Source: a virus. Taken from it: 64,000 nucleotides of DNA. The stretch covers positions 1 through 64,000 of IMG/VR virus record IMGVR_UViG_3300045988_131144; one strand, given 5' to 3'. A program made the position numbers and the translations under genes. Below the pieces are notes generated by a model. The model was not told where the DNA came from, ran no database searches, and saw nothing but the letters and a program-made list of their open reading frames with translations. How positions within the stretch are numbered: the first letter of the stretch is position 1; every line of letters begins with the position of its first letter. Shown here in pieces: positions 1-64,000 of the stretch.

Positions 1-1
1 G

Positions 2-100
2 TTGATGTGCCTCGACACCTTGGGCTACTCCGCAAAGGACATTGAGGTTATCACTTTTGAACAGTACGAAGCGGAATTTGGAGGGGATGAGGATGGCTGA
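2..100 (+). CDS. C-terminal fragment of a hypothetical gene running off the window start
   Basis: Open frame from the window edge to TGA 98-100. Its stop overlaps the next start (ATGGCTGA). Confidence 0.4.
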   Translation: MMCLDTLGYSAKDIEVITFEQYEAEFGGDEDG

Positions 101-275
101 ATTGAAACCGTGCCCGTTTTGCGGAGACAAGGGTGTTATGCAGAGAAACGGTCACTGCTTTCGGGCATGCTGCCCAAATAGAGACTGTCCAATCGAACCG
201 AGAACACACTGGTTTTTGAATCATCTATTAGCAATCGAAGCGTGGAACAGGAGGTCATCAGATGCAGACAGCTGA
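93..275 (+). CDS. Lar-family restriction-alleviation-like zinc-ribbon protein
   Basis: LKPCPFCG ... CPNRDC ... AIEAWNRR pattern. GGAGGGGA SD at 80-87. ORF 42..275 trimmed to the internal Met. Confidence 0.65.
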   Translation: MAELKPCPFCGDKGVMQRNGHCFRACCPNRDCPIEPRTHWFLNHLLAIEAWNRRSSDADS

Positions 276-1221
276 ACTTGAAATTATCATTCCCATTTAC
301 AATCGCGGGGAAGCCATAATCCCCACGCTTCAAAGTCTGCTGTTGCAGACCAAAGATGAATTTTTCGTCACATTCGTATTTGACGGGGCAGATGCCGTGG
401 CGAACGCGACCATCAACCGTCATTACGGCGATCGTCCGTATAATATCTATTCCATGCCGCATAGAGGCGTTGGCGCGACGAGGAATACAGGACTGATAAC
501 TTCGGATTCACCTTACGTTATGTTCCTCGATGCCGACGATTTGCTATTGCCAAACGCCGTAGGAACGATTCTGAACGCCATCGGTCACGGCTTTGACATG
601 ATGGTAGGCAAGACCATGCGCGAAGCCGAAAACGGCAATTTTGAGGTCGTAGGTGGCGCACAGATGACATGGATCCATGGACGCGTGTATTCAAAGGAGT
701 TCCTGACAAAGTACGACATCCACTTTCCGGACCTGCCTATGTGCGAGGATTTGGCGTTCAACATGATTTGCGCTGAGTTTGCCCAGCGCGTTTCTGAGAC
801 GCAATGGCCGATACATATCCAGCGGTATACCCCCGGCTCGCTGTCGCACGCAGAGGGTTCTCTGCGGCTCCAAGCTGAGACATACATTGAGGCTTGCACA
901 TTCTACATTGAAAGCGCAGCCAGATTCAGGTCACTGGACAAGCTCATGATACTACCCGCCACGCTTGCTGCTTGCTATTATTACCTCGATTCTTTGGAGC
1001 GAGAGTTTCCGGGAGATACCGAGCTATATCACAAAATGTGCAAGCAGTTTTCGGACTTGATAGACACCAGCGATTTCTATGTGCTCAACTCAATACCCGA
1101 ATGGCAAAGCCGCTTTGCAATGGCTTTAGCAACTTCCGCAAGACCGTTCAAGAAAACCTATATACCGGCGCTGACATTTGAGCAGCGAATAACAAATGCA
1201 AAATTGGAGGCTTTGAAATGA
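262..1221 (+). CDS. Family 2 glycosyltransferase (soluble, no TM segment seen)
   Basis: N-terminal IIIPIYNRGE...LQSLLLQT and FLDADD (DxD) motifs typical of the GT-A/GT2 fold. AGGAGG SD upstream. Confidence 0.75.
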   Translation: MQTAELEIIIPIYNRGEAIIPTLQSLLLQTKDEFFVTFVFDGADAVANATINRHYGDRPYNIYSMPHRGVGATRNTGLITSDSPYVMFLDADDLLLPNAVGTILNAIGHGFDMMVGKTMREAENGNFEVVGGAQMTWIHGRVYSKEFLTKYDIHFPDLPMCEDLAFNMICAEFAQRVSETQWPIHIQRYTPGSLSHAEGSLRLQAETYIEACTFYIESAARFRSLDKLMILPATLAACYYYLDSLEREFPGDTELYHKMCKQFSDLIDTSDFYVLNSIPEWQSRFAMALATSARPFKKTYIPALTFEQRITNAKLEALK

Positions 1222-1418
1222 AAATCACAAAAGAAATCGTATACGCCCTTGAGCACGAAAGAATAGCGGACATACTCTGTCTGATGTCCTTCGATTTCAA
1301 CCAAAAGGAAAAAGAAGCTGCATTCGACATGATTTGCGGCACACATACCATGGCCATGTCAGTTCTAAAAGCAATCGAGACGGAGGAAAAACAGAATGAT
1401 ACAAATCAAACTATTTGA
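1218..1418 (+). CDS. hypothetical protein
   Basis: Start overlaps the GT2 stop (ATGA coupling). No recognisable motif. Confidence 0.45.
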   Translation: MKITKEIVYALEHERIADILCLMSFDFNQKEKEAAFDMICGTHTMAMSVLKAIETEEKQNDTNQTI

Positions 1419-2026
1419 AAGCGAGGAGTTTGGCAACATCCGAACCGCAACAATCGATGGTGTCCCGTGGTTTGTCGGGGCGGATGTGGCTATAGCCTTA
1501 GGTTACATCAATCCTCGCGACGCGCTTGCGAAACACGTTGATGCAGAGGATAGGGGTGTCGCAAAATGCGACACCCTTGGGGGGCATACAAACCTTATCC
1601 ATCATCAACGAGAGCGGCATATACAGTCTGATTATGTCCAGTAAATTGCCCTCCGCAAAGCGCTTTAAGCGGTGGGTTACGAGCGAAGTCCTCCCCGCAC
1701 TCCGAAAGGGAACTGGACTTGAGGCCATTGAAGCCCTCAAGATGCTTTCGCGTGAGAATCAGAAGCGGGGCAATGCAGCCCTTTACGCCGCAATCCCGGA
1801 TATTGATCGAGCCACATACTGCAAGGCCGCTTCCATAACCGGAAAAGAGATTGCCAACCGAATGGGGCTGGATAAGCGGATCCCAAAGGCCGACGTGCCA
1901 CCTGAGTTTCTGTCTGAATATGATTCTGTGTTCTCCGATGTAACTCACCTCATGGTTCTCAACGAACGATATGGACTTGGGCTATCGGTAAGCCATGCGA
2001 TCCATCAAAAGAGCAATGCAGTCTAA
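1396..2026 (+). pseudogene. BRO-N domain antirepressor split by a +1 frameshift in a G6 run (1579-1584)
   Basis: ORF 1396..1644 gives FESEEFGNIRT..DGVPWFVGADVAIALGY...CDTLGG. ORF 1526..2026 continues GIQTLSIINESGIYSLIMSSKLPSAKRFKRWVTSEVLPALRK. Removing one G joins them into one canonical BRO-N domain. Confidence 0.8.
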
Positions 2027-2137
2027 ACAAAAGCTTCGCCCGAAGTCTTGCCACAAATATAATCCTTGTGTATTATAAAAGTGTCATATACGTGGGTGAT
2101 GTTCAACTCCATATAATGTTACCTCCTTCTCAAACGA

Positions 2138-2175
2138 AAGCACCGCTTTGACCGGCGGTGCTTTTGTTATTTTTG
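2138..2175 (+). terminator. rho-independent terminator-like hairpin
   Basis: AAGCACCGC / GCGGTGCTT stem followed by TTGTTATTTTT. Confidence 0.6.
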
Positions 2176-2204
2176 AACTTCTCGAAAAAGTTCCCGATTC
2201 AAAA

Positions 2205-2222
2205 GTGTGGACATGTCCACAC
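2205..2222. repeat. perfect 18-bp palindrome GTGTGGACATGTCCACAC (candidate recombinase/Xis arm site)
   Basis: Read directly. The same TGTCCAC half-site recurs twice at 2441-2460 on the other side of the att core. Confidence 0.6.
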
Positions 2223-2290
2223 TTGATGCAGTAAAATGCAGTTTTTTGCTTAGTGGAACTGGAAATTGCATTTTTCAAAAGTTAAGAAAA

Positions 2291-2333
2291 AAGCCCCAAA
2301 ACCTTAGTTTTTTCAAGGTTTTGAGGCTTTTTC
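2291..2333. terminator. bidirectional terminator hairpin
   Basis: AAGCCCCAAAACCTT / AAGGTTTTGAGGCTT stem flanked by A-run and T-run. It lies just beyond the CCA end of the tRNA fragment. Confidence 0.65.
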
Positions 2334-2335
2334 TT

Positions 2336-2380
2336 TGGAGCTGGTAATGTGACTCGAACACACGACCTGCTGATTACGAA
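2336..2380 (-). other. 3' portion of tRNA-Thr(CGU), from anticodon loop to CCA; att core, not a full tRNA
   Basis: Reverse complement reads TTCGTAA TCAGC AGGTC GTGTG TTCGAGT CACAT TACCAGC T CCA (anticodon loop, 3' anticodon stem, variable loop, T-arm, acceptor 3' strand, CCA). The sequence 5' of the loop does not pair, and the integrase stop codon abuts it. Confidence 0.75.
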
Positions 2381-2388
2381 GCAGTGTT

Positions 2389-3675
2389 CTATGAATCTAT
2401 AACCGCCTCGCGCCAATGGTTTCCCAAACTGGAAATTATTTTGTCCACGTTTTTGTCCACATCCGGACTTTTTTTGTTTTTGCGAAATGCGTCAATAAGT
2501 TCAGAATCTGAGAGAAGATCTTCCTCGTCGACGTCGGTATAAATGTTGGCTGTAAGCGCCATATCTGAATGTCCCATGTAACGTTGGGCATCCCTAAGTT
2601 TGACCCCGGCTTTCTTCAAATCGGTGCAGTAGGTATGTCTTAGATCGTAAAGCACAAGGTCATCGGCTATGCGATGTCCATTTCTCGGCTGCGTTGGGTT
2701 GTCCGGATCCGGGTACATTGGTGTGCCGTCAGGCAACAGATCGGACGGATCATATATATGTCCCTTTGCAGTATACTCCGCTCCGAGAGCAATGTCCATA
2801 TCACGTTTAAGATTTTCCCACCACCTGCGTATACAGGTTTCTGTGACCATCGTTTTTCCGTCTCGCTGGGTAAACAGAAAATCTGTGGAAGATTTCTCTG
2901 CAACGGCCTTTTTCAGCTCATCGGCCAAATCGAGCGGGATGGGTATTTGCCGAAGTCCTGCATGAGATTTTGGGCCTCCACCGAGGGCTTTTGTTCCCGA
3001 CTCAACACTGTCGCGAACAGTAAGAAACCTTTTCGTTAAATCGAGGTCAGCAACTGTCAGAGCGGAACATTCGTTAGGGCGCACACCGGTTCCGATAAGA
3101 AACTTTGCCCACAGTCCATGTTTATTGCGTTCCACTACGATGTTGAATGCGTCTCTCTCAGCAGCTGTCAGCGCTCTCCTACGCCCTTTTTCAGCGGCGG
3201 GCAATTCCAGTTTCAAAGACGGGTCAAAGATAATCACGCGCGAGGCTACGGCCTGTGAGAACATTGCTTTAATGACTATGCGCAGTTTTGAAACATGAGA
3301 AAAGGATTTTGTGGCTTCCCGGTTCAGTATATTTCGCAGGTGCGTGTCTGTTACTGCCTCAAGCTTTTTTCTGCCTATTGCGGGTATGATAATGTTATTT
3401 ATCATCCGCTCATACATACTGTACGATTTCTCGGTCATAGTATTGCGGCGTTTGGCCGTGCCCGGTTTACGCACTTTCGGTTTAACGTATGTGTCAAGCC
3501 AAGTCTGTGCCCAGTCCGCAACTGTGGGATTAACGAGTGCCTTTTCCTTGTTCTCCAGTTCTGCAAGTTTCAGGGCTATTTTTTCCTTGCAGTCCGCCTC
3601 ATCTCTACCCTTGACGTAGTAGCGCTGCCCCATATATGTAAAACTTGCCGACTTCCGTGCAGGAGATTTTGTCAT
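2389..3675 (-). CDS. int: tyrosine integrase (site-specific recombinase)
   Basis: C-terminal catalytic signature LYDLRHTYCTDL ... MGHSDMALTANIYTDV (H-x-x-R and catalytic Y). Lies adjacent to the tRNA fragment. Confidence 0.9.
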   Translation of the reverse strand: MTKSPARKSASFTYMGQRYYVKGRDEADCKEKIALKLAELENKEKALVNPTVADWAQTWLDTYVKPKVRKPGTAKRRNTMTEKSYSMYERMINNIIIPAIGRKKLEAVTDTHLRNILNREATKSFSHVSKLRIVIKAMFSQAVASRVIIFDPSLKLELPAAEKGRRRALTAAERDAFNIVVERNKHGLWAKFLIGTGVRPNECSALTVADLDLTKRFLTVRDSVESGTKALGGGPKSHAGLRQIPIPLDLADELKKAVAEKSSTDFLFTQRDGKTMVTETCIRRWWENLKRDMDIALGAEYTAKGHIYDPSDLLPDGTPMYPDPDNPTQPRNGHRIADDLVLYDLRHTYCTDLKKAGVKLRDAQRYMGHSDMALTANIYTDVDEEDLLSDSELIDAFRKNKKSPDVDKNVDKIISSLGNHWREAVIDS

Positions 3676-3697
3676 TTCCTCTCTCCCCTTTTAATCA

Positions 3698-4366
3698 TTA
3701 ACCTTTACGCCATGCTCTTAGCTGGTGCAAGGCTATCCATGCAATTGCACCAAGCCCGATGATGAAAACAAGAAAGAGCACAGCCGCATATATACTGAGC
3801 TGACCAAAGAGGATAAGCCCCTTGTCGCCCAGATGGAAGTCCATAACGAGGTAGTACCCCAGCGAGACTTCGAGTATTCCGGCCAGAAAAAGCAAAATAT
3901 AGATAATCGGTTTTCTGGACGCAAGTTCATTGGTCAGACGCCCCTTCTCTCTCACCAGACCGTCGTTAATAGCGTTCAGGCGGTTTACCTCGCCTTGAAG
4001 CCGAACATTTTCCAGCTCCAGCTTGTGAACTCGGTCGCGCTGATTGGATAGTTGCTCGGTGCCGTTGACAAGTCTCTCGTTCTCCGCGGTCAGTTCGCGG
4101 ATTCGCTGCAGGAGCACCTCTCGCTCGTAAGCTGGCTGCAAACCAAACACTTCGTCCGCGGACAGCCCAAGCGTGTCGATCAACGCTATCGCGTCCGATA
4201 CCTTCGGGTTATCCTGCGTGTCTGCGCTTATTTTGCAGACAGTCGAATAGGATACGCCTGACTGATCAGACAACGCCTGATTTGTCAATCCCTGTTCCGC
4301 GCGAGCATTTTTGATCTTTGCGGTGAAATCATCAAAAAACTGCTGCAATCGCTGGTACGATGTCAC
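3698..4366 (-). CDS. XRE-type HTH protein with coiled-coil and two C-terminal TM helices
   Basis: GLTNQALSDQSGVSYSTVCKI HTH, a long heptad-like segment, and C-terminal IIYILLFLAGILEVSLGYYLV / IYAAVLFLVFIIGLGAIAWIAL. GTG start at 4366 behind GGAGGGGAG; ORF track extends to 4540. Confidence 0.6.
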   Translation of the reverse strand: MTSYQRLQQFFDDFTAKIKNARAEQGLTNQALSDQSGVSYSTVCKISADTQDNPKVSDAIALIDTLGLSADEVFGLQPAYEREVLLQRIRELTAENERLVNGTEQLSNQRDRVHKLELENVRLQGEVNRLNAINDGLVREKGRLTNELASRKPIIYILLFLAGILEVSLGYYLVMDFHLGDKGLILFGQLSIYAAVLFLVFIIGLGAIAWIALHQLRAWRKG

Positions 4367-4577
4367 AATTCTCCCCTCCAGACAAATTTTCTCCAAAATA
4401 AGGAACTCCTGCTTCGACTCTTTTCGACTGACTTCTCCGAATCGAACAGGTATTCTCTTTTTAGGAGATGGACTTTGAAGATTACTTCTGCTACCATCGA
4501 AAGCGTAGCAGATACCGGTGCAATGTTCTATCTGCTGCAAGCTCCGGCGGAGGCGGCAACCAATGCCGGAGCGTTTT

Positions 4578-5054
4578 TCAAAATAACGTCAGTTCTTTAA
4601 GAAGTGATTTTTCTATATCGAGTATATCCGCATACGGCTTCAACCTTCCGTTGCGCACAAGTGCCAGATACCGAGATAATTTGCTCTGAATGGCCTTAAT
4701 GTCTTTCTCATCTTCCACCACAAACGGCGAACCATTCACCGTAAAAGGCCGCAATAAGTATTTTTCTATAGCAGGGATCGCGTCTCCGATAAGGAATGCA
4801 CTATCTTTTCCCTTTACCCTCGCAATGTAATGGAAGATGCATTTCCCTTTCCCGTACTTTTTCTCGTCGGCTGCGATAGACAACCTATATTTTTCAACTT
4901 TAGAACTTAATGGCACGAGCCATATTATTCCGTTTGCTCCCTCTATTGCCAAGTAATATGGACGGTTTTCGTACTTGTTGCTCATCATTTCGGACTGCCC
5001 GTATCTTTCAAAATAGTCATCCGATAGTATGTAAAGTCCGTGTGTTTTTATCAT
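4578..5054 (-). CDS. ToxN/AbiQ-like protein (type III toxin-family endoribonuclease candidate)
   Basis: LYILSDDYFERY, NRPYYLAI and WLVPLSSKVEKY resemble the ToxN/AbiQ N-terminal pattern (FY.I..Y...L, RPY, Y.APLSSPK), recalled from memory. 158 aa. GGGAGA SD. ORF track extension to 5150 runs through a terminator. Confidence 0.55.
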   Translation of the reverse strand: MIKTHGLYILSDDYFERYGQSEMMSNKYENRPYYLAIEGANGIIWLVPLSSKVEKYRLSIAADEKKYGKGKCIFHYIARVKGKDSAFLIGDAIPAIEKYLLRPFTVNGSPFVVEDEKDIKAIQSKLSRYLALVRNGRLKPYADILDIEKSLLKELTLF

Positions 5055-5073
5055 GCTATTTCTCCCACAACGC

Positions 5074-5106
5074 AAAACCGCCCTCCGCAATGAAGCAGAG
5101 GGCAGC
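5074..5106 (-). terminator. intrinsic terminator/attenuator inside the leader of the ToxN-like gene
   Basis: On the minus strand, CUGCCCUCUGC UUCAUU GCGGAGGGCGG followed by UUUUG, about 20 nt before the SD. Confidence 0.65.
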
Positions 5107-5261
5107 TTTTCAAGCCGACAATTTATAAGTCCCCGATCGGCAGGGGGCAATTATAAGCAGGTCGCATATTTGTTAGTCGCCTGACGACAGGCGGCAGTCA
5201 GATGGCGCAGACGCGGAACAAAGTTCTTTGTCATGGCAAGCAGTCACCCGCTTGCAAGATT

Positions 5262-5289
5262 ATTATACCACATCCTATGCGAAAGTAAA
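5262..5289 (-). promoter_or_regulatory. sigma-A type promoter for the ToxN-like operon
   Basis: Minus strand TTTACT, 16 nt, TATAAT. Predicts a ~200-nt untranslated leader. Confidence 0.55.
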
Positions 5290-5414
5290 CAGAAAAGTCC
5301 CTCTGTATTTAATTTTGTGGATTCTGCTGAATGGAATATTCGCGCTCTGGATATTCGTCCCACAGGCGTTACTAAAGAAACCGCTTAAAGTTTTTGAATT
5401 ATTAGGTTTTGCTG

Positions 5415-5443
5415 TTGCCAAAATTCGGTCAAAAAACTATAAT
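5415..5443 (+). promoter_or_regulatory. near-consensus promoter pointing into the 3' end of the repressor gene
   Basis: TTGCCA, 17 nt, TATAAT. Confidence 0.6.
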
Positions 5444-5482
5444 ATATACAAGTAAACATATTAAAATTAAATGGAGGTCGAA

Positions 5483-5629
5483 ATGGGAACAGCTACAATA
5501 TGCACAGAAGATATAAATACGACAATTACCATCAAAGAAATAATCGAGAAAATGCAGACGTTTAGTCAGGAAGATTTTTCTCTGATTGTTTCGGCTGTCG
5601 TCCAATTATGCAATCAACCACATTGCTGA
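5483..5629 (+). CDS. 48-aa hypothetical protein, convergent with and overlapping the repressor 3' end
   Basis: GGAGG SD 5 nt before the ATG. MGTATICTEDINTTITIKEIIEKMQTFSQEDFSLIVSAVVQLCNQPHC. Below the ORF-track size cutoff. Confidence 0.4.
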   Translation: MGTATICTEDINTTITIKEIIEKMQTFSQEDFSLIVSAVVQLCNQPHC

Positions 5630-5912
5630 TTGACGCAAGCTGCTCAGGGGTCAATGTTTCAAGTGAGGCCATCAAACTCATCAAAGCCTCATTACGACTG
5701 GCGGATGCAGGCTCTTCCCAGCCAACCAGCACACCCGGAGTCACCCCGAATATCTCCGACATTTTCTCTATACGCGAAAGAGGTATATTGTTGATAACGC
5801 CTTTTTCATATTTATACACATTCTGAGGTGCAATATCTAAAAGCTTTGCGAGTTGCTCCTGAGTCATTCCTTTTTGCTCGCGGTACATGGAGATTCGTTC
5901 ACCGATTGTCAT
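5562..5912 (-). CDS. CI-like XRE-family repressor
   Basis: MTIGERISMYREQKGMTQEQLAKLLDIAPQNVYKYEKG HTH. Divergent from a cro-like gene. GAGGTG SD. ORF track start trimmed. Confidence 0.8.
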   Translation of the reverse strand: MTIGERISMYREQKGMTQEQLAKLLDIAPQNVYKYEKGVINNIPLSRIEKMSEIFGVTPGVLVGWEEPASASRNEALMSLMASLETLTPEQLASISNVVDCIIGRQPKQSEKNLPD

Positions 5913-5988
5913 TATTATCACCTCGCTTTGAATAATATCACATAACTTTACAGTTTGCAAGAATAAAAAATTTTCTGCAAAAAATAAC

Positions 5989-6017
5989 TTGACAAGTTCT
6001 GAAAATGGGTGTATATT
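5989..6017 (+). promoter_or_regulatory. early rightward promoter
   Basis: TTGACA, 17 nt, TATATT, directly upstream of the cro-like gene. Confidence 0.65.
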
Positions 6018-6019
6018 CT

Positions 6020-6040
6020 AACTAACTTAAAAAGTTAGGA
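6020..6040. promoter_or_regulatory. operator-like inverted repeat AACTAACTT-N3-AAGTTAGGA
   Basis: Sits just downstream of the -10 element, over the start of the transcript. A second copy lies at 6245-6265. Confidence 0.55.
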
Positions 6041-6048
6041 GGTGCCCC

Positions 6049-6246
6049 ATGCTTAACACCAATGCCCTTAAAGGCGAAATAAAGCGCAACGGTCTGACTA
6101 TAGCTCAGGTCGCAGCAGAAATAGGTATTTCAGAATCAACAATGTCCCGTAAACTCAAGTACGGGAGCTTTGGCATTGAAGAAGCTGAAAAACTTATTTC
6201 TCTGCTCCACATAGCAGATCCGTGCGCTATTTTTTTTGCTGATTAA
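6049..6246 (+). CDS. Cro-like HTH regulator
   Basis: GLTIAQVAAEIGISESTMSRKL HTH. 65 aa. Position opposite the repressor. Confidence 0.7.
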   Translation: MLNTNALKGEIKRNGLTIAQVAAEIGISESTMSRKLKYGSFGIEEAEKLISLLHIADPCAIFFAD

Positions 6247-6265
6247 CTAACTTATTAAGTTAGTT
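6245..6265. promoter_or_regulatory. operator-like perfect inverted repeat AACTAACTT-ATT-AAGTTAGTT
   Basis: 9-bp arms read directly. Same half-site as 6020-6040. Confidence 0.55.
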
Positions 6266-6289
6266 TGTACTGATAAAGGAGGATAGCGA

Positions 6290-7031
6290 ATGAACGAGTT
6301 AATCAAAATCAACACCAGCAATCCCGACCGCCCTACGGTTTTGGGACGCGACCTGCACGAAGCACTCGGAGTTGAAACGCCCTACTCAAAGTGGTTTTCC
6401 CGTATGGCAGAGTACGGCTTCGCGGAGGGTGACGACTTCGTGACGGTGGACAAAAAATGTCCTCCGTGCTGACGGGTCACCAATGCCGCAGATTCAGCAC
6501 GACCACCAACTCACCATCCCTATGGCAAAAGAAATCTGTATGCTCCAGCGCACCGAAAAAGGCAAGGAGTGCAGACAGTATTTCATCAAAGTCGAGGAAG
6601 CGTGGAACACGCCGGAAATGATAGTTGCTCGCGCCCATCAGATTTTGCAGGCACGGCTCGACGAGGCAATCAGCCGCGTGTCCCTGCTCGAATCTAAAAT
6701 TGAAGAGGACGCTCCCGCCACCAATCTTGGTTATGCCGTAACCGCCGCTGATGACTCCATTCTGATCGGCGTAATGGCAAAAATCCTCAGGCAGAACGGC
6801 TATGACACCGGCGAGCAGCGATTCTTCGAGACGCTGCGCAGAGAGGGCTTCCTCATAAAGTCCGGCAGCGACAGAAACATGCCGACGCAGCGCGCTCTTG
6901 AAATGGGGCTGTTCACCATCAAGGAAAATGTGCATGTCACCCCGAACGGCAGTTTCACGACGCGCACGACGTTAGTGACAGGCAAAGGTCAGAACTACTT
7001 CGTCAATCGTTACTGCGGAAAGGGAAAGTAA
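6290..7031 (+). pseudogene. AntA/KilAC-type antirepressor split by a +1 frameshift in an A6 run (6452-6457)
   Basis: ORF 6290..6472 ends VTVDKKCPPC*. Frame +1 reads KNVLRADGSPMPQIQHDHQLTIPMAKEICMLQRTEKGKECRQYFI (AntA core), then a KilAC-like C-terminus. Removing one A restores a single ORF. Confidence 0.8.
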
Positions 7032-7072
7032 CTGACCACAATCAAAAATCTACTCTGAGGAGTGAATATCAA

Positions 7073-7210
7073 ATGGACAGCATCGCATCGGTTTTCATTC
7101 TCGTTGTCTTGGTTACATGGGGCGTGATTGCCCTCCTCAATCGAATAGCCGTCGAAGAAGAGAGACGCCATCACGACAGCGAACGTGCATGGCAGGAAGC
7201 GGGGTATTGA
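7073..7210 (+). CDS. 45-aa single-TM protein
   Basis: MDSIASVFILVVLVTWGVIALLN... Below the ORF-track cutoff, in the operon. Confidence 0.4.
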   Translation: MDSIASVFILVVLVTWGVIALLNRIAVEEERRHHDSERAWQEAGY

Positions 7211-7212
7211 AT

Positions 7213-7509
7213 ATGGCTTTCCGTATGCCGCCGTGCAAGGACGCGCACGGCAATGAATGTCCGGAACGTTCACTCGGCTGTCAGGGTACATGCAAGCGCA
7301 TGAAGGAGTACCAAGAGTTCCTTAATGAGCATGACCGCGCCGCACGTCAGAAAGAGCGGCTGCTGTCTAAATATCAATTCGAGATGTCTGAAAGTGTAAG
7401 GCGATACGGCGGCTGCCGCACGCCGAGGCAGATTTGCAAGGACATGAGAAAGCGCGAGGAAAGGAGGCTACGCAATGCCAAGGTCAAAGTTGATGCGGGA
7501 TCCCGCTGA
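7213..7509 (+). CDS. hypothetical Cys-rich basic protein
   Basis: MAFRMPPCKDAHGNECPERSLGCQGTCKR... ORF 7117..7509 trimmed to a Met just downstream of the preceding small-ORF stop (2-nt gap). Confidence 0.45.
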   Translation: MAFRMPPCKDAHGNECPERSLGCQGTCKRMKEYQEFLNEHDRAARQKERLLSKYQFEMSESVRRYGGCRTPRQICKDMRKREERRLRNAKVKVDAGSR

Positions 7510-7708
7510 AGATGTAATCGCCGAAGAGATACGCAAGAACTACGGCGGAATGATGAATCTGGCTACGGTTCAAAGCTTTCTCGGCGTTAAGGATTGTAGA
7601 ACTGCCAGACGTTTTCTTAATGGCGTGACAAGCTATTCCATAAATGGCCGAAGCATGTGGATGGCCTCTGACGTTGCTCACAGGCTGGTGGAGGTAAGGG
7701 ACTTATGA
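7475..7708 (+). CDS. small DNA-binding (excisionase/HTH-like) protein, tentative
   Basis: NLATVQSFLGVKDCRTARRFL resembles Xis/MerR-type HTH proteins. 77 aa. Confidence 0.35.
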   Translation: MPRSKLMRDPAEDVIAEEIRKNYGGMMNLATVQSFLGVKDCRTARRFLNGVTSYSINGRSMWMASDVAHRLVEVRDL

Positions 7709-7923
7709 TGATCGTCGCCACTATCCCCCAAGGCAGCTACGTAAAAATTGCCGCGAGCGCCGTAATGCCGTGGAAGTCCATCGACGCAATCGCCACTGTC
7801 ACGACGCGCCTGACGGAGCCTCAAGAGGTCATAGACCGCTGCCTTAACTGCACCTGCCCAGAGTGCTGGAACTGCATTGCATCCCGCAGCAAGCGCGCAA
7901 AAGCAAGAAAGGAGGCTCAGTAA
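7705..7923 (+). CDS. hypothetical protein
   Basis: Coupled start; C-terminal CLNCTCPECWNC Cys cluster. Confidence 0.4.
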   Translation: MMIVATIPQGSYVKIAASAVMPWKSIDAIATVTTRLTEPQEVIDRCLNCTCPECWNCIASRSKRAKARKEAQ

Positions 7924-8168
7924 TGGGTGCGTGTCATCAATGCAAATGCTTCTACTGCGAAAATCTCTGCACCAAGAAGTGCCCTATCGGGCGCGTGTGT
8001 TCCACCTGTTATAAGGGAACGAACAGCCAAAGCTTTAAGATCACGCACTGCGACAATCAGGTTCCTTACGATCCTACATACACCGTCACAACCGCCCCGC
8101 AAAGACCCAAGCGCAATCGTAAACCTTTGATCCGCAAGGATAAGCGGACAAGCAATAAGAAAAAATAG
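7923..8168 (+). CDS. hypothetical Cys-rich protein
   Basis: MGACHQCKCFYCENLCTKKCPIGRVCSTC. ORF 7863..8168 trimmed to the Met at 7923, which overlaps the previous gene's stop codon (7921-7923). Confidence 0.4.
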   Translation: MGACHQCKCFYCENLCTKKCPIGRVCSTCYKGTNSQSFKITHCDNQVPYDPTYTVTTAPQRPKRNRKPLIRKDKRTSNKKK

Positions 8169-8178
8169 GAGGATAAAA

Positions 8179-8472
8179 ATGGGATATTACAGTGGAATCA
8201 TCGAACACGACACCGGTATGCACGCCGATGCCGATCAGCAGGTCGCCGGACAGTCCATGATGAGGGTGGAGGTCACCCTTTCAGAGTACCGCGACCTCGT
8301 CGAGAAAAACGCCATTGCGTCACATAAGCTCGGTCTCGCAAATGATCGTATCACCGAGCTGAAGCAGAAGCTTTATGATGCTCTGAAAATCTTGGACGCG
8401 GACAATAAACTGACTGCCATGCAGAAAGAAGATTTTCAGAAGCTTCTCGGCGACTATCAGGTCAAAAAATAA
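8179..8472 (+). CDS. hypothetical protein
   Basis: AGGAGG SD upstream; coiled-coil-like. Confidence 0.45.
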   Translation: MGYYSGIIEHDTGMHADADQQVAGQSMMRVEVTLSEYRDLVEKNAIASHKLGLANDRITELKQKLYDALKILDADNKLTAMQKEDFQKLLGDYQVKK

Positions 8473-8496
8473 TTTTAACAGGAGGAAAATCACGCT

Positions 8497-9357
8497 ATGA
8501 ATGAATCTCTCATGTCGCGCTCCCCTGCTACTCAGATGAGCGTCTATCAGGAAAGCAAGGAGCTTTCCGAAATCAAGGGCAAGATGTACCTCGCCCGTCA
8601 GTTCCCCCGCGATCCTGAAATGTCCATGCAGAATGTTCTCCGCGAGTGTCAGAGAAAAGACCTTGCGGAAGCGGCGCAGTACGAGTTCCCGCGCGGCGAC
8701 AGCGTTGTCAGAGGTCCCTCTATCCGTTTGGTGGAAGTTCTCGCGCGCCACTGGGGCAACATCATGTCCGGTATTACCGAGGTGGATGTACAGGACGACA
8801 CGACGACCATAAAGTGCTTTGCATGGGATTTGGAGACAAACGCCTCCGATGAAAAGACCTTCTCCGTGAAGCATGAGCGATCTACCAAGAAAGGCAGCTA
8901 CCGTCTGACCGACGAACGCGATATCTATGAAATGGTCGCCAACAAGGGTGCAAGGCGCAAGAGAGCCTGTCTGCTGGCCGTCATTCCCGGCTGGTACGTA
9001 GATGCGGCGCTTGAAGAGTGCGACAAGACGCTTTCCGACTCACTTTCCAAGAGCGGAGAGAGTTTGGAGGAGATCATCGAAAAGACCGTCAACGCTTTTG
9101 CTGGCTTCGGTATCACCCCGGAGCAGATCAGCGCCAAACTCAACAAGGACATCGACAAACTCAGCAACAACGACATCGTGAAGCTCCGCCATCTGTATTC
9201 CGCCATCAAGGACGGCTTTGTAAAGGCCACAGACGCCTTTGGAATCGCTTCTGCTTCCGATGCGGCTCTTCCCTCTACGGACGAGGAAAACGCGCTGGAA
9301 GTCCTCAACAAGAAGCTTGCGAAGAGCAGGGAGAAGAACAGTGGAACTGACGCGTGA
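8497..9357 (+). CDS. single-strand annealing recombinase (Rad52/RecT-superfamily-like)
   Basis: Lies immediately upstream of an exonuclease and near SSB. The RGPSIRLVEVLARHWGNI and ANKGARRKRACLLAVIP segments resemble annealing-protein cores (recall only). Confidence 0.5.
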   Translation: MNESLMSRSPATQMSVYQESKELSEIKGKMYLARQFPRDPEMSMQNVLRECQRKDLAEAAQYEFPRGDSVVRGPSIRLVEVLARHWGNIMSGITEVDVQDDTTTIKCFAWDLETNASDEKTFSVKHERSTKKGSYRLTDERDIYEMVANKGARRKRACLLAVIPGWYVDAALEECDKTLSDSLSKSGESLEEIIEKTVNAFAGFGITPEQISAKLNKDIDKLSNNDIVKLRHLYSAIKDGFVKATDAFGIASASDAALPSTDEENALEVLNKKLAKSREKNSGTDA

Positions 9358-10237
9358 TAATTATTACACGCCTGAGGTCGATTGGGAGTACATGTCGTGC
9401 TCCCAATATCAGGCATGGAATGAGTGCGAGGCGCGGGAACTGGCTATCCTGCAGGGGCGCTGGCAGCCTGACGAGAAAGAAGCCTTTCTCGTCGGGAATT
9501 ACTTCCACACGCACTTTGAATCCCCAGAAGCACACGAGCAGTTCTGCAACGAGCATTTCGACAAGATATTCAAGACCAAGACCATCAAAGGCAAGGGTGG
9601 CATGCCCGACCAGACGGTCATTACCGGCAAATATGCTCCCTATGAGCAAGCCGACAAGATGATACAGACCGCTGAAAATGACGAGTTGATACAGTCTCTT
9701 GTCGGTATGCCTGGTGAGAATGAAATGATAATGCACGGCAAGCTCTTCGGAGTTCCGTGGCGTATCAGACTCGACAAGTACGTTCCTGACGGGCGCATGA
9801 TTATCGACTACAAGACCGTGGCAAACATCGGAGAGCTGAAATGGAGCGATGAACTTCACGAAAAGGTGACGTTCATAGATGCCTATGGCTACATGATGCG
9901 CGCCGCTGTGTACAGCGAGATTGAAAAGCAGTACGCAGGGAGCAAAGAAGACCCGCAGTTCATCATCATCGCTATATCGAAGCAAGACCCTCCTGATAAA
10001 GATGTGCTCAGTCTCAACCACCGGCAACGGTATGACTATGAGCTTGAGAAAATCGCCAAGCGCTTGCCCATGATTCAGATGATAAAAGAGGGGCGCACAA
10101 AGCCCAAGCGCTGCGGGTACTGTGATTACTGCCGCGCGACAAAAAAGCTTTGGGGAATCAGACCTTATTATTTACTCATGCCCGAATTTCGAGAGGAGCG
10201 CGAGGACGATGCAGCCGCAGAGTTCCGTCCTGAATGA
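9341..10237 (+). CDS. PD-(D/E)XK exonuclease with C-terminal Cys cluster (Cas4/RecB-like)
   Basis: IRLDKYVPDGRMIIDYKTV (D..D/E-x-K) and RCGYCDYCR. GTG start at 9341 behind GGGAG; ORF track starts at 9239 inside the previous gene. Confidence 0.7.
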   Translation: MELTRDNYYTPEVDWEYMSCSQYQAWNECEARELAILQGRWQPDEKEAFLVGNYFHTHFESPEAHEQFCNEHFDKIFKTKTIKGKGGMPDQTVITGKYAPYEQADKMIQTAENDELIQSLVGMPGENEMIMHGKLFGVPWRIRLDKYVPDGRMIIDYKTVANIGELKWSDELHEKVTFIDAYGYMMRAAVYSEIEKQYAGSKEDPQFIIIAISKQDPPDKDVLSLNHRQRYDYELEKIAKRLPMIQMIKEGRTKPKRCGYCDYCRATKKLWGIRPYYLLMPEFREEREDDAAAEFRPE

Positions 10238-10553
10238 AAGAGATCGTTGTTGGGTCGTTCATAAGCGCCGCGCCAGTTGGTTTCTCTGCCCTCTTTGTGG
10301 GGCATCCATAAGGTGGGTGCGCTTATGGGACGGCACATACTCCCCTTGCGACGAGGAACCGGTTTTATTCTGGGTTCCGGAGAACCAAAAGGGGCGGTAC
10401 AAGGTCGTCCTAAAGGGCGAGATTTGGGAGCACGTTTCTCTCAAAGTTCCGTTCGGAAAGAAAGCAAAATATGCGAGTCTCCCGCATTATTATTCATGTC
10501 CCAAACTCCGCGCCGAGCGCCGGGAATGGGCATTACGCCACAAGGAATGGTAG
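10209..10553 (+). CDS. hypothetical zinc-ribbon protein
   Basis: CPLCG ... SPCDEEP ... YSCP. ORF 10122..10553 trimmed to the Met at 10209. Confidence 0.4.
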   Translation: MQPQSSVLNERDRCWVVHKRRASWFLCPLCGASIRWVRLWDGTYSPCDEEPVLFWVPENQKGRYKVVLKGEIWEHVSLKVPFGKKAKYASLPHYYSCPKLRAERREWALRHKEW

Positions 10554-10563
10554 GAAAAAATCT

Positions 10564-11019
10564 ATGCTTAACAAAGTATTGCTTCAGGGGCGTTTCGTCA
10601 GAGACCCCGAAATTCGCACAACGCAGAGCGGCAAATCTGTTGTGTCATTCACGCTGGCCGTAGATCGTGATTTCGCGCCGCAGGGGCAGCAGAAAGAAAC
10701 CGACTTCATCAACTGTACCGCTTGGAACGGCACGGCAGATTTCATCTCCAAGTATTTCTCCAAAGGCAGCATGGCTACCCTCTGCGGCAGCTTGCAGATA
10801 CAGAACTACACTGACCGCGACGGCAACAAGAGGACTTCCCCGAATGTCAACGTCGAGAACATCTATTTCGCCGGTGACAAGCGCTCCGAGAAGTCCGAAG
10901 GTAAGTCGAAAGAGCAGAACGCATCAAAAAGCGAATCTGCATATTCTTCCAACTCCAATCCTGCGCCGAAGCAGACGTTTGAGGAACTGGATGGCGATGG
11001 GGACGACCTGCCTTTCTGA
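10564..11019 (+). CDS. ssb: single-stranded DNA-binding protein
   Basis: MLNKVLLQGRFVRDPEIRTTQSGKSVVSFTLAV OB-fold start and canonical acidic tail DGDGDDLPF. Confidence 0.9.
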   Translation: MLNKVLLQGRFVRDPEIRTTQSGKSVVSFTLAVDRDFAPQGQQKETDFINCTAWNGTADFISKYFSKGSMATLCGSLQIQNYTDRDGNKRTSPNVNVENIYFAGDKRSEKSEGKSKEQNASKSESAYSSNSNPAPKQTFEELDGDGDDLPF

Positions 11020-11032
11020 TGCGAGGTAGCAC

Positions 11033-11299
11033 ATGAGAGATAGGACAACAATCTCAAATGAGGTCGTGGGGCGGTATTCTTTCAGCCGCCTCACACCAAA
11101 TGCACAGGCGCTGTATTTCCATCTCTGCTTTGCCGCAGATGATGAGGGTGTTGTGCATGATCCGGCAGCAGTGCTCAACCAGGTATGTGCAGACAGTCTT
11201 GATCTGGAAGAGCTGATCTCCGCTGACTTCATCACCAGTCTTGGCGAAAGCGGCGTATTCATCCGCCATTGGGCACAGCACGTCGGTATTGATGACTGA
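11033..11299 (+). CDS. hypothetical replication-module protein
   Basis: LTPNAQALYFHLCFAADDEGVV pattern seen in phage replication-associated wHTH proteins (recall only). Confidence 0.4.
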   Translation: MRDRTTISNEVVGRYSFSRLTPNAQALYFHLCFAADDEGVVHDPAAVLNQVCADSLDLEELISADFITSLGESGVFIRHWAQHVGIDD

Positions 11300-11309
11300 G
11301 GAGGGCTTT

Positions 11310-12458
11310 ATGGCGAAAAACGTTGAGTGGGTCAAAATAACCACAGATATGTTTGACAACAGGAAGATCAAGCATCTGCGCAAGCTTCCCGATGGCAATA
11401 GCATTGTGCTGATATGGGTCATGCTGCTCACAATGGCAGGGCGCTGCAACGCGGGAGGCATGATTTTTCTCACTGAGAACATCCCCTACACGCCGAAAAT
11501 GCTTTCCGACGAGCTTGGTTTTGAATTGAGTACTATTCAGCTCGCCTTGGAAGCGCTGGAACGCCTCAACATGATAAGCAGAAACGAAGATATGCTTTTC
11601 ATCTCCGGCTGGGAAGAACACCAAAACAACGAGGCTTTGGAAAAAATCAGGGAGCAAAATCGGCTCAGAAAACAGCGGCAGCGTGAAAATCAGAAAAAAA
11701 CGCTTATTGGAGGTGGAACAGTCTGTGAATATTGCGGTGGAAACGGTACTACTATTGACCACATTATCCCCAAAGCAAGCGGCGGTTTAGATGTTCCAGA
11801 AAATACAGTCAGATGCTGTTCTACGTGCAATATGCAAAAGACAAATAGAAGTGTCGATGTTTTTCTCAATGAGAAGATTGCCGCAGATAGCAATTTTGAT
11901 GTTTCAAGGATTCTTGAAAACAAAAAAATAATGCAATATCTCTATTTTGACGGCAAATACTTTGGGTCACGCAATGTCACGGAGCAGGTCACGCAATGTC
12001 ACGCTGCAGAAGAAGAAAGAGAAGAAGATATAGAGATAGATAATAACTCTCAAAAAGAAAGTAAACCAAAGAAAAAGTCCTCTTCCGACGATGGCGATGC
12101 TCCACCAGATGTCAGCCCCGCAAGCGGCACTGACGCGCGCCCCAAAAAGGAAGAGAAAGTTTTCGACAAGGATTCTGATGCTTACCAAGCCGCAAGCTTT
12201 CTTGCCCGCCAGAAAGAAAAGCATTATCCCGACTTGAAGCCCCCCGAAGAAAAAGACTTGCAGCGCTGGGCATCTGACTTCGACAAGTGCAACAGGATAG
12301 ATAAGCGCAGTTGGGATGATATTTCCGATGTGCTTCGCTTCTCACAGAAAAACGCCTTCTGGCGGAAGAACATTCTATCGGGGAAGAAATTCAGGGAGAA
12401 GTACGACCGGCTGCTGATTGAGATGACGGAGGAGAACCGCAAGAATGGCAAACGATGA
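11310..12458 (+). CDS. phage replisome organizer with embedded HNH nuclease domain and DnaD-like C-terminus
   Basis: WVKITTDMFDNRKIKHLRKLPDGNSIVLIWVMLLTMAGRCNAGG (organizer N-domain). CEYCGG..IDHIIPKASGG...CCSTCNMQK (HNH, nt ~11724-11840). C-terminal FWRKNILSGKKFREKYDRL. GAGGAGGG SD. Confidence 0.7.
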   Translation: MAKNVEWVKITTDMFDNRKIKHLRKLPDGNSIVLIWVMLLTMAGRCNAGGMIFLTENIPYTPKMLSDELGFELSTIQLALEALERLNMISRNEDMLFISGWEEHQNNEALEKIREQNRLRKQRQRENQKKTLIGGGTVCEYCGGNGTTIDHIIPKASGGLDVPENTVRCCSTCNMQKTNRSVDVFLNEKIAADSNFDVSRILENKKIMQYLYFDGKYFGSRNVTEQVTQCHAAEEEREEDIEIDNNSQKESKPKKKSSSDDGDAPPDVSPASGTDARPKKEEKVFDKDSDAYQAASFLARQKEKHYPDLKPPEEKDLQRWASDFDKCNRIDKRSWDDISDVLRFSQKNAFWRKNILSGKKFREKYDRLLIEMTEENRKNGKR

Positions 12459-13761
12459 TAAAGAGCTTCTGTATGCGATCTCGTATAACCAGAACGCGGA
12501 ACTATCCGTAACCGGTGCTTATCTAATCGACCCTCACTACCTAAACCGTGTCGCGGGGACGCTTCAAGCGGAGGACTTTATGAATCCCCTCTGTGCAAAA
12601 CTGTACACCGCCGCGACTAAGGCGTTTAGGGAGGGCAAGGTTCTTGACCCTGTAATGGCGCGAGACGTGATTCTTCACGATACGCCTAACCCAGATGCCT
12701 TTCTTGTCGACTGCATGAATATGTGCCCGTCAGTTTCCGCCGCGGAAGATCACGCCGAATACATACACGCTCAAGCAAAGGAACGGCGGCTTCGGTCGAG
12801 GATAGACGAAGCCCTCACCTCCCAGTCAGGGGATGGTCTGGCCGCAGAAATCGCCGGGATATGTCAGGACTACATGAGCGGCAAACTCGGGCGGAGTCAC
12901 ACAATGTCTCAAATGCTGAACAATCTCATGGATCGTTTGTCGCTGCCTCCCAAAGGCAGGGTGGAAACCGGCTTCACCAGAGTTGACGCGCTGCTTAAAG
13001 GCATGAGAGCTGGAAACTTTGTGATAATTGCAGCTCGCCCAGCAGTGGGCAAGTCAGTTTATGCTCAGAATATTGCCATGAATGTGGCGAGAACTGGAAA
13101 ATCTGTGCTGCTATACTCGCTCGAAATGAGCGACGAGGAGTTAGGTGAACGAATTATATCCAAAACTTCTGGGGTACAACTCGACAAAATCACTGACCAC
13201 AACCTCGACGAACAGGATTGGAAGCGTATCTCGGACGCGTGTCAGTATCTGTATGACCTGCCGCTCATAATCAACGATGATCCCAGCGTTACCACCAGCA
13301 AGATTCGCGCAGAGGCGCGGATGACAGAAAATTTAGGGCTGATAATAGTCGACTTCTTGACGCTAATCAAGAGTGAGCGCAAATATGACAGCCGAAATCT
13401 TGAGGTTGGGGCAATAAGCCGAGAACTGAAGCTTTTGGCCAAGGAACTCAAAATCCCCATAATCGCGCTCTCTCAGCTCAACCGAAATGCCGCCGATACG
13501 AGTAGACCTACTCTGGCAGAACTTCGCGACAGCGGAGAACTTGAGCAAAACACGGACTCGGTCATTTTCCTGTGGAACATTGACGTCGAGCAGGGCATAA
13601 AGGGAGTCGCCGTAGCGAAGAACCGTCAAGGCCGATGCGGAGCCGTGCAGATGCGGTTCGTCGGCGATCAGATGCGGTTCGTGGAAATGCGAGCCGACGA
13701 GGAGGTTTGGTCAAAGACAACTCCCCCGCGTCGCCGTGGAAAATGGGAGGATGACGACTGA
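12445..13761 (+). CDS. dnaB: replicative DNA helicase (DnaB family)
   Basis: GFTRVDALLKGMRAGNFVIIAARPAVGKS Walker A, LYSLEMS, IIVDFLTLI, SQLNR, RDSGELEQ motifs. Confidence 0.9.
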   Translation: MANDDKELLYAISYNQNAELSVTGAYLIDPHYLNRVAGTLQAEDFMNPLCAKLYTAATKAFREGKVLDPVMARDVILHDTPNPDAFLVDCMNMCPSVSAAEDHAEYIHAQAKERRLRSRIDEALTSQSGDGLAAEIAGICQDYMSGKLGRSHTMSQMLNNLMDRLSLPPKGRVETGFTRVDALLKGMRAGNFVIIAARPAVGKSVYAQNIAMNVARTGKSVLLYSLEMSDEELGERIISKTSGVQLDKITDHNLDEQDWKRISDACQYLYDLPLIINDDPSVTTSKIRAEARMTENLGLIIVDFLTLIKSERKYDSRNLEVGAISRELKLLAKELKIPIIALSQLNRNAADTSRPTLAELRDSGELEQNTDSVIFLWNIDVEQGIKGVAVAKNRQGRCGAVQMRFVGDQMRFVEMRADEEVWSKTTPPRRRGKWEDDD

Positions 13762-13907
13762 TGGTCTTGATACCGGATGACCCCACAGTGCGCAGTATGG
13801 AGCGCACAGGGTATCCGCCATGGATGAAGGAGGATATCTGCGGCAACGATGATGACGAGAAAATTGAAGGCTGGCCAGATACCTGGCATGAGGAGGAAGA
13901 AGAATGA
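13761..13907 (+). CDS. 48-aa acidic hypothetical protein
   Basis: TGATG and ATGA coupling on both sides. Confidence 0.4.
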   Translation: MVLIPDDPTVRSMERTGYPPWMKEDICGNDDDEKIEGWPDTWHEEEEE

Positions 13908-14314
13908 AGATCACACTTGACCCCGGTGCTTATGTGCCTGTGAGAGCACATGCCACCGATGCGGGGCTTGACCTCAAGTCCCCGAAGCTTGTATACATAC
14001 CGCCCTATTCAAGCGTCGTGATAGACACCGGCGTCCATGTTGAGATACCGGAGGGCTACGCAGGGATGCTCAAGAGTAAGAGCGGGCTCAACATCAAGCA
14101 CGACATCACCAGCGATGGAGTCGTGGACTGTGGATTCACCGGAAGCATACAGGTGAAGCTCTATAACCACGGCAGCCACGGCTACGAAGTCAAGAACGGC
14201 GACAAGATCACGCAGTTGGTCATCACGCCAATCATCAACCCAGTAATCGAGCTTGTAGATGAGCTCAAGGCCACCGAGCGTGGAAGCAAAGGCTTCGGGA
14301 GCAGCGGACGATGA
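13904..14314 (+). CDS. dut: dUTP diphosphatase
   Basis: ATDAGLDLKS, GMLKSKSGL, ITQLVI, ERGSKGFGSSGR motifs. Confidence 0.9.
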   Translation: MKITLDPGAYVPVRAHATDAGLDLKSPKLVYIPPYSSVVIDTGVHVEIPEGYAGMLKSKSGLNIKHDITSDGVVDCGFTGSIQVKLYNHGSHGYEVKNGDKITQLVITPIINPVIELVDELKATERGSKGFGSSGR

Positions 14315-14589
14315 GTGTTTACGATATTTGCATAGCGACCGCGGTTCTCGTATTTGTGATGCTGGCAATCATGTCCATCTACGTCAGTATCGTTGAGGAA
14401 CGTTTCGAGAAGATGAAAGAACTCGCCGAAGAATCCGCTTGGGCTGACAAAGAGAAGGTCGAAGCCCTCGACGAGAAAAAGTATACTCCGCGCAAGCCCG
14501 AACACCTCGCGCCGGTCGACGCTGACTTCTTCATTATGCCCGATGGGACGAAAATTCACAGAGCGAGCACCACGAAAAGACGCAGATAG
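14311..14589 (+). CDS. hypothetical single-TM protein
   Basis: N-terminal ICIATAVLVFVMLAIMSIYVSIV. Confidence 0.45.
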   Translation: MSVYDICIATAVLVFVMLAIMSIYVSIVEERFEKMKELAEESAWADKEKVEALDEKKYTPRKPEHLAPVDADFFIMPDGTKIHRASTTKRRR

Positions 14590-14713
14590 CCGCCAGAGGT
14601 CACAGGAAGCCGTACAGCAGCGTTTCGGGCACTCGGTAATGAATTTACATGTCCGAAGTCCAAACGCTGTCAAAGCGGTCACAAGCGGCCTTTAACGTAA
14701 AGGGAGTAGCGCG

Positions 14714-14932
14714 ATGGTCGAAACAGAATACCCACCTCGGTGCTCAATGCGGATGTTCGAGGGAGTGAGGACACAATACCCTCTTTTCCGAGAGAATGGC
14801 CGCGCCCTGTACTGGACAATCGAACATCATGCAGAGGTGAGCCTTGGGGACTATGAGGTAGTGAAGAAAGACAAAAGCTATTATTTCCAGCAGCTTGGCA
14901 AGGCTGTTGAGTTTTTCAATCAGGAGGGATAA
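14714..14932 (+). CDS. hypothetical protein
   Basis: ORF in a co-directional operon. Confidence 0.4.
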   Translation: MVETEYPPRCSMRMFEGVRTQYPLFRENGRALYWTIEHHAEVSLGDYEVVKKDKSYYFQQLGKAVEFFNQEG

Positions 14933-14935
14933 ACA

Positions 14936-15145
14936 ATGCTCAGAGTAACTGATGACTTTGAAATACTGATACAAGGCGGGTCAACTGACCTTCTTACACA
15001 GTACGGCACTCTGACCGCAAACATGTACAGAAGTTTCATCGAAAACGATGTAGGCAAGCCAGCAGAAGTCATGCTGATGCTGACAAAGGCGCTGGTAGCG
15101 GGCATAGAAGCTGCGCAGAAAGGCGGTGAAACCGATGGAAATTAA
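14936..15145 (+). CDS. hypothetical protein
   Basis: ORF in a co-directional operon. Confidence 0.4.
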   Translation: MLRVTDDFEILIQGGSTDLLTQYGTLTANMYRSFIENDVGKPAEVMLMLTKALVAGIEAAQKGGETDGN

Positions 15146-15485
15146 GGACAGCGGCGAAAGAACAGAGTTTGGAACCGGCGCTGTGCGCGATATGCACACT
15201 GGGAAAGGTAAAATGGATCTTCTGCCTTGGGCGGCAATCATGGAAGTCTCCAAGCACTGTGAACAGGGGGCCTTGAAATACGGTGAGCACAACGTTGATC
15301 GCGGCATCCCCCTTTCATCGCTTTGTGACTCCGGAGCAAGGCATTTGGCAAAGTTCTTCGACGGTTGGGACGACGAGCCGCACCTTACCGCCGCCGTTTG
15401 GAATCTCCTATGGGCGCTGGAAATGAAACTCAAGCGTCCGGATATGTGCGATATACCTTGGAGGGCTGAAAATGATAAAAATTGA
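15135..15485 (+). CDS. dATP/dGTP diphosphohydrolase-like (DUF5664/MazG-like all-alpha NTP pyrophosphatase)
   Basis: KDSGERTEFGTGAVRD...GKGKMDLLPWAAIMEVSKHCEQGALKYGEHN...HLTAAVWNLLWALE matches my recollection of this phage family. Confidence 0.6.
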   Translation: MEIKDSGERTEFGTGAVRDMHTGKGKMDLLPWAAIMEVSKHCEQGALKYGEHNVDRGIPLSSLCDSGARHLAKFFDGWDDEPHLTAAVWNLLWALEMKLKRPDMCDIPWRAENDKN

Positions 15486-16674
15486 GAATGTGGTGTTGCC
15501 TTCTTCCGAACAATGGAAGGCTATTATCATGGGTTGTAGAAATCCTAAAAACTCTTGGGACAAGAGTGATAGCGAATTTAACAGGGAGGTAAAAACCTAT
15601 TTCGATGAGAATGATGTGCCGTGCATAGACTTTAGAAAGTTCGTCATCGGTCCCGACGACCTGAAGCTTATGGTTAAACTTTGTAACGCCGGTACAGATC
15701 ACGGGAAATTCATGCGGATGATTCCTGTTTACTTAGACATTACCGCGCCGCTTTACTGGTGGTCTGAATACGATACATACAAGGTTGGCACGGTTGCTAA
15801 CTCTTGCTCGAAAATGCACAAACTTCTTTACAAACCATTTGAAATGTCTGATTTCAGTTTTGACAAGCTACCCGGCTTTAAGAATGAAATCAAGCAGTTC
15901 AGGCCGGAAGTTGATGAAGAAGTGGAACTTTGGAAAAGGATCGACGCTGACTATGATGTAAGCAATCAGGGGAGAGTAAGGCACGGAAAAAGAATCCTTT
16001 CGGGAAGCGTTCACAGCGACAATTATATTTTGGTTACGCTTCACGGTAAGCAAATTCCTATCCACCGCCTTGTTGCAGAAGCGTTTATCCCAAACTGCGA
16101 AAAGAAGCCGGAAGTAAATCACATTGACGGAAACAAAATGAATAATGCCGTTGACAACCTTGAATGGACTACAAGGGCTGAAAACCAAAAACACGCCGTT
16201 GACAACGGCTTACAGCCTAAACCAGCAAAAACCTATCAGGGAAAGTTTACGGCTGAACAGCGCGAGGAAATCAAGCATCTTTGGGATTCCGGAATGTTCA
16301 GCCGACGGCAGCTTTCAAAGAAATTCGGCGTTTCGCATACCTGCATAAACGATATACTCAACGACAAATACAAGTATGCGGAATCCGTAAATGTATTTGA
16401 AGAAGTTGCAAGGCCAATAGTGGACACGCTGAACGAATTGCGCGATTCGTATTTTGTTTGCGAAAACGAAGCAAGTAAAAAAGAGATTTGGTATTCAATC
16501 TTGCAGTTGCTTCCCGAAAGCTACAATCAGCGGCGCACGGTGCAGCTCAACTATGCGGTACTGCGGAACATGTATCACGCGAGAAAGGGACATAAGCTCG
16601 ATGAGTGGAGGAACTTCTGCGCATGGATGGAGACACTTCCCTACTCAAGGCTTATAACTTGGGATTTGACATGA
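15472..16674 (+). CDS. degenerate ThyX-like protein interrupted in frame by a NUMOD4-HNH homing-endonuclease-like module
   Basis: Flanks align by eye to ThyX: HGKFMRMIPVYLDITAPLYWWSEYDTYKVG replaces the RHR region, and the C-terminal segment reads RRTVQLNYAVLRNMYHARKGHKLDEWRNF. The middle (nt ~15919-16380) carries ELWKRIDADYDVSNQGRVRH and EVNHIDGNKMNNAVDNLEWTTRAENQKH. Confidence 0.6.
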   Translation: MIKIENVVLPSSEQWKAIIMGCRNPKNSWDKSDSEFNREVKTYFDENDVPCIDFRKFVIGPDDLKLMVKLCNAGTDHGKFMRMIPVYLDITAPLYWWSEYDTYKVGTVANSCSKMHKLLYKPFEMSDFSFDKLPGFKNEIKQFRPEVDEEVELWKRIDADYDVSNQGRVRHGKRILSGSVHSDNYILVTLHGKQIPIHRLVAEAFIPNCEKKPEVNHIDGNKMNNAVDNLEWTTRAENQKHAVDNGLQPKPAKTYQGKFTAEQREEIKHLWDSGMFSRRQLSKKFGVSHTCINDILNDKYKYAESVNVFEEVARPIVDTLNELRDSYFVCENEASKKEIWYSILQLLPESYNQRRTVQLNYAVLRNMYHARKGHKLDEWRNFCAWMETLPYSRLITWDLT

Positions 16675-17267
16675 GATACGACAGCCTTGAGGACATGCCC
16701 CCGGCGCTGCGGAAGCGCGTGGAAGAGCAGTTTGCAAGAGAACGGACGGCGGCGCAGATCAAGCAGCGATACGCACAGGGCGCTTCCGAGGTGAGCAAGA
16801 GCGCCGCTGCCGCCCTTGAAAAAGACGCGGAGGCGCTTCGCCAACTCAGCCGGGATATGGGCGCTTGGCAGGAGAAAAAGCCAAAGCGGAAGTACAACAA
16901 CCAGCCGACCGAGCGACTTTTGTCAAACGGAGAGTGCATCAAGTTCGGCAGCAAGACCGAAGCGACATATTACGACGAACTGGTTCTGCGGGAGAAGCTT
17001 GGACAGGTACGAAAAATCCGCTTGCAGGTGGAATATTTGCTGAAACCGGCATACACGGACGGCGAGACCGGGGAACGCATACCGCGAATAGCCTACTTTG
17101 CGGACTTCGTTTTCGAGGAGCTTCGTGAGGACGGGAACTGGACAACCCGTATTGTGGACACCAAGGGCGGCGGACGAAAAGGTACCAGTACCAAGACTTT
17201 TGCCATAAAGCGGAAACTCATGGCAGACAAGGGCTACTTCATCGACACAATCGAGCGGCGGAGGTGA
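16671..17267 (+). CDS. DUF1064-like PD-(D/E)XK nuclease (resolvase-like)
   Basis: KFGSKTEATYYDELVL...IAYFADFVFEE...IVDTKG pattern. ATGA coupling. Confidence 0.5.
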   Translation: MRYDSLEDMPPALRKRVEEQFARERTAAQIKQRYAQGASEVSKSAAAALEKDAEALRQLSRDMGAWQEKKPKRKYNNQPTERLLSNGECIKFGSKTEATYYDELVLREKLGQVRKIRLQVEYLLKPAYTDGETGERIPRIAYFADFVFEELREDGNWTTRIVDTKGGGRKGTSTKTFAIKRKLMADKGYFIDTIERRR

Positions 17268-17271
17268 TTTT

Positions 17272-17418
17272 GTGACACCGGAAGAGTACACGGCATTTAA
17301 GCGCCGAGAGTACATGCGCAAGTATCAAGCCGAGTATTGGCGCAAAAATTCCGATAAAATCAAAACTCAACGCAGGAAACGACGGGATAAAAGGATTGGT
17401 GAAGAAGAAAAAGTTTAG
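17272..17418 (+). CDS. 48-aa basic hypothetical protein
   Basis: GTG start behind GGAGGTG. Confidence 0.35.
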   Translation: MTPEEYTAFKRREYMRKYQAEYWRKNSDKIKTQRRKRRDKRIGEEEKV

Positions 17419-17474
17419 ACTCTGTTGCCAAAGTTCCCTTTCCGTCATACCATACAAGAGAACATAGAAAATTT

Positions 17475-17525
17475 CAGGCAGAGTGCTCAAGATAGATATA
17501 GCGTGGGCGGCTCTGCCTGTTTTTG
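17475..17525 (+). terminator. terminator-like hairpin between the early and packaging modules
   Basis: CAGGCAGAG / CTCTGCCTG arms followed by TTTTTG; the loop is large. Confidence 0.45.
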
Positions 17526-17549
17526 ATTTGCAGGAGAGGAGGGCGCGCC

Positions 17550-18554
17550 ATGGCGGACAATACAGTCGTGCAGCGGTGCTGTTTATGCGACAAAGAGCTG
17601 AACGATACAAACGCATGGACGCTGCCCGAACGCTTCGGAAAGCGTTACTCCCCCTACTGCATCAAGTGCCAGCCCAAGGTTTACGACCAGAGGGCAGCAA
17701 CAGTAGGCTACAAGCTTGCAATGTTCCTTTGCGCGGCAGAGTTCAACATGCCGTATATGCCCGATCTCTTTAAGGCAGCGCAGAAGCTCCAGAATGACAA
17801 AACAAATCCATGGGCAGCATACACGGTGATCCTGTGTCAGAAAGGCTACCACAAGGGCGAGAGATTCGTGCAGTTCGTCGACGGCGTGACTGATATCAAG
17901 AAAGCCTTTGACGGCAAATCAGAGACGCTGTATGTCGACGATGAAATGCTCTGCGCCGAGGATTACGTTGAGGGGCGTGTTGCGCAGGAAAAGAAATGGG
18001 GAAAAGGCCCCACGGATCACCCTTACACGCAGGAAGATTACGACAAGCTTGACCGCATTTACTCGGCCATAGCAGATGGTCGCCCCGCAATAGGCCCCCA
18101 AACGCAGATGGCGATAGAGAAGATATCCCGTTGGACACTTGAACAGGATTATTACTTTTACAACGGCGACCCGCAGAAAGCAAAACTGCTGGGCGACCTG
18201 ATAAAAAGCGAGATGGAAAACGAACAGCTCCGCAAAAAGGACGAGCTGCCGCAAGACCTTGAAAAGCTTGACGGCATAGTGAGGGCGCTCGAAGCCAAGG
18301 GGCTGCTTGGACTGCCATTCCCGGAACTGCTGGCAAAACTCCATCCTGAGTATCAGATGACAAAAGACGCGGCGGAGCAGATTCTCCTCGCAATTTACAA
18401 CACAAGCGCGTGGAACGAGGGACGCGCAGAGGTGGCCAGCCTGCCGCCCTCGCTCCGGCTTGATGACGAGCTGGGCGAGTTCATGCAAGAGCCCGACGAG
18501 GTCGAAAAAGAGATTTACCGCAAGCTCGACCTTGTCCGCGGTGATGCGAAATGA
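17550..18554 (+). CDS. putative small terminase / DNA-packaging accessory protein
   Basis: Call rests on position immediately upstream of the large terminase. N-terminal CCLCDK...CIKC zinc ribbon. GGAGAGGAGGG SD. Confidence 0.35.
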   Translation: MADNTVVQRCCLCDKELNDTNAWTLPERFGKRYSPYCIKCQPKVYDQRAATVGYKLAMFLCAAEFNMPYMPDLFKAAQKLQNDKTNPWAAYTVILCQKGYHKGERFVQFVDGVTDIKKAFDGKSETLYVDDEMLCAEDYVEGRVAQEKKWGKGPTDHPYTQEDYDKLDRIYSAIADGRPAIGPQTQMAIEKISRWTLEQDYYFYNGDPQKAKLLGDLIKSEMENEQLRKKDELPQDLEKLDGIVRALEAKGLLGLPFPELLAKLHPEYQMTKDAAEQILLAIYNTSAWNEGRAEVASLPPSLRLDDELGEFMQEPDEVEKEIYRKLDLVRGDAK

Positions 18555-20356
18555 GGAAGGACTACGTTTACAGCCGCAGAAGCGGCGGTTTCATCAAAAA
18601 GCAGACCCGACAGGGTGTCAACTATGATGACTTCACCGACGAATGGTGGGCGCTCCTAATATCGTTTTTCCGGTATTATCCAGATTATCTGGAAGATATC
18701 ACAGAGAATCCGAACTGCAAATATCACAACAGTCTGATAGGCCGCATAATGCGGCGAGCAATGGTACGTTACCGCATGGTGGACATCATAGGTTCGCGCG
18801 GAACAACCAAAACCAGCGCCGTGATAAGTTCGGCAAGCAATAAAGGCATCTTATACCCCGGTGAAGTCACAGCGTACTATGGCCCCTCCAATAAGCAGAC
18901 AGCAAAGATCGCGTCGGAGGCGTGGCACGAATATCAGTACAACTACCCGTATTTGGCGAAGCACTGGAACGTTAACAATGATTCGTCGGACACCTTCAAG
19001 ATAAGCACGGCAGAGGGCAGCGCAGTCGAAGTCGCAATAGACCGAGGACGTAATACCCACTGTGTCATAGGCGAAGAGTGTGGTCAGGAGGACGGTTCGG
19101 TTCCGTTCAATTGGTCAGACTTCAATCAGGTGGTCAAGGCAACAAACCGTTTGCAGCACCTGATTGACGGCGTTCCGGATCCGTCTCACCAAGACCTTGC
19201 CGAGATATACATCACGTCGGCAAGCTCGAAAGAGAACCCCGCCTACAGCGTTTACATCAAGGCGCGCAAGAAAATGGCTGACGGTGAGAGCGCTTTTGCC
19301 TGTGCTATTCCTTGGCAAGTTCCGGTTTTGTGTCATGTAAGACCGTTTGAATACTATGACGGGCTGCGAGACACGCTGACGAAAGAAGAGTTCATGCGCG
19401 AGTGCGAATCTAAATGCACCGGCAGTGTGGACAATCCCCTTCTTCGAGATCAGTATGTACAGGATGCCAAGACGCTGACCATTATGGAGGACAGGCATTG
19501 CGGCGACCCGAACGTGCGGTACTATATAGGCTACGACGTCTCGTACCGACAGAGAAATGGCAACGCGATGTGCGCCGAGGTAGTGTTGAAAACCTACGAG
19601 CAGCGCAGGAGTACCAGTTTTAAGAAAGACTGTGTTTATTTGACCGACCTCCCCCCGCTTGATGCGGAGCGGCAGGCGCGGAGAATAAAGAACCGTTGGG
19701 CGCAGTACCGTCTTGAGGGAGCGCCTGAACCAATCATCATTATTGACTCATGGCAGTTCGGTGAGGCTGTTGTGCAGCAGCTCCATAGAGACCTTGGAGA
19801 TGGGCTTCCGCCCCTCTGTACGGTCAACAATGACGACCGATACCTCGATTTGGTTCAGAAAAACGCAAAACCGTGTATTTATTCACTTTATGCAACACCG
19901 GGGCGCAGTGGCGCAGACCCCAACATCGACATGCTCGACTACCTCACACGAGAGTTTGAACATGGCAATGTGGGATTGCTCATAACCAACGTACATGAGG
20001 GTACACGGGCTTATAAAATGGCACACAACATCAAGGATGATACGCAGGATGTCAAAATCCAGCATCCGTACATCAAGACCAAGGAACTGTGCGACCAAAT
20101 AGCTAACCTGCGCCGAAAGAAAACCGGCAGCGGTTGGACGCAGGAAGAGATAAACAAGCACATCAACAAAGACTTGTGGTCGGCAATGATGTACGCCGCG
20201 AGGCCGATAAAGCTTGACGAGGATGCTTTCGTAGCGTCGCAGAACCGGCGCAAGAGTAGCTATCAGGAAGCGGCTGAACATCTCGACAGTGAGATAACAT
20301 ACGCGCCGGTGAGGACGCGGAGCGTCAGACGCCTTGGCCGAGGAGCAATAGTTTGA
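18551..20356 (+). CDS. terL: terminase large subunit
   Basis: 601 aa. IIGSRGTTKTS Walker A-like, VIGEECGQED Walker B-like. Precedes the portal-sized gene. Confidence 0.7.
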   Translation: MRKDYVYSRRSGGFIKKQTRQGVNYDDFTDEWWALLISFFRYYPDYLEDITENPNCKYHNSLIGRIMRRAMVRYRMVDIIGSRGTTKTSAVISSASNKGILYPGEVTAYYGPSNKQTAKIASEAWHEYQYNYPYLAKHWNVNNDSSDTFKISTAEGSAVEVAIDRGRNTHCVIGEECGQEDGSVPFNWSDFNQVVKATNRLQHLIDGVPDPSHQDLAEIYITSASSKENPAYSVYIKARKKMADGESAFACAIPWQVPVLCHVRPFEYYDGLRDTLTKEEFMRECESKCTGSVDNPLLRDQYVQDAKTLTIMEDRHCGDPNVRYYIGYDVSYRQRNGNAMCAEVVLKTYEQRRSTSFKKDCVYLTDLPPLDAERQARRIKNRWAQYRLEGAPEPIIIIDSWQFGEAVVQQLHRDLGDGLPPLCTVNNDDRYLDLVQKNAKPCIYSLYATPGRSGADPNIDMLDYLTREFEHGNVGLLITNVHEGTRAYKMAHNIKDDTQDVKIQHPYIKTKELCDQIANLRRKKTGSGWTQEEINKHINKDLWSAMMYAARPIKLDEDAFVASQNRRKSSYQEAAEHLDSEITYAPVRTRSVRRLGRGAIV

Positions 20357-20730
20357 TGGATATTACGAAAAACAAACTGTGGGCGCTTCCCACGACTGAT
20401 AAGAACCTGAAATTGCAGGAAACATTCAGCCATTTCTACTCTGACGCAGACCATATACTGATAATTTCTTCCGATAAGCCAAAGGGCGCGATAGAGGTCA
20501 CGCCTGACCTCGAATACCTCCTGGCACAGTCCGATTGGCTGTGGATATGGAGCGAAAGTAACGCGGTCCGATGCGAGGAAGAACTAAAATACCGCAAAGA
20601 GCTTGACGATTACATGAAGGACTTTGAGAAGCGCTTCTTCGCAGAGCTCGATAAAATGCAGAAAGGTGGAGCGGACATTGGAAATACAGCAGATGGGGCC
20701 GATGGAAGCTCCGGCAACAACGAGTTATAA
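20353..20730 (+). CDS. hypothetical protein
   Basis: Coupled to the terL stop. Confidence 0.45.
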   Translation: MMDITKNKLWALPTTDKNLKLQETFSHFYSDADHILIISSDKPKGAIEVTPDLEYLLAQSDWLWIWSESNAVRCEEELKYRKELDDYMKDFEKRFFAELDKMQKGGADIGNTADGADGSSGNNEL

Positions 20731-22405
20731 GGCACTCGGAGAGATATTGCAGAAAGCCAACAGCATGTACGGCGGCATGGGAATGAGCGACTATTTCACC
20801 GCTTTCTCTGCTGCCGGTGGGCTTGGATTTCTGAATAACTGGCCGCAGATACAGAACACCCGCGTAAAGGGCATAAACACGCGCCCTGCCGAGTTCACCA
20901 AAGATCAGATAAGCACAATGGTGCAGAACCCGGACGGCAGTGAAAAGAGCCTGAGAGCGGTGTCAGCGTCGCTTGCGTATAGCACCAAGACTTACGATCT
21001 GATCCTCAAGACCTATCCCGATACGCTTACCTATTCATGGTACGTATATCCCACGTACACCGATGCAGAGGTAAGCAAAAAGGATAAATTGCGCGACATG
21101 CTGCTGGCACAGCGGCTCGTTCAGACAGTGGGTGTAAAAGAAAAAGCCCATGAACTGTGCGGCCTGTGCATGAAATATGGCAAAGTGTTCGTCACACCGC
21201 GTATTTCGGTCGACAAAAGCCACAACAAAATAAACTACGCTTTCTTGCAGGAACTCCCGATGGACTGGTGCAAAATCGTAGGTTACAACAATGGCCCCGG
21301 CAAATACACAGTGGCATTTAACCTGTTTTACTTCATGCGGCCGGGCAATGACTGGCGTCAGTTCGGTGACCTTTTCGAGCCGTATATGCGGATTTTCGAT
21401 GAGGTTGTCGTAAAAACGCCGGGGAAATACGTCTATAACACCATCGATACAGACAAATTCAAAGCCATTCACGCAAATGAGACAATAGGAAATCCCGAAT
21501 GGGTAGCCGTAGGGCGGCAGTATTTCTACTGGGTAACGCTCCCTGCCGACAGGGTTTTCACCATCGAGGTAGATGATACCACTCCCCTCGTTATCCCGCC
21601 GAACACCGGCATGTTCGTGTCACTGACGCAGATACCTAATTACGAGGCGGCACAGCTCGAAATAATCCTTAATCCGTTGACGTCTGTGCTGACTGGCTCG
21701 CTTGAAACTTATGACCCGAAGAGCGCAACGGATAACGACCCTATAAGGGTCTCGGACACGACGAGGAAGCTTTTTGAGTATCTGTGGTATCAGATGCTCA
21801 ATAAGAACAACACGAGCGGCATAGGGCTTTACCTTGCGCCTGCGAAAGACTTGAAGCTTCAGACGATTTCTGACACCGTTGCGAACACGGACATAAGCTC
21901 GACGGCATATTCAGACCAGATTCTTAAAGCGGGTCTCCCCTCTCTCATTCCCACCACAAACGACCCAAAGGTCGGCGTGGCGCAGCTTTCAGCTTGGCTT
22001 GCGGCTTCTTATGCTAAGTTCATATATGGCAGCATGGAGCGGATTATGAACTGGATGATAGAGAGCCTGAACTGCAAGACCCCGATGCGTTTCAAAATGT
22101 TCGGCGACATCTTCAAGATAGATGACGAAATTGAGAACGCACGCAAGGGCATGACCAACGGCTGTCTCACCGATACGCTCAAATATGATGCGCTGTCCGG
22201 ACACACGATACTTGATGATATTGCAATATCTGATTTTGTGGACGAAAGCGGCGTGATGGATAAGCGCAGACCGCTTGTGACATCGTATTCAGCCAAGCAG
22301 GATACCAGCGGACTTCCGCCGCAGGCAAAAAAGGAAATCTCCGAGGACGGGCGACCGGAAGAACGCGGCAGCATAAACAGCGAGACGCATGAGGAAGAGA
22401 TATGA
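20693..22405 (+). CDS. putative portal protein
   Basis: ~570 aa, directly after the terminase. Start uncertain (20693 or 20702; ORF track 20624). Confidence 0.55.
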   Translation: MGPMEAPATTSYKALGEILQKANSMYGGMGMSDYFTAFSAAGGLGFLNNWPQIQNTRVKGINTRPAEFTKDQISTMVQNPDGSEKSLRAVSASLAYSTKTYDLILKTYPDTLTYSWYVYPTYTDAEVSKKDKLRDMLLAQRLVQTVGVKEKAHELCGLCMKYGKVFVTPRISVDKSHNKINYAFLQELPMDWCKIVGYNNGPGKYTVAFNLFYFMRPGNDWRQFGDLFEPYMRIFDEVVVKTPGKYVYNTIDTDKFKAIHANETIGNPEWVAVGRQYFYWVTLPADRVFTIEVDDTTPLVIPPNTGMFVSLTQIPNYEAAQLEIILNPLTSVLTGSLETYDPKSATDNDPIRVSDTTRKLFEYLWYQMLNKNNTSGIGLYLAPAKDLKLQTISDTVANTDISSTAYSDQILKAGLPSLIPTTNDPKVGVAQLSAWLAASYAKFIYGSMERIMNWMIESLNCKTPMRFKMFGDIFKIDDEIENARKGMTNGCLTDTLKYDALSGHTILDDIAISDFVDESGVMDKRRPLVTSYSAKQDTSGLPPQAKKEISEDGRPEERGSINSETHEEEI

Positions 22406-22557
22406 AAGATCGTGCTCAAGAGAAACCGCCTGAGTTATCTGCCGAAATGATAGCAATTATCAACCGACTGCTTCAAGAAGGCAAGCGGCTGGAAATTGCC
22501 GCGAAACCCAACGGGATTCACCTTTGGGAGATTAAAAACAAGAAAATAGAGATGTAA
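22402..22557 (+). CDS. 51-aa hypothetical protein
   Basis: ATGA coupling to the portal stop. Confidence 0.35.
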   Translation: MKDRAQEKPPELSAEMIAIINRLLQEGKRLEIAAKPNGIHLWEIKNKKIEM

Positions 22558-22590
22558 GGAACCTCATGTAGGAGGTTCGACAAAGCCAAA

Positions 22591-22638
22591 GCAGGGCTAT
22601 TAGCACGAAGAAATTCGTGTTGGTAGCCCTGCTTTTTT
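22591..22638 (+). terminator. rho-independent terminator inside the late region
   Basis: GCAGGGCTA / TAGCCCTGC stem plus T6. Confidence 0.65.
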
Positions 22639-22664
22639 ATTTCACCGCAAGGGAGGAATGAGAC

Positions 22665-23192
22665 TTGAGAGACTTTTACGCCGCATATCGGGAGGACAGA
22701 TATTCCTTCCTTTATGAACCGATGCGCAGAGCTATGAGCGCGATGGGAAATGCCATGTGGAGTTTCGCGGCGATAAAAGAACAGACATGGTACAGCGGCT
22801 ATGCGGCGCTGACACGAGCCATTCACGCGCTTGAACACAAGCAGCCGGAGTACATAGACCAGCTGAAAGACATCATGGCGAAACTCGGTTTGCCGCTGGT
22901 TTATCCGACAATCCCGGAAATGCAGGACAGTTTTTCTTCTGTGGAAGAGGTGCTGGATAAGTGTATCAACCTCATCGACGGCGTTAACGACGGGCTGTCC
23001 GAGGTCATCGAGGTTTGCGACAATGCCAATTTCGAGCCGCTGGCACGCTATGCCGAGAACGTCCAGATGGAGAACTATCAGGACAGGCAGTGGCTGTGCG
23101 AGGCCAAGGCAATGGCGGAAAACGGCGGGATTAGCAGCACCAGTTTTGATAACTGGCTCAACCGCACGCTCAACGTGCCGCAGAAAGAGTGA
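22665..23192 (+). CDS. hypothetical head-module protein
   Basis: TTG start behind GGGAGGA. Confidence 0.45.
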   Translation: MRDFYAAYREDRYSFLYEPMRRAMSAMGNAMWSFAAIKEQTWYSGYAALTRAIHALEHKQPEYIDQLKDIMAKLGLPLVYPTIPEMQDSFSSVEEVLDKCINLIDGVNDGLSEVIEVCDNANFEPLARYAENVQMENYQDRQWLCEAKAMAENGGISSTSFDNWLNRTLNVPQKE

Positions 23193-23198
23193 TGTCTT

Positions 23199-24575
23199 AT
23201 GGCCAAGAACAGATACAAAGGCGCTGAAATAACGCGCACATCGCGAGGGCAGCTAAAAATTCTGTCCTCTGGCGATAGAAAACTCTACCGGGTCGAGCTG
23301 TGGATGCTGAACGACAAGGTGAACCGCAACAACTGGAAGTACATCAACCTCGCGGCGCACCTGCCTGAGTTCAAGGACATTCCCATTCTGACGGCCTATC
23401 TCCCAAGCGGGAAGATCGGCGATGGGCACAACTACGACCTCAAGAGAGACCCGAAAACGGGTGAAACCTACGCTTCTTTTACTGCCGCCGATGCCGAGAG
23501 GATAGTCGGCTGGATTCCGAAAGATGCGGATATCCGCTTAGAGCGGAAAGAAGACACAAGCTGGATAGTGGCCTCGGCATTTCTGTGGAAATGGTACGCA
23601 CCGGAATTGGTTGACATGATCGCTCGGCAGGGGAACGGCATGGAAATCTCCATAGAAACGCTGGTGACCAAAGAACATATGGAAGGCGACGTTGCGGTCG
23701 AAGAGGAATACGTAGTGCTCGGCGTCACCGTCCTTGGCGCGGGAGTTGCCCCGGCTGTAGCGGGTGCGACCATCCAGTCCCTCTCTGCGATGAGAAACAG
23801 CATGGAAAAGATGTGTCTCAAAGCTGCCTCATACGCAAAGGAAGCTACAGCCAAAACAACCACACACGACAAAGGAGTGAAAGAAAACATGATTGACAAA
23901 GCACGACTCAAGGCGCTGTCGGAGAAGTTCAACGGCTATACCGTGGTCGGCGCTTCGAGCGATCTGAAACTTCTGGCTCTTGTGAACGCGAACGGTGAGC
24001 CTTTTACCTACTCCGTCGAGGAGAGCGACAAGGGCAACATCATTCCTGACCGAATAATGAGAGCCAACGCCTACGTTTCCTACAAGATAGGCGAATCCGA
24101 AGTTCAGGCGAGTCTCGATGCCTTTATGGGCGAGGCTGAAATCCGCTACAACGCCGCAACTGAGCAGGCGCAGGCCGACGCAAAGACCATCAAGCACCTT
24201 TCAGAGCAGCTTGACGCGATGAAGGGCAAGGAGGACAAGCGCCGCCTGAACGCCGCAAAGACTGCCCTTGAGGACGAGTTCAAGCAGTGCAACGGCGCGG
24301 AGGGCAAGTTCGACAGCGAAATCCTCAAAGACCTCAAGGCGAGGGTTGAGAACGGCGATTTCACCGCTCGTGAGGACGCTGACGGCAACTGGATCGGCGA
24401 AGCGGAAGTACGCATGAGTGTCAAGGCGCTGTGCATGGACGAGCAGAAGAAGCTCGACGAAGCAGCTGCCAAAGCAAGCGAGAAGCACTACTTCAACTTC
24501 AACAACATCAAAGGCAACTCTGGCGGCAGTCCGCGCACTTTCGGCGAGCTTTTCAAGGGCGACGCTCACGAATAA
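23199..24575 (+). CDS. putative scaffold / prohead-protease-like morphogenesis protein
   Basis: Lies between portal and capsid genes. Long coiled-coil, charged C-terminal half. Confidence 0.4.
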   Translation: MAKNRYKGAEITRTSRGQLKILSSGDRKLYRVELWMLNDKVNRNNWKYINLAAHLPEFKDIPILTAYLPSGKIGDGHNYDLKRDPKTGETYASFTAADAERIVGWIPKDADIRLERKEDTSWIVASAFLWKWYAPELVDMIARQGNGMEISIETLVTKEHMEGDVAVEEEYVVLGVTVLGAGVAPAVAGATIQSLSAMRNSMEKMCLKAASYAKEATAKTTTHDKGVKENMIDKARLKALSEKFNGYTVVGASSDLKLLALVNANGEPFTYSVEESDKGNIIPDRIMRANAYVSYKIGESEVQASLDAFMGEAEIRYNAATEQAQADAKTIKHLSEQLDAMKGKEDKRRLNAAKTALEDEFKQCNGAEGKFDSEILKDLKARVENGDFTAREDADGNWIGEAEVRMSVKALCMDEQKKLDEAAAKASEKHYFNFNNIKGNSGGSPRTFGELFKGDAHE

Positions 24576-24596
24576 TGAAAAAGGAGTGACAAAATA

Positions 24597-25157
24597 ATGG
24601 CTTTTACTGAGAAAACCGCATTCCTTCCGAGAATGTGGAATAACCGCAACGACGACCTGCAGAACATCGCGGGTAAGTTCGGCAGCCTCTCCGGCACGAC
24701 CTTCACCCCCGCTGACTGCTCCGCAGGCTTCATCTGCAATAAGGGCGCACACATGGCGACCGGCGGCTACCAGATGACCGCAGCCGCAGACGGCACTAAG
24801 GACGTTTACTTCTGCAATCCCGGTGACGTACAGCGCGGCACGATCGGCAACGGTCTTTACGCAGAGGGGATCAACACTCTCGGCCTTGGCATCCCGTCCG
24901 GTGTACTGGACACCTTCTCCAAGGCGATCCCCGGGGAGACCTACGCTTTCGGCGAAGGCAACTTCTCCACCGCCGTAGACGCTACGACCAACATCTACGC
25001 CACCATCGTAAACGGACTGCTCGTCGGCACCAATGCCGCCCCCGCAGCCGGTTCTGGCATCTACTTTGAGCTCGATACGGGGCTCGGCATCGACGCCTGG
25101 ACTGAGTCCAACTATAACGCGGGCAGCAGATTCAACATGCTGTGCCGCAAAGCATAA
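24597..25157 (+). CDS. hypothetical head protein (decoration-like by position)
   Basis: Immediately upstream of the capsid-sized gene. Confidence 0.35.
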   Translation: MAFTEKTAFLPRMWNNRNDDLQNIAGKFGSLSGTTFTPADCSAGFICNKGAHMATGGYQMTAAADGTKDVYFCNPGDVQRGTIGNGLYAEGINTLGLGIPSGVLDTFSKAIPGETYAFGEGNFSTAVDATTNIYATIVNGLLVGTNAAPAAGSGIYFELDTGLGIDAWTESNYNAGSRFNMLCRKA

Positions 25158-25177
25158 GGAAGGGAGGACGCACAACA

Positions 25178-26413
25178 ATGAATGAACTGCTGAAGTTTAA
25201 CTCTGCCCTCGGCAACCTGACCAGCAAGCCGCTGTCGGGCGACGAGTACGCAGACCTTGTTACCCGCGGTAGGATTCTCGCTCTCGAGAAGGCTGGACGA
25301 GAGAAGAACAGAGCGCTCTCCGCCGCTGGTAAGCCCACGGAGGACTTTGCGTTTGCCTGCAACAGCGCAAAGGCTTTCGAGGAGCAGTGCCGCGAGTGGA
25401 CTGATGACGTACTGTATTTTGCCGCTTCCAAGGCAAATTCCGTTGTCGGCAAGTCTACTGACCGCAATGATCGCAGCACTTTTGCCAATATGTCTCTCGC
25501 CACCGACCCCATCTTCCTCAAGGTCATGGCAACCATCATCGGGGCTACCTACTACCCCGTAACTCCTGCCCTCATTTCCCCGCTGGTGGGTGAAATGGTT
25601 TCCGTGGAGACCACTCCCAAGGGCAAGACCAAGACCATCAACGTGACTTCCAACGCTGTGTTCCAGTACAGAGACACCTCTTGGACTGCTTTGCGCAGCG
25701 TGCCGCAGGATCAGCTCTACGGCAACACTATCACGCTCAACCCCAAGCCTTTTGCCACTCGCGGCGTTATCAACTTCTACCAGATGATTGGCAACGAGGG
25801 CAACCTCGTCGATACCGTCGCCGCAATGGCTGGCGGCTATGCGGCCTACATCATGCAGAAGTTCACTACCGCCTTCACTGAGGTTGCGGGCAACACCAAG
25901 TATGTCCCCTCCGCTCTGAAAGCCACCAGCTACACGAGCAACAACTGGGCGACCGTCTGCCAGAACGTTGCAAAGGCTAACCGTGTTCGCCGCGATCAGC
26001 TCATCGGCTACGGTGATTTCATGGCGCTGCGCAATGTCATCCCCGATACCACCGGGCTTGCCAGCGCGATCATGTACCAGCTCGGCGATCAGTACTTCCG
26101 CAACGGCTACATAACCTCCAAGGATGGCGTGCTTCTCTACGAGATTCAGCCCACCTCCACGCCGGAGTCCATCAACACTACCCTGACCAGCATCTTCCCG
26201 ACCGACATGATCATCATCGCTGCCCGCGCAAACGAGCGCTATGCACCTATGGTCATGTGCTTCGAGGAGGGCGCTGACACTCAGATCACCCTCACTCCGG
26301 GCGAGGACACCATCGCAACCGGCAGAATCGAGCTTCTGCAGGTCGACAGCGTCGATATCGCCCCCGTCCTGGCAAGCCGTATAGGCATCATCTCTGGCGT
26401 CACCAGCGCCTGA
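25178..26413 (+). CDS. putative major capsid protein
   Basis: 411 aa. Strong AAGGAAGGGAGGA SD. Followed by a strong hairpin. Position in the head module. Confidence 0.55.
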   Translation: MNELLKFNSALGNLTSKPLSGDEYADLVTRGRILALEKAGREKNRALSAAGKPTEDFAFACNSAKAFEEQCREWTDDVLYFAASKANSVVGKSTDRNDRSTFANMSLATDPIFLKVMATIIGATYYPVTPALISPLVGEMVSVETTPKGKTKTINVTSNAVFQYRDTSWTALRSVPQDQLYGNTITLNPKPFATRGVINFYQMIGNEGNLVDTVAAMAGGYAAYIMQKFTTAFTEVAGNTKYVPSALKATSYTSNNWATVCQNVAKANRVRRDQLIGYGDFMALRNVIPDTTGLASAIMYQLGDQYFRNGYITSKDGVLLYEIQPTSTPESINTTLTSIFPTDMIIIAARANERYAPMVMCFEEGADTQITLTPGEDTIATGRIELLQVDSVDIAPVLASRIGIISGVTSA

Positions 26414-26424
26414 TAATCCGCAAG

Positions 26425-26451
26425 CAGAGGAGGGACAACCTCCCTCCTCTG
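26425..26451 (+). terminator. strong stem-loop after the capsid gene (attenuator-like, no T-run)
   Basis: CAGAGGAGGGA / TCCCTCCTCTG 11-bp stem. Confidence 0.45.
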
Positions 26452-26480
26452 TCATCTGCCATGAAAGGAGAAATTGAGAG

Positions 26481-27128
26481 ATGGCAATGAGCGAAGAGCA
26501 GAAAAGAAAAATGGCCGAGGGCAGGAAGAAGAAAGCGGCTGAAAAGGCTGCTGAAGCTGCCAAGCCGAAGGAAGCGGAGAAGCCCGTAGAGCCTGTTGTA
26601 CAGGAGGTATATGTCACTCCCAACGAGAAGATGGTGCAGTGCATCTACATTGACAGCGTTATCCCGAACAACGAGATCATCATCGGCAATGGTCGAAAGA
26701 TAAGTGGCAGCGGACGAGTGTTCTCTGTTCCTCTAAGCGAGTTTGAGAGCACGTTCATCACACCGCTGATAGCAAAACTCATCAAAACCCGAAGAATCAT
26801 AGTGCTGGACGGCCTGACCGACGAGCAGAGAAGCCTTTATGACTGCGAGTACGCCGAAAATGAAGTCATCCGCCGCGAGGGTGTTTTTGATTTCTTCTTC
26901 AAGAAAGAGATCCCCGAAGCCGCAGAGATATTCGGCAGCCTGTGCGCGGAGCATCAGGAGCTTGTAGCGGCGCGCTTCATGGATGCCTATCTGAACGATG
27001 GCAGCCCCCTCAAGCGGTATGTAAGCCGTGCCAGAGTCGTAGCGCTCAACAATATATCTAAGGAAAAACACAACGGCGAGGGCATTTTCAAGCCCATGCT
27101 CGAAGCGCTGAATGCAGAAGATGTCTAA
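26481..27128 (+). CDS. hypothetical protein
   Basis: Lys/Ala/Glu-rich N-terminus; head-tail module. Confidence 0.45.
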   Translation: MAMSEEQKRKMAEGRKKKAAEKAAEAAKPKEAEKPVEPVVQEVYVTPNEKMVQCIYIDSVIPNNEIIIGNGRKISGSGRVFSVPLSEFESTFITPLIAKLIKTRRIIVLDGLTDEQRSLYDCEYAENEVIRREGVFDFFFKKEIPEAAEIFGSLCAEHQELVAARFMDAYLNDGSPLKRYVSRARVVALNNISKEKHNGEGIFKPMLEALNAEDV

Positions 27129-27146
27129 TCAGGAGGATGTTCCCAA

Positions 27147-27593
27147 ATGAATGAAGTGGTCATTGCGATACTTGGCGGCAGCGCCGGGGCAGCCATTATA
27201 AATGGCGCATTCAAGCTTATTGAATTAGCGGCAAACAGAAAGGCGCAGAAAGCTGATAAAGCCGAAGCCAAGGCGGACAATGACAAGCTTCAGGATAGCG
27301 ACATCGCAGAAATCAAAGAGGCCATTAAGTCCATCGGAGAGAAAATTAGCGAACTCGAAAAAAAAATCGCGGACGTGATGGCAGGCGAAAAGGAGTCCTT
27401 GGGCGACCGGGTCAAGCATCTGTGTGAGAAGTACGTCGAGCAGGGCTTCGTTTGGATGGATGACCTCGCAGACTTGAAGCGCATGCACGAAGTATACCAC
27501 ACCACCCTCAAAGGGAACGGCTTTTACGACGATGTCATGGCTAAAGTTGGGGACCTCCCAATCAGAGTAAAAGAAAGGAAGATACCAAAATGA
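27147..27593 (+). CDS. hypothetical protein with N-terminal TM segment
   Basis: VVIAILGGSAGAAIINGAF, then coiled-coil. Confidence 0.45.
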   Translation: MNEVVIAILGGSAGAAIINGAFKLIELAANRKAQKADKAEAKADNDKLQDSDIAEIKEAIKSIGEKISELEKKIADVMAGEKESLGDRVKHLCEKYVEQGFVWMDDLADLKRMHEVYHTTLKGNGFYDDVMAKVGDLPIRVKERKIPK

Positions 27594-28021
27594 TAGAAAA
27601 CATGACCAATGCAGCAGTGGAAATTGCTGCCAATCTCATTACCCAGCTTGCGATCATAGCCCTGACCACCGCATTTGCGTGGCTCACGGCCAAGATAGGA
27701 AAGAACAAGCACCTTGAGAACATCAACGCCGCCAAGGATGAGCTGAAAGATGCCGCCATCCAGACCGTAGGTGAACTGAATCAGCTCTTTGTTTCCGCTT
27801 GGAAAGAGACTCAGGGAGGCAAGCTCACGGAAGAGCAGGTTGTAAAACTCGGCGCAGAACTTGTTAATTTGACCCTTAAGAAGATGAGCGGCAGCGCAAT
27901 AAAAGTCCTTGAAGCTGCCAGCATCGACCTTGAGACCTACATACACGGCGCAGCTGAGGACTGGATTGGAACCCTCAAAGGCAACGGCGTAGAGGTTGGC
28001 GTCATCACCGGCATTAAGTAA
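27590..28021 (+). CDS. hypothetical protein with N-terminal TM segment
   Basis: ITQLAIIALTTAFAWLTA. Confidence 0.45.
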   Translation: MIENMTNAAVEIAANLITQLAIIALTTAFAWLTAKIGKNKHLENINAAKDELKDAAIQTVGELNQLFVSAWKETQGGKLTEEQVVKLGAELVNLTLKKMSGSAIKVLEAASIDLETYIHGAAEDWIGTLKGNGVEVGVITGIK

Positions 28022-28052
28022 ATGAATTTTCCGAAAGCGAGGTGAGTTTTGA

Positions 28053-28742
28053 ATGAGCACAGCATGGGAACCAATCGAAACGCAGGCGATGACCTACATA
28101 AAAAACGATTTGTCCCTTGATTGGGACATGAAGAACCGCCTCGCTGTTTTCTACAACCGCATGGCGGCGTACATGGATTGGGCTATTCCCCTTTTCAACC
28201 GTCCGCCTGAAATGCTGCTGAAACTGCGAGACGTTACCGCACCGGATTTTGAGGATGTCGACTACACCCCCACGGCAGAGCAGGAAGCACCCGTGACGAT
28301 ACAAACAGGACTCACCGGCTTCGACATCTGCTCATGCGGACTTATGGGCAAAGATCAGTTTGGAAATGTGACCTACTCCCCTGTTTCCTGTGTTTACTCC
28401 GCTGAGACCGGCGACGTTGTTGTGAACATCGACCTATCCCCGGACGATACATTGTCCATCAACTTTTATAAAAGCGGCGAGTTTGCCGCAGACCTCAGCC
28501 GGACGGAGCAGACCATACTCGCCTATGCGATATACGCGGCGTGGGAGCACCGCTTCGACAACAACGCCATAGAGCGCACATCCAAGATACGCGACAGCTC
28601 TTTCACGACGATAAGCGAGGCTTCACAGACGAACGCCAACACCGCGCGGCAGAAAGAGGTCATGCAGCAGTTCTACGGCATGCTCCGCCACTACGAGGAG
28701 AACAGAAACTACATAGCAACTGTTCTCAGCACAAATCTTTGA
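28053..28742 (+). CDS. hypothetical head-tail connector-region protein
   Basis: Position only. Confidence 0.4.
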   Translation: MSTAWEPIETQAMTYIKNDLSLDWDMKNRLAVFYNRMAAYMDWAIPLFNRPPEMLLKLRDVTAPDFEDVDYTPTAEQEAPVTIQTGLTGFDICSCGLMGKDQFGNVTYSPVSCVYSAETGDVVVNIDLSPDDTLSINFYKSGEFAADLSRTEQTILAYAIYAAWEHRFDNNAIERTSKIRDSSFTTISEASQTNANTARQKEVMQQFYGMLRHYEENRNYIATVLSTNL

Positions 28743-28758
28743 TAAGAGGAGGCGGGGC

Positions 28759-30072
28759 ATGAATCTGAACAAACTGGCGCGAAACGCCGGGATGGTCGGC
28801 GGATGCGACTACGCCCCGCTGACAAACGAGTGGATGCACTCGCAGGGGCTGCAAAAGCAGTATTTCACCCATCCGACGCAGGCTAATGCCGTAGACGTTG
28901 GTGATCTCGCAGACAATGTATTCAACACAGCATGTCAGGGAGTAGATACATCCAAAGACTGGTACGAATACACGCCCATCCAGATCCGCTCGACCTTTGC
29001 ATCTTCCTCCGCCACGGGCGAATTGCAGCCGGACGACTGGCAGCGTATCTATATCATCCAACCCGCAGGACTGACTTATATCCCCATCGGCTCTTACATG
29101 CAATATGCCAACAACTGGTGGATCGTCTACAAGCCCAACAACATGGGGCTTGGAATAGGTCAGGCTGTTGTGCGGCGCTGCAACGCCGTCATTAATGTCC
29201 TCGACTACTACGGCAACGTCATTTCTATCCCCATGAGCTACGCCAAGATGGGCACTCTCGGCAACGCAAGCCATGCAACGGAGAACAGTATCACAGCGAA
29301 GAACTATATCTCCTGCGTGTGTCAGCTCAACAAATACTCCAAGAGCTTTGTTGAGAACACACGGCTCCTGCTGGGCAATATGTCCTACGCAATGCGAGGC
29401 GTGAACAACTTCACGCGCGAATTTACGAACGAAGCCGACAGCGTACATATCATCACATTCACGATAGAGCTGACAGAGCCGCTGCCGCAGGACGACTTTG
29501 AACGCGGAGTAGCTGACGGGCTTGCGTTCAACTGGCAGATCTCCGTGACCGCAGACAAGAGCATGAACGCCGGTTCAACACAAACATTGGCCGTAAAAAG
29601 CATCAGGAACGGCGAGAGCGTTGTTTCTACTGCCGAGAACCCCATTACCTATGTATTTACATCATCTGACACAAACGTGCTCACAGTGGATGAAAACGGG
29701 CTTGTAAAGGCTGTTGGAGAAGGCTCTGCGACAGTAACCGTTACGCTTGCTCAAAATCCGGACGTTGCGCAGACCGTGGACATCACTGTTGCCGCTGTTG
29801 GCGAAGGCTACGTCGCCTTTACCAGCACTCCCCTGACAGCGCTTCACTCTCTTGAAACTGCCGAGATAAGCGCAGTTTGGTTCGAGAACGGTACTGCAAC
29901 AGACGATGTTGTCACTTTCAGTTTTTCGGGAGCTGATGAGGACGCATACAGCGCAGACGTGCGCGGCAATAAGGCAACACTCACCTGCTACGGGCTTTCA
30001 GATAAGCCACTGATAGTGACAGCCACGCGCGAAGACAGTACCGCTCAAATGAGCATAGAACTTTTGGATTGA
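28759..30072 (+). CDS. structural protein with C-terminal bacterial Ig-like (Big_2-type) repeats
   Basis: LTVDENGLVKAVGEGSATVTVTL and a second similar repeat. Confidence 0.5.
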   Translation: MNLNKLARNAGMVGGCDYAPLTNEWMHSQGLQKQYFTHPTQANAVDVGDLADNVFNTACQGVDTSKDWYEYTPIQIRSTFASSSATGELQPDDWQRIYIIQPAGLTYIPIGSYMQYANNWWIVYKPNNMGLGIGQAVVRRCNAVINVLDYYGNVISIPMSYAKMGTLGNASHATENSITAKNYISCVCQLNKYSKSFVENTRLLLGNMSYAMRGVNNFTREFTNEADSVHIITFTIELTEPLPQDDFERGVADGLAFNWQISVTADKSMNAGSTQTLAVKSIRNGESVVSTAENPITYVFTSSDTNVLTVDENGLVKAVGEGSATVTVTLAQNPDVAQTVDITVAAVGEGYVAFTSTPLTALHSLETAEISAVWFENGTATDDVVTFSFSGADEDAYSADVRGNKATLTCYGLSDKPLIVTATREDSTAQMSIELLD

Positions 30073-30083
30073 GGTGAAATCCC

Positions 30084-30368
30084 ATGAAGTACGAATGTAC
30101 CCACGCTCGCGAGGCAGACGGCATCCCTTACATAATCTGTGACCAAGAACCAATGCCCTCCGCCGTGGATAAACAGAATCTGTATCATTCGCTTTGCCCC
30201 TATCAGCGTTTTTGTGGGCAGAAAAGATGCGCAGTGCTGCTCCCTGAATGGGTGCGTTGCAAGAAAAACGCCGCTGATAAGCCGCAGGAGAGCGCAGGGA
30301 AGCCGGTAGTCGCTAAAGCGGGCGCGGATACCCTCGCAAAGAAAAGCGTGCAGAAACGCCGCAAATAA
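30084..30368 (+). CDS. hypothetical Cys-rich protein with basic tail
   Basis: ORF in the operon. Confidence 0.4.
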   Translation: MKYECTHAREADGIPYIICDQEPMPSAVDKQNLYHSLCPYQRFCGQKRCAVLLPEWVRCKKNAADKPQESAGKPVVAKAGADTLAKKSVQKRRK

Positions 30369-30394
30369 GCTTTAACGCCAAAGGAAAAGGAGAA

Positions 30395-30988
30395 ATGACG
30401 ATGGCGATCACGATAACAGAAGAAATGCTGAGAAATGCTGACGACTATCTCAGCTTGGCGCAGAAAGAGGGCATGGCAAAGTATTTTGCCATCGCTTGTG
30501 TTGAGGAAACGAAATCTGTTGGCGGGGATATGCTCCCGCCGCTGCTGAAAGAGCGCTTCGGCTTGAAGCAACAGTACCTTATGGGCGTCCTCGCCCAGCT
30601 TTATCTTCATCAGGATTTTGAAAAGCAGAAAGTTTCGTACATTGATGGCAAAAAGACTGCCGGTGTTCTCGATGCCTGCATGAGCGAGGAAGCCTACGAC
30701 GAGTGGGCGCAGAGCCATGTTTTCTCGCAAATGAACCGCTTTGTGCGCCGCCATGACAACGATCTTTCGGACAAGGCTTATGAAATTATGAACGATTTCA
30801 AGACGTTCTCCATGATGCTTAATGACAGCATACATGCGTTGATAGAGCAGAACAACGACCCTGTGGGGCGTGTAGTGAAAGTTCTGTCCGCGGCTATCAC
30901 GCCGGAGGTCACTCAAGAAATCCTCGCGCAGTTGGAGGAGGTCAAAGGCATGGCAGAGCAGATTCAGGAGGAGAAAGAAAATGCCTGA
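30395..30988 (+). CDS. hypothetical structural-module protein
   Basis: AAGGAGA SD upstream. Confidence 0.45.
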   Translation: MTMAITITEEMLRNADDYLSLAQKEGMAKYFAIACVEETKSVGGDMLPPLLKERFGLKQQYLMGVLAQLYLHQDFEKQKVSYIDGKKTAGVLDACMSEEAYDEWAQSHVFSQMNRFVRRHDNDLSDKAYEIMNDFKTFSMMLNDSIHALIEQNNDPVGRVVKVLSAAITPEVTQEILAQLEEVKGMAEQIQEEKENA

Positions 30989-31643
30989 CTGGATAGGCGC
31001 GCTGCCCTCCACAGATAGTCCCTACTACCCCTATACGAAGGTTGTAGCGGGCAACACGATGGAAGGAGCCGAAGAGATCCCGTACAGGTTGATGAAATAC
31101 CTGATGGACTTGCCGTCGCGCGGCTATACGCCGCCCTCTGATAACAGTTTTCCGAGGGCGAGGCTCAAGAAGCTTCTGTATTGGGACGGCGCAAAGCCGC
31201 TTGAACAGCCGCTTCCGACGCCGCAGCAAATCAAGGCGATTCAATTTGACCCACTGCACCCAGCAGACCCTCCTGATGCAGAACGCGGATACAGAATCTT
31301 CCCACAGGAACTCGTCAGGCAGAGTCAGGATACGGCGCAGAGCGTTTTGAGAATCTATCTCGGCCCCGCAAACCGCATCCAACAGAAAAACACCTACGTT
31401 TTTCGACAGACCATCATCTATTGCATCATGTGCAACTACGGCATTGAAGCAAACATGCAGGTGATGGGAAATTCAAGGTCTTACGCCATAGTACAGGCGA
31501 TTCTTGAAGCCACTGAAGGTGTGAACTTCGGCGGGGTCGGCTCGCTGAACACCTACCAGATCACGAAGTTCGACGATGAGCGTGTGAACACCGGCTACAA
31601 GATTTATCAGTACATCGACTGGAACGGCGATGACAACATCTAA
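30981..31643 (+). CDS. hypothetical structural-module protein
   Basis: Overlapping start. Confidence 0.45.
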   Translation: MPDWIGALPSTDSPYYPYTKVVAGNTMEGAEEIPYRLMKYLMDLPSRGYTPPSDNSFPRARLKKLLYWDGAKPLEQPLPTPQQIKAIQFDPLHPADPPDAERGYRIFPQELVRQSQDTAQSVLRIYLGPANRIQQKNTYVFRQTIIYCIMCNYGIEANMQVMGNSRSYAIVQAILEATEGVNFGGVGSLNTYQITKFDDERVNTGYKIYQYIDWNGDDNI

Positions 31644-31667
31644 AGGCATACACGCCGAGGAGAAAAT

Positions 31668-32465
31668 ATGCAAGGCGTTAATAAATATGCAAATGAAGTC
31701 CGAGAAAACAAAGAAATCGAGTTTAACGGACTGACATTTTACCCGCTGACGGTGCGCGACTTTCCCCTGTATCGAAGCGCAGCCGCCGCATTTGAACTTA
31801 TGCAATCCTCATTGCCGCCAAAGTTTGCCCGCCTGTCATGGTGTCAGTGCCTTGACGAAATGGACAAGCTCGGCAACGGCAGTCCTTTCTTGGAACCAGT
31901 TCTCAATGTTGTAGCAAAAGCGTTGAGGCTCGAAAGAATCAAACTGCCTGACGGCGCATACGGGTATCAGCTTTCCACCCTGCGGAAAGAGGGCACTCTT
32001 ATGGGAATTTACATCAGGGAGCACGAAACTGTTCTGACCATCCAGATGATGGATGAGGTACGGCAGATAATTGCCGCCCAAAACGACTATCAGCTTCCGG
32101 ACGAAAAATGGAACCCGGAACTGGTCGCGGCAGAGCAGTACCTAAACAGCCAAAATATGCCGAAGCTCGATATTGAGATCGAGGCGTGGGTCTATTCCGT
32201 AGCCGCGAATGTGGGAAAAGATGCGGACGAGCTATGGGATTGGCCGATACGCAAATTCAGAGGATTTGACAGAGCAATCGACAGAACCCTCGGTTACCAA
32301 ATCTACACGTTGGCTCAAGCGGTCGGGCTCACGAAGTTTGAAAAAGGCGCGCCTTATCCGACGTGGAAATTCGACAGGATTTCGGAGCTGCCTGCCGGAT
32401 TCAAGACACTGACACAGCTCGAAGCCAAGGCAAAGGGGCAACTCCCTGAGCCGATGTCACAATAA
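31668..32465 (+). CDS. hypothetical structural-module protein
   Basis: GAGGAGAA SD upstream. Confidence 0.45.
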   Translation: MQGVNKYANEVRENKEIEFNGLTFYPLTVRDFPLYRSAAAAFELMQSSLPPKFARLSWCQCLDEMDKLGNGSPFLEPVLNVVAKALRLERIKLPDGAYGYQLSTLRKEGTLMGIYIREHETVLTIQMMDEVRQIIAAQNDYQLPDEKWNPELVAAEQYLNSQNMPKLDIEIEAWVYSVAANVGKDADELWDWPIRKFRGFDRAIDRTLGYQIYTLAQAVGLTKFEKGAPYPTWKFDRISELPAGFKTLTQLEAKAKGQLPEPMSQ

Positions 32466-32481
32466 CAAGGAGTGATACATA

Positions 32482-33606
32482 ATGTATTCTTTCAACCCTC
32501 AGTATGAGTTTTCCAAGGGAATCGTGTACTTTGAGGCGTTCGATGTCGCTACCGACGATCTTGTCGGCTTCTCCAAGTACGTAACCGACTTTTCTCCCGC
32601 GGGCAGCATGAATGACGGCGCAGTTGAAGGCGGCCCCGGCAACATGCTTATCATCAACATTCCCGACACCTCCCGTCTGACCTTCACGGCCAAGACCGCC
32701 GATTCCGCGCTGAACAACATGGCGCTGACTATCGGCCAGAGCCTGACCGGCAACGGCGTCGTTGAGACCTCGAGGCCCGTTGTAGCAAGCGGTGCGGCGC
32801 TGACCATAACCGGTGCTGTGGCTCCCCTTGGCGGTCAGAACGGAGCTGTGGCCTACATTCTCGGCTCTACCGGCAATGACAAGGACACGGTGGCAGCAAA
32901 CAGCGGCAAGGCTTACAAGGTTGGCAGCGACGGTACCATTCAGGGATTCACCGCTGTTTCCGGCAACACCTACTGCGTGAAGTATTTCGTGCAGAACAGC
33001 TCCGCCCTGCAGCTCGCAGTTCCTGCGCTGTTCCAGCCGAAAGTCGTCCGCGTTCACTTTGCGGTCAACATTTACGCCAAGAACGGCGGCGGCGATGCGA
33101 AGAACTCTTCCCTCTTCAAGATTCGCCACTACTACATCCCCTACTACTTCTTCACCGGCGCACTGTCCGACACCATCAACCAGACCACTCCTGGTTCTGT
33201 TGACCTGTCCGGCAACTGCCTGACCGCTGATGAAGTCGGCACCGATGTCTGCGCAAGCAACGCCATGCCAAACTACTGCTACATCGTTGACGAGTTCGTC
33301 TCCGGAACTTCCACCGGTTCCGTCGAGGGCATCTACTTCGTCGGCGCTGGCGCAGGTGTCTCTGTGGCAAACGGCGAGACCACCGAGCTTGTCGCCAAGT
33401 ACGACGTTGCCGGTACGCTCACCAACATCTCTGACATGAGCGAGGTCACCTTCTCTACCGCAGCAGAGGCAACTGCGAAGTTCAACGACCCGCACTCTCC
33501 TGTGCTGACCGGCGTAGTTGCTGGCACTACCACGGCCACTGTCACCGTGACCAACAGCATTTCCAAGGTGACTTACACCGACACCATCCCCGTAACCGTC
33601 ACCTAA
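32482..33606 (+). CDS. putative major tail protein with C-terminal Ig-like domain
   Basis: Lies upstream of the tape measure. C-terminal VLTGVVAGTTTATVTVTN. Followed by a hairpin. Confidence 0.45.
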   Translation: MYSFNPQYEFSKGIVYFEAFDVATDDLVGFSKYVTDFSPAGSMNDGAVEGGPGNMLIINIPDTSRLTFTAKTADSALNNMALTIGQSLTGNGVVETSRPVVASGAALTITGAVAPLGGQNGAVAYILGSTGNDKDTVAANSGKAYKVGSDGTIQGFTAVSGNTYCVKYFVQNSSALQLAVPALFQPKVVRVHFAVNIYAKNGGGDAKNSSLFKIRHYYIPYYFFTGALSDTINQTTPGSVDLSGNCLTADEVGTDVCASNAMPNYCYIVDEFVSGTSTGSVEGIYFVGAGAGVSVANGETTELVAKYDVAGTLTNISDMSEVTFSTAAEATAKFNDPHSPVLTGVVAGTTTATVTVTNSISKVTYTDTIPVTVT

Positions 33607-33615
33607 ACCAAAACA

Positions 33616-33641
33616 AAGCCCCCGGCGCAAGTCGGGGGCTT
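33616..33641 (+). terminator. stem-loop after the tail-tube-like gene
   Basis: AAGCCCCCG / CGGGGGCTT stem. Confidence 0.45.
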
Positions 33642-33701
33642 ATCCAAGACAGATGAATGATTCTTTCAACAAGGGCTTATTCCTGTGTTTTGGAGGGCAA
33701 T

Positions 33702-34130
33702 ATGAGCGTCTTACAAGATTATTTGCAGATTCGCGGATTGATAGATTCGGCCATTGAAAATGCACTAAGAGACAGCGTTGCTGATGGGCTAAAAGAAGCA
33801 ATACAGAAAAAGGCAAAAGAAAATGTCTACAGCTACCCCGCGTCTCCCTCCGCAATGTACAAGCGGCGCGAAGAAAATGGAGGCCTCATTGATGACACGA
33901 CCATGCTGACCACCGTCGATGGATTGACACTGACACTGGAAAACACAGCAGAGCCGCAGAACGCCGACGGCATTGATCTCACCCCAATCGTCGAGGAGGG
34001 CGATCCTGCTTGGCATCAGCCCTTTGCTCGTCCCTTTATGGATGAAGCGCGAGACGAATACGTGGACGATGGAAAAGCCGACAGCGACATTGCAAAAGAA
34101 CTAAAAGCTATGGGATTTACGGTTTCTTAG
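33702..34130 (+). CDS. hypothetical tail-module protein
   Basis: ORF 33657..34130 trimmed to the Met behind GGAGGG. Confidence 0.45.
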   Translation: MSVLQDYLQIRGLIDSAIENALRDSVADGLKEAIQKKAKENVYSYPASPSAMYKRREENGGLIDDTTMLTTVDGLTLTLENTAEPQNADGIDLTPIVEEGDPAWHQPFARPFMDEARDEYVDDGKADSDIAKELKAMGFTVS

Positions 34131-34284
34131 GCGGATTTGCAGGCTTTGGAGAGGATTTTTTCTTGGCTTTTGAGGACTTATCAGTTCGCAGCATGGCAGC
34201 AAGCGCCCACTGCTGGCCGAGAGACATACCTCCTTGACCTTGTGCGAAGGCTTGAGCAGCCATCTGGGATTCATCCCAATTCAT
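34117..34284 (-). CDS. 55-aa antisense moron-like ORF (Gln/Ala-rich, Lys/Pro-rich tail)
   Basis: MNWDESQMAAQAFAQGQGGMSLGQQWALAAMLRTDKSSKAKKKSSPKPANPPKKP. GGGAG SD, and a consensus promoter just upstream on the same strand. Confidence 0.45.
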   Translation of the reverse strand: MNWDESQMAAQAFAQGQGGMSLGQQWALAAMLRTDKSSKAKKKSSPKPANPPKKP

Positions 34285-34307
34285 GATATCAACTCCCTTC
34301 TATATAG

Positions 34308-34336
34308 ATTATACACTATGCGCCGTTATGTTGCAA
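34308..34336 (-). promoter_or_regulatory. consensus sigma-A promoter on the antisense strand, just upstream of the tape-measure start
   Basis: Minus strand TTGCAA, 17 nt, TATAAT. Confidence 0.6.
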
Positions 34337-34353
34337 GCGGAGGTTAACACTGA

Positions 34354-37300
34354 ATGAGCACAATAGTACAGATACAAGTAAATGTAAATGACGCAAAAGC
34401 GATAGCCTCGCTTACCAACATAGAGAACATCGGCAAAAGACTGAGCAGCACACCGATAGAGATAAAGGTCAACGCCGGGGCTGTTGACAAAGTCTCAAAG
34501 TCGGTTATCCAACTGGCAAAAGAGCAGACCAAACAGGCTACTGCAAGCGCAAAGCAGGCAGCGGCAGAAGCTAAAGTTCAGGTCGCGCAGGAAAAAACGA
34601 AGCAAACTTCTAACAGACTTGCCGCACAGCAAGAGAAAACCGCGCAGTCGGCCAACAGATTGGCCACTGGGCAGACCAAAGCCGCATCCGCAACGCAAAA
34701 AGCGGGCACCGAGGCGCAGAAAACTTCGGCGCTGACCGACCTGCTGGGAGACAGCCTTGGTCGTATCGTTGCCAAACAGGCCGCATGGCAACTCATAGGC
34801 AACGGAATAGCCGGAGTAAAGAACGCCTTCGTTGATGCCCTCGACACAATGAAAGAGGTCGACAGTGAGCTTGCGACCGTGCGCAAGGTCACCGGCATGA
34901 CCAAGGACGAGATGGATGCTCTTGGCGAATCGGCGTACTCCACCGCATCTAAGTACGGCGTTGCAGCAAACGAGTACCTCCAGAACGTTTCTACTTTCGC
35001 CCGTGCAGGTTACAAAGAAGCCGCACAGGGTCTTGGCGAGTTGGCCATAAAGACGCAGCTCGTCGGCGACACGGATCAGGAGACAGCATCGCAGTTTCTC
35101 CTTTCGGCTGATGCAGCGTGGAAATATCACGGCAATGTTGAAAAGCTTTCCCTCGCGCTGGATGAAGCCAATACCATAGACAACAACTATGCAACATCCA
35201 TCCAGAAAATAGCTGAAGGCTTGCCCATTGTTGCAAATGTGGCCTCAATGGCTGGAATGTCCATGGAAGAAACCATGGCCATGCTCGGCACGATCACCGC
35301 CACTACGCAGGAGAGCGGTACAAAGGCGGCAACTGCGGCCAGAGCGCTTATTCTCAATATTCTGGGCGATACTACTACCGAAATTTCGGATGGCGTGACA
35401 GCAACCGAGGAATCCGTACAGTCTCTTAGCGGCATACTCCAGAAGTACGCCCCCGATGTTGTCGCGGCGGCAGAGGCCACAGGGAAGCTTATAAACCCGA
35501 TGGAAGCCATCGAAGCACTGTCAAAGGCGGCCAAGGATGGACTTATCTCCGAAGCAGATTTGATGCAGATGGTCTCTGCCCTCGGCGGAAAACTCCGCAC
35601 GAACCAGCTCCTTGCGATCCTTGAAAACTTTGATATGTACAAAAGCATGTTGGCTGATATGGGCGTCGCTGCGGGCAGCGCCGATCAGGAAGTCAGCGTC
35701 ATGCTCGATACTTGGGACGCGAAGGCAAATATTCTCAATAACACATGGACTGAATTTATTGCCCACATGGCCGATACCTCAGCCATCAAGGGCGGCCTCG
35801 ACGTTATTACCGGGCTTGTTAAAGTTCTTGACAGCGACTTTGGGCACTTGGTAATAACTGCAACGGCGGCGACAACAGCAGTAGCGCTGCTGGGCAAAGC
35901 TTTTTCGGCCATAAACGGTTCAGCGCTCATCTCCACATTGAAAGGTATGACGAAGAGCGCTGCGGACTTCAAGGCGGGGTGGTCGTTACTTACAGAGGGG
36001 TTACGAGCAAACCCATTCACTGTTGTGACGGCGGCTATTACAACGCTGATAGTAGGGATAAACTTAGCCGTTGATGCCACAGAACGTGCCTATGACAAGA
36101 TTATAGACCGTGGGAAGGAAGCAAAAAGCGAAGCTGAGAATATTTCCGGACTTTACTCTGAATACACAGCGGCGGCAAGTGCCGTAGATGGCACTGCAGA
36201 AGCTGACAAGCGCCTGGAACAAGCATCCAAAGACCTCGCCAAAGCCCTTGGAGCGGAACAGGGAGAAGTAGACGGCCTTGCCAACAGTTACGAAAAACTA
36301 ACTCAGGATAAGCTAGAAGCCCTTTCGGAAGACGCAGCCGCGGCCGTAATGGCTGCGGAATATAAGCTTACGGATCCAGCACTTAATAAGGGTGGCATAT
36401 TCGGTGAAATGCCCTCGGGGCTGCTGATGGCGTTGGGAAAAGAGACCGGCGAGATTGTGACGACGGCGGAACAGTATTCCGCGGCCTATGAAAAGCTTCG
36501 CTCTATACGGTCTCAAATGCTGAAAGATGACGAGAAGACCACCAAAATTAATGGCAAAACTTTCCGGTATGACCAAATTGAAAAAGCAATCGAAAGCCTT
36601 AAGCCACGGGTAGAAGCTTACAATGACGCCTTAGCCGATCAGCAGGATATATTAGACATCATTGAAGGAAAGAGCACCGATACCTCCGATTCTGTTGGGG
36701 ATTCGTTTGAGGAAGTAAAGAGCTCGGTCGACGCAGCGACAGAAGCTTTACAGAGATACAACGCCGAACTTGACGGGCTGGCTGACAAAGAAGCCAACGC
36801 AAATGCGATGCAGACAGCCTTCAACAACGCCATGAAGGACTTTCAGGCAGGCAAAGTCAGCTCGGCATACGTCAAGTCTTTCTACGACCAGTTTATCCCC
36901 GACGATATAAAAGAGCAGTTTGGGTATAGCGTCGCCGATGCCATGGAATGGGCGATGAGCGACAGCAACCTCGGCAAAATATTCAACAGCGGCGATATGT
37001 TTGGTGCATTTTATGATGTCATCAATGAAGCCGCGCAGGGTGGCTCACTCGACGGAATCGTCTCGTTCGATGACAGCGGGGCGATCACAGCGATCTCCTC
37101 CTATAAGGAACTCGCAGAACAACTCGGAATAACCGAGGGGATGGCGCAGGCTCTCGCTCAGGGACTCAGTGTCTACATGGACGGTGTCTTCTACACAGGA
37201 GAGGAAGCCTCCAATATCGTATCACAGTTGGGTGACAAACTCGGTGAGGGTTCGCATTCTCTCTCAGACTATGCGTCTGCACTCTCTCAAATCACGGGAC

Positions 37301-39003
37301 AGACGACCGTCGAGGGACTTCTCAGCGTATTTGAGGGGCTGGAACGAGCAGGAGCTGTCAATTGGGCAGATAAACTCGGTGTAGGTTCCGCTGAGGAAGC
37401 CCGTAGTCAAATAATCTCGACAATCGAGGCGCTTCTCGGAGAGACAGACGACGCCAAAGCCAAAGCTAAGGATCCTGTTACGTTTGATGTTGACGCGGAG
37501 ATTGATGAGGCAAACGCAAAGCTTGCTCAATTAGACGAGAAGAAAAAAACCGCCTCCGGTTCGGTGGATGTGCCGGTAACCGTCCCTGGCGCGGCAGAGG
37601 CCGAGCAACAGCTTGGCGATGTTAAGCAAGCGAAGGATGACGCAAGCGGAGACGTGGAGTCTGGCGTGGATGCGTCGGGAGCAGCAGAAGCGGCGAGCGA
37701 ACTGCGTGACGTTGGCGATGCCGCAAACGAAATCCCCGATTCCAAGCAGATACACGTTTCCGTTAGAGACAACGCAAGCGGCGTACTCAATGTAATCTAT
37801 TCACGCCTTGCCTCGATTCGGAGCAAAACCGTCACGATCACCACAATAGAGAAAAAATACAAGCAAACAGCAAGCGGTGCCCTCATCCCAACTAATGCGG
37901 GCGGCACTCAAAATTCTCCCGGTGGTCGCGCGGTGGTCAACGACGGTGCGCCAGTTAATGGCAGTTCGGCAGAACTTATCGTGGACAACGGCGATGCCTA
38001 TATTGCCAATGGCGGCAAAATGGCCATTGTCGACCTGTCCCCCGGTGCCAAAGTCTACACCGCAAAGCAAACCCAAGATATGCTTACCGGCGAGAAAGAA
38101 GAAATTCCGATGCACGCAGGCGGCACAGGGCTTGTAAGACCCGGCGGCAATGGTGGTGTCTACGGCGGCGACCACAGCGGCGGAACTGGCGTCGGCGGCA
38201 GCACAGCCAGCAACACCGAAGAAGATGATCCGCTAAAAAAAGAAGTCAGTGAAAAGCTCGACAACATAGACAAGCAGATTGAGCTTGCCCGGAACCGGAA
38301 TGACCGAGCCAAAGAACAGGCTTTGCAGGAGCAGGCCGCAAAGATGGTTCGAGATTTCGTGCAACAGTACCTCAACAAGGGATACAGCAACACATCAAAC
38401 GAAGTTCTTGATCTTCTGAACCGCGGTTACGGCTACTCTGATGACCTTATGGGCGAGTTGGTCGACTCATTGGAGGCTCTTACCGATTCGACCAACGCAG
38501 CCAATAAGCTTGCAGAGAAGCAACAGGCGGTTGAAAAGGCACGGCAGGAGCTTGAAAACACCAAGAAACAGCGCACGGTCAGAATCTACAATCCAGTCAC
38601 CGGACAGTGGGAATGGGTGGCAAAAGCCGATGACATCCTCAAGGCTCAAGAGAATCTGGCAGAGGCAGAGAAAGATTATCAGGATGCCAAAATCGAGCAG
38701 GAACTTGATGCGATCAAGAACGGCAATATCGGTGATATTGGTGACCTGACCATGAGTCCGGCGTTGCGAGAGTTGATATCCAATGCAAGCGACGAAGAGC
38801 AGAAGCGCATTGCCGATATTCTGCACGCCATTTCAGGCGGTGCAAAGAACACCACCGATACCACCGGCGAGAGCATCTTCCGCAGCACCGACAGTCACGA
38901 CGTATACTACCAGTTCGGTGATTTGAAGCTCTCTGAAGCCGAGGCGAAAAACATGACCGTCAAGGAGCTTGCCGAAAAGCTCAAGACTTTGAAGCTCACT
39001 TAA
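34354..39003 (+). CDS. tail tape measure protein
   Basis: 1549 aa. Ala/Gln/Lys-rich helical N-terminus. Core NYATSIQKIAEGLPIVANVASMAGMSMEETMAMLGTITATTQESGTKAATAARALILNI. Confidence 0.9.
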   Translation: MSTIVQIQVNVNDAKAIASLTNIENIGKRLSSTPIEIKVNAGAVDKVSKSVIQLAKEQTKQATASAKQAAAEAKVQVAQEKTKQTSNRLAAQQEKTAQSANRLATGQTKAASATQKAGTEAQKTSALTDLLGDSLGRIVAKQAAWQLIGNGIAGVKNAFVDALDTMKEVDSELATVRKVTGMTKDEMDALGESAYSTASKYGVAANEYLQNVSTFARAGYKEAAQGLGELAIKTQLVGDTDQETASQFLLSADAAWKYHGNVEKLSLALDEANTIDNNYATSIQKIAEGLPIVANVASMAGMSMEETMAMLGTITATTQESGTKAATAARALILNILGDTTTEISDGVTATEESVQSLSGILQKYAPDVVAAAEATGKLINPMEAIEALSKAAKDGLISEADLMQMVSALGGKLRTNQLLAILENFDMYKSMLADMGVAAGSADQEVSVMLDTWDAKANILNNTWTEFIAHMADTSAIKGGLDVITGLVKVLDSDFGHLVITATAATTAVALLGKAFSAINGSALISTLKGMTKSAADFKAGWSLLTEGLRANPFTVVTAAITTLIVGINLAVDATERAYDKIIDRGKEAKSEAENISGLYSEYTAAASAVDGTAEADKRLEQASKDLAKALGAEQGEVDGLANSYEKLTQDKLEALSEDAAAAVMAAEYKLTDPALNKGGIFGEMPSGLLMALGKETGEIVTTAEQYSAAYEKLRSIRSQMLKDDEKTTKINGKTFRYDQIEKAIESLKPRVEAYNDALADQQDILDIIEGKSTDTSDSVGDSFEEVKSSVDAATEALQRYNAELDGLADKEANANAMQTAFNNAMKDFQAGKVSSAYVKSFYDQFIPDDIKEQFGYSVADAMEWAMSDSNLGKIFNSGDMFGAFYDVINEAAQGGSLDGIVSFDDSGAITAISSYKELAEQLGITEGMAQALAQGLSVYMDGVFYTGEEASNIVSQLGDKLGEGSHSLSDYASALSQITGQTTVEGLLSVFEGLERAGAVNWADKLGVGSAEEARSQIISTIEALLGETDDAKAKAKDPVTFDVDAEIDEANAKLAQLDEKKKTASGSVDVPVTVPGAAEAEQQLGDVKQAKDDASGDVESGVDASGAAEAASELRDVGDAANEIPDSKQIHVSVRDNASGVLNVIYSRLASIRSKTVTITTIEKKYKQTASGALIPTNAGGTQNSPGGRAVVNDGAPVNGSSAELIVDNGDAYIANGGKMAIVDLSPGAKVYTAKQTQDMLTGEKEEIPMHAGGTGLVRPGGNGGVYGGDHSGGTGVGGSTASNTEEDDPLKKEVSEKLDNIDKQIELARNRNDRAKEQALQEQAAKMVRDFVQQYLNKGYSNTSNEVLDLLNRGYGYSDDLMGELVDSLEALTDSTNAANKLAEKQQAVEKARQELENTKKQRTVRIYNPVTGQWEWVAKADDILKAQENLAEAEKDYQDAKIEQELDAIKNGNIGDIGDLTMSPALRELISNASDEEQKRIADILHAISGGAKNTTDTTGESIFRSTDSHDVYYQFGDLKLSEAEAKNMTVKELAEKLKTLKLT

Positions 39004-39018
39004 ACGGGAGGCGGAAAT

Positions 39019-39297
39019 ATGCTCGAAGGAATCATAGAATTTTGGAACGCACTAAAACCCAAGGTAGATCAGGCCGTGACCGAGAGAACTGGGAACTGCC
39101 TGCGCGTGGACAGGTTCGACGTCGTCGCCGCTCCAAGTAACGGGAAGATATCTGTGCGTCAGCCATACGGGCGCACGATATCTATCCCGTACTGCGAAGA
39201 AGTCGCAACCGCCACAGCCGGAGACACAGTGCTTGTCATCTGGTGGGGAAGCCTGTCGACCGGCAAAGCATGGTGTTTCGGCGACGGGCCGAAGTGA
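39019..39297 (+). CDS. hypothetical tail protein
   Basis: Position after the tape measure. Confidence 0.45.
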   Translation: MLEGIIEFWNALKPKVDQAVTERTGNCLRVDRFDVVAAPSNGKISVRQPYGRTISIPYCEEVATATAGDTVLVIWWGSLSTGKAWCFGDGPK

Positions 39298-39313
39298 TGG
39301 GAGGTGAGAAGCT

Positions 39314-40954
39314 TTGCTTTTTCAGCCGTCAAATATAAGCCCTGATGAAATAAACAGCAGCGGTACAGTAGACCTGACGCAGCCGCTGGACATAAGCTGG
39401 CAGGTCAACGGCGACTCGCCTATGCTGGCTTACCAAATAGTTTTTTACGCAAACGACTCCTCATCCACTCAAAAGTACGACACGGGCAAGGTTCTGCTGA
39501 CCACTCCGTTCTGGGGCGTAAACTACGCGGGGGAGACTCAATTCTATACCGTAACCATCCCCAAAGCGACGCTCAGCGCCAACGGAATTACAAACGGCGC
39601 GGAGTACAAGTTCATCATAACCCAGTGGTGGAGCGGCGCGGACTCCGTCACGCAGTCTACGGCGTCGCTCTTTCTCGGCAGAAGCGATCCGACCGTAGCC
39701 ATATCCTATATAAGCAGTCCGTTAACGGGCTATTCCGGGACATTTACCGGAACATACACTCAGGCACAGGGAGACGCTCTCGCATGGGTACGGTGGCGCA
39801 TATGCGAAGTTGACAGCGAAGGCAACCGAGGAGACGCGTTTGTGGACACCGGCAAAATATATGGAACCGGTGAGTTAAGGGTAGACTATTCCGGATTCCT
39901 CAACGACACCAGTTACAGCATCATCCTTGATGTTCAGACGGTAAACGGCGTTGATGCGTCAAGCGGCTGGGTAGACTTCCATGTTGAATACGAGGTATCC
40001 GAAGATTCGGTCGGCAGTGCAAGCGCCTGTCAGACCTCGGACGGAAGCGTACTGGTAACTTGGGCGCAGATAGAAACGACTCAAGGTTACGACATCTATC
40101 GCAGAACGACCGGACAGAGCAATCTTGAAAAGATAGTGACTGTAGGGCGGACAGTCGGGGAGATTCGAGATTGGAGTGCGTGTTCCGGGCAGGAATATAC
40201 ATATTATGTTTTCCCCACAGGCCCATTGGCATACCTCACTGCTGCAATCGTCACCAACGCCGTGAAAGTGCAGTTCTGGATGTGGAATATCATAGAAGCC
40301 ACTCCCAATGCAGACGGCACATATACCGCTGTGGCAAGCTACTTCTTCCGCTTTGGCAGCGGCGGTGTGGCTGAGGGACAGTTCTCCAACAACAACTCCC
40401 CTACCCTGCAGAAGAACTTCACCCGATACCCAACGCGGCAGCCAGAAACGCCTAATTACCTTACCGGCAGCGTCGGCGGTTATATTGGCAAGATAGGCAA
40501 GGATGCAACATACTCGGACACCTTGGCTCAGGCGCGGGCACTGAGGAATCTCTCGACATCTGAAAACACCTTATTCCTGCGTGACCCCAAGGGGCATTTC
40601 CTCAACATCCATACCAATCAGCCAGTCACGGTAAGCGTAGACCATAAGAGCGTGACCATGCCGCAGACCGTGACGGTAAGTTGGGTAGAAGTCGGAGATG
40701 CGACCGGGCTTAAGATAATCAACTCGCCCGAAGCGACGTTCTGGCCGAGTGACGCCATCATATTCACTAGCATAAAGGTCGACCCGTCGACGGGGCGCCT
40801 TATATGGACTACCGAAGACGATTATGAGCTTGGCTCCGTACTTAGTCTCAAAAACGGAAGACTCATTCAGACAACGACTGACGGTTTTACCGTTGCTGGA
40901 CTCGAAATCATTGACGGCAACACCCTTCAGGCGACTTCTAACGTGGGAGGGTGA
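39314..40954 (+). CDS. distal tail (Dit-like) protein, large variant
   Basis: Position after the tape measure. TTG start. Confidence 0.4.
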   Translation: MLFQPSNISPDEINSSGTVDLTQPLDISWQVNGDSPMLAYQIVFYANDSSSTQKYDTGKVLLTTPFWGVNYAGETQFYTVTIPKATLSANGITNGAEYKFIITQWWSGADSVTQSTASLFLGRSDPTVAISYISSPLTGYSGTFTGTYTQAQGDALAWVRWRICEVDSEGNRGDAFVDTGKIYGTGELRVDYSGFLNDTSYSIILDVQTVNGVDASSGWVDFHVEYEVSEDSVGSASACQTSDGSVLVTWAQIETTQGYDIYRRTTGQSNLEKIVTVGRTVGEIRDWSACSGQEYTYYVFPTGPLAYLTAAIVTNAVKVQFWMWNIIEATPNADGTYTAVASYFFRFGSGGVAEGQFSNNNSPTLQKNFTRYPTRQPETPNYLTGSVGGYIGKIGKDATYSDTLAQARALRNLSTSENTLFLRDPKGHFLNIHTNQPVTVSVDHKSVTMPQTVTVSWVEVGDATGLKIINSPEATFWPSDAIIFTSIKVDPSTGRLIWTTEDDYELGSVLSLKNGRLIQTTTDGFTVAGLEIIDGNTLQATSNVGG

Positions 40955-40961
40955 GCGCAGA

Positions 40962-42236
40962 ATGTATAGCAAAAACTGGCAGCAATACCTTTCCACGTTA
41001 AAGACCGACTTCACAAAACTGGCAAAGCTTGAGTTCCTGCAGCCAAACGGAAGCGTTGCCTTCGCTCTGGATAATCAGGTGGCGAACAAACGTTCTAAAG
41101 CCTTTATTCAAGAAGGTGACATTACTGTGAACTTACAGAATGGCAGCCGCAGGCAGGTAAACATCTCCCTTGCAAACCTCGATGGAGCTTATGATTATGC
41201 GCTCAACAAGATATGGTTCGGGCAGCAGATCAGGCTCTCCGAGGGGCTGATACTTCCGGACGGTACAGACTTCTATATCCCACAGGGAGTGTTCCTTGTG
41301 GAGAATCCGGAAGAGGCTTTCGAGCCGGGACTTCGGCAGGCCTCATATCAGCTGACCGACAAATGGGCAGCAATCGACGGAACACTTGGCGGCAACCTTG
41401 AGGGCGCTTACGGCGTGAATGCTGGAACCAACATCTTTGCCGCCATAGCTTCCCTGCTCAGGCTCAACCGCTTTGATATGTCTGGAACGACGGGCGCGCC
41501 CATAGATGCAGTTGCTCCACTCTTTACAAGCTATTACAACGACAAAACGCAGACGCTTACCGACGGCACAAGTGTGAGTTTGATAACCGCGCCTTACGAC
41601 TATCTCAGTTCTGAGACAGGAAATATCGGTGAGGTCATCCTCGGACTTGGCGAGATGCTGGCCGCGTGGGTCGGCTATAACCCGACCGGACGGCTGACCG
41701 TCGACCCGTCACAGGATGACATCCTTGACACGTCAAAACCTGTCCTATGGGACTTCTCAATGGGCAAGCAGCTGATGGGCATCCGGTACGCGCCGAAGCC
41801 CGCCGAGGTATACAACGACGTCATTGTAGTTGGCGCGACGAACAACGAAAGCCTTACCGCCCGTGGCAGAGCGCAGAACCGCGACATTTCCTCTGACACC
41901 TGCATTAGCCGCATAGGGCTGAAAACCAAGCGACTTTCAATGAAGGACTATTACTCAGATGAAATGTGTCAGGCGTATGCCGAATGGCAGCTCAAGCGTT
42001 ATGCCGTGCTGGGCAAGACTGTGACCTTGACCACGACGCAGATGTTCCACATTGTGGAAAACCAGATCATAACCATACGGCGAGAGGACAAGCCCGGATC
42101 GCCCACCGAGAGGCATCTTGTACAGGGCTTCACAAGGCCGATAGGGCAGACGGGAACCATGACCATAAACGCAGTTTCAGTCAACGACTTCCCCATTGCT
42201 ACAGCCGTCATAGACGATGAAAGAATAGGAGCGTGA
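40962..42236 (+). CDS. tail-associated / baseplate hub (Tal-like) protein
   Basis: Position. ORF 40824..42236 trimmed to the Met behind GGGAGGGTGA. Confidence 0.4.
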   Translation: MYSKNWQQYLSTLKTDFTKLAKLEFLQPNGSVAFALDNQVANKRSKAFIQEGDITVNLQNGSRRQVNISLANLDGAYDYALNKIWFGQQIRLSEGLILPDGTDFYIPQGVFLVENPEEAFEPGLRQASYQLTDKWAAIDGTLGGNLEGAYGVNAGTNIFAAIASLLRLNRFDMSGTTGAPIDAVAPLFTSYYNDKTQTLTDGTSVSLITAPYDYLSSETGNIGEVILGLGEMLAAWVGYNPTGRLTVDPSQDDILDTSKPVLWDFSMGKQLMGIRYAPKPAEVYNDVIVVGATNNESLTARGRAQNRDISSDTCISRIGLKTKRLSMKDYYSDEMCQAYAEWQLKRYAVLGKTVTLTTTQMFHIVENQIITIRREDKPGSPTERHLVQGFTRPIGQTGTMTINAVSVNDFPIATAVIDDERIGA

Positions 42237-42242
42237 TAAGAG

Positions 42243-42842
42243 ATGGCACAATACGACCTCGGTAAAGTATCAATCAGACCACGCGGCGCATATGCCGCAA
42301 ATACCAACTACGAGTTTCTTGACAGTGTGCAGAACCTTGGCGGCTCGTGGCTGGCGCTTGCTGCAAGTAAGGATGTTCAGCCCGGGGTCACCGCAGGGTG
42401 GCAAAATTACTGGATGATGATAACACGGGGCATCAAAACCATCGTCGGCAGCAGCCCCGCAGATGGTCAAACCAAAATCACGATAACGTTCACGGACGAC
42501 ACAACTGCTTCGTTTACCTATAATAATGAAGTACTTGCGGACGGTAGTGTGACGTATCAGAAGCTTGCATCAGATGCTGTTAAATTGCAGTTCCTTAACA
42601 CCGCAATCGCCACGGCATCCTTTGTCTCTAACAGTACATATCAGGATTATCCTTACAGGGCATCTGTGGGCCTCACTGGTGTTTTGGCAAGCATGACACC
42701 GGAAATCATCTTTTCGCTTACAGATGCCACGAGTGGGAATTTTGCACCCGTAGCAGAGTGCTATAACGGCGGTATATATCTGTATGCGGCGTCTGCGCCT
42801 GATGCAGCCGTCACGATACCTACAATTATCTGTTGGAGGTGA
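42243..42842 (+). CDS. hypothetical tail fibre-region protein
   Basis: Position. Confidence 0.4.
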   Translation: MAQYDLGKVSIRPRGAYAANTNYEFLDSVQNLGGSWLALAASKDVQPGVTAGWQNYWMMITRGIKTIVGSSPADGQTKITITFTDDTTASFTYNNEVLADGSVTYQKLASDAVKLQFLNTAIATASFVSNSTYQDYPYRASVGLTGVLASMTPEIIFSLTDATSGNFAPVAECYNGGIYLYAASAPDAAVTIPTIICWR

Positions 42843-42850
42843 GTATCTAA

Positions 42851-43795
42851 ATGGCAATAGGAAAAACAAACGCAGGAGGCAGCAGTGGTTCCGGTGGTAC
42901 TCTTACAGTTACCGGCATTGCAGGCGACATCGTGACCGTCAGTAAAGACGGGAAAACCTATACCCGGACATTCAATAGCAGCGGTGTTGCAGTCTTCAAG
43001 GGTCTTTCAACCGGTACATGGACTGTTACCATGACAAACAGTGCGGGCCAGACCGCGACACGAATTGTCGAGATTACGGCTGATTATACACTTACAATAG
43101 CATATTTCTCTGCAACTATCTCCATTACTTACCCAGCACAGAGCACCTGTGTAATTAAAAACAGTTCCGGAGTACAGGTAGCAAGCGACACTAACGCTGG
43201 CACGAGCGCAAAGACGTGGACAGCAACAGTAGGCGCAACTGGGACGTATACTATTACTGCGACAGCGACGGATGGCAGCGGCAAGACGAAGTCTACTACA
43301 GTATCTATTACTACTGATGGACAAAGTGAGAGCGTGACGCTGACGTATGAGTTGATCCTCTTTGACGGCGGCGACAATACAGGTGTTACGGGCGGTTGGA
43401 AAGGAACGAACGTTACACCAACCGTGTCTAACGTGTTGTCTTTTAGTATAACAAACACAGACGCAACGTTCCCTAAAGCTGCCAGTGTTTATACGGAGAA
43501 TAAAATTGACCTCTCAAAATACAACAAACTGACAGTAATAAAATCTGAGGCTAACGGTTGGTATATTGGAGTAGCCGAAAACAAGTTCTCATGGAGCACT
43601 TATCCTCCGGGTGTTGCCGACATAGGTTTTATTGCTTATGCTAACTTGCACACCAGTGATGCTCGTATTGAACTTGATATTAGCGGAATAAACACGGAAT
43701 GTTATGTGGCGACATATGAAATGCTCGGTTCCATAAATCCCGAAGTGGGGGCAAAAAGTAGTTCTGCCACACTTACTAATATCACGCTTAGTTAA
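42851..43795 (+). CDS. putative receptor-binding / tail fibre protein with internal beta-rich repeats
   Basis: Repeated GTWTVTMTN... / KTWTATVGATGTYTITATA... segments. Position before lysis. Confidence 0.4.
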   Translation: MAIGKTNAGGSSGSGGTLTVTGIAGDIVTVSKDGKTYTRTFNSSGVAVFKGLSTGTWTVTMTNSAGQTATRIVEITADYTLTIAYFSATISITYPAQSTCVIKNSSGVQVASDTNAGTSAKTWTATVGATGTYTITATATDGSGKTKSTTVSITTDGQSESVTLTYELILFDGGDNTGVTGGWKGTNVTPTVSNVLSFSITNTDATFPKAASVYTENKIDLSKYNKLTVIKSEANGWYIGVAENKFSWSTYPPGVADIGFIAYANLHTSDARIELDISGINTECYVATYEMLGSINPEVGAKSSSATLTNITLS

Positions 43796-43807
43796 GGGAG
43801 ACAGGAG

Positions 43808-44098
43808 ATGAAAATTTATATTGATAATGAATACAAGTGCCATGTCTCTAATGACGGTAATATGCGCGAATTTGACTTGCCCTTTTTCGCCGGCAAGTGC
43901 GCAGAGTTTGTAGAGGGGTACCGCTATGTGCCGAGCGGCGAGACGTGGACACGTGGGGATGGTCAGGCGTTCAGCGGGGAGATGATAGCCCCATGGAAAC
44001 TATACACCCAGCTTTACAAAGCGCAGTTAGAATATGAGGTAGCGCGATATGAAGCTGCTTTGTCAGAAATCGAGACTGCGTTGGAGGTACAGAAATGA
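43808..44098 (+). CDS. hypothetical protein
   Basis: ORF in the operon. Confidence 0.4.
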   Translation: MKIYIDNEYKCHVSNDGNMREFDLPFFAGKCAEFVEGYRYVPSGETWTRGDGQAFSGEMIAPWKLYTQLYKAQLEYEVARYEAALSEIETALEVQK

Positions 44099-44232
44099 CG
44101 ATAGAAGAACGGAAGAATGCCATCCTTGTCAAAATCACCGAGATAAAGCAGGGTGGAACTGATGAGGAAAAGCAGGACATGAAAGCCGCATTGGATTTAC
44201 TTGGTGTAGTCAATGAGGAGGAAGCAACATGA
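44095..44232 (+). CDS. 45-aa hypothetical protein
   Basis: ATGA coupling on both sides. Confidence 0.35.
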   Translation: MTIEERKNAILVKITEIKQGGTDEEKQDMKAALDLLGVVNEEEAT

Positions 44233-44663
44233 GTTATCTTAATGGAGCTAAAAAGCTTCGCGCGGCGATGGACACCGCGGGGAATGCCCTCTCGGATGCG
44301 CAGGCGCGCACCTGCAAGCTTATCTATCAGCAGTGGTCCAATCTCATAGGCACAACCGCAACGCCGGGACAGCGCTTCCTGTACGGTGATACGCTATACA
44401 GAGTTCGCACCGATGCGTCGGAGCACACCTTCAGCTCCGAGTGGGTGCCGGGCGTGCCGACCGCCGCACTCTACGAGGCTATAGACGAAGAGCACAGCGG
44501 CACGATTGACGATCCTATCCCGTTCACTCAGCCGATGCAGATTTACAATGGCAAGTATTACAGTCAGAACGGTAAGGTCTATCTCTGCACCCGCGACAGC
44601 GGTCAGCCGCTCGCGTACGACCTCGTCGAACTGGTAGGACTCTATGTAACGGAGGTAAGTTAA
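44229..44663 (+). CDS. hypothetical protein (no TM; not a holin)
   Basis: ORF directly upstream of the endolysin. Confidence 0.4.
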   Translation: MSYLNGAKKLRAAMDTAGNALSDAQARTCKLIYQQWSNLIGTTATPGQRFLYGDTLYRVRTDASEHTFSSEWVPGVPTAALYEAIDEEHSGTIDDPIPFTQPMQIYNGKYYSQNGKVYLCTRDSGQPLAYDLVELVGLYVTEVS

Positions 44664-45370
44664 TGGGAATCATCGACAATGCCGTGGACCGCGCGCTTGA
44701 GATCGCGGCGGACAACAGCCACGGCTATGACCAGGCCAACCGCTGGGGGCCTGATTATGATTGTAGTAGCCTTGTGATAGACTGTTTTAAGCACGCTGGA
44801 CTTCCCCTCAGTTGCACGTACACCGGAAACATGCGCAGCGACATGATGCGCTGCGGCTTCGAGGACGTGACGGGCAGCGTTGACCTCGGCACAGGCGCGG
44901 GACTTGAGCGAGGGGATGTGCTCCTGAACCACGTCCATCATACCGCCCTGTATATCGGCGGCGGTCAGCTCGTGCAGGCGAGCGTCAACGAGTACGGCAC
45001 TACGACCGGAGGGCAGACCGGTGACCAGACCGGGCGCGAGATATACATTCGTAGCTATTATAATTATCCTTGGGATGTAGTCCTTAGATATAATGGAAGT
45101 GCTGAAAATATAGCTCCATCAAGCCCTGAAATGCCTAAGCTTAATCGTAATATTACGGTATCTTTGCCTGAGATACAGAATGGTGATATAGATGTTTCTG
45201 TCGCTATGCTTCAGGCGGCGTTAAAGTATAAGGGCTACAATCCAAGATGGGTTGATGGCGAGTTTGGCGCTCAGACCGGAGCCGCACTTAAAGCTTTTCA
45301 GTCCGACCACGGCTTAGACGCTGACGCGATCTGCGGAAAAGCGACATGGAATGAGATAACCAAAGCGTAA
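44663..45370 (+). CDS. endolysin: Cys-peptidase/amidase (NlpC/P60- or Amidase_5-like) domain plus PG_binding_1 domain
   Basis: HGYDQANRWGPDYDCSSLVIDCF...HHTALYIGGG catalytic-like Cys/His. C-terminal LQAALKYKGYNPRWVDGEFGAQTGAALKAFQ. Confidence 0.8.
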   Translation: MGIIDNAVDRALEIAADNSHGYDQANRWGPDYDCSSLVIDCFKHAGLPLSCTYTGNMRSDMMRCGFEDVTGSVDLGTGAGLERGDVLLNHVHHTALYIGGGQLVQASVNEYGTTTGGQTGDQTGREIYIRSYYNYPWDVVLRYNGSAENIAPSSPEMPKLNRNITVSLPEIQNGDIDVSVAMLQAALKYKGYNPRWVDGEFGAQTGAALKAFQSDHGLDADAICGKATWNEITKA

Positions 45371-45380
45371 GCATGCACAC

Positions 45381-45420
45381 AAAGCCCCCAGAGCGTCCAA
45401 GCGGCGTTCTGAGGGCTTTG
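45381..45420. terminator. bidirectional terminator between the endolysin and the second recombinase
   Basis: AAAGCCCCCAGAGCG / CGTTCTGAGGGCTTT arms. Confidence 0.6.
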
Positions 45421-45443
45421 CCATATTTAATTCATCGCCGCAA

Positions 45444-46400
45444 TCAAACGGCTACCGTAGGGCTTGTGACGGCGTTTTCAAGCACATTGCCGATACTGGC
45501 TGCGAGTTTGGCGGGATGGAGACGCTGGGCGTATATCGCCGTTACCTTGGTGTCAGCGTGGCCGAGTACGCCGCTTATATCGTCGACCGCAACACCAGCT
45601 TCAAGCGCGGCGGATGCAAAGCCGTGACGCAGAGCATGAGAGCGGCAGGCGCTTTCTTCACCTATCACGGACTTGGTATACCCATTTATTAGTTCGGAGA
45701 GCTGGGTACGCTCCAAGGGCTTCCACTCCCCTGTTTTGCGGCTGACGCAACCAAACAGCGGCGCATTGTCATCGGCAGAGTCCGGACGTATACCGGAGGC
45801 GAGGTAGTTTTTCACAGCAGTCTGAGCCGCGGCAGAGAACGGAACCATGCGGGGCTTATCGCCCTTGGTGACGCGGAGCATTATGCAGCCATTCGCCCAA
45901 TCGAGGTCAGCCGGGGTAAGAGAACGAAGCTCGGAGTTGCGCGCGCCAGAGAGAAGCATAAGCGTGACCTCCGCCTGTTCCCTTGCCCATGTGGCCATCT
46001 TCTTGCCGTATATGGGGCGTTCGGCGGAAATAAGGGAATGTATCTGCTCAACGCTCAGAACGTGCTCATACGGCTTCTTCTTGGCTCTGGTGACCTTTCC
46101 CTTGGGCGGCATGGCATCGTCGAACACAAACGCCTCGGTATAGCCGTATCTGGCCGCGAACTCGGAGATCTGACGGAGCTGCCCCATGTAGAGACTTGCT
46201 GTGGTGATAGCGTCGTGGGCGATGTCCGAACGGAACTTCATTACCGCGGTGGCGGTCACGTCCGCAAAACCGTGGCGCGCCATGCTCTCGCGGAAGAGTC
46301 GGAACGTCCGGGAATAACCGGTGACTGTCTGCGCCGACAACTCGTTATTGCGCATATTCTCTATATATGCCGCACATGCGGCGTCGTATTTCTCAAACAT
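45444..46400 (-). CDS. second tyrosine recombinase (XerC/D-phage integrase family)
   Basis: SAM-like N-domain. ARNSELRSL, HALRHGFASAALEAG, LGHADTKVTAIYAQ. Confidence 0.85.
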   Translation of the reverse strand: MFEKYDAACAAYIENMRNNELSAQTVTGYSRTFRLFRESMARHGFADVTATAVMKFRSDIAHDAITTASLYMGQLRQISEFAARYGYTEAFVFDDAMPPKGKVTRAKKKPYEHVLSVEQIHSLISAERPIYGKKMATWAREQAEVTLMLLSGARNSELRSLTPADLDWANGCIMLRVTKGDKPRMVPFSAAAQTAVKNYLASGIRPDSADDNAPLFGCVSRKTGEWKPLERTQLSELINGYTKSVIGEESACRSHALRHGFASAALEAGVAVDDISGVLGHADTKVTAIYAQRLHPAKLAASIGNVLENAVTSPTVAV

Positions 46401-46587
46401 GGGGCGGTTCTCCTTCTTTCAAATCAACTTCCAACTTCCGAATCCCGCGCCTTGCAGCTTCCATCTGCGTGACATTTTCCTGCCTACAGTAGCGTTCAAG
46501 AATATCTTTCGTCCTTGCATCCATTTTCACGGCAATACGGAAGGGCTTCGGGTTATCGGTCGGTCGGCCTCTTTTCTTCTCGGCCAA
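46393..46587 (-). CDS. small DNA-binding protein (RHH/Xis-like, tentative) co-transcribed with the recombinase
   Basis: 64 aa, KPFRIAVKMDARTKDILERYCRQENVTQMEAARRGI. TTG start behind GGAGGGAG. Overlaps the recombinase start. Confidence 0.5.
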   Translation of the reverse strand: MAEKKRGRPTDNPKPFRIAVKMDARTKDILERYCRQENVTQMEAARRGIRKLEVDLKEGEPPHV

Positions 46588-46616
46588 TTTTCTCCCTCCT
46601 TTTTTAGGTCACCCTT

Positions 46617-46645
46617 ATTATAATTTAAGGTTACCCAAATGTCAA
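46617..46645 (-). promoter_or_regulatory. consensus promoter with overlapping imperfect inverted repeat (GGTAACCTT...AAGGGTGACC)
   Basis: Minus strand TTGACA, 17 nt, TATAAT. Confidence 0.65.
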
Positions 46646-46666
46646 TACCTGTTACGTAATATTTTT

Positions 46667-46691
46667 ACGCCCCGTTTTTACGGGGCGTTTG
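46667..46691. terminator. terminator hairpin
   Basis: ACGCCCCGT tttt ACGGGGCGT, perfect 9-bp stem plus TTT. Confidence 0.65.
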
Positions 46692-46698
46692 AGCCTAA

Positions 46699-47529
46699 TC
46701 AAAGGAATCTTCCTTTAAGTTCTGCATTGTAAGCGTCCATAGCATCGCAGAATTTTACTGTCCACAGTTCTACCGATAGTTCATCAACGTTGACATTATA
46801 GGTGGCTTCCATCTTCAAATCGTCGTGCATTACTTCTGCCCCGAAAAGATTGCTCGTACTAAAAGTAATAGTCACATTGCAGTAGTAAACCTCCCTGTCG
46901 GCCAGTTCCTTTCTCGACAAAGAATCCGACGTTATCGAATAACGATGGTACGACTGCGGGCTCATAATGTATTTGTCTTTCAGCGTCTCCTCAACATCGA
47001 ACATTGACGAAAAAGCAGCATAATACATTAAGCACGTCTGTTTTTGCTCACGTGTCATGAGAGGGCTGTACTCAACAATCTCGGCGTATATGTCGTCCAA
47101 GTCAGAAGAGTCTACCGTACTTCGCGTAGAAATACTCTCCACAACCGCCGCCGCTTTCAGTGTTCCCACTTGTTCAACAGCTTCCAAGAGCATGTCAGTA
47201 TTCGCGATACGATTCCGCACATCATCTGTGGTACTTTCATACTGCGCGTAAACATCCATGATAATGTCATATTCGTCAGCGGTATAGTCAGTACACGCAG
47301 CAACTATCGACGCATCAAGCGTGCTTGCCTCCTTTGCCAGCTTTATTCTCGGCACAAACACGATTGCAAATGCTGCGATCAGGAGCACAACGGCTCCTCC
47401 AATGATGCACCAAGTTTTCACTTTCTTTTTCGGTTTGCTCGCATCTCTGTTCAGTTCGTCCAGCACGTTGTCAGGTTGAAGCTTAGTGTCTACCCCCGCT
47501 TCGCGATTGTCTGCAGAACATTCTTTCAT
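46699..47529 (-). CDS. membrane-anchored protein of unknown function (moron-like)
   Basis: TM helix WCIIGGAVVLLIAAFAIVFVP after a ~35-aa N-terminus. Flanked by terminators on both sides. Confidence 0.6.
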   Translation of the reverse strand: MKECSADNREAGVDTKLQPDNVLDELNRDASKPKKKVKTWCIIGGAVVLLIAAFAIVFVPRIKLAKEASTLDASIVAACTDYTADEYDIIMDVYAQYESTTDDVRNRIANTDMLLEAVEQVGTLKAAAVVESISTRSTVDSSDLDDIYAEIVEYSPLMTREQKQTCLMYYAAFSSMFDVEETLKDKYIMSPQSYHRYSITSDSLSRKELADREVYYCNVTITFSTSNLFGAEVMHDDLKMEATYNVNVDELSVELWTVKFCDAMDAYNAELKGRFL

Positions 47530-47603
47530 CTCATTTACCTCTCATATTTATTTTCGGTTAGGATATTTATAGTGTATCATAGGAACTTAGATAGTTCAAC
47601 AAG

Positions 47604-47633
47604 AAAAGCTCCACATTGAACCGTGGAGCTTTT
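47604..47633. terminator. bidirectional terminator
   Basis: AAAAGCTCCAC / GTGGAGCTTTT. Confidence 0.7.
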
Positions 47634-47637
47634 GTAG

Positions 47638-47949
47638 TTATTTGTGTGTCGTCGCATCCTCCGCGCATTTGCGGAGGAATGAGTAAGCATCGGGAGCGAC
47701 AAGCGTGTTTGCGTACAGTTCCTCGTCAGGATCGTCCGCAAGGCGCACTGAAACATCATAGGTGCCAAGGAAGCAGAGGCCGGTCTGCCGCTCTGCGGCC
47801 TCCCTAAGCGCCGCAGAAACAGATTCTGCAAATATGGTAGAATCCCGGCAACTATAACGTCCTGCCTCATAAGAAAGAGGTAATGCGCTGACACACTTAA
47901 GTGCCACAATGTACCTGTTTTTAACCGTCTGCGTTTTTAAGTTCTCCAT
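47638..47949 (-). CDS. hypothetical protein
   Basis: ORF 47638..48138 trimmed to the Met behind GAGGGAGGA. The longer frame overlaps the SSB-like gene. Confidence 0.4.
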   Translation of the reverse strand: MENLKTQTVKNRYIVALKCVSALPLSYEAGRYSCRDSTIFAESVSAALREAAERQTGLCFLGTYDVSVRLADDPDEELYANTLVAPDAYSFLRKCAEDATTHK

Positions 47950-48352
47950 GCTCGATAAGTCCTCCCTCGTCAAATCCTTCATAATAAAATTCCTCGCTGC
48001 CCGCTTCGCCTTTCTTCGGAACCTCAACAAGCGGATCGCGCAGATGGTCGAAGCGCACTCTCGTGACTGTGGGGCGTGTCTGCGTAACTTTCCGCCCGTC
48101 GAAATTGTAAGAAACCGACTTGAGCTGATACTCCACAATGACAGTCTGCCCCTTTTTGAGATACTGCGTGACGACCTCGCTCATGCGCCCGTAGGCCACG
48201 AATGAGGGGAAATCGTAGGTAGATTTACCGTGAGGGCGAAAGTCGCGCTCACAGGCAAGAGTGAACTGCGCATAGGGCTTGCCGTCCACCGTGCCGTATT
48301 TCTGGATAGGGTCGCCGGTGAGATAGCCCATTATGCGTCCATCGTTCAGCAT
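47921..48352 (-). CDS. SSB-like OB-fold protein (second copy, non-canonical C-terminus)
   Basis: MLNDGRIMGYLTGDPIQKYGTVDGKPYAQFTLACERDF parallels the SSB N-terminus. The tail is EEFYYEGFDEGG... rather than D-D-(I/L)-P-F. Confidence 0.6.
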   Translation of the reverse strand: MLNDGRIMGYLTGDPIQKYGTVDGKPYAQFTLACERDFRPHGKSTYDFPSFVAYGRMSEVVTQYLKKGQTVIVEYQLKSVSYNFDGRKVTQTRPTVTRVRFDHLRDPLVEVPKKGEAGSEEFYYEGFDEGGLIEHGELKNADG

Positions 48353-48639
48353 ACCTCCACCACCAGTTTCAGTTTATTCTCATAATAGACGGCGCACTCG
48401 CGGCTTGCACCGCCGCCGAAGATGCTGACGGGTATCATCCTGCCGTCGATATTGCCGAAGCTGAAAGCGCAGCCCTGCGCGCCCTCAGTAAAGGCGACAG
48501 GCTCTTTGAATTCCATGTCCTTGATATTGGGCACGAGCGAAAGCGACGTGGTGTCGATGCGCATAGACTGCGGCGCTATCTTGATGGCCGTACCGTTATT
48601 GAAACGGATGTGATGTTCGGATATCTTTTCGATTTTCAT
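48346..48639 (-). CDS. hypothetical protein
   Basis: Coupled ORF. Confidence 0.45.
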   Translation of the reverse strand: MKIEKISEHHIRFNNGTAIKIAPQSMRIDTTSLSLVPNIKDMEFKEPVAFTEGAQGCAFSFGNIDGRMIPVSIFGGGASRECAVYYENKLKLVVEVC

Positions 48640-48944
48640 TACTTATCTGCTCCCCTTTCTCTTCTGTCTCTATACGGTTTACACAGCGTGTACTTCCAGC
48701 CGTGCGGTACTTTTTCGAGTTTGCACCAGCCGTCGTAGAAATACCTCATATCGCCGAAGTATTTACCGCCGGGTGCGATGTTATTATACCATGTGTCGTA
48801 GTCCGGGTAAATGCCGGAATTGATATTTGCACGACAGTATTCAAGAACCTTTTCGGGATCCCGCTCCTGCGTGTAAATTTTCACTATCTTATAGTGATCG
48901 CCGCCGTACTCGCGCTGACCGGCGAATAGTTTCTTGTGGTACAT
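48639..48944 (-). CDS. hypothetical protein (Tyr/Trp-rich)
   Basis: Coupled ORF. Confidence 0.45.
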   Translation of the reverse strand: MYHKKLFAGQREYGGDHYKIVKIYTQERDPEKVLEYCRANINSGIYPDYDTWYNNIAPGGKYFGDMRYFYDGWCKLEKVPHGWKYTLCKPYRDRRERGADK

Positions 48945-48960
48945 TCTTGTATTCTTCCTC

Positions 48961-49236
48961 CTATCTGAATTTTACAGTCACGTCGTATTCCTGCTTGAGC
49001 GCGTTCTTGACGTCCGCGAATGAAATGTCTCCGGAATTGAGCTGGGCGCAGTAGAAATCCACCTCTTTGGCAAGGCGCTCTATCTCATCATCAGGAAAAC
49101 CGTGCTTGTCCTTGAGGATGAAGAGCATCATGGTAGAAATGAAATTCGCGCCCTCTGCGTGGCCGAGAGCAAGCGCACGGTCAACGTCCTGCTGAGTGCG
49201 CGGAATACTGCGGGGAGATTTCTTTCTTGACATCAT
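48961..49236 (-). CDS. hypothetical protein
   Basis: Coupled ORF. Confidence 0.45.
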   Translation of the reverse strand: MMSRKKSPRSIPRTQQDVDRALALGHAEGANFISTMMLFILKDKHGFPDDEIERLAKEVDFYCAQLNSGDISFADVKNALKQEYDVTVKFR

Positions 49237-49478
49237 TCCCTCCTATCCTCAGTCGTGAATGTTATCTTGCTGCCATTGGGGAACTCGAAATTGAGCCTGC
49301 ATCCGAAGAAGTCCGCCGCACCGATAAGATCGGACACGGAGAAACTGTCCTTCTGAAACTTATTACTCAAGGCTTGTGGGGAAATACTCAAGGCTTCGGC
49401 CAGCTCTCTATGCGTCGTGCCAGTGAGCGCAAGCAAAGCCTTGACCTTTGTACCGATCAAATCTGCATCACTCCTCAA
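49233..49478 (-). CDS. XRE-family HTH regulator
   Basis: TGTTHRELAEALSISPQALSNKF. The true start may be the TTG at 49460, behind GAGGAG. Confidence 0.6.
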   Translation of the reverse strand: MRSDADLIGTKVKALLALTGTTHRELAEALSISPQALSNKFQKDSFSVSDLIGAADFFGCRLNFEFPNGSKITFTTEDRRE

Positions 49479-49534
49479 ATTAAATCAAATGAAATTGCGC
49501 ATTAAAGAAACGGCAAAGTGGATTAAAGCGTTTA

Positions 49535-49810
49535 TCATTTTCGCGAGGTCACGAAAATGGTCGTCTCATCGGCCTTTTTCGAGCGGTCTGCACAGTCAGC
49601 CCAGAACGTGGCGGCGGATTGCGGAGTGACAAATGCAACAGGCGTTCGGTGCTTCAAACTGCCGCAGATCACGCCGAAGAGCGTCTTTGCGATGCCTCGC
49701 GTTGGGAAGGTCATGGAGGTTATATGCGCCTCTGCGCCGCACCGAGGGCAGCGGCAGAGAGATACGCCCTCCGGCGTCGGGATGGTCTCAGGGGCGGGTC
49801 TATTCCTCAT
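49535..49810 (-). CDS. zinc-ribbon protein, distantly Lar-like
   Basis: CRCPRCGAEAHI ... AATFWADCADR. Confidence 0.4.
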   Translation of the reverse strand: MRNRPAPETIPTPEGVSLCRCPRCGAEAHITSMTFPTRGIAKTLFGVICGSLKHRTPVAFVTPQSAATFWADCADRSKKADETTIFVTSRK

Positions 49811-50270
49811 GGCCGCCTCCTTTTTTCTCCCAATGGCTGCCATTATCGCAGTCGATGCAGGGCTCCACATTGTCTAAGTCGAAATCGTACTTACACGTAC
49901 CACAGCGAAATCCTGTATGAGGGAGTTGCAACTGCTCAAAATAGAACACTATCGGCTTTTCCATCTCTATGACGTTTCTGTAGGCAATGCCGACCTTGTA
50001 GATGTAATTCTCTCGGAGCTTCTTCGGAATCTCCTGTATGTATCGTCTGAAAGTCTCTAAGGTATTTGCGCGCTTGTAGTGGTTACACATCCTGCAGGAC
50101 GGCATGAGGTTTGATATATCGTCGGTTCCCTCGCCCTCCGCGTTGTATGCACGCCGAGGGCGCAAGTGGTCGACCTGCATATCCTTGTAGGCGATTGCCC
50201 TGCCGCAGTATGCACAGTGCCCGTTGTATTTGTGATATACGGTCTCACGGGTTTTTTTACTTATTGCCAT
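49800..50270 (-). CDS. HNH endonuclease
   Basis: CAYCGRAI...VDHLRPRR...NLMPSCRMCNHYK. Confidence 0.8.
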   Translation of the reverse strand: MAISKKTRETVYHKYNGHCAYCGRAIAYKDMQVDHLRPRRAYNAEGEGTDDISNLMPSCRMCNHYKRANTLETFRRYIQEIPKKLRENYIYKVGIAYRNVIEMEKPIVFYFEQLQLPHTGFRCGTCKYDFDLDNVEPCIDCDNGSHWEKKGGGHEE

Positions 50271-50521
50271 TACAGCACCTCCACCGGTTCTTTAAGCCAC
50301 TCCAGACGACACTCGGCGCACGTCGGTTTAAGGCAGGCTTCGCCTTTAAGAACCGGACAAATTATGGCGAATTCCGCCAGCTCTTCATCAGACATATTTC
50401 TGATCTTGTCCGCGCGAGTGAATACCACGTCTGGGCACTCCCGCCTTCTTGCGTCTTGGCAAGCTTTCCCGCCGTAGTTCAGCAGGCAGCCAGACACACG
50501 GCATCTATCACAAAGTTTCAT
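50270..50521 (-). CDS. hypothetical Cys-rich protein
   Basis: CDRC...CLKPTCAECRLEW. Confidence 0.45.
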   Translation of the reverse strand: MKLCDRCRVSGCLLNYGGKACQDARRRECPDVVFTRADKIRNMSDEELAEFAIICPVLKGEACLKPTCAECRLEWLKEPVEVL

Positions 50522-50716
50522 TCAAAGTCCCCTCTCCCAAATTTCCCGGTAGATTCGGAAATATTCTCGAAGTGGTGAGGGAAACAATCTCCTCTCCATC
50601 TCCGACATGAGTAATTGCTCCGCTTGGCGTTTGGAGATACGATTTTTCTCCTTCGGCGGGAGCCTGCCCTCTTTAGCCGCAATCGCAACTGGGTTTGTTT
50701 TATGCTGACCCATCAT
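50522..50716 (-). CDS. hypothetical protein
   Basis: ORF 50522..50746 trimmed. Confidence 0.4.
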   Translation of the reverse strand: MMGQHKTNPVAIAAKEGRLPPKEKNRISKRQAEQLLMSEMERRLFPSPLREYFRIYREIWERGL

Positions 50717-50891
50717 CTGCCCTCCTGTTCCATGCTTCAACTGCATCAGCTCTTGACCTTTTTTCTTTGGTGCAATAACTACACCTTGGGCAAGAAACGC
50801 GATATGTAATTTGATCGCCCTGAAAATGGCCGTATGGTATCAACCTGCCGCGGGTATAGCCGCATTTTTTGCAAGGTTTCAACTCATTCAT
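50700..50891 (-). CDS. Lar-family-like zinc-ribbon protein
   Basis: MNELKPCKKCG...CPRCSYC...AVEAWNRR. Confidence 0.65.
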   Translation of the reverse strand: MNELKPCKKCGYTRGRLIPYGHFQGDQITYRVSCPRCSYCTKEKRSRADAVEAWNRRADDGSA

Positions 50892-51081
50892 TGTCAAATC
50901 TCCTATTCCAGCCCTCTGCGGCGTCTGCAAGCGACACCGCATCAAGCAGTATTGGTTCCATTATGTAGCAGTGCCAGCCGTCCTCAGACTTTGCGTGACG
51001 GATTTTGAAGGCGTGGTCAAAGGAACCATAGCTCAACGTCACGGGCTTTCCGCAGAACGGACAAGGTTTAAGTTTGTTCAT
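50884..51081 (-). CDS. Lar-family-like zinc-ribbon protein
   Basis: MNKLKPCPFCG...AAEGWNRR. Confidence 0.6.
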   Translation of the reverse strand: MNKLKPCPFCGKPVTLSYGSFDHAFKIRHAKSEDGWHCYIMEPILLDAVSLADAAEGWNRRFDNE

Positions 51082-51502
51082 TGGCTTCGACATCCTTTCT
51101 CGGTCTGAGTTTCCAGCAAAGGAAATAACTTTCTCTTGTCATATAAAGTTCGTACTTTTTCAGCATCTCATATAGTCCATCAATGCAGTACCAGTTGTCC
51201 GCATTGCACACATGCTCCTCCCGATCCCAATTCTCACAACCGGGACAAACAAAGTGAGAACAGACCTCGTGACATGCTGCCTGAAACGCTTCATCCGTCA
51301 TCCCATCATCTGGGTCAACATATTCCCAAAGTTCACTGACAAGAAAGTCGCACTTTTCATGGGAAAACCAGTCATAAATACACCCCTCACATTTAAGCAC
51401 GTCATATCTGTACTTTCCTCCCGGCTCTATATACTCGTTACAATAAGAACACGTATGACGCTTCCGGGCTTTTCTCCACTGTGTTTTCAATATGTCAGGC
51501 AT
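51068..51502 (-). CDS. hypothetical Cys-rich protein
   Basis: CSYCNEYI...CEGC...CPGCENW. Trimmed from 51640. Confidence 0.45.
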   Translation of the reverse strand: MPDILKTQWRKARKRHTCSYCNEYIEPGGKYRYDVLKCEGCIYDWFSHEKCDFLVSELWEYVDPDDGMTDEAFQAACHEVCSHFVCPGCENWDREEHVCNADNWYCIDGLYEMLKKYELYMTRESYFLCWKLRPRKDVEANEQT

Positions 51503-51959
51503 TGCTGTCACCTCCGTCCATTCTCGCGCCGCAGTTGGGGCAGTAATGTCCAAGCGTAAATTCGGAAAACACGGTTCTGCAAGCGGAACACCTTTTGTTT
51601 TCGTACTCTGGTATCGGAATCCATCGTCCATGCGCCACATCCTCGAACTGTTTGAGGTGTTCGCGCAGTTCCGCGCATACCCATGCCGCCTGATAGAGAA
51701 GCGCTAAAACGCCCTCTATGCTGTCGGTTCCATCGACCAGCCACTCTGCCATAGTAAACGAAATATCGCTATCAGACATAGTTTCTGGAAATGCGGCGTA
51801 TTTCGTATGTCTACGCACAATCTTTCGTATCAAATCAAACAGGGTTATGTCCGCACCGTTCTCTCCGTATCCACGCACCCACGTTTCCTTGTCTTTGACG
51901 TAGAACAGATTTAGTGCCGTTTGGGTATTGTTTTTCGGGGTATCAGTTGTAAGCCTCAT
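51495..51959 (-). CDS. hypothetical protein with C-terminal zinc ribbon (CPNCGARMDGGDSNA)
   Basis: RCSACRTV...YCPNCGARM. Paralogous tail to 52204..52557. Confidence 0.5.
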   Translation of the reverse strand: MRLTTDTPKNNTQTALNLFYVKDKETWVRGYGENGADITLFDLIRKIVRRHTKYAAFPETMSDSDISFTMAEWLVDGTDSIEGVLALLYQAAWVCAELREHLKQFEDVAHGRWIPIPEYENKRCSACRTVFSEFTLGHYCPNCGARMDGGDSNA

Positions 51960-52220
51960 TTAGTTCTCCTTTCTCACTCCACCGCTGCAAAAGAAATCGT
52001 CCTCCACAGGGATGCAACCGTAGAACGCGCCCATCGGCTCCGAGCAGAATCTCTTTCCGAACTCTGTAAGTCCGCTCCTCTTACAGTCTTTGCAACGCAC
52101 CACTGTTACAGCGTAGCCTTTCAGCCGCTCTAACGCTCTTTCGCAGGTAGGGCACAAATCTTGCGGCGTGACAGACCCGAACCACGCTCCGCACGCTTTA
52201 CAATCAGGCATTGTCATCAC
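51960..52220 (-). CDS. hypothetical Cys-rich protein
   Basis: CKACG...CPTCE...CKDCK. Confidence 0.45.
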   Translation of the reverse strand: MMTMPDCKACGAWFGSVTPQDLCPTCERALERLKGYAVTVVRCKDCKRSGLTEFGKRFCSEPMGAFYGCIPVEDDFFCSGGVRKEN

Positions 52221-52557
52221 CTACGCCCATTCTCGCACCACACATTGGACAAAAAGGCGTTTCTTCCCACGGTTCGGTCTCGTAATCATACTCGACTTCG
52301 TCCGGTTCCTCCCATCCACAACGGGTACACCGTCCATCCAGCCAGCGCGCAGGTGCCACTTGTACATATCCCTTCTGAATCGCCATGCGCTTAAACTCGC
52401 TCTCAGTAGGTTCGTGAATCACCTCGACCTCGGCAGCGGGAATATTATCCAGCACGCACATTGCGTCGTCCTTTATCAAGAATCGCGGATCATGCAAATT
52501 TGTTGCCCACTCACACAACCCGCGCTTTGCATCCTCTCGCTTGATGCAGTCAGACAT
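52204..52557 (-). CDS. hypothetical protein with C-terminal zinc ribbon (CPMCGARMGVGDDNA)
   Basis: RCTRCGW...FCPMCGARM. Confidence 0.5.
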   Translation of the reverse strand: MSDCIKREDAKRGLCEWATNLHDPRFLIKDDAMCVLDNIPAAEVEVIHEPTESEFKRMAIQKGYVQVAPARWLDGRCTRCGWEEPDEVEYDYETEPWEETPFCPMCGARMGVGDDNA

Positions 52558-52936
52558 TTTTCAAAACCTCCATATCATATCCGCTTCGGATAAACTCAAG
52601 TGTTTTCTGGTGGTGAACAGCGTTACCAAGCCGTTGATAGATAATCGCCATATCCTCTGGGGTGAACGACGTTCCGAGGAACGAATTGATACCCTGTCGG
52701 TGGTATTCATGTACCTCTCTGTTTCTTTTTTCGGTGTGATAGTGCATGCTCTTGTATGCGTCTCGTGACAGCCACTCTAACACCTTGGCTTTCATAGCTT
52801 CCTCCGACGCACAGTTATCAAGCCGGAAGTAGGAGTTTACGCGCGGATTGCGGTCAGCTACAAACTCCAACTGGACGTTTATCAGGGAATTAGGGAAAGC
52901 CCTTAACAGTCTTTGCACAACAGATAGGTCAATCAT
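52550..52936 (-). CDS. hypothetical protein
   Basis: Coupled ORF. Confidence 0.45.
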   Translation of the reverse strand: MIDLSVVQRLLRAFPNSLINVQLEFVADRNPRVNSYFRLDNCASEEAMKAKVLEWLSRDAYKSMHYHTEKRNREVHEYHRQGINSFLGTSFTPEDMAIIYQRLGNAVHHQKTLEFIRSGYDMEVLKNV

Positions 52937-53304
52937 TTAGATGCTCCCTCCTTGTTAACCAACCAGTCACAGCGCGTAACTATATACCAGCAAGAGCCGT
53001 AGTCCTCTATGCGATCGCCGGTTCGCGTAAGACCATTGTCGTGCGCGACAGCAAGTATCGCTTGAAGCAGCGCCGCTTTCCGGTCGAAGTAATCTTTTGC
53101 CGCTGTGGGTATATTCCACGTTGGCAGGAAAATCACATACGGGATATCGCTCCAAAACGAACTGAGATCATATTCGACATCTTTGATATCCGGCAATGCC
53201 ATCAGCTCCGCATGAAGTTTTTCCATCTGCTCCCCTATGCCAAAGGCTTTCATCGTCTTTATATCACGTTCACAGAATCCCACTGTTGTCAGCTCCTTCC
53301 TCAT
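52933..53304 (-). CDS. hypothetical protein
   Basis: Coupled ORF. Confidence 0.45.
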   Translation of the reverse strand: MRKELTTVGFCERDIKTMKAFGIGEQMEKLHAELMALPDIKDVEYDLSSFWSDIPYVIFLPTWNIPTAAKDYFDRKAALLQAILAVAHDNGLTRTGDRIEDYGSCWYIVTRCDWLVNKEGASK

Positions 53305-55256
53305 GTCGCAGCGCTCAAAAGCGGCTGGGTCAGTTGCACGGCCTCAATAATATATTTCGACGGATTGACCATCACTTTTTCGTACTCCTCCGCGCCCTGA
53401 AACTCGTCTATGACGGTCTTTTCCTCAGCAGACATATCTGAATAGTGCTTGCGCCCGTAGCTCGGTGGGAGCCAACTGCGCTCTCTGGCGGCATAGATAT
53501 TCAGGCGGTCGATAAGCGGCGCGGCCTCCGGCTTAAACTTGATGTGACATGTGCCCTTTTTATAGAACTTCGCCGTGAACCATGTGAGGTCAACGACCGT
53601 CTCGCCCGCCGCGATAGCGTGCTTTACCCACGCGGAAACATTGCGCTTCTCTGTAGTCTCGCCTCGGTCGAGGTAATTCAGCGCTCGTTCCAGGTCACTC
53701 AGTTCTCCATAGACCGTATACGCGTTCAATTCCCTCTCGTTTTTCCAGCCGCTGGAACTGCAAAATCCGTTTATTGGGAGGATGACTTTCGTGCCGACCT
53801 TGTGGGCTTTATTCGTCGCCCAGCCGTTATAGTAGTGAATATTCTTCTGGCACTCCGGGAACCATGAATACTGCGCGGAGAATTTTTCAAAGAGAGCGTC
53901 TATACTCTCCTTCACACCATCCACGAGCTGCGCGTTGAGGTCATAGTAGACCTGCTGGAGGTTAAAGAGGTTGAAATCATAGCCGCAGAGCTTATCGACC
54001 ATTGCGGTGTAGTCCTTCTGCATCTTCGAGGTCATACGGGATGTAAACTCCGGCTTGTTGAGCAGACCGCGCCAGTACTTCATGCGCAGGGCTTTCATGT
54101 ACCGCTCTATACCAGACGTGCCAACAGTCTGGAACTCACTGCCGTTTATGTTGATGGATATAAGCGGCTTTATGTAGCTTTTAGATGCGTCCAAGTCGTC
54201 CATCATATAGGGCATAAGTGCGTTGTATTCTTCTATGAGCTTCCTGCCAAGCTGCGCTTCAAAGTCAAAGGACTGTATCATCTGCTCCGCCCAAGAGCCG
54301 TACACCATGGCATCGGGTTCTGGCTCGTTATTGTGCAGCTCTTCGGCCTGCGCTTTTTTGAGGTTTTCAAAGATAGTTGAGGTCTTGCGCTGCGCGGGAA
54401 TATTCACATAGATTATGGCTGCTTCAACATCGGTTCTGCGCTGCGCGTGCTTGAATGCGTCACGGACAAACTCTATCTTTGCGCCGCTCTCCGCGAGTTT
54501 CTGCTTGAGAACTTTGCGGCGGTTGGTATACGGATTCCTTATCGTCTCGGCGTTGAGCAGACATACAATTTGACCGCCGTCAGCCTGAATCTCCAACGCT
54601 TTCAAAAGATGCTCGTCACCGTTTGAAAATGGCGGGTTCATTATGATGAGGTCATAGTGCTTATGCGAATGGAAAGTAAGGAAGTCGTCGCTTATGACTC
54701 TGTAGTTCTTCCCGCGCAGCAGGGCGATGAGGTTAGCATCATGCTCTATCATATCCACGGAGTCCATATCAAAATCGCTTCCGTATCGGCGGCTTTTGTT
54801 GGCAAACTTTATGTACAGCTCGGCAAGATCACCTTTTCCCGCTGACGGCTCCAAGACTGTACAGATTTCGTCGGGCTCCTTTATATTTCCGAACATCTTT
54901 CCAGCAAGCGCGCTGGGTGTGGGGAAAAATTCAGCGTTCGGATCGGCAAGGTACGAAACGATGTCTGTACCGGTTTCGGGGACTTCTTTATATTTCTCGG
55001 CAATTAACTGTTTTGCCTCAAAGAGAGTGTTCGCATTCCCACAATAGCCGCCATCCACCAGACTAACGCCGTAATATATACCGCGCCTGCCGTAGTTATC
55101 ACGGTACTGGTTTATCTCTCCAACTTTCCCGCGGGTCGTGTAGACCGCCCAATGCAGCCTTCCGTTCGGCCACATCTCGCAGAAGTCACGATCATAGCCG
55201 CGAAGCTGCAAGCGCTGTTCAAAGTAAAAATGCAATGTGCTGTAATACTTCTTCAT
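53301..55256 (-). CDS. N6-adenine DNA methyltransferase with large N- and C-terminal extensions (orphan)
   Basis: VLEPSAGKGDL (motif I-like) and IIMNPPFSNG (NPPF motif IV). 651 aa from the Met behind GGGAGGA. No adjacent restriction gene seen. Confidence 0.75.
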   Translation of the reverse strand: MKKYYSTLHFYFEQRLQLRGYDRDFCEMWPNGRLHWAVYTTRGKVGEINQYRDNYGRRGIYYGVSLVDGGYCGNANTLFEAKQLIAEKYKEVPETGTDIVSYLADPNAEFFPTPSALAGKMFGNIKEPDEICTVLEPSAGKGDLAELYIKFANKSRRYGSDFDMDSVDMIEHDANLIALLRGKNYRVISDDFLTFHSHKHYDLIIMNPPFSNGDEHLLKALEIQADGGQIVCLLNAETIRNPYTNRRKVLKQKLAESGAKIEFVRDAFKHAQRRTDVEAAIIYVNIPAQRKTSTIFENLKKAQAEELHNNEPEPDAMVYGSWAEQMIQSFDFEAQLGRKLIEEYNALMPYMMDDLDASKSYIKPLISININGSEFQTVGTSGIERYMKALRMKYWRGLLNKPEFTSRMTSKMQKDYTAMVDKLCGYDFNLFNLQQVYYDLNAQLVDGVKESIDALFEKFSAQYSWFPECQKNIHYYNGWATNKAHKVGTKVILPINGFCSSSGWKNERELNAYTVYGELSDLERALNYLDRGETTEKRNVSAWVKHAIAAGETVVDLTWFTAKFYKKGTCHIKFKPEAAPLIDRLNIYAARERSWLPPSYGRKHYSDMSAEEKTVIDEFQGAEEYEKVMVNPSKYIIEAVQLTQPLLSAAT

Positions 55257-55284
55257 GTGTTCCTCCCTGTTTCTGTGTGGTTCC

Positions 55285-55989
55285 CTATATGCTTTTTCCA
55301 AACATGGCCGCAATTTTCTTCCTGCCCTCGACCGTCACGAGCGTCTGTGCGCCTGTTTTCTCGCCATTAACGTATTCCTTGAGGGTGAAGTAGCCTTTAT
55401 TGGTCTCGGCGTAGGGCCTGAGCTGCTGTTTCTTATCCCTGTAAAGATAGCCCGCGGCGATGAGGTTTCGTATCATTTCGCGCTCCCCGATGTGCAGTTC
55501 TTTGGCGGTCTCTCGGAATGAAAGATCGTTCCCTCGGTCTATGAGCGCGTTGAAGTAACTGACCTTCGGCGCGTCTCTGCGGCTGTTCGCCAGCAAGCCC
55601 CGGAAGAGCTGCTTTGTGGCTTCGTCAGCGCCCGGAATGTAGGTGTTGATGAAAAGCTCGTCGTTAGCCACGTAGCCGCCGGTGCGTCTTATAGTCGGAA
55701 TGATTTCATCAGCAACAAGCGCCTGAAACTTCTCGGCGGTTTCGTTCTTTGCTTTCATCGCGAGGCGGTAGAAGATGTTTTCGGGGATGTAATCACCCGT
55801 GGTACACTTCTGTTCCACACCCAAATCTGACAGATACCCGCGAACGCGCGTCCAGTTGACGACTTCATTTCCGCTGTCGGCTTTCTTCACAAATCCCAGC
55901 CCGCGTGCAACCGCTTCGAGGTCGAGGTATGCCGTGCCGTCTTTTTCGTAGCAGCTAACGCCGCTGATGTTCATAATTTCGTTTGACAT
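55285..55989 (-). CDS. antirepressor (N-terminal Bro/ORF6N-like domain plus KilAC-like C-terminal domain)
   Basis: YLDLEAVARGLGF...FQALVADEIIPTIRRTGGY and SFRETAKELHIGEREMIRNLIAAGYLY. Confidence 0.7.
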   Translation of the reverse strand: MSNEIMNISGVSCYEKDGTAYLDLEAVARGLGFVKKADSGNEVVNWTRVRGYLSDLGVEQKCTTGDYIPENIFYRLAMKAKNETAEKFQALVADEIIPTIRRTGGYVANDELFINTYIPGADEATKQLFRGLLANSRRDAPKVSYFNALIDRGNDLSFRETAKELHIGEREMIRNLIAAGYLYRDKKQQLRPYAETNKGYFTLKEYVNGEKTGAQTLVTVEGRKKIAAMFGKSI

Positions 55990-56147
55990 TTGCTATCTTC
56001 CTTTCTGATTCTTTGTAGTTCTTCTGAGGTGTTGGGATGGTAGCACCCGTGTCAAGCGCAAAATCGGTGTTTCTCTCGGTTTCGATGTCAAATACGCAGA
56101 TTTTTGTATTGTATTCATAATGCTTTGCCAATCTACGCGGCAAATTT

Positions 56148-56304
56148 TGTGCAGTTCTCCCCACGTAGTCGGGTAATTCTCTGTGGCTCTCCTCGACCTT
56201 GTGGGGTGATTCTGTACAGATCCCCCGACGTAGTGACCTAATGTTGTACAGCCCTCCCGGAGGACGTTTTGGGAACGTAGTGACCTGTTTCTGTGCAGTT
56301 CCCC
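56148..56304. repeat. iteron/operator-like array: 4x TGT(G/A)CAG-N(2-3)-CCCC and 3x ACGTAGT(GACC)
   Basis: TGTGCAGTTCTCCCCACGTAGTCGGG (56148), TGTACAGATCCCCCGACGTAGTGACC (56213), TGTACAGCCCTCCC (56245), ACGTAGTGACC (56275), TGTGCAGTTCCCC (56292). Confidence 0.65.
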
Positions 56305-56447
56305 TAACAAGCTTTTGGCGGTGATATGGTGTAGAAATAGAGCAACTGAACATCCATATTAAATGTGGCAGCGGTGAAATCCCGCCAGTTGTCGAACTCG
56401 CCTTCGTGCAACTCGCCCTCACACAGCCATTCGGCATAAATCTTCAT
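56304..56447 (-). CDS. 47-aa hypothetical protein
   Basis: MKIYAEWLCEGELHEGEFDNWRDFTAATFNMDVQLLYFYTISPPKAC. Weak SD; below the ORF-track cutoff. Confidence 0.3.
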   Translation of the reverse strand: MKIYAEWLCEGELHEGEFDNWRDFTAATFNMDVQLLYFYTISPPKAC

Positions 56448-56456
56448 CTCTGTGTC

Positions 56457-56879
56457 TTACATCTCCTTTATCAGTTTTATAAAGCCCTGCTGCTTGAGGT
56501 TCTTGAGCCAAATGTGTAGGAACTCGTCAAGGCTCACGCGCAGACGCTGAGAGTACATCATCTGGCCGTTAACTTCCTTGTAAACTTCGTCGTAGCTCCC
56601 GGTATAGTCATTGCGGAAAAGAACGGGTTCAATAGTCTGTTCGGTCTCATCGACCGCAAACTCGATCTCAGGATCAGCCATAAGATCGCCGTTCTGCTCG
56701 GAGTAATGCGCGATGTAGTACACGGGGCGACCTTTATAGTCCGAGAAGTAGAGGAACTCGGCGGCAAGGCGCGTGTACGGTTCATTCTCCACACTGATAT
56801 GAAAGTCGTGTCGAGAAAGCGCCTCCAAGATGGGGCGCAAGTCCTGATAGTTCTGCTTTGCGTGTTTCAGTTCGGTCAT
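56457..56879 (-). CDS. hypothetical protein
   Basis: Trimmed to the Met behind GGGAGGA. YYIAHYSEQNGDLMADPEIEF segment. Confidence 0.5.
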   Translation of the reverse strand: MTELKHAKQNYQDLRPILEALSRHDFHISVENEPYTRLAAEFLYFSDYKGRPVYYIAHYSEQNGDLMADPEIEFAVDETEQTIEPVLFRNDYTGSYDEVYKEVNGQMMYSQRLRVSLDEFLHIWLKNLKQQGFIKLIKEM

Positions 56880-56904
56880 GTTCGTAAATCCTCCCAAGTA
56901 TTTT

Positions 56905-57055
56905 GCGGGCGCGTGTTCACACAAACCCCCGCAGTTTTTCTATTGGCCGTGTTCAGGGGCGCGGAAACTTCCCAGTAAAATCCCGCGGGCGTGTTCAGCA
57001 CCCCCAAGACTTCCGCGCGCCCTGTTCACATTTCGGGACGCGGTCGCTCGCCTCT
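56905..57055. repeat. second iteron-like array: 4-5 copies of (G/C)(C/T)GTTCA spaced 31-42 bp in GC-rich DNA
   Basis: GTGTTCA at 56913, 56949 and 56991; CTGTTCA at 57022; CCGTTCG at 57048. Confidence 0.55.
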
Positions 57056-57299
57056 GCCCCGTTCGGTGATCCTGCCGGACACGTCCGGCGGCGGGTGCAA
57101 TCTGTTTTCTTCGGGGAGGTGCACCAGCTCCCCACGGCCTTACATCAGCACCCCGGCAGGCTGACCGCCGTTTATAGCGATGGGCGCGCGTCCTCGTATC
57201 TCTCGCCGGGTTTAATCCTGTTTTCTTGCCCATGAGCGCCCGCCATATAGGCGGCTGGACTTGCACCAGCGGCGGCGGATGCCGTCGGCCTTGCGGGCT

Positions 57300-58181
57300 T
57301 CACGCGGCGATTATGGCCGCGCGTATTTGCTCGATGATCTCATATATTTTAGTACTGCCGGTGCCGCTGTTGCGCTTGTAATAGCGCACAGAGTACCGCG
57401 GCGCACCCTCGATAATGGTAATGCTGCATTGTGCAAAGCTATTGAGGATCCAGCCGCGAGTGCGCAAGGGAATTTTCACGCCGTGCGCGTCGGCTATCTC
57501 TACCAATAAAGCGCCGTCTTTTATCAAACCGCCGCGGGTAAAAATCTCCTCGGCCTTCTTTATCTCTTGCCGGTGCTGCTCTTCCTGCTCTGCTCTTTCC
57601 TTTGCTTCCTGCTCTTCACGTTCACGGCGGGCGGCTTCTTCTCTCGCTTCTCCATCGGCGCGCAGTTTTGCGGACAGCTCCGCGCACTTGCCAAGCTCCC
57701 CGAGTACAGCCGCGCCGACGAAGTCGGCGAACGTGCCGCCGTTGTCGCGGGCGTCGGTGTAATTACGAACGCGAACGCGCAGACGATCCCGGATATAATC
57801 CGCTTGCCGTGCAGGGTCTGAGCCGTACCGAAGTATTACGGGTTCTTCCTGCGCTCGCAGCGCGTCCGTGTTTTCGGTTCTCCGCCAAACTCGCGCCCGT
57901 TCCTCCTGCGTGCCGTATAGTTCCACGCAAGCCGGGAAAAAGCCCAGAACATCGGTAAATTTATAATCTGTCATCCGCAGCGGCACTAAATAGTTGTTGA
58001 TCTCGACATAAAGAAAATACCTGTCGCGCTCATTGGCGGGGTATTGGTTTTTCTCTGTACATGTCCAAAGCTTGTACGACTCCGCGCCGTTGCTGACCTC
58101 GCGCACAAAATCCGCGCGGCAGTTTTTGCCCTCGCGGTTATACATGCCGTTAATAAAAAGGGGCTTTTTTAATGTGCTCAT
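57300..58181 (-). CDS. hypothetical protein with central Arg/Glu-rich coiled coil
   Basis: 293-aa ORF. EAREEAARREREEQEAKERAEQEEQHRQE. Confidence 0.55.
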   Translation of the reverse strand: MSTLKKPLFINGMYNREGKNCRADFVREVSNGAESYKLWTCTEKNQYPANERDRYFLYVEINNYLVPLRMTDYKFTDVLGFFPACVELYGTQEERARVWRRTENTDALRAQEEPVILRYGSDPARQADYIRDRLRVRVRNYTDARDNGGTFADFVGAAVLGELGKCAELSAKLRADGEAREEAARREREEQEAKERAEQEEQHRQEIKKAEEIFTRGGLIKDGALLVEIADAHGVKIPLRTRGWILNSFAQCSITIIEGAPRYSVRYYKRNSGTGSTKIYEIIEQIRAAIIAA

Positions 58182-58278
58182 GTGGTAATACCTCCGTATT
58201 TTTTAGGCTCAAAGCCTGTAAAAACGCCTTGCAATCAAGACGCTTTTACAGACTGCCGGGAAAAGCCCCGGCAAACTG

Positions 58279-58437
58279 TTAATAGAGATAGTACCAGACA
58301 ATAAATTTTGATTCTTTGCCGTCTGCGCTGCTCCATGGGGTGTACCAGGCTTTCCGCCGCTGCTTGCGGCGCTGTTCAACGAAATTTTTTGCCTGCTCTT
58401 CCGTGTCGACAAAATGGAATGTTGATTGATGTAACAT
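58279..58437 (-). CDS. 52-aa hypothetical protein
   Basis: GAGGAGG SD. MLHQSTFHFVDTEEQAKNFVEQRRKQRRKAWYTPWSSADGKESKFIVWYYLY. Confidence 0.45.
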   Translation of the reverse strand: MLHQSTFHFVDTEEQAKNFVEQRRKQRRKAWYTPWSSADGKESKFIVWYYLY

Positions 58438-58450
58438 TGTCAAATCCTCC

Positions 58451-58804
58451 TCAAATAAAATACATAGTCCCGTCCAGCTCGACGGCGACGGCCTCTTGCT
58501 TTAGCTCGTCTCGCATGCGGACGGCAAAATTAACAACATCGTCCAGGTGTTCATCAAGTGCAGACTGCGCAGCATAGGCGAACACGGCGTTGTTATCTTC
58601 GGCAATAAGCCCGTGCGCCTCGCTCATCCAATAGCCGCGGACGGGCGTTGACGTTGCGCCACCGAAGCACTCAGACAGCAGCGCGGCGGCCTCGGTCACG
58701 TATGCGCTTGTATCTCCTGCTGTGCTCGCGTCAACGGTTCCGGGAACGTAAACCGTTATTTTGTGGCTGAGGCTGAAAGAGTTTTTCAAGATATTATTAT
58801 TCAT
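58451..58804 (-). CDS. hypothetical protein
   Basis: AGGAGG SD. First gene of the long leftward block. Confidence 0.55.
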   Translation of the reverse strand: MNNNILKNSFSLSHKITVYVPGTVDASTAGDTSAYVTEAAALLSECFGGATSTPVRGYWMSEAHGLIAEDNNAVFAYAAQSALDEHLDDVVNFAVRMRDELKQEAVAVELDGTMYFI

Positions 58805-58847
58805 GTTCTGACCTCCTGCGCCCGTCTGGGCTTGTCTGACTGTATGT

Positions 58848-58876
58848 ATTATACAGTACGGTTAACAGTATTGCAA
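58848..58876 (-). promoter_or_regulatory. consensus promoter, copy 1 of a duplicated 29-bp element
   Basis: Minus strand TTGCAA TACTGTTAACCGTACTG TATAAT. Confidence 0.7.
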
Positions 58877-58925
58877 TATGTTATCTTGCACAAGGTTAAC
58901 CGTACTTTTTTGTGCGAATTGTATA

Positions 58926-58954
58926 TTGTTAACCGTGCGCACATTGGTTATAAT
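58926..58954 (+). promoter_or_regulatory. rightward promoter containing the GTTAACCGTG motif
   Basis: TTGTTA, 17 nt, TATAAT, followed by GGGGAGGTGA SD. Confidence 0.6.
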
Positions 58955-58974
58955 AAATATGGGGAGGTGATATT

Positions 58975-59208
58975 TTGCCCGTACCAAAAGGCGATAAAAA
59001 AAGCGATGCCCGCCGAGCCTCGCAAAATAAATATGATCTCAAAAATTTAGCCGTGCTTGCCTGCAAAGTGCGAAAACCCGAGGCCGAAGCGTTCCGGGCA
59101 CTTTGCGAGGTGCACGGACTGACAGTCAACGCGGCCTTGTCTGACTATGTGCACAACAGTTTAGACGGGTGCGCGCTGCTGGAAAGTTTGACAACCGCGG
59201 AAAAATAA
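58975..59208 (+). CDS. small putative DNA-binding regulator (RHH-like, tentative)
   Basis: TTG start. KKSDARRASQNKYDLKNLAVLACKVRKPEAEAFRALCEVHGLTVNAALSDYV. Confidence 0.45.
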   Translation: MPVPKGDKKSDARRASQNKYDLKNLAVLACKVRKPEAEAFRALCEVHGLTVNAALSDYVHNSLDGCALLESLTTAEK

Positions 59209-59222
59209 AAGGGGGTACAATA

Positions 59223-59375
59223 ATGCCAACTGAAAAGGAAATGAAAGAAGCCCGGAAAGCTATAGCGTATGATCTGATAAACATCATAGACGAGAAGCCC
59301 GAGCAAGAAACGTATACCGCCGAAGAAATAAAGAAAATAATTAAAATCTATGTCAGCACGGCAAATCAGGACTAA
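59223..59375 (+). CDS. 50-aa hypothetical protein
   Basis: Trimmed from 59169 to the Met behind GGGGG. Confidence 0.4.
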   Translation: MPTEKEMKEARKAIAYDLINIIDEKPEQETYTAEEIKKIIKIYVSTANQD

Positions 59376-59408
59376 AACCACTTAAGGATCATACAGAAAA
59401 ACAAGAGA

Positions 59409-59445
59409 GCAGACCGAAAAACAACGGCCTGCTCTTTTTGTATGC
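59409..59445 (+). terminator. rho-independent terminator
   Basis: AGAGCAGACCG / CGGCCTGCTCT plus TTTTT. Confidence 0.6.
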
Positions 59446-59487
59446 TTTGTACGGTTTACCGTGCTTATTTTTGTGCATTATTGCGGC

Positions 59488-59516
59488 TTGCAACACTGTT
59501 AACCGTACTGTATAAT
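59488..59516 (+). promoter_or_regulatory. consensus promoter, copy 2 of the duplicated 29-bp element
   Basis: TTGCAA CACTGTTAACCGTACTG TATAAT. Confidence 0.7.
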
Positions 59517-59569
59517 AACACCCGTAAACAAGAATATCTGACAGATCAGATATTAACGGAGGTAAAAAA

Positions 59570-59725
59570 ATGAGAAAATATCGCGATTTAATAGAAATCG
59601 GGTTTGATACCCGCGAAGAGCTCGACCAATTTCTAAAGACGATCGAGGACGACAACAACTTGACCGACCGGCAGTATTACAATCTACGTCACGAAGCTAT
59701 CAACAAATTTTACGAGGAGGAGTAA
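59570..59725 (+). CDS. 51-aa hypothetical protein
   Basis: GGAGG SD. MRKYRDLIEIGFDTREELDQFLKTIEDDNNLTDRQYYNLRHEAINKFYEEE. Confidence 0.45.
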   Translation: MRKYRDLIEIGFDTREELDQFLKTIEDDNNLTDRQYYNLRHEAINKFYEEE

Positions 59726-59728
59726 AAA

Positions 59729-60730
59729 ATGAAATATTTCGCACAGTGCAAAAACCTTGAGGAGCTCAAGAAGGAATTTAGACGGATGGCCATGCTTCAC
59801 CACCCCGACCGCGGCGGCGACGTCGAGACCATGAAAGAGATCAATAACGAGTATGACATGATGTTTCCCGTGCTCAAGGCCAAGACAGCCGCGCAGAGCA
59901 CCGAAACCGCCCAGAGCACCCGCAGCGAGTTTTACACCGCGAACGGCTGGAAGGGCGAACGGTACGAAGCCGGGCGCAGCCTCAAGGAGATAGCGCAGCT
60001 TGTACGCGCCTACATCAAGGAATTTTTCCCGGACTACCGTTTCAGCGTCCGCACGGCCTACGCTTCCATGTGCCAGGAACTTCACGTTGACATGAAAGAA
60101 GCTCCCGCGGAGATCTTCAAGACCTACGAGGAAATGACAGACGATGATATTTCCGAGTGTTGGCGGAAGGCCACCCGCAACAGTGTATGGACCCTCAACA
60201 GCTGGAACAAGGCCGAGGAGAAAGCCGAATTTGAAAGAATTTGGAGCAAGTACGGCGCATTTTATAGATGCCTGACCGACAAGACCCGCGCGACGGTGAA
60301 GGCCGTTGACGAGTATGTGAACAGCTTCAATTATGACGATTGTGATAGCATGATAGATTATTTCGACGTCAACTTTTATTACTTCGGATGCCTGCAGAGC
60401 CCCGGCGCCGTGAAAGTCGTCCCCCGCGCTCCAAGAGCCGAGAAGCGCCCCGCCAAGGCCGAGAGCGAAGCCCCGGCACCGGCACCGGCAGACAAGGCCG
60501 AGAAGCCCGAACAGATAGCCCCGGCGAAGCTCGCAGCGCTCCGCGTTGAGTTTAATACAGAGCATGACGGGATCGAGGTTTATTTTACTTCTAAGCCCTC
60601 TCAGGAAACGCGCGACGCGCTCAAGGCCGCGGGGTATCGTTGGCATAGCGTTAAAAAATGCTGGTTCGCCAAACGCACCGAGGCGCATTTACAGGCACTC
60701 AAAAGGATTGAGGACGAAGCCGCAGCGTAA
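59729..60730 (+). CDS. J-domain (DnaJ-like) protein with unrelated C-terminal domains
   Basis: LKKEFRRMAMLHHPDRGGD (HPD motif). C-terminal GIEVYFTSKPSQETRDALKAAGYRWHSVKKCWF. Confidence 0.75.
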   Translation: MKYFAQCKNLEELKKEFRRMAMLHHPDRGGDVETMKEINNEYDMMFPVLKAKTAAQSTETAQSTRSEFYTANGWKGERYEAGRSLKEIAQLVRAYIKEFFPDYRFSVRTAYASMCQELHVDMKEAPAEIFKTYEEMTDDDISECWRKATRNSVWTLNSWNKAEEKAEFERIWSKYGAFYRCLTDKTRATVKAVDEYVNSFNYDDCDSMIDYFDVNFYYFGCLQSPGAVKVVPRAPRAEKRPAKAESEAPAPAPADKAEKPEQIAPAKLAALRVEFNTEHDGIEVYFTSKPSQETRDALKAAGYRWHSVKKCWFAKRTEAHLQALKRIEDEAAA

Positions 60731-60768
60731 ACCCCGCCCCATACATCACAATGCAATATAAAGCCCCT

Positions 60769-60797
60769 GAGACGGTCAGAAATGGCCGTCTTTTTTA
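60769..60797 (+). terminator. rho-independent terminator
   Basis: GAGACGG / CCGTCTT plus a T-run. Confidence 0.55.
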
Positions 60798-60847
60798 TTG
60801 CCTTTATGCAGATGTCGACCGGGGACACGATCCGCGCCCATGCCCTT

Positions 60848-60945
60848 TAATATATATTATTTATATTATATATATTATATCCAAGATGTAATATATACTG
60901 TGTGTATAGGTATATATTAATAACCTATGTAATATTGGAATATAC
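60848..60945. repeat. (TA)n / TGTGTGTATA-rich block A
   Basis: Shares CCCTTT-ATATATA, ATATATATTATAT, TGTGTGTATA and TAGGTATATAT with block B, 300 bp downstream. Confidence 0.7.
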
Positions 60946-61146
60946 AGCCGTTCCCGCCCAGAACGCCGAGCACCAGGAGCGCCCCCGCACAAGCTCACCA
61001 AATCCCGAACCAGACGCGAGGAACGCACCCAGAAGCCCACACAAGCGCCATATATCGCCCCCCCTATTCTTATAGACCATACCCCGCCCCAGCCGAGCAC
61101 ACGACGCACGACGGAGCTTTACACAGTCGTACAGCTCCCCACACCC

Positions 61147-61250
61147 TTTTATATATAAATATCTAAGATATATATTATATATACTTGAGATTTATAATAT
61201 ATGTGTGTATATAATGTGTATATATATCTCTATAGGTATATATAAAATAA
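61147..61250. repeat. (TA)n / TGTGTGTATA-rich block B
   Basis: Imperfect direct repeat of block A. Confidence 0.7.
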
Positions 61251-62039
61251 GCGCTGCCAAGAAGAGAGCGAACCGCACACAGAAAGAATATACACACACA
61301 GCCAAAGCAAGGAGCAGAGCAATACCACAAAGAAGAGAGAGAGCACCGCCAAGAGAAGCAAGGACACAGCAACACCCAACACAACATGTTGCTGACTGTC
61401 GAACCATTTTAATACAGTTCTTCAGACGGGGGAGAGTCACCAACTCGCGCTTGTTCACGATTTCGGGAACATTTGCGAGATTTTGCGAGTTTTCAAAAGC
61501 TCCGCGAAAACCGACGTCAGCCCCGCCGAAGTCGTCCAGCTCTGGTCATTTGTGTAATAATGACCAGAGATAGCTCCCCGCCCCCACTTGCAAAACCGCA
61601 CGGGGGCTTGATTTTTCAAGGTTTTCTGGTGGCAGTCCCATTCCCTCACTCATTCACTTCCTCCTTCCAACCATCCCAGTTTCCATCCCCTCCCCCTACT
61701 TTAAAATCGAATTTAAGATTTCAAAAGGTTCTCCGGGCGAAACTGCTATTTATAGGCCAAATCCCCCTGTTCAATTATAATTTGGTTGAAATTCAGATAA
61801 TTATTCGCTCTGGTTTTGCGTTATTCGCGCCTGTCGTGCTCTCTGGCACGCTTTACGCGTCTCGGTGGTGTAGTTTCATTCCTAAATATTAAAAGCGTTT
61901 TTAAGGCCGTTCTCGTGCGTTTTAAGGCACATGATTTTCGAGCGGTTTTCAGCCCGCTCTCGGATAATAGTCGGGTCAGGCTCAGCAGAGTTTCGCCTGC
62001 CGGTCGAGTCTGGTCGAGATAGCGACCGGCTTGGAGCAT

Positions 62040-62071
62040 AAAAAAGAGGCCACCTCCGTAGAGATGACCTC
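62040..62071 (-). terminator. rho-independent terminator of the SPFH operon
   Basis: On the minus strand, GAGGUCAUCUC UACG GAGGUGGCCUC plus U6. Confidence 0.7.
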
Positions 62072-62110
62072 ATCAATTTTTAATCTATAACTGCCGCTGG
62101 TTACGTAGAC

Positions 62111-62965
62111 TCACTTAGACACAACAACGCTATCCGCTCCGGTTACTGTTACCCATCCATGCTTCAAGCGTGCTTCTGCCTCCGTCATCTGGATAAGCTC
62201 CGGGGTAATGGATTCTGAAATGATCCTGTTTGCGTCTGCCTGCGCCTGTGCCTCTATGACCTCGATATCCGCAGCGGTCTGAGCCTTAACCTTGTCTGTT
62301 TCTGCCTGCGCAAGCGCCGTAGACTTCTCAAGCTCTGCTATTTCCGCATCCTGCTTTGCCTGTTCCTTTGCCTTGATCTTTTCCTGCAAGCCTGTATCGA
62401 GCTCGACATCAATAATGAGTGCGCTGGTAATCTGCATGCCATATTCATCAGACAATTTTTCATTGAGATACTCGGTGAGAGCTTTGTTGACCTCTGACTT
62501 CTTGTCACTGTAAATGTCCATGACGGAGAACTTCGGCGTGACCTCTTTCACATAGGCGATAATGCTGTTCTGTATGTACGTTTCGACGAGCTGCTCACCG
62601 TCCATGCCATTGAACCGAGTGTAAATGTCTATCACACGGTCTGCCTTGAAACTGTAATTGACCGTCAGGTTGATTTTTACCATGCCGCCGTTAGCGGGAG
62701 CGTCGATAGACCAATCCGCGTGTTCTTTGGCGTTGTAATCTGCTGGGTCGTTTGAAAACACTATCTGCTGCTGTGACACTGGGAACTGCTTCACGCGCTC
62801 TGTGAACCCTATCCAGTGCCAGCCGGGAGATAGCGTTTCGTTCTTCACACCTTTTGAGGTGTAAACAACACCAACGTTGCCTACGCTCACACGCTCAAGA
62901 CATGATATACATGAGACTGCAACTATCAAAGCCAAAACTACCGCTATAATTCTTGTTTTTCTCAT
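62111..62965 (-). CDS. SPFH/band-7 (prohibitin/HflC-like) membrane protein
   Basis: N-terminal TM IIAVVLALIVAVSCISCL. SPFH-like core. Long Ala/Glu/Gln coiled coil (KAKEQAKQDAEIAELEKSTALAQAETDKVKAQ). Confidence 0.75.
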   Translation of the reverse strand: MRKTRIIAVVLALIVAVSCISCLERVSVGNVGVVYTSKGVKNETLSPGWHWIGFTERVKQFPVSQQQIVFSNDPADYNAKEHADWSIDAPANGGMVKINLTVNYSFKADRVIDIYTRFNGMDGEQLVETYIQNSIIAYVKEVTPKFSVMDIYSDKKSEVNKALTEYLNEKLSDEYGMQITSALIIDVELDTGLQEKIKAKEQAKQDAEIAELEKSTALAQAETDKVKAQTAADIEVIEAQAQADANRIISESITPELIQMTEAEARLKHGWVTVTGADSVVVSK

Positions 62966-63051
62966 TTTTTCTTATTTCCTCCTAAAATGTCAAAAATTAT
63001 GATAAACGCAACCGCGAATATCGCTGAACCAACAAAAAGAATTTCTCTCAC
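62962..63051 (-). CDS. 29-aa single-TM micropeptide coupled to the SPFH gene
   Basis: VREILFVGSAIFAVAFIIIFDILGGNKKK. GTG start. Stop overlaps the SPFH ATG (ATGA). Confidence 0.35.
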   Translation of the reverse strand: MREILFVGSAIFAVAFIIIFDILGGNKKK

Positions 63052-63064
63052 TTGGTGCCCCCTG

Positions 63065-63919
63065 TTACTCGCTATAATCTAATTCACCGGCCAACACATC
63101 AGGAAGAATGGCGGTAGCAATTCGTCTCCCGCATCTTGGACAACGGAACGGATCAAATCCCCACAAGCGTACCATGCCCTCCGATTCCTTCTTACACGAC
63201 AACGATGCGAGTGTGAACCCACAGTGTTCGCATACCGGCTTGAACTTCATGGTCGTTGTATCTGACTCTTCGCCGAGGAAGGTTCCTTCAAGCAAATCCG
63301 TCGAGTGGTCAACCTCCGCAAACCGCACCAGTTCGGCCATTGCGTCGTAGGCTTCGCAAGAAGTATCGAAGAGCATACCTCCCATCACCCCGTTTGTGTC
63401 GTCTGTGCACAAGAGGCACTCGCCCCAACCATCGTGGTGGATGCCGTAGCTCAGACCGCTCCACGGGTCTGATTCGTATGCACAGCCGAGCTCACCATGA
63501 TAGTTTCCCTCGTCATCATGCACGCCGATGTGCAGTTTCTCCTTGCCGCAGAACGGACACCTATACATCTTCGGCGTCCCGTTGAGAGCGCACACGATGC
63601 CGTAACAGTACACCTCGCCCTCCTCCATGATCTTGAACTCTGCGTGTGGCAGCTCGGTCTCGTATGCCCATGAGCAGTCTCTCCCTTCGGGGCACCACAC
63701 TGCTTTGATGGGCAGGGAACGTCCTTCTCCACGCTTGAGCACACCGCCCTCGAAACAGTCGCACTCTCCGTCTATTGCGCCCCTCAACTCTGCGAGGTCG
63801 TCGGATGCGCCGAACACGACGAGGAAATCCAGATTTTCTGCGAGGATTGCTTCATCTTCTGTTATCTCATTACCATACTGCCGCCCATCAAGTTTCGCGG
63901 CAAATTCTTCAACTGTCAT
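63065..63919 (-). CDS. multi-zinc-ribbon protein of unknown function
   Basis: YRCPFCGKEKLHIG..., CEHCGF...CPRCGRR. Acidic N-terminal domain. Confidence 0.55.
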   Translation of the reverse strand: MTVEEFAAKLDGRQYGNEITEDEAILAENLDFLVVFGASDDLAELRGAIDGECDCFEGGVLKRGEGRSLPIKAVWCPEGRDCSWAYETELPHAEFKIMEEGEVYCYGIVCALNGTPKMYRCPFCGKEKLHIGVHDDEGNYHGELGCAYESDPWSGLSYGIHHDGWGECLLCTDDTNGVMGGMLFDTSCEAYDAMAELVRFAEVDHSTDLLEGTFLGEESDTTTMKFKPVCEHCGFTLASLSCKKESEGMVRLWGFDPFRCPRCGRRIATAILPDVLAGELDYSE

Positions 63920-64000
63920 TTCTTGTCCACCTCGTCTATAAAGGTCGCCGCTTCATCTGCGACGTGCAGGAAGAACGCCAGCGGATTGCGTCGGAAAGTA
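63916..64000 (-). CDS. C-terminal fragment of a gene running off the window end
   Basis: Open frame ...ATFIDEVDKK* with ATGA overlap onto the next gene. Confidence 0.4.
   Translation of the reverse strand, partial: TFRRNPLAFFLHVADEAATFIDEVDKK

Follow-up and report, generated by a model that had tools for sequence, protein, structure and literature searches.

The DNA analyzed here, a stretch of 64,000 nt referred to below as the window, very probably carries on its minus strand (positions 5289-4578) a self-contained type III toxin-antitoxin cassette of the known CptIN family, present as optional cargo of a prophage. The preliminary description had taken the locus for a ToxN/AbiQ-like toxin gene with a structured leader, without an antitoxin repeat array, and had paired it with a neighboring membrane protein. 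The apparent repeat-less ToxN-like toxin is most likely a standard cptIN locus, which removes a false lead; its points of note are non-identical but positionally conserved repeat units, a prophage location, and a blind spot in repeat-based detection.

The cptIN cassette and its toxin gene

The features of the locus and its context are as follows.

2389-3675, minus strand: tyrosine integrase gene int (context; Pfam Phage_integrase, Phage_int_M and Phage_int_SAM_3)
3698-4366, minus strand: gene for an HTH(XRE)/coiled-coil/2-TM protein (HTH-TM), outside the module (Pfam HTH_3; GTG start, Shine-Dalgarno sequence GGAGGGGAG)
4578-5054, minus strand: cptN, 158-aa CptN-family endoribonuclease toxin, predicted activity (NCBIfam NF047359 CptIN, PDB 4RMO, phrog_33519)
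5061-5066, minus strand: Shine-Dalgarno (SD) sequence GGGAGA of cptN, 6 nt 5' of the ATG (sequence reading)
5074-5109, minus strand: terminator or attenuator hairpin in the antitoxin-toxin gap (inverted repeat; 15-bp stem, 6-nt loop, U4 run within the stem)
5103-5149, minus strand: CptI unit 2, 47 nt, TGCCCCCTGCCGATCGGGGACTTATAAATTGTCGGCTTGAAAAGCTG (period signal, motif, pseudoknot covariation)
5150-5196, minus strand: CptI unit 1, 47 nt, TGCCGCCTGTCGTCAGGCGACTAACAAATATGCGACCTGCTTATAAT (period signal, motif, pseudoknot covariation)
5217-5255, minus strand: 5' part of the leader, preceding the units, with short hairpins at 5255-5236 and 5232-5217 (MFE fold)
5262-5289, minus strand: cptIN promoter, TTTACT, 16-nt spacer, extended -10 TG-n-TATAAT (consensus scan, 10/12 matches plus TG)
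5562-5960, minus strand: XRE/cI-type repressor gene (context; Pfam HTH_3, 55.3 bits)

The minus-strand gene order is int, HTH-TM, cptN, repressor. cptN thus lies between the repressor and the HTH-TM/integrase genes, in the segment that had been pointed out as a slot for lysogen-expressed cargo. A clostridial host (Oscillospiraceae-like) is the best explanation for the prophage. A tblastn search of 50,697 GenBank phage records with CptN gave no match, and no report of cptIN in phages was found in the searchable literature.

The cptN product scored 114.7 bits against the NCBIfam equivalog NF047359 CptIN (cut-off 90), with residues 6-151 aligned to positions 2-150 of the 150-position model. It also matched phrog_33519 (E = 7e-44) and the CptN of PDB 4RMO (E = 1.1e-21; 35% identity over 136 aa). 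This level of identity supports the assignment, since validated CptNs share 35-44% mutual identity (PMC4627078). phrog_33519, now of "unknown function", can be annotated as CptN. The type III toxin signature that had been read from the 158-aa ORF was therefore borne out. Among the three families proposed for the check, CptN alone stood: the CptIN score was above its cut-off, whereas the Pfam search gave no ToxN_toxin match (nothing better than E = 0.2) and NCBIfam TenpIN (NF047358) reached 14.8 bits, below its cut-off of 90. The PADLOC AbiQ profile matched weakly (E = 0.036, 12.3 bits) and in the N-terminal 50 residues only.

Residues S50 and S51 (in PLSS) and R31 are invariant in 31 homologs and align with S51, S52, and R30 of 4RMO; Ser85 is conserved too. 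We infer that R30 of 4RMO is the arginine of the Ser-Ser-Arg triad, since the CptN paper states no residue numbers. Asp81 and Tyr104 of CptN(Er), which are said to read the scissile adenine and are described for one member rather than being family-defining, are replaced by Lys and Phe in the 4RMO alignment. As these residues are not retained, the cleavage specificity of the window CptN may differ from that of CptN(Er).

Upstream of the toxin gene, promoter scan and hairpin fold recovered the canonical order of promoter, non-coding RNA, terminator, and toxin, as the preliminary description had it. The promoter was found by consensus scan where it had been placed. Loci L081-L085, which are 99% identical, retain it, as does the allele-swapped prophage L124 with 89% identity; L121 and L123, where the slot is empty, lack it. 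The two-hairpin 5' leader may stabilize the transcript; most of the 27 related leaders are predicted to fold a 5'-terminal hairpin followed by a second one. The ~200-nt leader does close in a hairpin, at 5109-5074 (-27.1 kcal/mol, z -6.35, 0/200 shuffles as stable), whose 3' end lies 8 nt upstream of the SD and 20 nt upstream of the cptN start codon. This hairpin was not listed by a strict terminator scan because its T run has 4 bases, and with such a short U run it may attenuate rather than terminate.

By analogy, we propose the following mechanism. The sigma-70-type promoter would drive a leader RNA with two tandem 47-nt CptI units, each expected to fold into an H-type pseudoknot (stem 1, one-base loop 1, stem 2, A-rich loop 2). 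The hairpin 3' of unit 2 would halt most transcripts, so that antitoxin RNA would exceed cptN mRNA. CptN, with its putative Ser-Ser-Arg active site, would cut the precursor into units and remain bound to them as an inactive complex. Once CptI is no longer replenished, after phage-induced transcription shut-off or prophage loss, free CptN would cleave cellular and phage RNA, and its toxicity could result in abortive infection or addiction.

Cassette variation among sister prophages

Sister prophages with a 96-99% identical backbone keep the HTH-TM gene in the company of an absent cptIN, a swapped allele, or a deleted cptN. The cassette is absent from L121 and L123, and L122 and L124/L097 carry a different cptIN allele. 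In L122 the backbone homology breaks at window position 5191 and resumes at 4583; the replaced stretch is exactly cptI plus cptN, exchanged for a 39%-identical allele with its own repeats. L117 retains cptI and has lost cptN codons 2 to ~117.

cptIN, a family with no demonstrated role in phage defense, is found here in the lysogen-expressed slot of a temperate phage. The same molecular system might have been selected for prophage addiction (post-segregational killing) rather than for abortive infection, a reading that we consider possible, if on the unlikely side. It is consistent with the asymmetry of L117, where, as expected of an addiction module, the toxin is gone and the antitoxin kept. 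It also agrees with the published work, in which E. rectale CptIN stabilizes plasmids and the two cptIN loci tested did not give phage resistance in E. coli (PMC3401426 and PMC4627078). On the other hand, near-identical prophages that lack the cassette or carry a swapped allele are typical of defense cargo under diversifying selection, and the repressor-integrase slot is lysogen-expressed. The addiction and abortive-infection roles are mutually compatible. Prophages with the cassette present, absent, allele-swapped, or toxin-deleted form a natural isogenic series for comparing defense and addiction.

Two CptI units and their pseudoknots

The leader contains two tandem 47-nt units, at 5196-5150 and 5149-5103, which overturns the earlier statement that it has no antitoxin repeat array. 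They share 27/47 bases (57%). The best 47-nt self-match in the leader falls at a period of exactly 47 (30/47), a score reached by 0/1000 dinucleotide shuffles (maximum 28). The motif TGCCSCCTG-N5-7-GGSGAC occurs exactly twice in the 64 kb, 47 nt apart, with 0 occurrences expected. Aligned position by position, both units recur in 26 further loci with toxins of 38-67% identity.

Tandem Repeats Finder (TRF; positions 4400-5600, minimum score 30) returned no tandem repeat, because the units share just 57%. A strict (+1/-2) shift scan also missed the window array, with a 7-nt match only, and a 46-50-nt period was visible in relatives. A general repeat search yielded hairpins and a chance 17-nt pair only, and Rfam (E ≤ 10, positions 3400-6200) chance matches only. 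Several elements noted earlier found their place in the array: the CGCCTG..CAGGCG and CCCC..GGGG hairpins correspond to the first stems of units 1 and 2, respectively. The 10-nt direct repeat (5157-5148 and 5129-5119) exists but does not follow the register of the units: one of its copies sits in unit 1 (3' tail), the other in unit 2 (loop 2).

The same difficulty extends to the family. TRF reported arrays in 20/114 CptN loci at default settings, in 35/114 at lenient settings, and in 0/27 of the closest relatives; all 27 loci of the subfamily with at least 45% identity have non-identical units and are TRF-negative. A lenient, shuffle-controlled period test detected a 45-51-nt period in 72/98 distinct CptN upstream regions. 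Since TRF misses most CptN arrays, type III systems are undercounted by pipelines that rely on repeats, and toxins labeled as orphans warrant rechecking for missed repeats.

By covariation, each unit forms an H-type pseudoknot, in which loop 1 is a single base and loop 2 is rich in A. In unit 1, stem 1 pairs 5195-5190 with 5181-5176 and stem 2 pairs 5188-5183 with 5166-5161, with the A-rich loop 2 ACUAACAAAUAU; in unit 2, stem 1 pairs 5148-5143 with 5134-5129 and stem 2 pairs 5141-5136 with 5119-5114, with loop 2 ACUUAUAAAUU. Because plain MAFFT alignments placed gaps inside stem 2, the unit alignment was re-gapped by anchoring on invariant positions with N padding. Across 54 units, 86.9% of cells were paired, against 32-51% when the pairing was slid, and the covariation score was 0.456 against 0.173 in shuffled alignments (0/500), figures that our choice of anchors could tilt slightly in favor of the pseudoknot. 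Double-sided changes were seen in 100 cells, and pairs 6-20, 11-38, and 12-37 were never broken. Between the two units of the window, three pairs differ in both partners, one in stem 1 (G-C to C-G) and two in stem 2 (U-A to C-G; U.G to A-U). The fold and covariance check that had been suggested across related loci therefore came out in favor of a pseudoknot in both units. As a proxy for the E. rectale cptI sequence we used L015, whose toxin is 79% identical to the CptN of 4RMO. Its 45-nt units fit the published numbering (G13 forming loop 1 and A27-G35 loop 2, with G44-A45 at the end), and their motif order is that of the window units.

The two units are also distinct from each other in a consistent manner. 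Of the 54 units, 50 have as their nearest neighbor the unit that occupies the same position in a different locus. The 13 loci most similar to the window have a CGCC/GGCG stem 1 in their first unit and a CCCC/GGGG stem 1 in their second. The first variable stem 2 pair is U-A in 20/27 unit-1 copies and C-G in 27/27 unit-2 copies. The 3' tail of unit 2, UUGAAAAG (UUGA^AAAG), is similar to UUGA^AAG, the site at which the E. rectale-like unit is processed, and unit 1 has a C at the place of the A that is cleaved there. Where unit 1 meets unit 2, GA^U is the sole conserved cleavage candidate, with UAA^U as its counterpart in the window.

Since the CptIN complex has 2 protein and 2 RNA molecules, and since positional clustering and unit-specific stem features are fixed across loci, the units may have subfunctionalized into an obligate asymmetric complex of one unit-1 RNA and one unit-2 RNA, both required; we offer this as a speculation that is rather improbable. 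If true, the array of two units would reflect particle stoichiometry. More simply, the two copies, not being homogenized by gene conversion, would drift apart independently, each still binding CptN.

Divergence by decay would give a different picture, of degenerated repeats and no working toxin-antitoxin pair. The 57% identity between units and the loss of most of cptN in sister prophage L117 point that way. Yet the inter-unit differences keep both stems through compensatory change, the toxin ORF is intact with its catalytic triad, five independent contigs carry a toxin 99% identical to that of the window, and the positional clustering of 50/54 units indicates that the divergence is old and maintained. 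We therefore regard a decaying relic as highly improbable.

The HTH-TM neighbor and comparison with known systems

The makeup that had been described for the 3698-4366 product was recovered, with an HTH_3 domain over residues 18-72 (30.3 bits against a GA of 23), a stretch of weak coiled-coil matches (residues 81-152), and a pair of hydrophobic segments. Its proposed partnership with the toxin was not. A new two-gene system, made of a toxin and an HTH/coiled-coil/2-TM membrane sensor or regulator, would explain why three cptIN types lie directly upstream of such a gene, namely that of the window, that of L097 (toxin 39% identical), and that of L087 (HTH-TM protein 27% identical), and a scan found no separate promoter-like site for the HTH-TM gene between 4578 and 4366. 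But the HTH-TM gene occurs without cptIN in L121, L123, and MT835520 (which has repressor, HTH-TM, and int), it is split by a frameshift in L123, and no gene of this kind lies within 3 kb of ~100 other CptN loci, so co-occurrence of the pair does not hold across loci. The gene together with its 211-nt upstream region is 98% identical in L121 and L123. The recurrent adjacency arises because both elements occupy the repressor-integrase segment. We concluded that the HTH-TM gene is a lysogeny backbone gene of the prophage and not a cptIN component, which leaves the two-gene reading barely credible. The proposal of a type III-like toxin with a single non-repetitive structured leader as RNA antitoxin, to which the negative TRF result and the lone 7-nt match of the strict scan had lent some color, can practically be discounted in view of two 47-nt units that are significant in the window, are conserved in 26 relatives, and show compensatory substitutions in both pseudoknot stems.

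The cptIN cassette of the window shares the general type III logic of ToxIN (Pectobacterium atrosepticum) and AbiQ/antiQ (Lactococcus), in which a repeat RNA inhibits, and is processed by, its own endoribonuclease and a terminator sets the RNA:toxin ratio. It differs from them in its toxin, for which Pfam and PADLOC gave the ToxN_toxin and AbiQ results above, and ToxI consists of 5.5 repeats of 36 nt in a 3:3 complex.

The closest likeness is to CptIN of Eubacterium rectale (PDB 4RMO, PMC4627078) and the cptIN family (PMC3401426), with a homologous toxin and the same order of promoter, two units, terminator, and toxin. The unit length of 47 nt and the 2 copies fall inside the family ranges (40-48 nt and 1.9-3.4 copies), and the H-type pseudoknot, with its single-base loop 1 and A-rich loop 2, is common to the window units and E. 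rectale CptIN, whose solved complex is 2 protein:2 RNA. The E. rectale unit has 45 nt, whereas the window units have a longer loop 2 and a shorter linker between stem 2 and stem 1; the toxins differ at Asp81 and Tyr104 as described, and the window adds a ~60-nt two-hairpin leader ahead of the units. All published loci (33/33) were scored as chromosomal, whereas that of the window is part of the lysogeny module of a prophage. The cptI repeats known from earlier reports are described as almost the same in sequence (PMC12283969), in contrast to the window, where each unit is a distinct positional type across loci. Near-identity was the basis on which such units were detected rather than a mechanistic requirement; given the 57% identity, binding and inhibition of CptN by both units are putative. 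The tenpIN loci with non-identical repeats (PMC12283969) belong to a different toxin family, as the TenpIN score of the window toxin indicates, but they offer a parallel for the array: there, too, two units were missed by repeat finders, their stems covary, and some of the loci, like the one described here, reside in prophages.

The CptN toxin and its locus

The 158-aa protein matched the NCBIfam model NF047359 (type III toxin-antitoxin system CptIN family toxin) end-to-end at 114.7 bits (curated cut-off 90) and the solved CptN of Eubacterium rectale, CptN(Er) (PDB 4RMO), at E=1.1e-21 with 35% identity, which bears out the type III toxin proposed in the preliminary description. Three validated CptN toxins have 35-44% mutual identity (PMC4627078). 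The protein also matched phrog_33519 (annotated "unknown function", E=7e-44) and, marginally, PADLOC AbiQ; a Pfam search assigned no family. Residues S50, S51, and R31 are invariant across an alignment of 31 homologues and line up with CptN's published Ser-Ser-Arg triad. CptN(Er) is reported to contact the scissile adenine through Asp81 and Tyr104, whereas the window toxin has Lys and Phe there.

Features of the locus
2389-3675 (-), tyrosine integrase
3698-4366 (-), HTH-TM protein, 222 aa, GTG start with a good SD upstream
4578-5054 (-), cptN ORF, 158 aa
5109-5074 (-), very stable hairpin, -27.1 kcal/mol, z -6.35
5289-5262 (-), promoter-like site TTTACT-16-TATAAT with extended -10 TG
5562-5960 (-), cI-type repressor

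The genes, promoter-like site, and hairpin were confirmed at these coordinates, and their initial description was therefore accurate. The hairpin ends 8 nt upstream of the SD of cptN and 20 nt upstream of its ATG. In the segment 5054-5075 (-), a database cluster representative (P0001, 165 aa, 99% identical) begins 7 codons earlier, at a TTG that falls within the terminator hairpin; the ATG at 5054, which has an SD and agrees with homologue N-termini, is the better start. A near-consensus antisense promoter-like site (TTGCCA-17-TATAAT, 11/12; 5415-5443, +) reads into the repressor gene from its 3' end.

Elsewhere in the window, a twister-sister ribozyme (RF02681; 57223-57301, -; 76.5 bits vs. 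gathering score 34, E=8e-16, full-length model) was the sole Rfam family above threshold. A Bro-N/antirepressor-like gene (1396-2026, +) consists of two overlapping ORFs (1396-1644 and 1526-2026), and its orthologue in the related locus L097 (8170-8796) is a single intact 208-aa ORF; the split is a frameshift, due to pseudogenization or to faulty assembly.

Two diverged CptI units in the leader

The leader had been described as carrying no antitoxin repeat array, and TRF found no tandem repeat in it. We collected 115 loci of toxin relatives: 80 come from genomes, for the most part MAGs of Oscillospiraceae, Lachnospiraceae, and Bacilli, and the other 35 lie on viral contigs of IMG/VR. A shift scan upstream of their toxins gave a recurring 46-50 nt period between roughly -160 and -40 relative to the start codon, and side-by-side comparison of the leaders placed two tandem 47-nt units in the window:

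5196-5150 (-), CptI unit 1
5149-5103 (-), CptI unit 2

The two units are identical at 27/47 bases. Taking the window by itself, the leader matches itself best over 47 nt at a period of exactly 47 (30/47 identities), a value that 0/1000 dinucleotide shuffles reached (shuffle maximum 28). The 64 kb contain exactly two copies of the motif TGCCSCCTG-N5-7-GGSGAC (expected zero), at a spacing of 47 nt. An array is thus present. The hairpins noticed initially are stem 1 of units 1 and 2. The 10-nt direct repeat does not share the register of the units.

An H-type pseudoknot is possible in each unit, with stem 1 formed by unit positions 2-7 and 16-21, stem 2 by 9-14 and 31-36, a single U as loop 1, and an A-rich loop 2. 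Three pairs differ between the window's units by two-sided changes: G-C to C-G in stem 1, and U-A to C-G and U.G to A-U in stem 2. The covariation set comprised both units from 27 loci (54 units) with toxins 38-100% identical to the query. With the units aligned on invariant columns only (pairing was not used; the anchoring was the analyst's choice), standard pairs occupied 86.9% of cells, compared with 32-51% when partners were slid by 1-3 columns, and 100 cells carried two-sided changes. The covariation score was 0.456 vs. 0.173 in shuffles (reached by 0/500), so the stems covary across relatives, a check that the preliminary description had proposed. Pairs 6-20 (G-C in 39 units, C-G in 15), 11-38 (C-G in 34, U-A in 20), and 12-37 (four pair types) were never broken.

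Two further hairpins, one 5'-terminal, precede the units (5217-5255, -). In relatives (L001-L115) the second often reads CCAGAT.AGAA..GAC...GTCATCTTCGTCTG; both are found in most loci of the window's subfamily, and E. rectale-like loci are without them.

Units 1 and 2 of one locus share 46-77% identity over the full unit; 50/54 units resemble a unit from a different locus more than they do their own partner, and the nearest unit occupies the same array position in 50/54 cases. Compared in this way, the divergence of CptI units is old and general. TRF detected arrays in 20/114 CptN loci at default and 35/114 at lenient settings, and none in the 27 loci whose toxins share 45% identity or more with the query. 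A shuffle-controlled test found a 45-51-nt period in 72/98 distinct upstream regions (83 at <=2/200 shuffles). From the cross-locus similarity, the TRF misses, and the period test, we therefore concluded that cptIN loci with non-identical units form a large class, most of which goes undetected, and that the window is one case of it. A 2025 survey describes the toxI and cptI repeats reported so far as nearly identical, and non-identical repeats as a tenpIN feature (PMC12283969).

Cassette variation and the HTH-TM neighbor

In the HTH-TM protein, an XRE-type HTH occupies residues 18-72 (Pfam HTH_3, 30.3 bits), weak coiled-coil matches cover residues 81-152, and two hydrophobic segments lie toward the C-terminus. 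By profile, an HTH-2TM gene adjoins cptN in three settings only:

L081-L085, the window's own phage
L097, HTH-TM 88% identical, toxin only 39%
L087, HTH-TM 27% identical

A search with the HTH-TM protein gave ten IMG/VR loci (L116-L125), nine with the backbone at 94-99.8% and L124 at 88-96%. The window's cptIN is present in five of the ten, and a divergent allele in L122 and L124. In L121 and L123 a repressor gene is directly followed by the HTH-TM gene, cptIN and the cassette promoter being absent.

Cassette variants in sister prophages
L122 3030-3783; L124/L097 4881-5465, allele swap on the same prophage backbone, 39%-identical cptIN allele
L117 3380-3790, orphan antitoxin array with promoter, both CptI units, and hairpin kept

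Backbone homology in L122 stops at window 5191 and restarts at 4583, so exactly cptI and cptN were exchanged; the swapped allele has 46-nt repeats that are 93% identical. L117 has lost cptN codons 2 to about 117, retaining the last 41, and stem 2 of its unit 2 is altered. The GenBank gut phage MT835520 carries repressor, HTH-TM, and integrase in order without cptIN. Variable cptIN content on one backbone, together with this order, shows that cptIN is a self-contained, exchangeable cassette and that the HTH-TM gene belongs to the lysogeny backbone. The toxin and HTH-TM protein had been proposed as one system; the presence of HTH-TM without cptIN in L121, L123, and MT835520 speaks against it. 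The HTH-TM protein may, as a low-confidence guess, be a membrane-tethered XRE-type regulator or an immunity protein of the lysogeny operon.

In L123 (3827-4670) the HTH-TM gene is broken into 91-aa and 212-aa ORFs by a frameshift or sequencing error, which suggests that it is dispensable. Just past the cptN stop (4540-4571, -) lies a hairpin, GCTCCGGC-16 nt-GCCGGAGC, with a terminator-like site on the opposite strand (4554-4568, +); this segment is backbone, because cptIN-less L121 has it too, 3' of the repressor gene.

Proposed role and comparison with known systems

Homology with CptIN(Er) and ToxIN suggests the most likely mechanism: the leader would be transcribed constitutively and the hairpin would stop most transcripts, so that RNA would exceed toxin mRNA. 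CptN would cut the precursor and be kept inactive by the pseudoknots; loss of the CptI supply would then free the RNase. The selected role may be abortive infection or prophage addiction. Two tested cptIN loci conferred no phage resistance in E. coli (PMC3401426; PMC4627078), while CptIN(Er) stabilized a plasmid (PMC4627078). That a slot expressed in lysogens holds the cassette in some prophages, lacks it in others, and carries a swapped allele in still others favors a role in phage conflict. The L117-type variant, with toxin deleted and antitoxin kept, is compatible with either role.

The two novelties first suggested, a non-repetitive RNA antitoxin and a toxin/HTH-TM combination, were unsupported, a two-unit array and an exchangeable cassette being found instead. 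The new points are modest: the prophage location, the non-identical, positionally conserved units, the extra two-hairpin leader, and the natural series of cassette variants. Of the 33 cptIN loci published, none was classed as lying in a phage, our CptN search of GenBank phage records found no homologue, and a 2025 paper notes that type III systems in phages were earlier limited to one toxIN (PMC12283969).

The E. rectale-like locus L015 (toxin 79% identical to CptN(Er)), the nearest of the loci to the crystallized CptIN, has 45-nt units. Here, too, both stems show compensatory changes between the two repeats (about 4855-4945; ACCAC/GGTGG vs. ACCGC/TGCGG; CCGAT/GTCGG vs. CCAAT/GTTGG). These units match the published CptIN(Er) numbering (G13 as loop 1, A27-G35 as loop 2, U30, and G44-A45 as the 3'-terminal bases), and their motif order is identical to that of the window's units. 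With 47 nt and two copies, the window's array also lies inside the ranges published for the cptIN family (repeats of 40-48 nt, 1.9-3.4 copies; PMC3401426).

Follow-up and report, generated by a model that had tools for sequence, protein, structure and literature searches.

A non-coding module of two tandem units with T-depleted tracts in a lineage of temperate human-gut Clostridia phages

The sequence studied was IMG/VR virus record IMGVR_UViG_3300045988_131144, positions 1–64,000, referred to here as the window (64 kb). Positions 60731–62090 form a gene-free, non-coding module of ~1.3 kb that lies between convergent terminators, as the original prediction had held; both boundary terminators are invariant in relatives, and the features of the module are collected in Table 1. 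The protein of the neighbouring 333-aa gene has a J domain, and its C-terminal DUF5710 region matches, in addition, a PHROG annotated as primase; when the flanking proteins were compared with solved structures, the J domain was the sole match. A Band7/SPFH gene beside the module is present in some relatives and absent in others, and among the relatives compared 60748–62090 travels as a single block while this gene comes and goes. Contigs L013 and L014 carry a copy of the neighbouring gene at 89–92% identity, yet the element is absent at that position. The module is non-coding and accessory, and specific to one lineage of temperate Clostridia phages.

Table 1. Features of the module, with positions in the window. 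Strand is left empty for features not assigned to one strand.
Feature	Position	Strand	Remarks
Intrinsic terminator of the 333-aa J-domain/LPD29/DUF5710 gene	60769–60792	+	Left module boundary; 10-pair stem, then TTTTTTATT
Block A	60837–60945, including lead-in CCCATGCCC		~100-bp AT-rich; 9-nt ATATATATT repeat, TGTGTGTATA, TATAGGTATATAT
Imperfect 13-bp palindrome ATATCCAAGATGT	60877–60889		Candidate operator in block A; copy of the block B site
Tract A	60946–61115	+	T-poor, C-rich, G-poor; conserved CACCAGGAGCG
Hairpin GGAGCTTTAC-ACAGTC-GTACAGCTCC	61116–61141		Right end of tract A
Block B	61138–61250, including lead-in CCCACACCC		~104-bp AT-rich; most conserved part of the module
Promoter-like site TTTATA-17-TATATT	61148–61176	+	Spacer holds the 13-bp palindrome; same site in L001
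13-bp palindrome ATATCTAAGATAT	61159–61171		Block B; matches the pattern on both strands
Tract B	61251–61386	+	T-poor, A-rich, 69% purine; C 38, G 31
Conserved downstream segment	61387–61640		Alignments and consensus folds
CTG..GAAC/GTTC..CAG hairpin	61396–61425		In the conserved downstream segment
TTTGCGAGAT tandem (x2.2)	61472–61493		Iteron-like repeat
Inverted repeat CTCTGGTCAT...ATGACCAGAG	61540–61569		One both-sides compensatory change
Candidate small ORF	61653–61546	−	35 aa here, 17–21 aa in most relatives; M(SERM/KW)GLPPENLEKSSPRAVL
G-free, C+T-rich tract CTTCCTCCTTCC...CCCCTCCCCC	61636–61700	+	50% of columns vary
Intrinsic terminator of the leftward operon	62071–62046	−	Right module boundary; 11-pair stem, then TTTTTT

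The two blocks stand out by composition. Block A (60848–60945; T43 A39 C6 G10) is 84% AT with 29 TpA steps per 100 bp, and block B (61147–61250; T47 A43 C4 G10) is 87% AT with 31. By AT count per 100-bp window they rank as the top two in the 64 kb (86 and 84, the third being 77), and their TpA density is the highest in the window, which has a mean of 4.3; the tracts adjoining them have 0–3 TpA steps. The strings that the original prediction listed as common to both blocks, CCCTTT(A/T)ATATATA, ATATATATTATAT, TGTGTGTATA and TAGGTATATAT, were confirmed, as was a repeat spacing of ~300 bp from start to start. The same note held that long alternating purine–pyrimidine runs occur nowhere else, and to the extent that each of the three longest in the window (17, 14 and 13 nt) falls in block B or tract B this is correct. 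Units A and B align end to end, from the block through GCC.AGAA and GAGCG..CCGCACA to a terminal TTTA..ACAGT..T.CAG, and to judge from these sequences the two ~300-bp units are a tandem duplication.

Pattern ATATCYAAGATRT, which describes the palindromes of Table 1, has two exact matches in the window, one per block. Plus-strand promoter-like sites lie at homologous positions in both blocks, also in L001; within 60500–62200 both strands together hold six promoter-like sites against 2.3 expected from shuffles, in DNA of a kind that fits the consensus easily. Equally good hexamer pairs occur on the minus strand, and promoter prediction in 85% AT DNA is unreliable. The phage's other promoters are of the canonical sigma-A type (TTGCAA-17-TATAAT). 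A T7-like promoter reading of the recurring CTATAGG motif was dropped, as no RNA-polymerase-sized ORF was found in the window or in the ~6.8 kb past its right end (read from L024).

Each block is followed by a tract in which the plus strand is nearly free of T, and the hand counts made at the outset (5 T in 60961–61060, 3 T in 61261–61370) proved exact. Tract B contains 4 T in 136 nt (61251–61386; binomial P=7.7e-11, or 1e-5 once all starts and both strands are corrected for). Tract A contains 4 T in its first 103 nt (60946–61048; P=1.2e-7) and none in 61082–61115, and between these lies a conserved, T-bearing island at 61049–61081 (GCCATATATCG...CTATTCTTATAGACCATA), so that tract A, with 88 C vs 39 G overall, is not uniform. 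The claim that such strand asymmetry is unique in the window holds among non-coding DNA but not beyond it, since equally T-free coding stretches exist: an 85-nt T-free run at 60431–60515 is a coding low-complexity linker in the adjacent 333-aa gene. An A-free run of 55 nt at 57563–57617 is likewise a coding low-complexity linker, in a minus-strand gene. The supposed GGA richness of the tracts was not upheld, the frequency being, by estimate and not by computation, no higher than a three-letter alphabet predicts. Enrichment of G-quadruplex or i-motif sequences in tract A was also considered and rejected, the number of C-runs being about that expected, again by estimate, from 44% C. Tract B carries four polypurine runs (61259–61268, 61281–61288, 61329–61343 and 61351–61358), all of which are found in 16/16 copies.

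The hairpin that ends tract A, read in the minus sense with G.U pairs allowed, is present in every copy at −11 to −19 kcal/mol. In the plus sense it is lost in L031 and L038_44, and L036 favours the plus sense; changes include a compensatory indel in group 2 and G.U-compatible substitutions, among copies that are very similar. A scan of the window and of L001 did not identify it as an intrinsic terminator; the T-run starts 1–10 nt later, depending on the copy, which in most copies makes for a poor one. Further right, RNAalifold on 61387–61700 in both senses gave one pair with both sides changed, again among very similar copies, and covariation thus lends minimal support to any RNA structure. 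The candidate small ORF is open and in frame in 16/16 copies, with two start-region haplotypes and nearly invariant DNA, and in most copies AAGGAGG (Shine–Dalgarno) precedes it. No G-free run in the window is longer than the 43 nt at 61636–61678, which belong to the C+T-rich tract, as does the highest C/G ratio in the window (35 C vs 2 G in the 80 nt from 61637). Pairing between the purine-rich tract B and the C+T-rich 61630–61705 was tried and rejected: own pairs scored no better than cross pairs or shuffles. Searches against Rfam 15 gave no match at E<=1 in 58000–64000, and the sole gathering-score match in the window is a twister-sister ribozyme at 57223–57301, outside the element.

Gut contigs of IMG/VR and ENA yielded 16 non-identical copies of the module, every one of them from a single lineage of temperate human-gut Clostridia phages of ~78–80 kb. 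No homologues were found elsewhere in 50,697 phage records, in PLSDB plasmids or, searched by pattern, in representative genomes, and the matches from motif-architecture and flank-gene searches were confined to the same phage lineage. Comparison of related phages, proposed in the original prediction as a check, showed that both the composite unit and its T depletion are kept. In block B 9% of alignment columns vary (16 copies) vs 27–50% around it. Block A varies in 30% of columns, and its TA-repeat length differs between copies; tract A varies in 50%, yet its T count stays at 10–20 of ~165 in 13/13 covering copies, and that of tract B at 3–7 in all 16.

The substitutions point the same way. 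Among close relatives, C->T changes per C site amount to 0.071 in the tracts vs 0.244 in the flanks, a 3.4-fold suppression, and G->A changes per G site are nearly equal (0.172 vs 0.215). Changes to T vs other changes stand at 8/36 in the tracts, compared with 61/98 in the flanks (P=0.012 for close relatives; P=5e-9 for all copies). Because G->A is tolerated though it also makes an A.T pair, the constraint acts on one strand and not on duplex stability; the avoidance of T in the tracts is strand-specific selection. No in-frame conserved ORF crosses the tracts in any of six frames (8–16 copies), the only exception in the module being the small ORF outside them, and tract B has indels of 4, 7 and 2 nt among relatives, which are not multiples of 3.

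Folding predictions were made for both senses of the tracts. In the plus sense, tract B has a minimum free energy of −2.3 kcal/mol per 100 nt, the weakest when set against all 640 windows sampled, and tract A, at 60% GC, has −9.1, the weakest value when the 472 samples of GC >=48% are compared. Read in the minus sense, tract A ranks with the most structured windows (−34 to −42), and tract B is weakly structured. Plus-sense folding is weaker than that of the tracts' own shuffles in most copies (z +0.6 to +2.5); the group 2 tract A has no extra structure avoidance (z ~0), and minus-sense z-scores are ~0. Structure-free folding is predicted as a property common to both tracts only in the plus sense.

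The reading we prefer, with a probability of roughly 0.35, is that two paralogous promoter/operator blocks each drive a U-poor, unstructured RNA. Each unit would consist of a control block, ~100 bp long and AT-rich, in which promoter-like hexamers accompany a 13-bp palindrome that resembles an operator, and of a segment of 100–170 nt whose plus strand is kept T-free. We infer that blocks A and B fire transcription rightward, by which the T-free segments would be made as U-poor RNA. An RNA lacking U could form neither A-U nor G-U pairs, and because tract A is G-poor and tract B A-rich, both RNAs would stay single-stranded despite 50–66% GC. U-poor RNA may also offer few A/U-rich endonuclease sites. 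Such an RNA might persist in exposed form and serve a protein or a complementary RNA as a binding platform (sponge or landing pad); the putative contact motifs would be the C-runs conserved in tract A and, in tract B, the (AG)n polypurine runs. Among the roles listed in the original prediction, that of two promoter-plus-ncRNA units fits best: the units are tandem, non-coding, insulated and T-free by selection, but their transcription is presumed. A possible lead to a partner, for tract B only, is that Bacillus subtilis Hfq binds the SELEX motif (AG)3A on its distal face (PMC3287200); the polypurine runs kept in 16/16 copies include AGAGAGAGAG, a candidate motif of this kind. AGAGAGA is not enriched window-wide, and a search of the window for complementary (antisense) targets of the tracts returned only chance-level matches.

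It is also conceivable, though decidedly unlikely, that base exclusion itself is the functional principle, U-free RNAs being unfoldable and uncut by U- or A/U-dependent endoribonucleases. The enzymes evaded would be the RNases of host RNA turnover and U-preferring collateral RNases (Cas13d of gut Clostridia), and the exposed, long-lived RNAs could serve as sponges or decoys in lysogeny or infection. If true, this would be a natural class of non-coding RNA set by composition, not by fold or sequence. We know of no natural family defined by base exclusion, and full-text searches of the literature turned up none.

Transcription in the opposite direction is doubtful: the functional RNAs would be the minus-sense, A-free copies of the tracts (U, G and C only), with a promoter in block B giving a G-rich, strongly folded RNA over tract A that ends at the border of tract A and block A, and with tract B inside a leftward transcript that also carries the small ORF. 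Minus-strand promoter-like sites, ATTACA-16-TATAAT (10/12) and TATACA-17-TATTAT (9/12), are indeed present in both blocks, L001 being similar, and the conserved minus-strand ORF has its AAGGAGG. The hairpin at 61116–61141 is kept in all copies only if G.U pairs are allowed, and in every copy a GC-rich hairpin stands immediately ahead of the U-rich border of block A; the best RNA:DNA hybrid windows for minus-sense RNA include 61047 and 61602 (by nearest-neighbour values). However, the minus sense gives the two tracts no common property, tract A being very structured and tract B weakly so, and a sequence of G, U and C only forms hairpins easily by chance; the minus-sense z is ~0. The minus-strand promoter matches in block A fall at differing positions between copies, the U-tails are poor (UAUAUUCC), and to the right of tract B the search for promoters was negative. 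An element acting on DNA, which we regard as rather unlikely, would make the blocks supercoil-driven unwinding elements of a secondary origin, or a topological sink or insulator between the convergent operons; the TpA-free tracts would confine melting or provide a structure-free strand for loading of a helicase or single-strand-binding factor. This agrees with the blocks being the two most AT- and TpA-rich sites in 64 kb beside tracts of 0–3 TpA, with the iteron-like repeats (TTTGCGAGAT x2.2 and two copies of TTTTAAGGC) and the inverted repeat in the same module, and with the adjacent J-domain gene, whose DUF5710 region has the match to a primase PHROG; the plus strand as single-stranded DNA would be equally structure-free. 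Yet selection against T on one strand, with G->A tolerated, is not predicted by duplex stability alone, the element is missing from its position in L013 and L014, and the canonical signature of an iteron-type phage origin lies elsewhere. Four GTCACG-type iterons at 11965–12009, in the Phage_rep_org_N (organiser) gene, adjoin DnaB and a 70% AT patch at 11860, and no repeat is common to that site and the module, which leaves the earlier suggestion of an unwinding element or origin possible as a secondary site only. An R-loop origin was also considered and set aside: the plus-sense tracts are modestly favourable, ~1–1.6 SD above the window average (nearest-neighbour hybrid-minus-duplex energies), and the minus-sense hybrid favours tract A, not tract B, so the idea fails to explain both. 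Full-text literature searches gave nothing relevant on R-loop phage origins or base-free tracts.

A further reading is a rut-type entry site for Rho, the element then being a transcription insulator instead of an RNA gene, at which unstructured, C-rich, G-poor plus-sense RNA would halt rightward read-through ahead of its antisense passage into the leftward operon. The C excess of tract A (37 C and 11 G in the 80-nt window at 61026) and the C/G maximum at 61637 would suit this, and so would the lack of plus-sense structure in both tract A and 61637–61716 and the position between convergent operons. We nevertheless think it improbable, given that tract B is rich in A and has C and G in similar numbers, that a strong intrinsic terminator already stands ahead of block A, and that the duplication and the extreme conservation of block B are left unexplained; known rut sites, moreover, are pyrimidine-rich and not U-free. 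A recombination or multimer-resolution site for the second, Xer-like tyrosine recombinase (45444–46400), with a dif-like core in block B, is very improbable. That recombinase aligns full-length to XerD/XerC models (E 1e-32), albeit far below their cut-offs, and with reference dif sequences taken from the supplement of PMC3025954 the window's best match to Bacillus subtilis dif is 61158–61185, at 21/28, a score reached by 0/500 block shuffles. But most of the matching positions fall within the TATATATTAT centre, which is of low complexity, the XerC-side (left) arm has 6/11 and lacks the inner palindrome, and the Firmicutes dif core pattern occurs at chance (39 hits vs 37.8 expected). With two direct copies at a distance of 300 bp, tract A would be lost by deletion, yet all copies spanning both blocks retain both; the recombinase gene is 15 kb away, and the T-free tracts go unexplained. 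Scarcely tenable, finally, is the view that this is no functional element at all but a site of packaging or a physical genome end, a product of faulty assembly, or a low-complexity coding linker that has decayed neutrally. Of the public contigs, at least 13 ends lie inside a stretch of ~600 bp of the element, adapter sequence sits on two of them, L006 (Illumina PE) and L042 (Nextera), and tract B has a short collinear similarity to the charged-linker coding region at 57563–57604. Against this, assemblies made independently from several samples cross the element and show the same architecture, contrary to the artefact that had been named as a refutation; contig 119953 merely lacks ~360 bp between its two ends, and ERZ1034917.106 overlaps itself by ~337 bp, from block A to block B, with differing TA-repeat length, as happens when a circular graph breaks at a hard repeat. 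As candidates for physical ends, the adapter-bearing contig ends were rejected: the contigs concerned resume within the element or overlap themselves, and the ends look like assembly breaks. The HNH and YonF-like large terminase genes lie at 15–20 kb, ~42 kb away, and a neutral relic would gain C->T changes, which are 3.4-fold suppressed. The proposal of a recombination or packaging site thus found no support, the likeness to dif being confined to the TATATATTAT core and the terminase being remote; the evidence as a whole tells against a main origin, an Xer site, packaging, an artefact of assembly and a relic of decayed coding sequence.

Set beside known systems, the module resembles protein-sponge sRNAs, which are often paralogous: CrcZ/CrcY bind Hfq, CsrB/RsmY/RsmZ bind CsrA, and PrrF1/PrrF2 are tandem sRNA genes. 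Like these it is non-coding, has its own control region and consists of duplicated paralogous units, and its function would rest on repeated short single-stranded motifs, not on fold, with the sequence between motifs drifting. Unlike them it shows no sequence or Rfam relationship and no GGA enrichment, and its partner and transcription are putative; in the known sponges, which are not devoid of U, the motifs sit in hairpin loops or A-rich stretches. With rut sites such as lambda tR1 it shares unstructured segments of C>G after a (here predicted) promoter in a temperate phage, tract A and 61637–61716 having the locally highest C/G, but rut sites are C- and U-rich and lack duplicated conserved AT blocks, and tract B is A-rich. 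The primary origin of T7 consists of two tandem promoters and an AT-rich region, SPP1 oriL/oriR of repeat boxes and an AT-rich region, and T4 oriF and ori(uvsY) are R-loop origins. The module resembles these in having tandem promoter-like units beside very AT-rich non-coding DNA with strand-asymmetric flanks, and differs in its small hybrid advantage (~1–1.6 SD) and in that the organiser-gene iterons lie elsewhere, with none common to it. Phage morons are autonomous accessory units that lie between phage operons and bring a promoter and terminator of their own; the module is similarly accessory and insulated, and lies in the accessory arm of the genome, beside the variable Band7/SPFH gene, but has no protein gene save the doubtful 17–35-aa ORF on the opposite strand. 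The natural tracts also parallel three-letter-alphabet designs and the G-less cassette, where omission of a base suppresses secondary structure, although those are synthetic laboratory constructs.

"Never T on this strand" is an unusual sole strong constraint for non-coding DNA, and here it has been kept through ~50% sequence turnover, next to the AT-rich block that is the best conserved of the locus. Should the tracts be RNAs, selection would be using the engineers' three-letter alphabet to keep a strand unfolded, and composition scans could reveal RNA genes missed by covariance methods; if they act at the DNA level, they would be a clear natural case of strand-specific design around an unwinding element. 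The TA-rich blocks are a recurrent breakpoint in the public assemblies of this lineage, some contigs of which end in adapter sequence.

The gene-free stretch to the right of the 333-aa J-domain gene holds two tandem units, each an AT-rich block followed by a tract whose plus strand nearly lacks T, and comparison with relatives delimits a single conserved 1.3-kb module (60748-62090). Its convergent, terminator-bounded setting is as originally predicted (see table). Base counts are T43 A39 C6 G10 for block A and T47 A43 C4 G10 for block B. No other 100-bp window of the 64 kb is as AT-rich as the two blocks (A+T 86 and 84; the next has 77), which hold 29-31 TpA steps per 100 bp vs. a mean of 4.3. 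The strings listed in the original prediction occur in both blocks at a spacing of ~300 bp, and recounting reproduced its hand counts exactly (5 T in 60961-61060, 3 T in 61261-61370). T depletion is far beyond chance: tract B contains 4 T in 136 nt (binomial P = 7.7e-11; P = 1e-5 after correction for every start position and both strands). That such asymmetry occurs nowhere else holds among non-coding DNA, where the two tracts are the only cases in the window; the equally T-free runs 60431-60515 and (opposite strand) 57563-57617 are charged low-complexity linkers within genes. Block B and tract B between them hold the window's three longest runs of alternating purines and pyrimidines. Tract A is non-uniform, with a T-bearing island (61049-61081) kept in all copies.

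Features of the module, its surroundings and the phage genome (window positions)
Feature	Position	Strand	Remark
Integrase	2389-3675	-	
HTH repressor	3698-4540	-	
DUF3799 nuclease			gene of the window phage
Replisome organiser	11241-12458		also carries an HNH insertion
Four GTCACG(CAAT) iterons	11965-12009		two 22-nt tandem units
DnaB	12445-13761		
HNH endonuclease	15472-16674		
YonF-like (SPbeta-type) large terminase	18551-20356		
Tape measure protein	34354-39003		
Second, Xer-like tyrosine recombinase	45444-46400	-	directly after tail-fibre region
Adenine methyltransferase			gene of the window phage
Antirepressor Ant			gene of the window phage
DUF6908 gene	56457-56924		
TGAACACGC(C/G)CGC-type motifs	56925-57222	-	repeated downstream of ribozyme
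Twister-sister ribozyme	57223-57301	-	full-length
293-aa gene	57300-58181		
GTTAAC(C/A)GTAC operator-like repeats	58855-58935, 59495-59520		
Small genes	58975-59725		
J-domain/LPD29/DUF5710 gene, 333 aa	59729-60730	+	left neighbour of element
Terminator of 333-aa gene	60769-60792	+	left of element
Unit A	60837-61137		
Block A	60848-60945		
Tract A	60946-61115		
Unit B	61138-~61445		
Block B	61147-61250		
Tract B	61251-61386		
Small ORF	61653-61546	-	open in 16/16 copies
CGTTTT(T)AAGGC, two copies	61897-61925		21 nt apart
Terminator of leftward operon	62071-62046	-	right of element
Band7/SPFH gene	62111-62965	-	insertion just past right terminator

We aligned 16 non-identical copies from IMG/VR and ENA/JGI contigs, 12 of which span both blocks; overall identity to the window is 87-94%. 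The composite unit and its T depletion are conserved across these relatives, with 10-20 T per ~165 nt in every copy covering tract A and 3-7 per 125-138 nt in every copy of tract B. Variable alignment columns make up 9% of block B, 30% of block A, 31% of tract B, 50% of tract A and 27-44% of the flanks; tract A exists in two main sequence versions that are in places barely alignable. Indels of 4, 7 and 2 nt separate copies of tract B, and no reading frame common to the aligned copies was found across the tracts. The element is real, conserved and selected. An Rfam search gave no match at E <= 1. Sequence searches did not find the element outside this phage lineage; they covered viral contigs (by exact pattern, motif architecture and flank genes), representative genomes and metagenome contigs (with a single 22-nt block B pattern as query), and phage and plasmid collections (by blastn). 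In two phage contigs, L013 and L014, a copy of the left-hand gene (89-92% identical) has a different setting and the element is missing at that position, which indicates an accessory module rather than a universal essential site.

T avoidance is under strand-specific selection. With minority alleles taken as changes, C->T per C site among close relatives only is 0.071 in the tracts vs. 0.244 in the flanks, and G->A per G site is 0.172 vs. 0.215. The ratio of T-creating to all other changes from non-T bases in these relatives is 8/36 in tracts and 61/98 in flanks (Fisher P = 0.012). Over all copies, P = 5e-9 for T-creating changes, and the share of C changes going to T is 14/43 in tracts and 61/80 in flanks (P = 5e-6). 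Because G->A, which likewise makes an A.T pair, is tolerated, what is constrained is the identity of one strand and not duplex stability. A short collinear similarity of tract B to charged-linker codons (57563-57604) raised the idea of a decayed coding linker; a neutral relic would gain C->T, so the deficit argues against it.

The only property common to both tracts is the single-stranded behaviour of the plus strand. Of 640 windows sampled across the genome and folded as RNA, none folds as weakly as plus-sense tract B (61276-61375; -2.3 kcal/mol per 100 nt, 48% GC), and plus-sense tract A (61001-61100; -9.1, 60% GC) is the weakest of 472 sampled windows with GC >= 48%. Read in the minus sense, tract A (-34 to -42) belongs with the most structured windows, and tract B is only moderately weak. 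Plus-sense folds are weaker than their own mononucleotide shuffles in most copies (z +0.6 to +2.5), the exception being the second version of tract A (z ~0); minus-sense z-scores scatter around 0. The weak fold follows from the lack of U, hence of A-U and G-U pairs; G is also scarce in tract A (C 88, G 39), and A abundant in tract B (63/136).

Units A and B can be aligned end to end, in the shared order lead-in CCCAYRCCC-TTT, AT block, GCC.AGAA, GAGCG..CCGCACA and terminal TTTA..ACAGT..T.CAG, which indicates an old tandem duplication; local alignment restricted to the tracts was not significant vs. shuffles. The 13-bp near-palindrome ATATCYAAGATRT has just two exact copies in the window, one per block. 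The block B copy falls between the two hexamers of a promoter-like site on the plus strand (TTTATA-17-TATATT); block A has the homologous TTAATA-18-TATATT, also present in the related contig L001. Recognisable promoters elsewhere in the phage are canonical (TTGCAA-17-TATAAT). Four polypurine runs of tract B (AAGAAGAGAG, AGAAAGAA, AAAGAAGAGAGAGA and AAGAGAAG) are kept in 16/16 copies; conserved motifs of tract A are CACCAGGAGCG and several C-runs.

Beyond the established anatomy, conservation, absence of coding capacity, strand-specific selection and folding behaviour, we propose, as the likeliest of several readings, that the element comprises two paralogous control blocks, each of which would drive rightward transcription of a U-poor RNA segment. 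Unable to fold, this segment would stay exposed and might act as a platform to which a protein or another RNA binds, or as a sponge for either. Hfq, which in Bacillus subtilis binds (AG)3A through its distal face (PMC3287200), is a possible partner class; AGAGAGA showed no enrichment across the window. Promoter-plus-ncRNA units had been among the original proposals, and the promoter-like sites, paralogous units and lack of a shared frame agree with them; transcription may instead run leftward. The main rival is accordingly a leftward, A-free RNA as the functional product. The minus strand also has promoter-like hexamers, GC-rich hairpins come before the block A border in the minus sense of every copy, and a hairpin at 61116-61141 is kept in all copies only with G.U pairs, i.e., in the minus sense (its plus-sense fold drops to -3.9 and -2.0 kcal/mol in relatives L031 and L038_44). 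However, the hairpin of relative L036 shows the opposite pattern, and hairpins form easily in sequence made of G, U and C only. The candidate small ORF on the minus strand, M(SERM/KW)GLPPENLEKSSPRAVL, also fits leftward transcription; AAGGAGG lies upstream in most copies, and its start region has two haplotypes. A public gene call places a 64-aa ORF at 61455-61649 in another frame, which is not among the ORFs conserved across relatives.

Other readings treat the element as a DNA site. The blocks would, from their AT and TpA content, melt first under negative supercoiling, making an unwinding element of a secondary origin or a topological role possible; however, the iterons inside the replisome-organiser gene, beside a 70% AT patch (~11860) and next to DnaB, probably mark the phage replication origin, in the place expected for this replication module, and they share no repeats with the element. 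Priming through R-loops gains little from hybrid energies (nearest-neighbour values): plus-sense tracts are only ~1-1.6 SD more favourable than average, and the minus sense is favourable in tract A only. As for a Xer/dif-type site, the second recombinase is Xer-like, with alignments to XerD and XerC models that span the whole protein but score far below cut-offs, and block B holds the window's best dif match (21/28; reference sequences checked in the supplement of PMC3025954). Yet the identity sits in the TATATATTAT centre with a poor left arm, a Firmicutes dif core pattern occurs no more often than expected by chance, and two direct copies 300 bp apart would delete tract A, a deletion never seen. 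Next to the recombinase gene, neither a dif-like site nor a convincing invertible segment was detected.

A packaging site or physical ends were suggested by at least 13 public contig ends within the element, two with adapter sequence (Illumina PE at the end of L006, GATCGGAAGAGCGGTTCAGCA; Nextera at the start of L042, CGTGGGCTCGGAGATGTGTATAAGAGACAG); L005, L025 and L027 likewise end in the TA-rich blocks. However, one contig is missing no more than the ~360 bp that separate its ends, another overlaps itself (block A to block B, ~337 bp) with a differing TA-repeat length, and others cross uninterrupted, which is circular assembly-graph behaviour at a difficult low-complexity repeat. Agreement of independent assemblies excludes an assembly artefact, the outcome that would have undone the original observation. 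IMG/VR contig 3300045988_119953 and HMP contigs 7000000081_000057 and _000025 have exactly the same break points and are probably the same data.

The element is a phage accessory non-coding or regulatory module, and what is new about it is its composition rule, the omission of T from one strand. Its proposed function resembles that of protein-sponge sRNAs and tandem paralogous sRNA genes, and in part that of rut sites; its layout recalls promoter plus AT-rich phage origins and morons. It could not be assigned firmly to any of these groups. No natural family characterised by the exclusion of one base from a strand is known to us, and full-text literature searches found none. The nearest analogy is the three-letter alphabet with which engineers keep strands unfolded.

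The window is a temperate, siphovirus-like phage that carries the element in its accessory arm. Related contigs come from human gut samples (75-85 kb each); genome-collection relatives of the 333-aa gene are Eubacteriales and Anaerotruncus MAGs only. The 333-aa protein consists of an N-terminal J domain, LPD29, a Pro/Ala/Glu/Lys linker (85-nt T-free) and a C-terminal DUF5710 region, which also matches a PHROG annotated as primase; the gene is also present in otherwise different phages (L013-L015, L045). On the right lies the Band7/SPFH gene, a moron-like insertion absent from most relatives; in L002, L004, L012 and L028 a 284-aa gene adjoins the module directly. Within the module, the CGTTTT(T)AAGGC direct copies are nearly invariant across relatives and could be another protein-binding site. 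The operator-like repeats overlap canonical TTGCAA-17-TATAAT promoters in a divergent control region upstream of the small genes. The twister-sister self-cleaving ribozyme (RF02681, 76.5 bits, E 8e-16) sits in the gap between the 293-aa and DUF6908 genes. A homologous stretch occurs in L045 (~4295-4400), in a Eubacteriales MAG, where the motifs found downstream of the ribozyme are arranged as 42-bp tandem repeats (4540-4660; ccgaacacgcccgcgcaaattcaccggggattttcgcgtct). Contigs L001 and L011 stop within the 3' end of the 293-aa gene (window ~57313-57393), ~90-170 bp upstream of the ribozyme.
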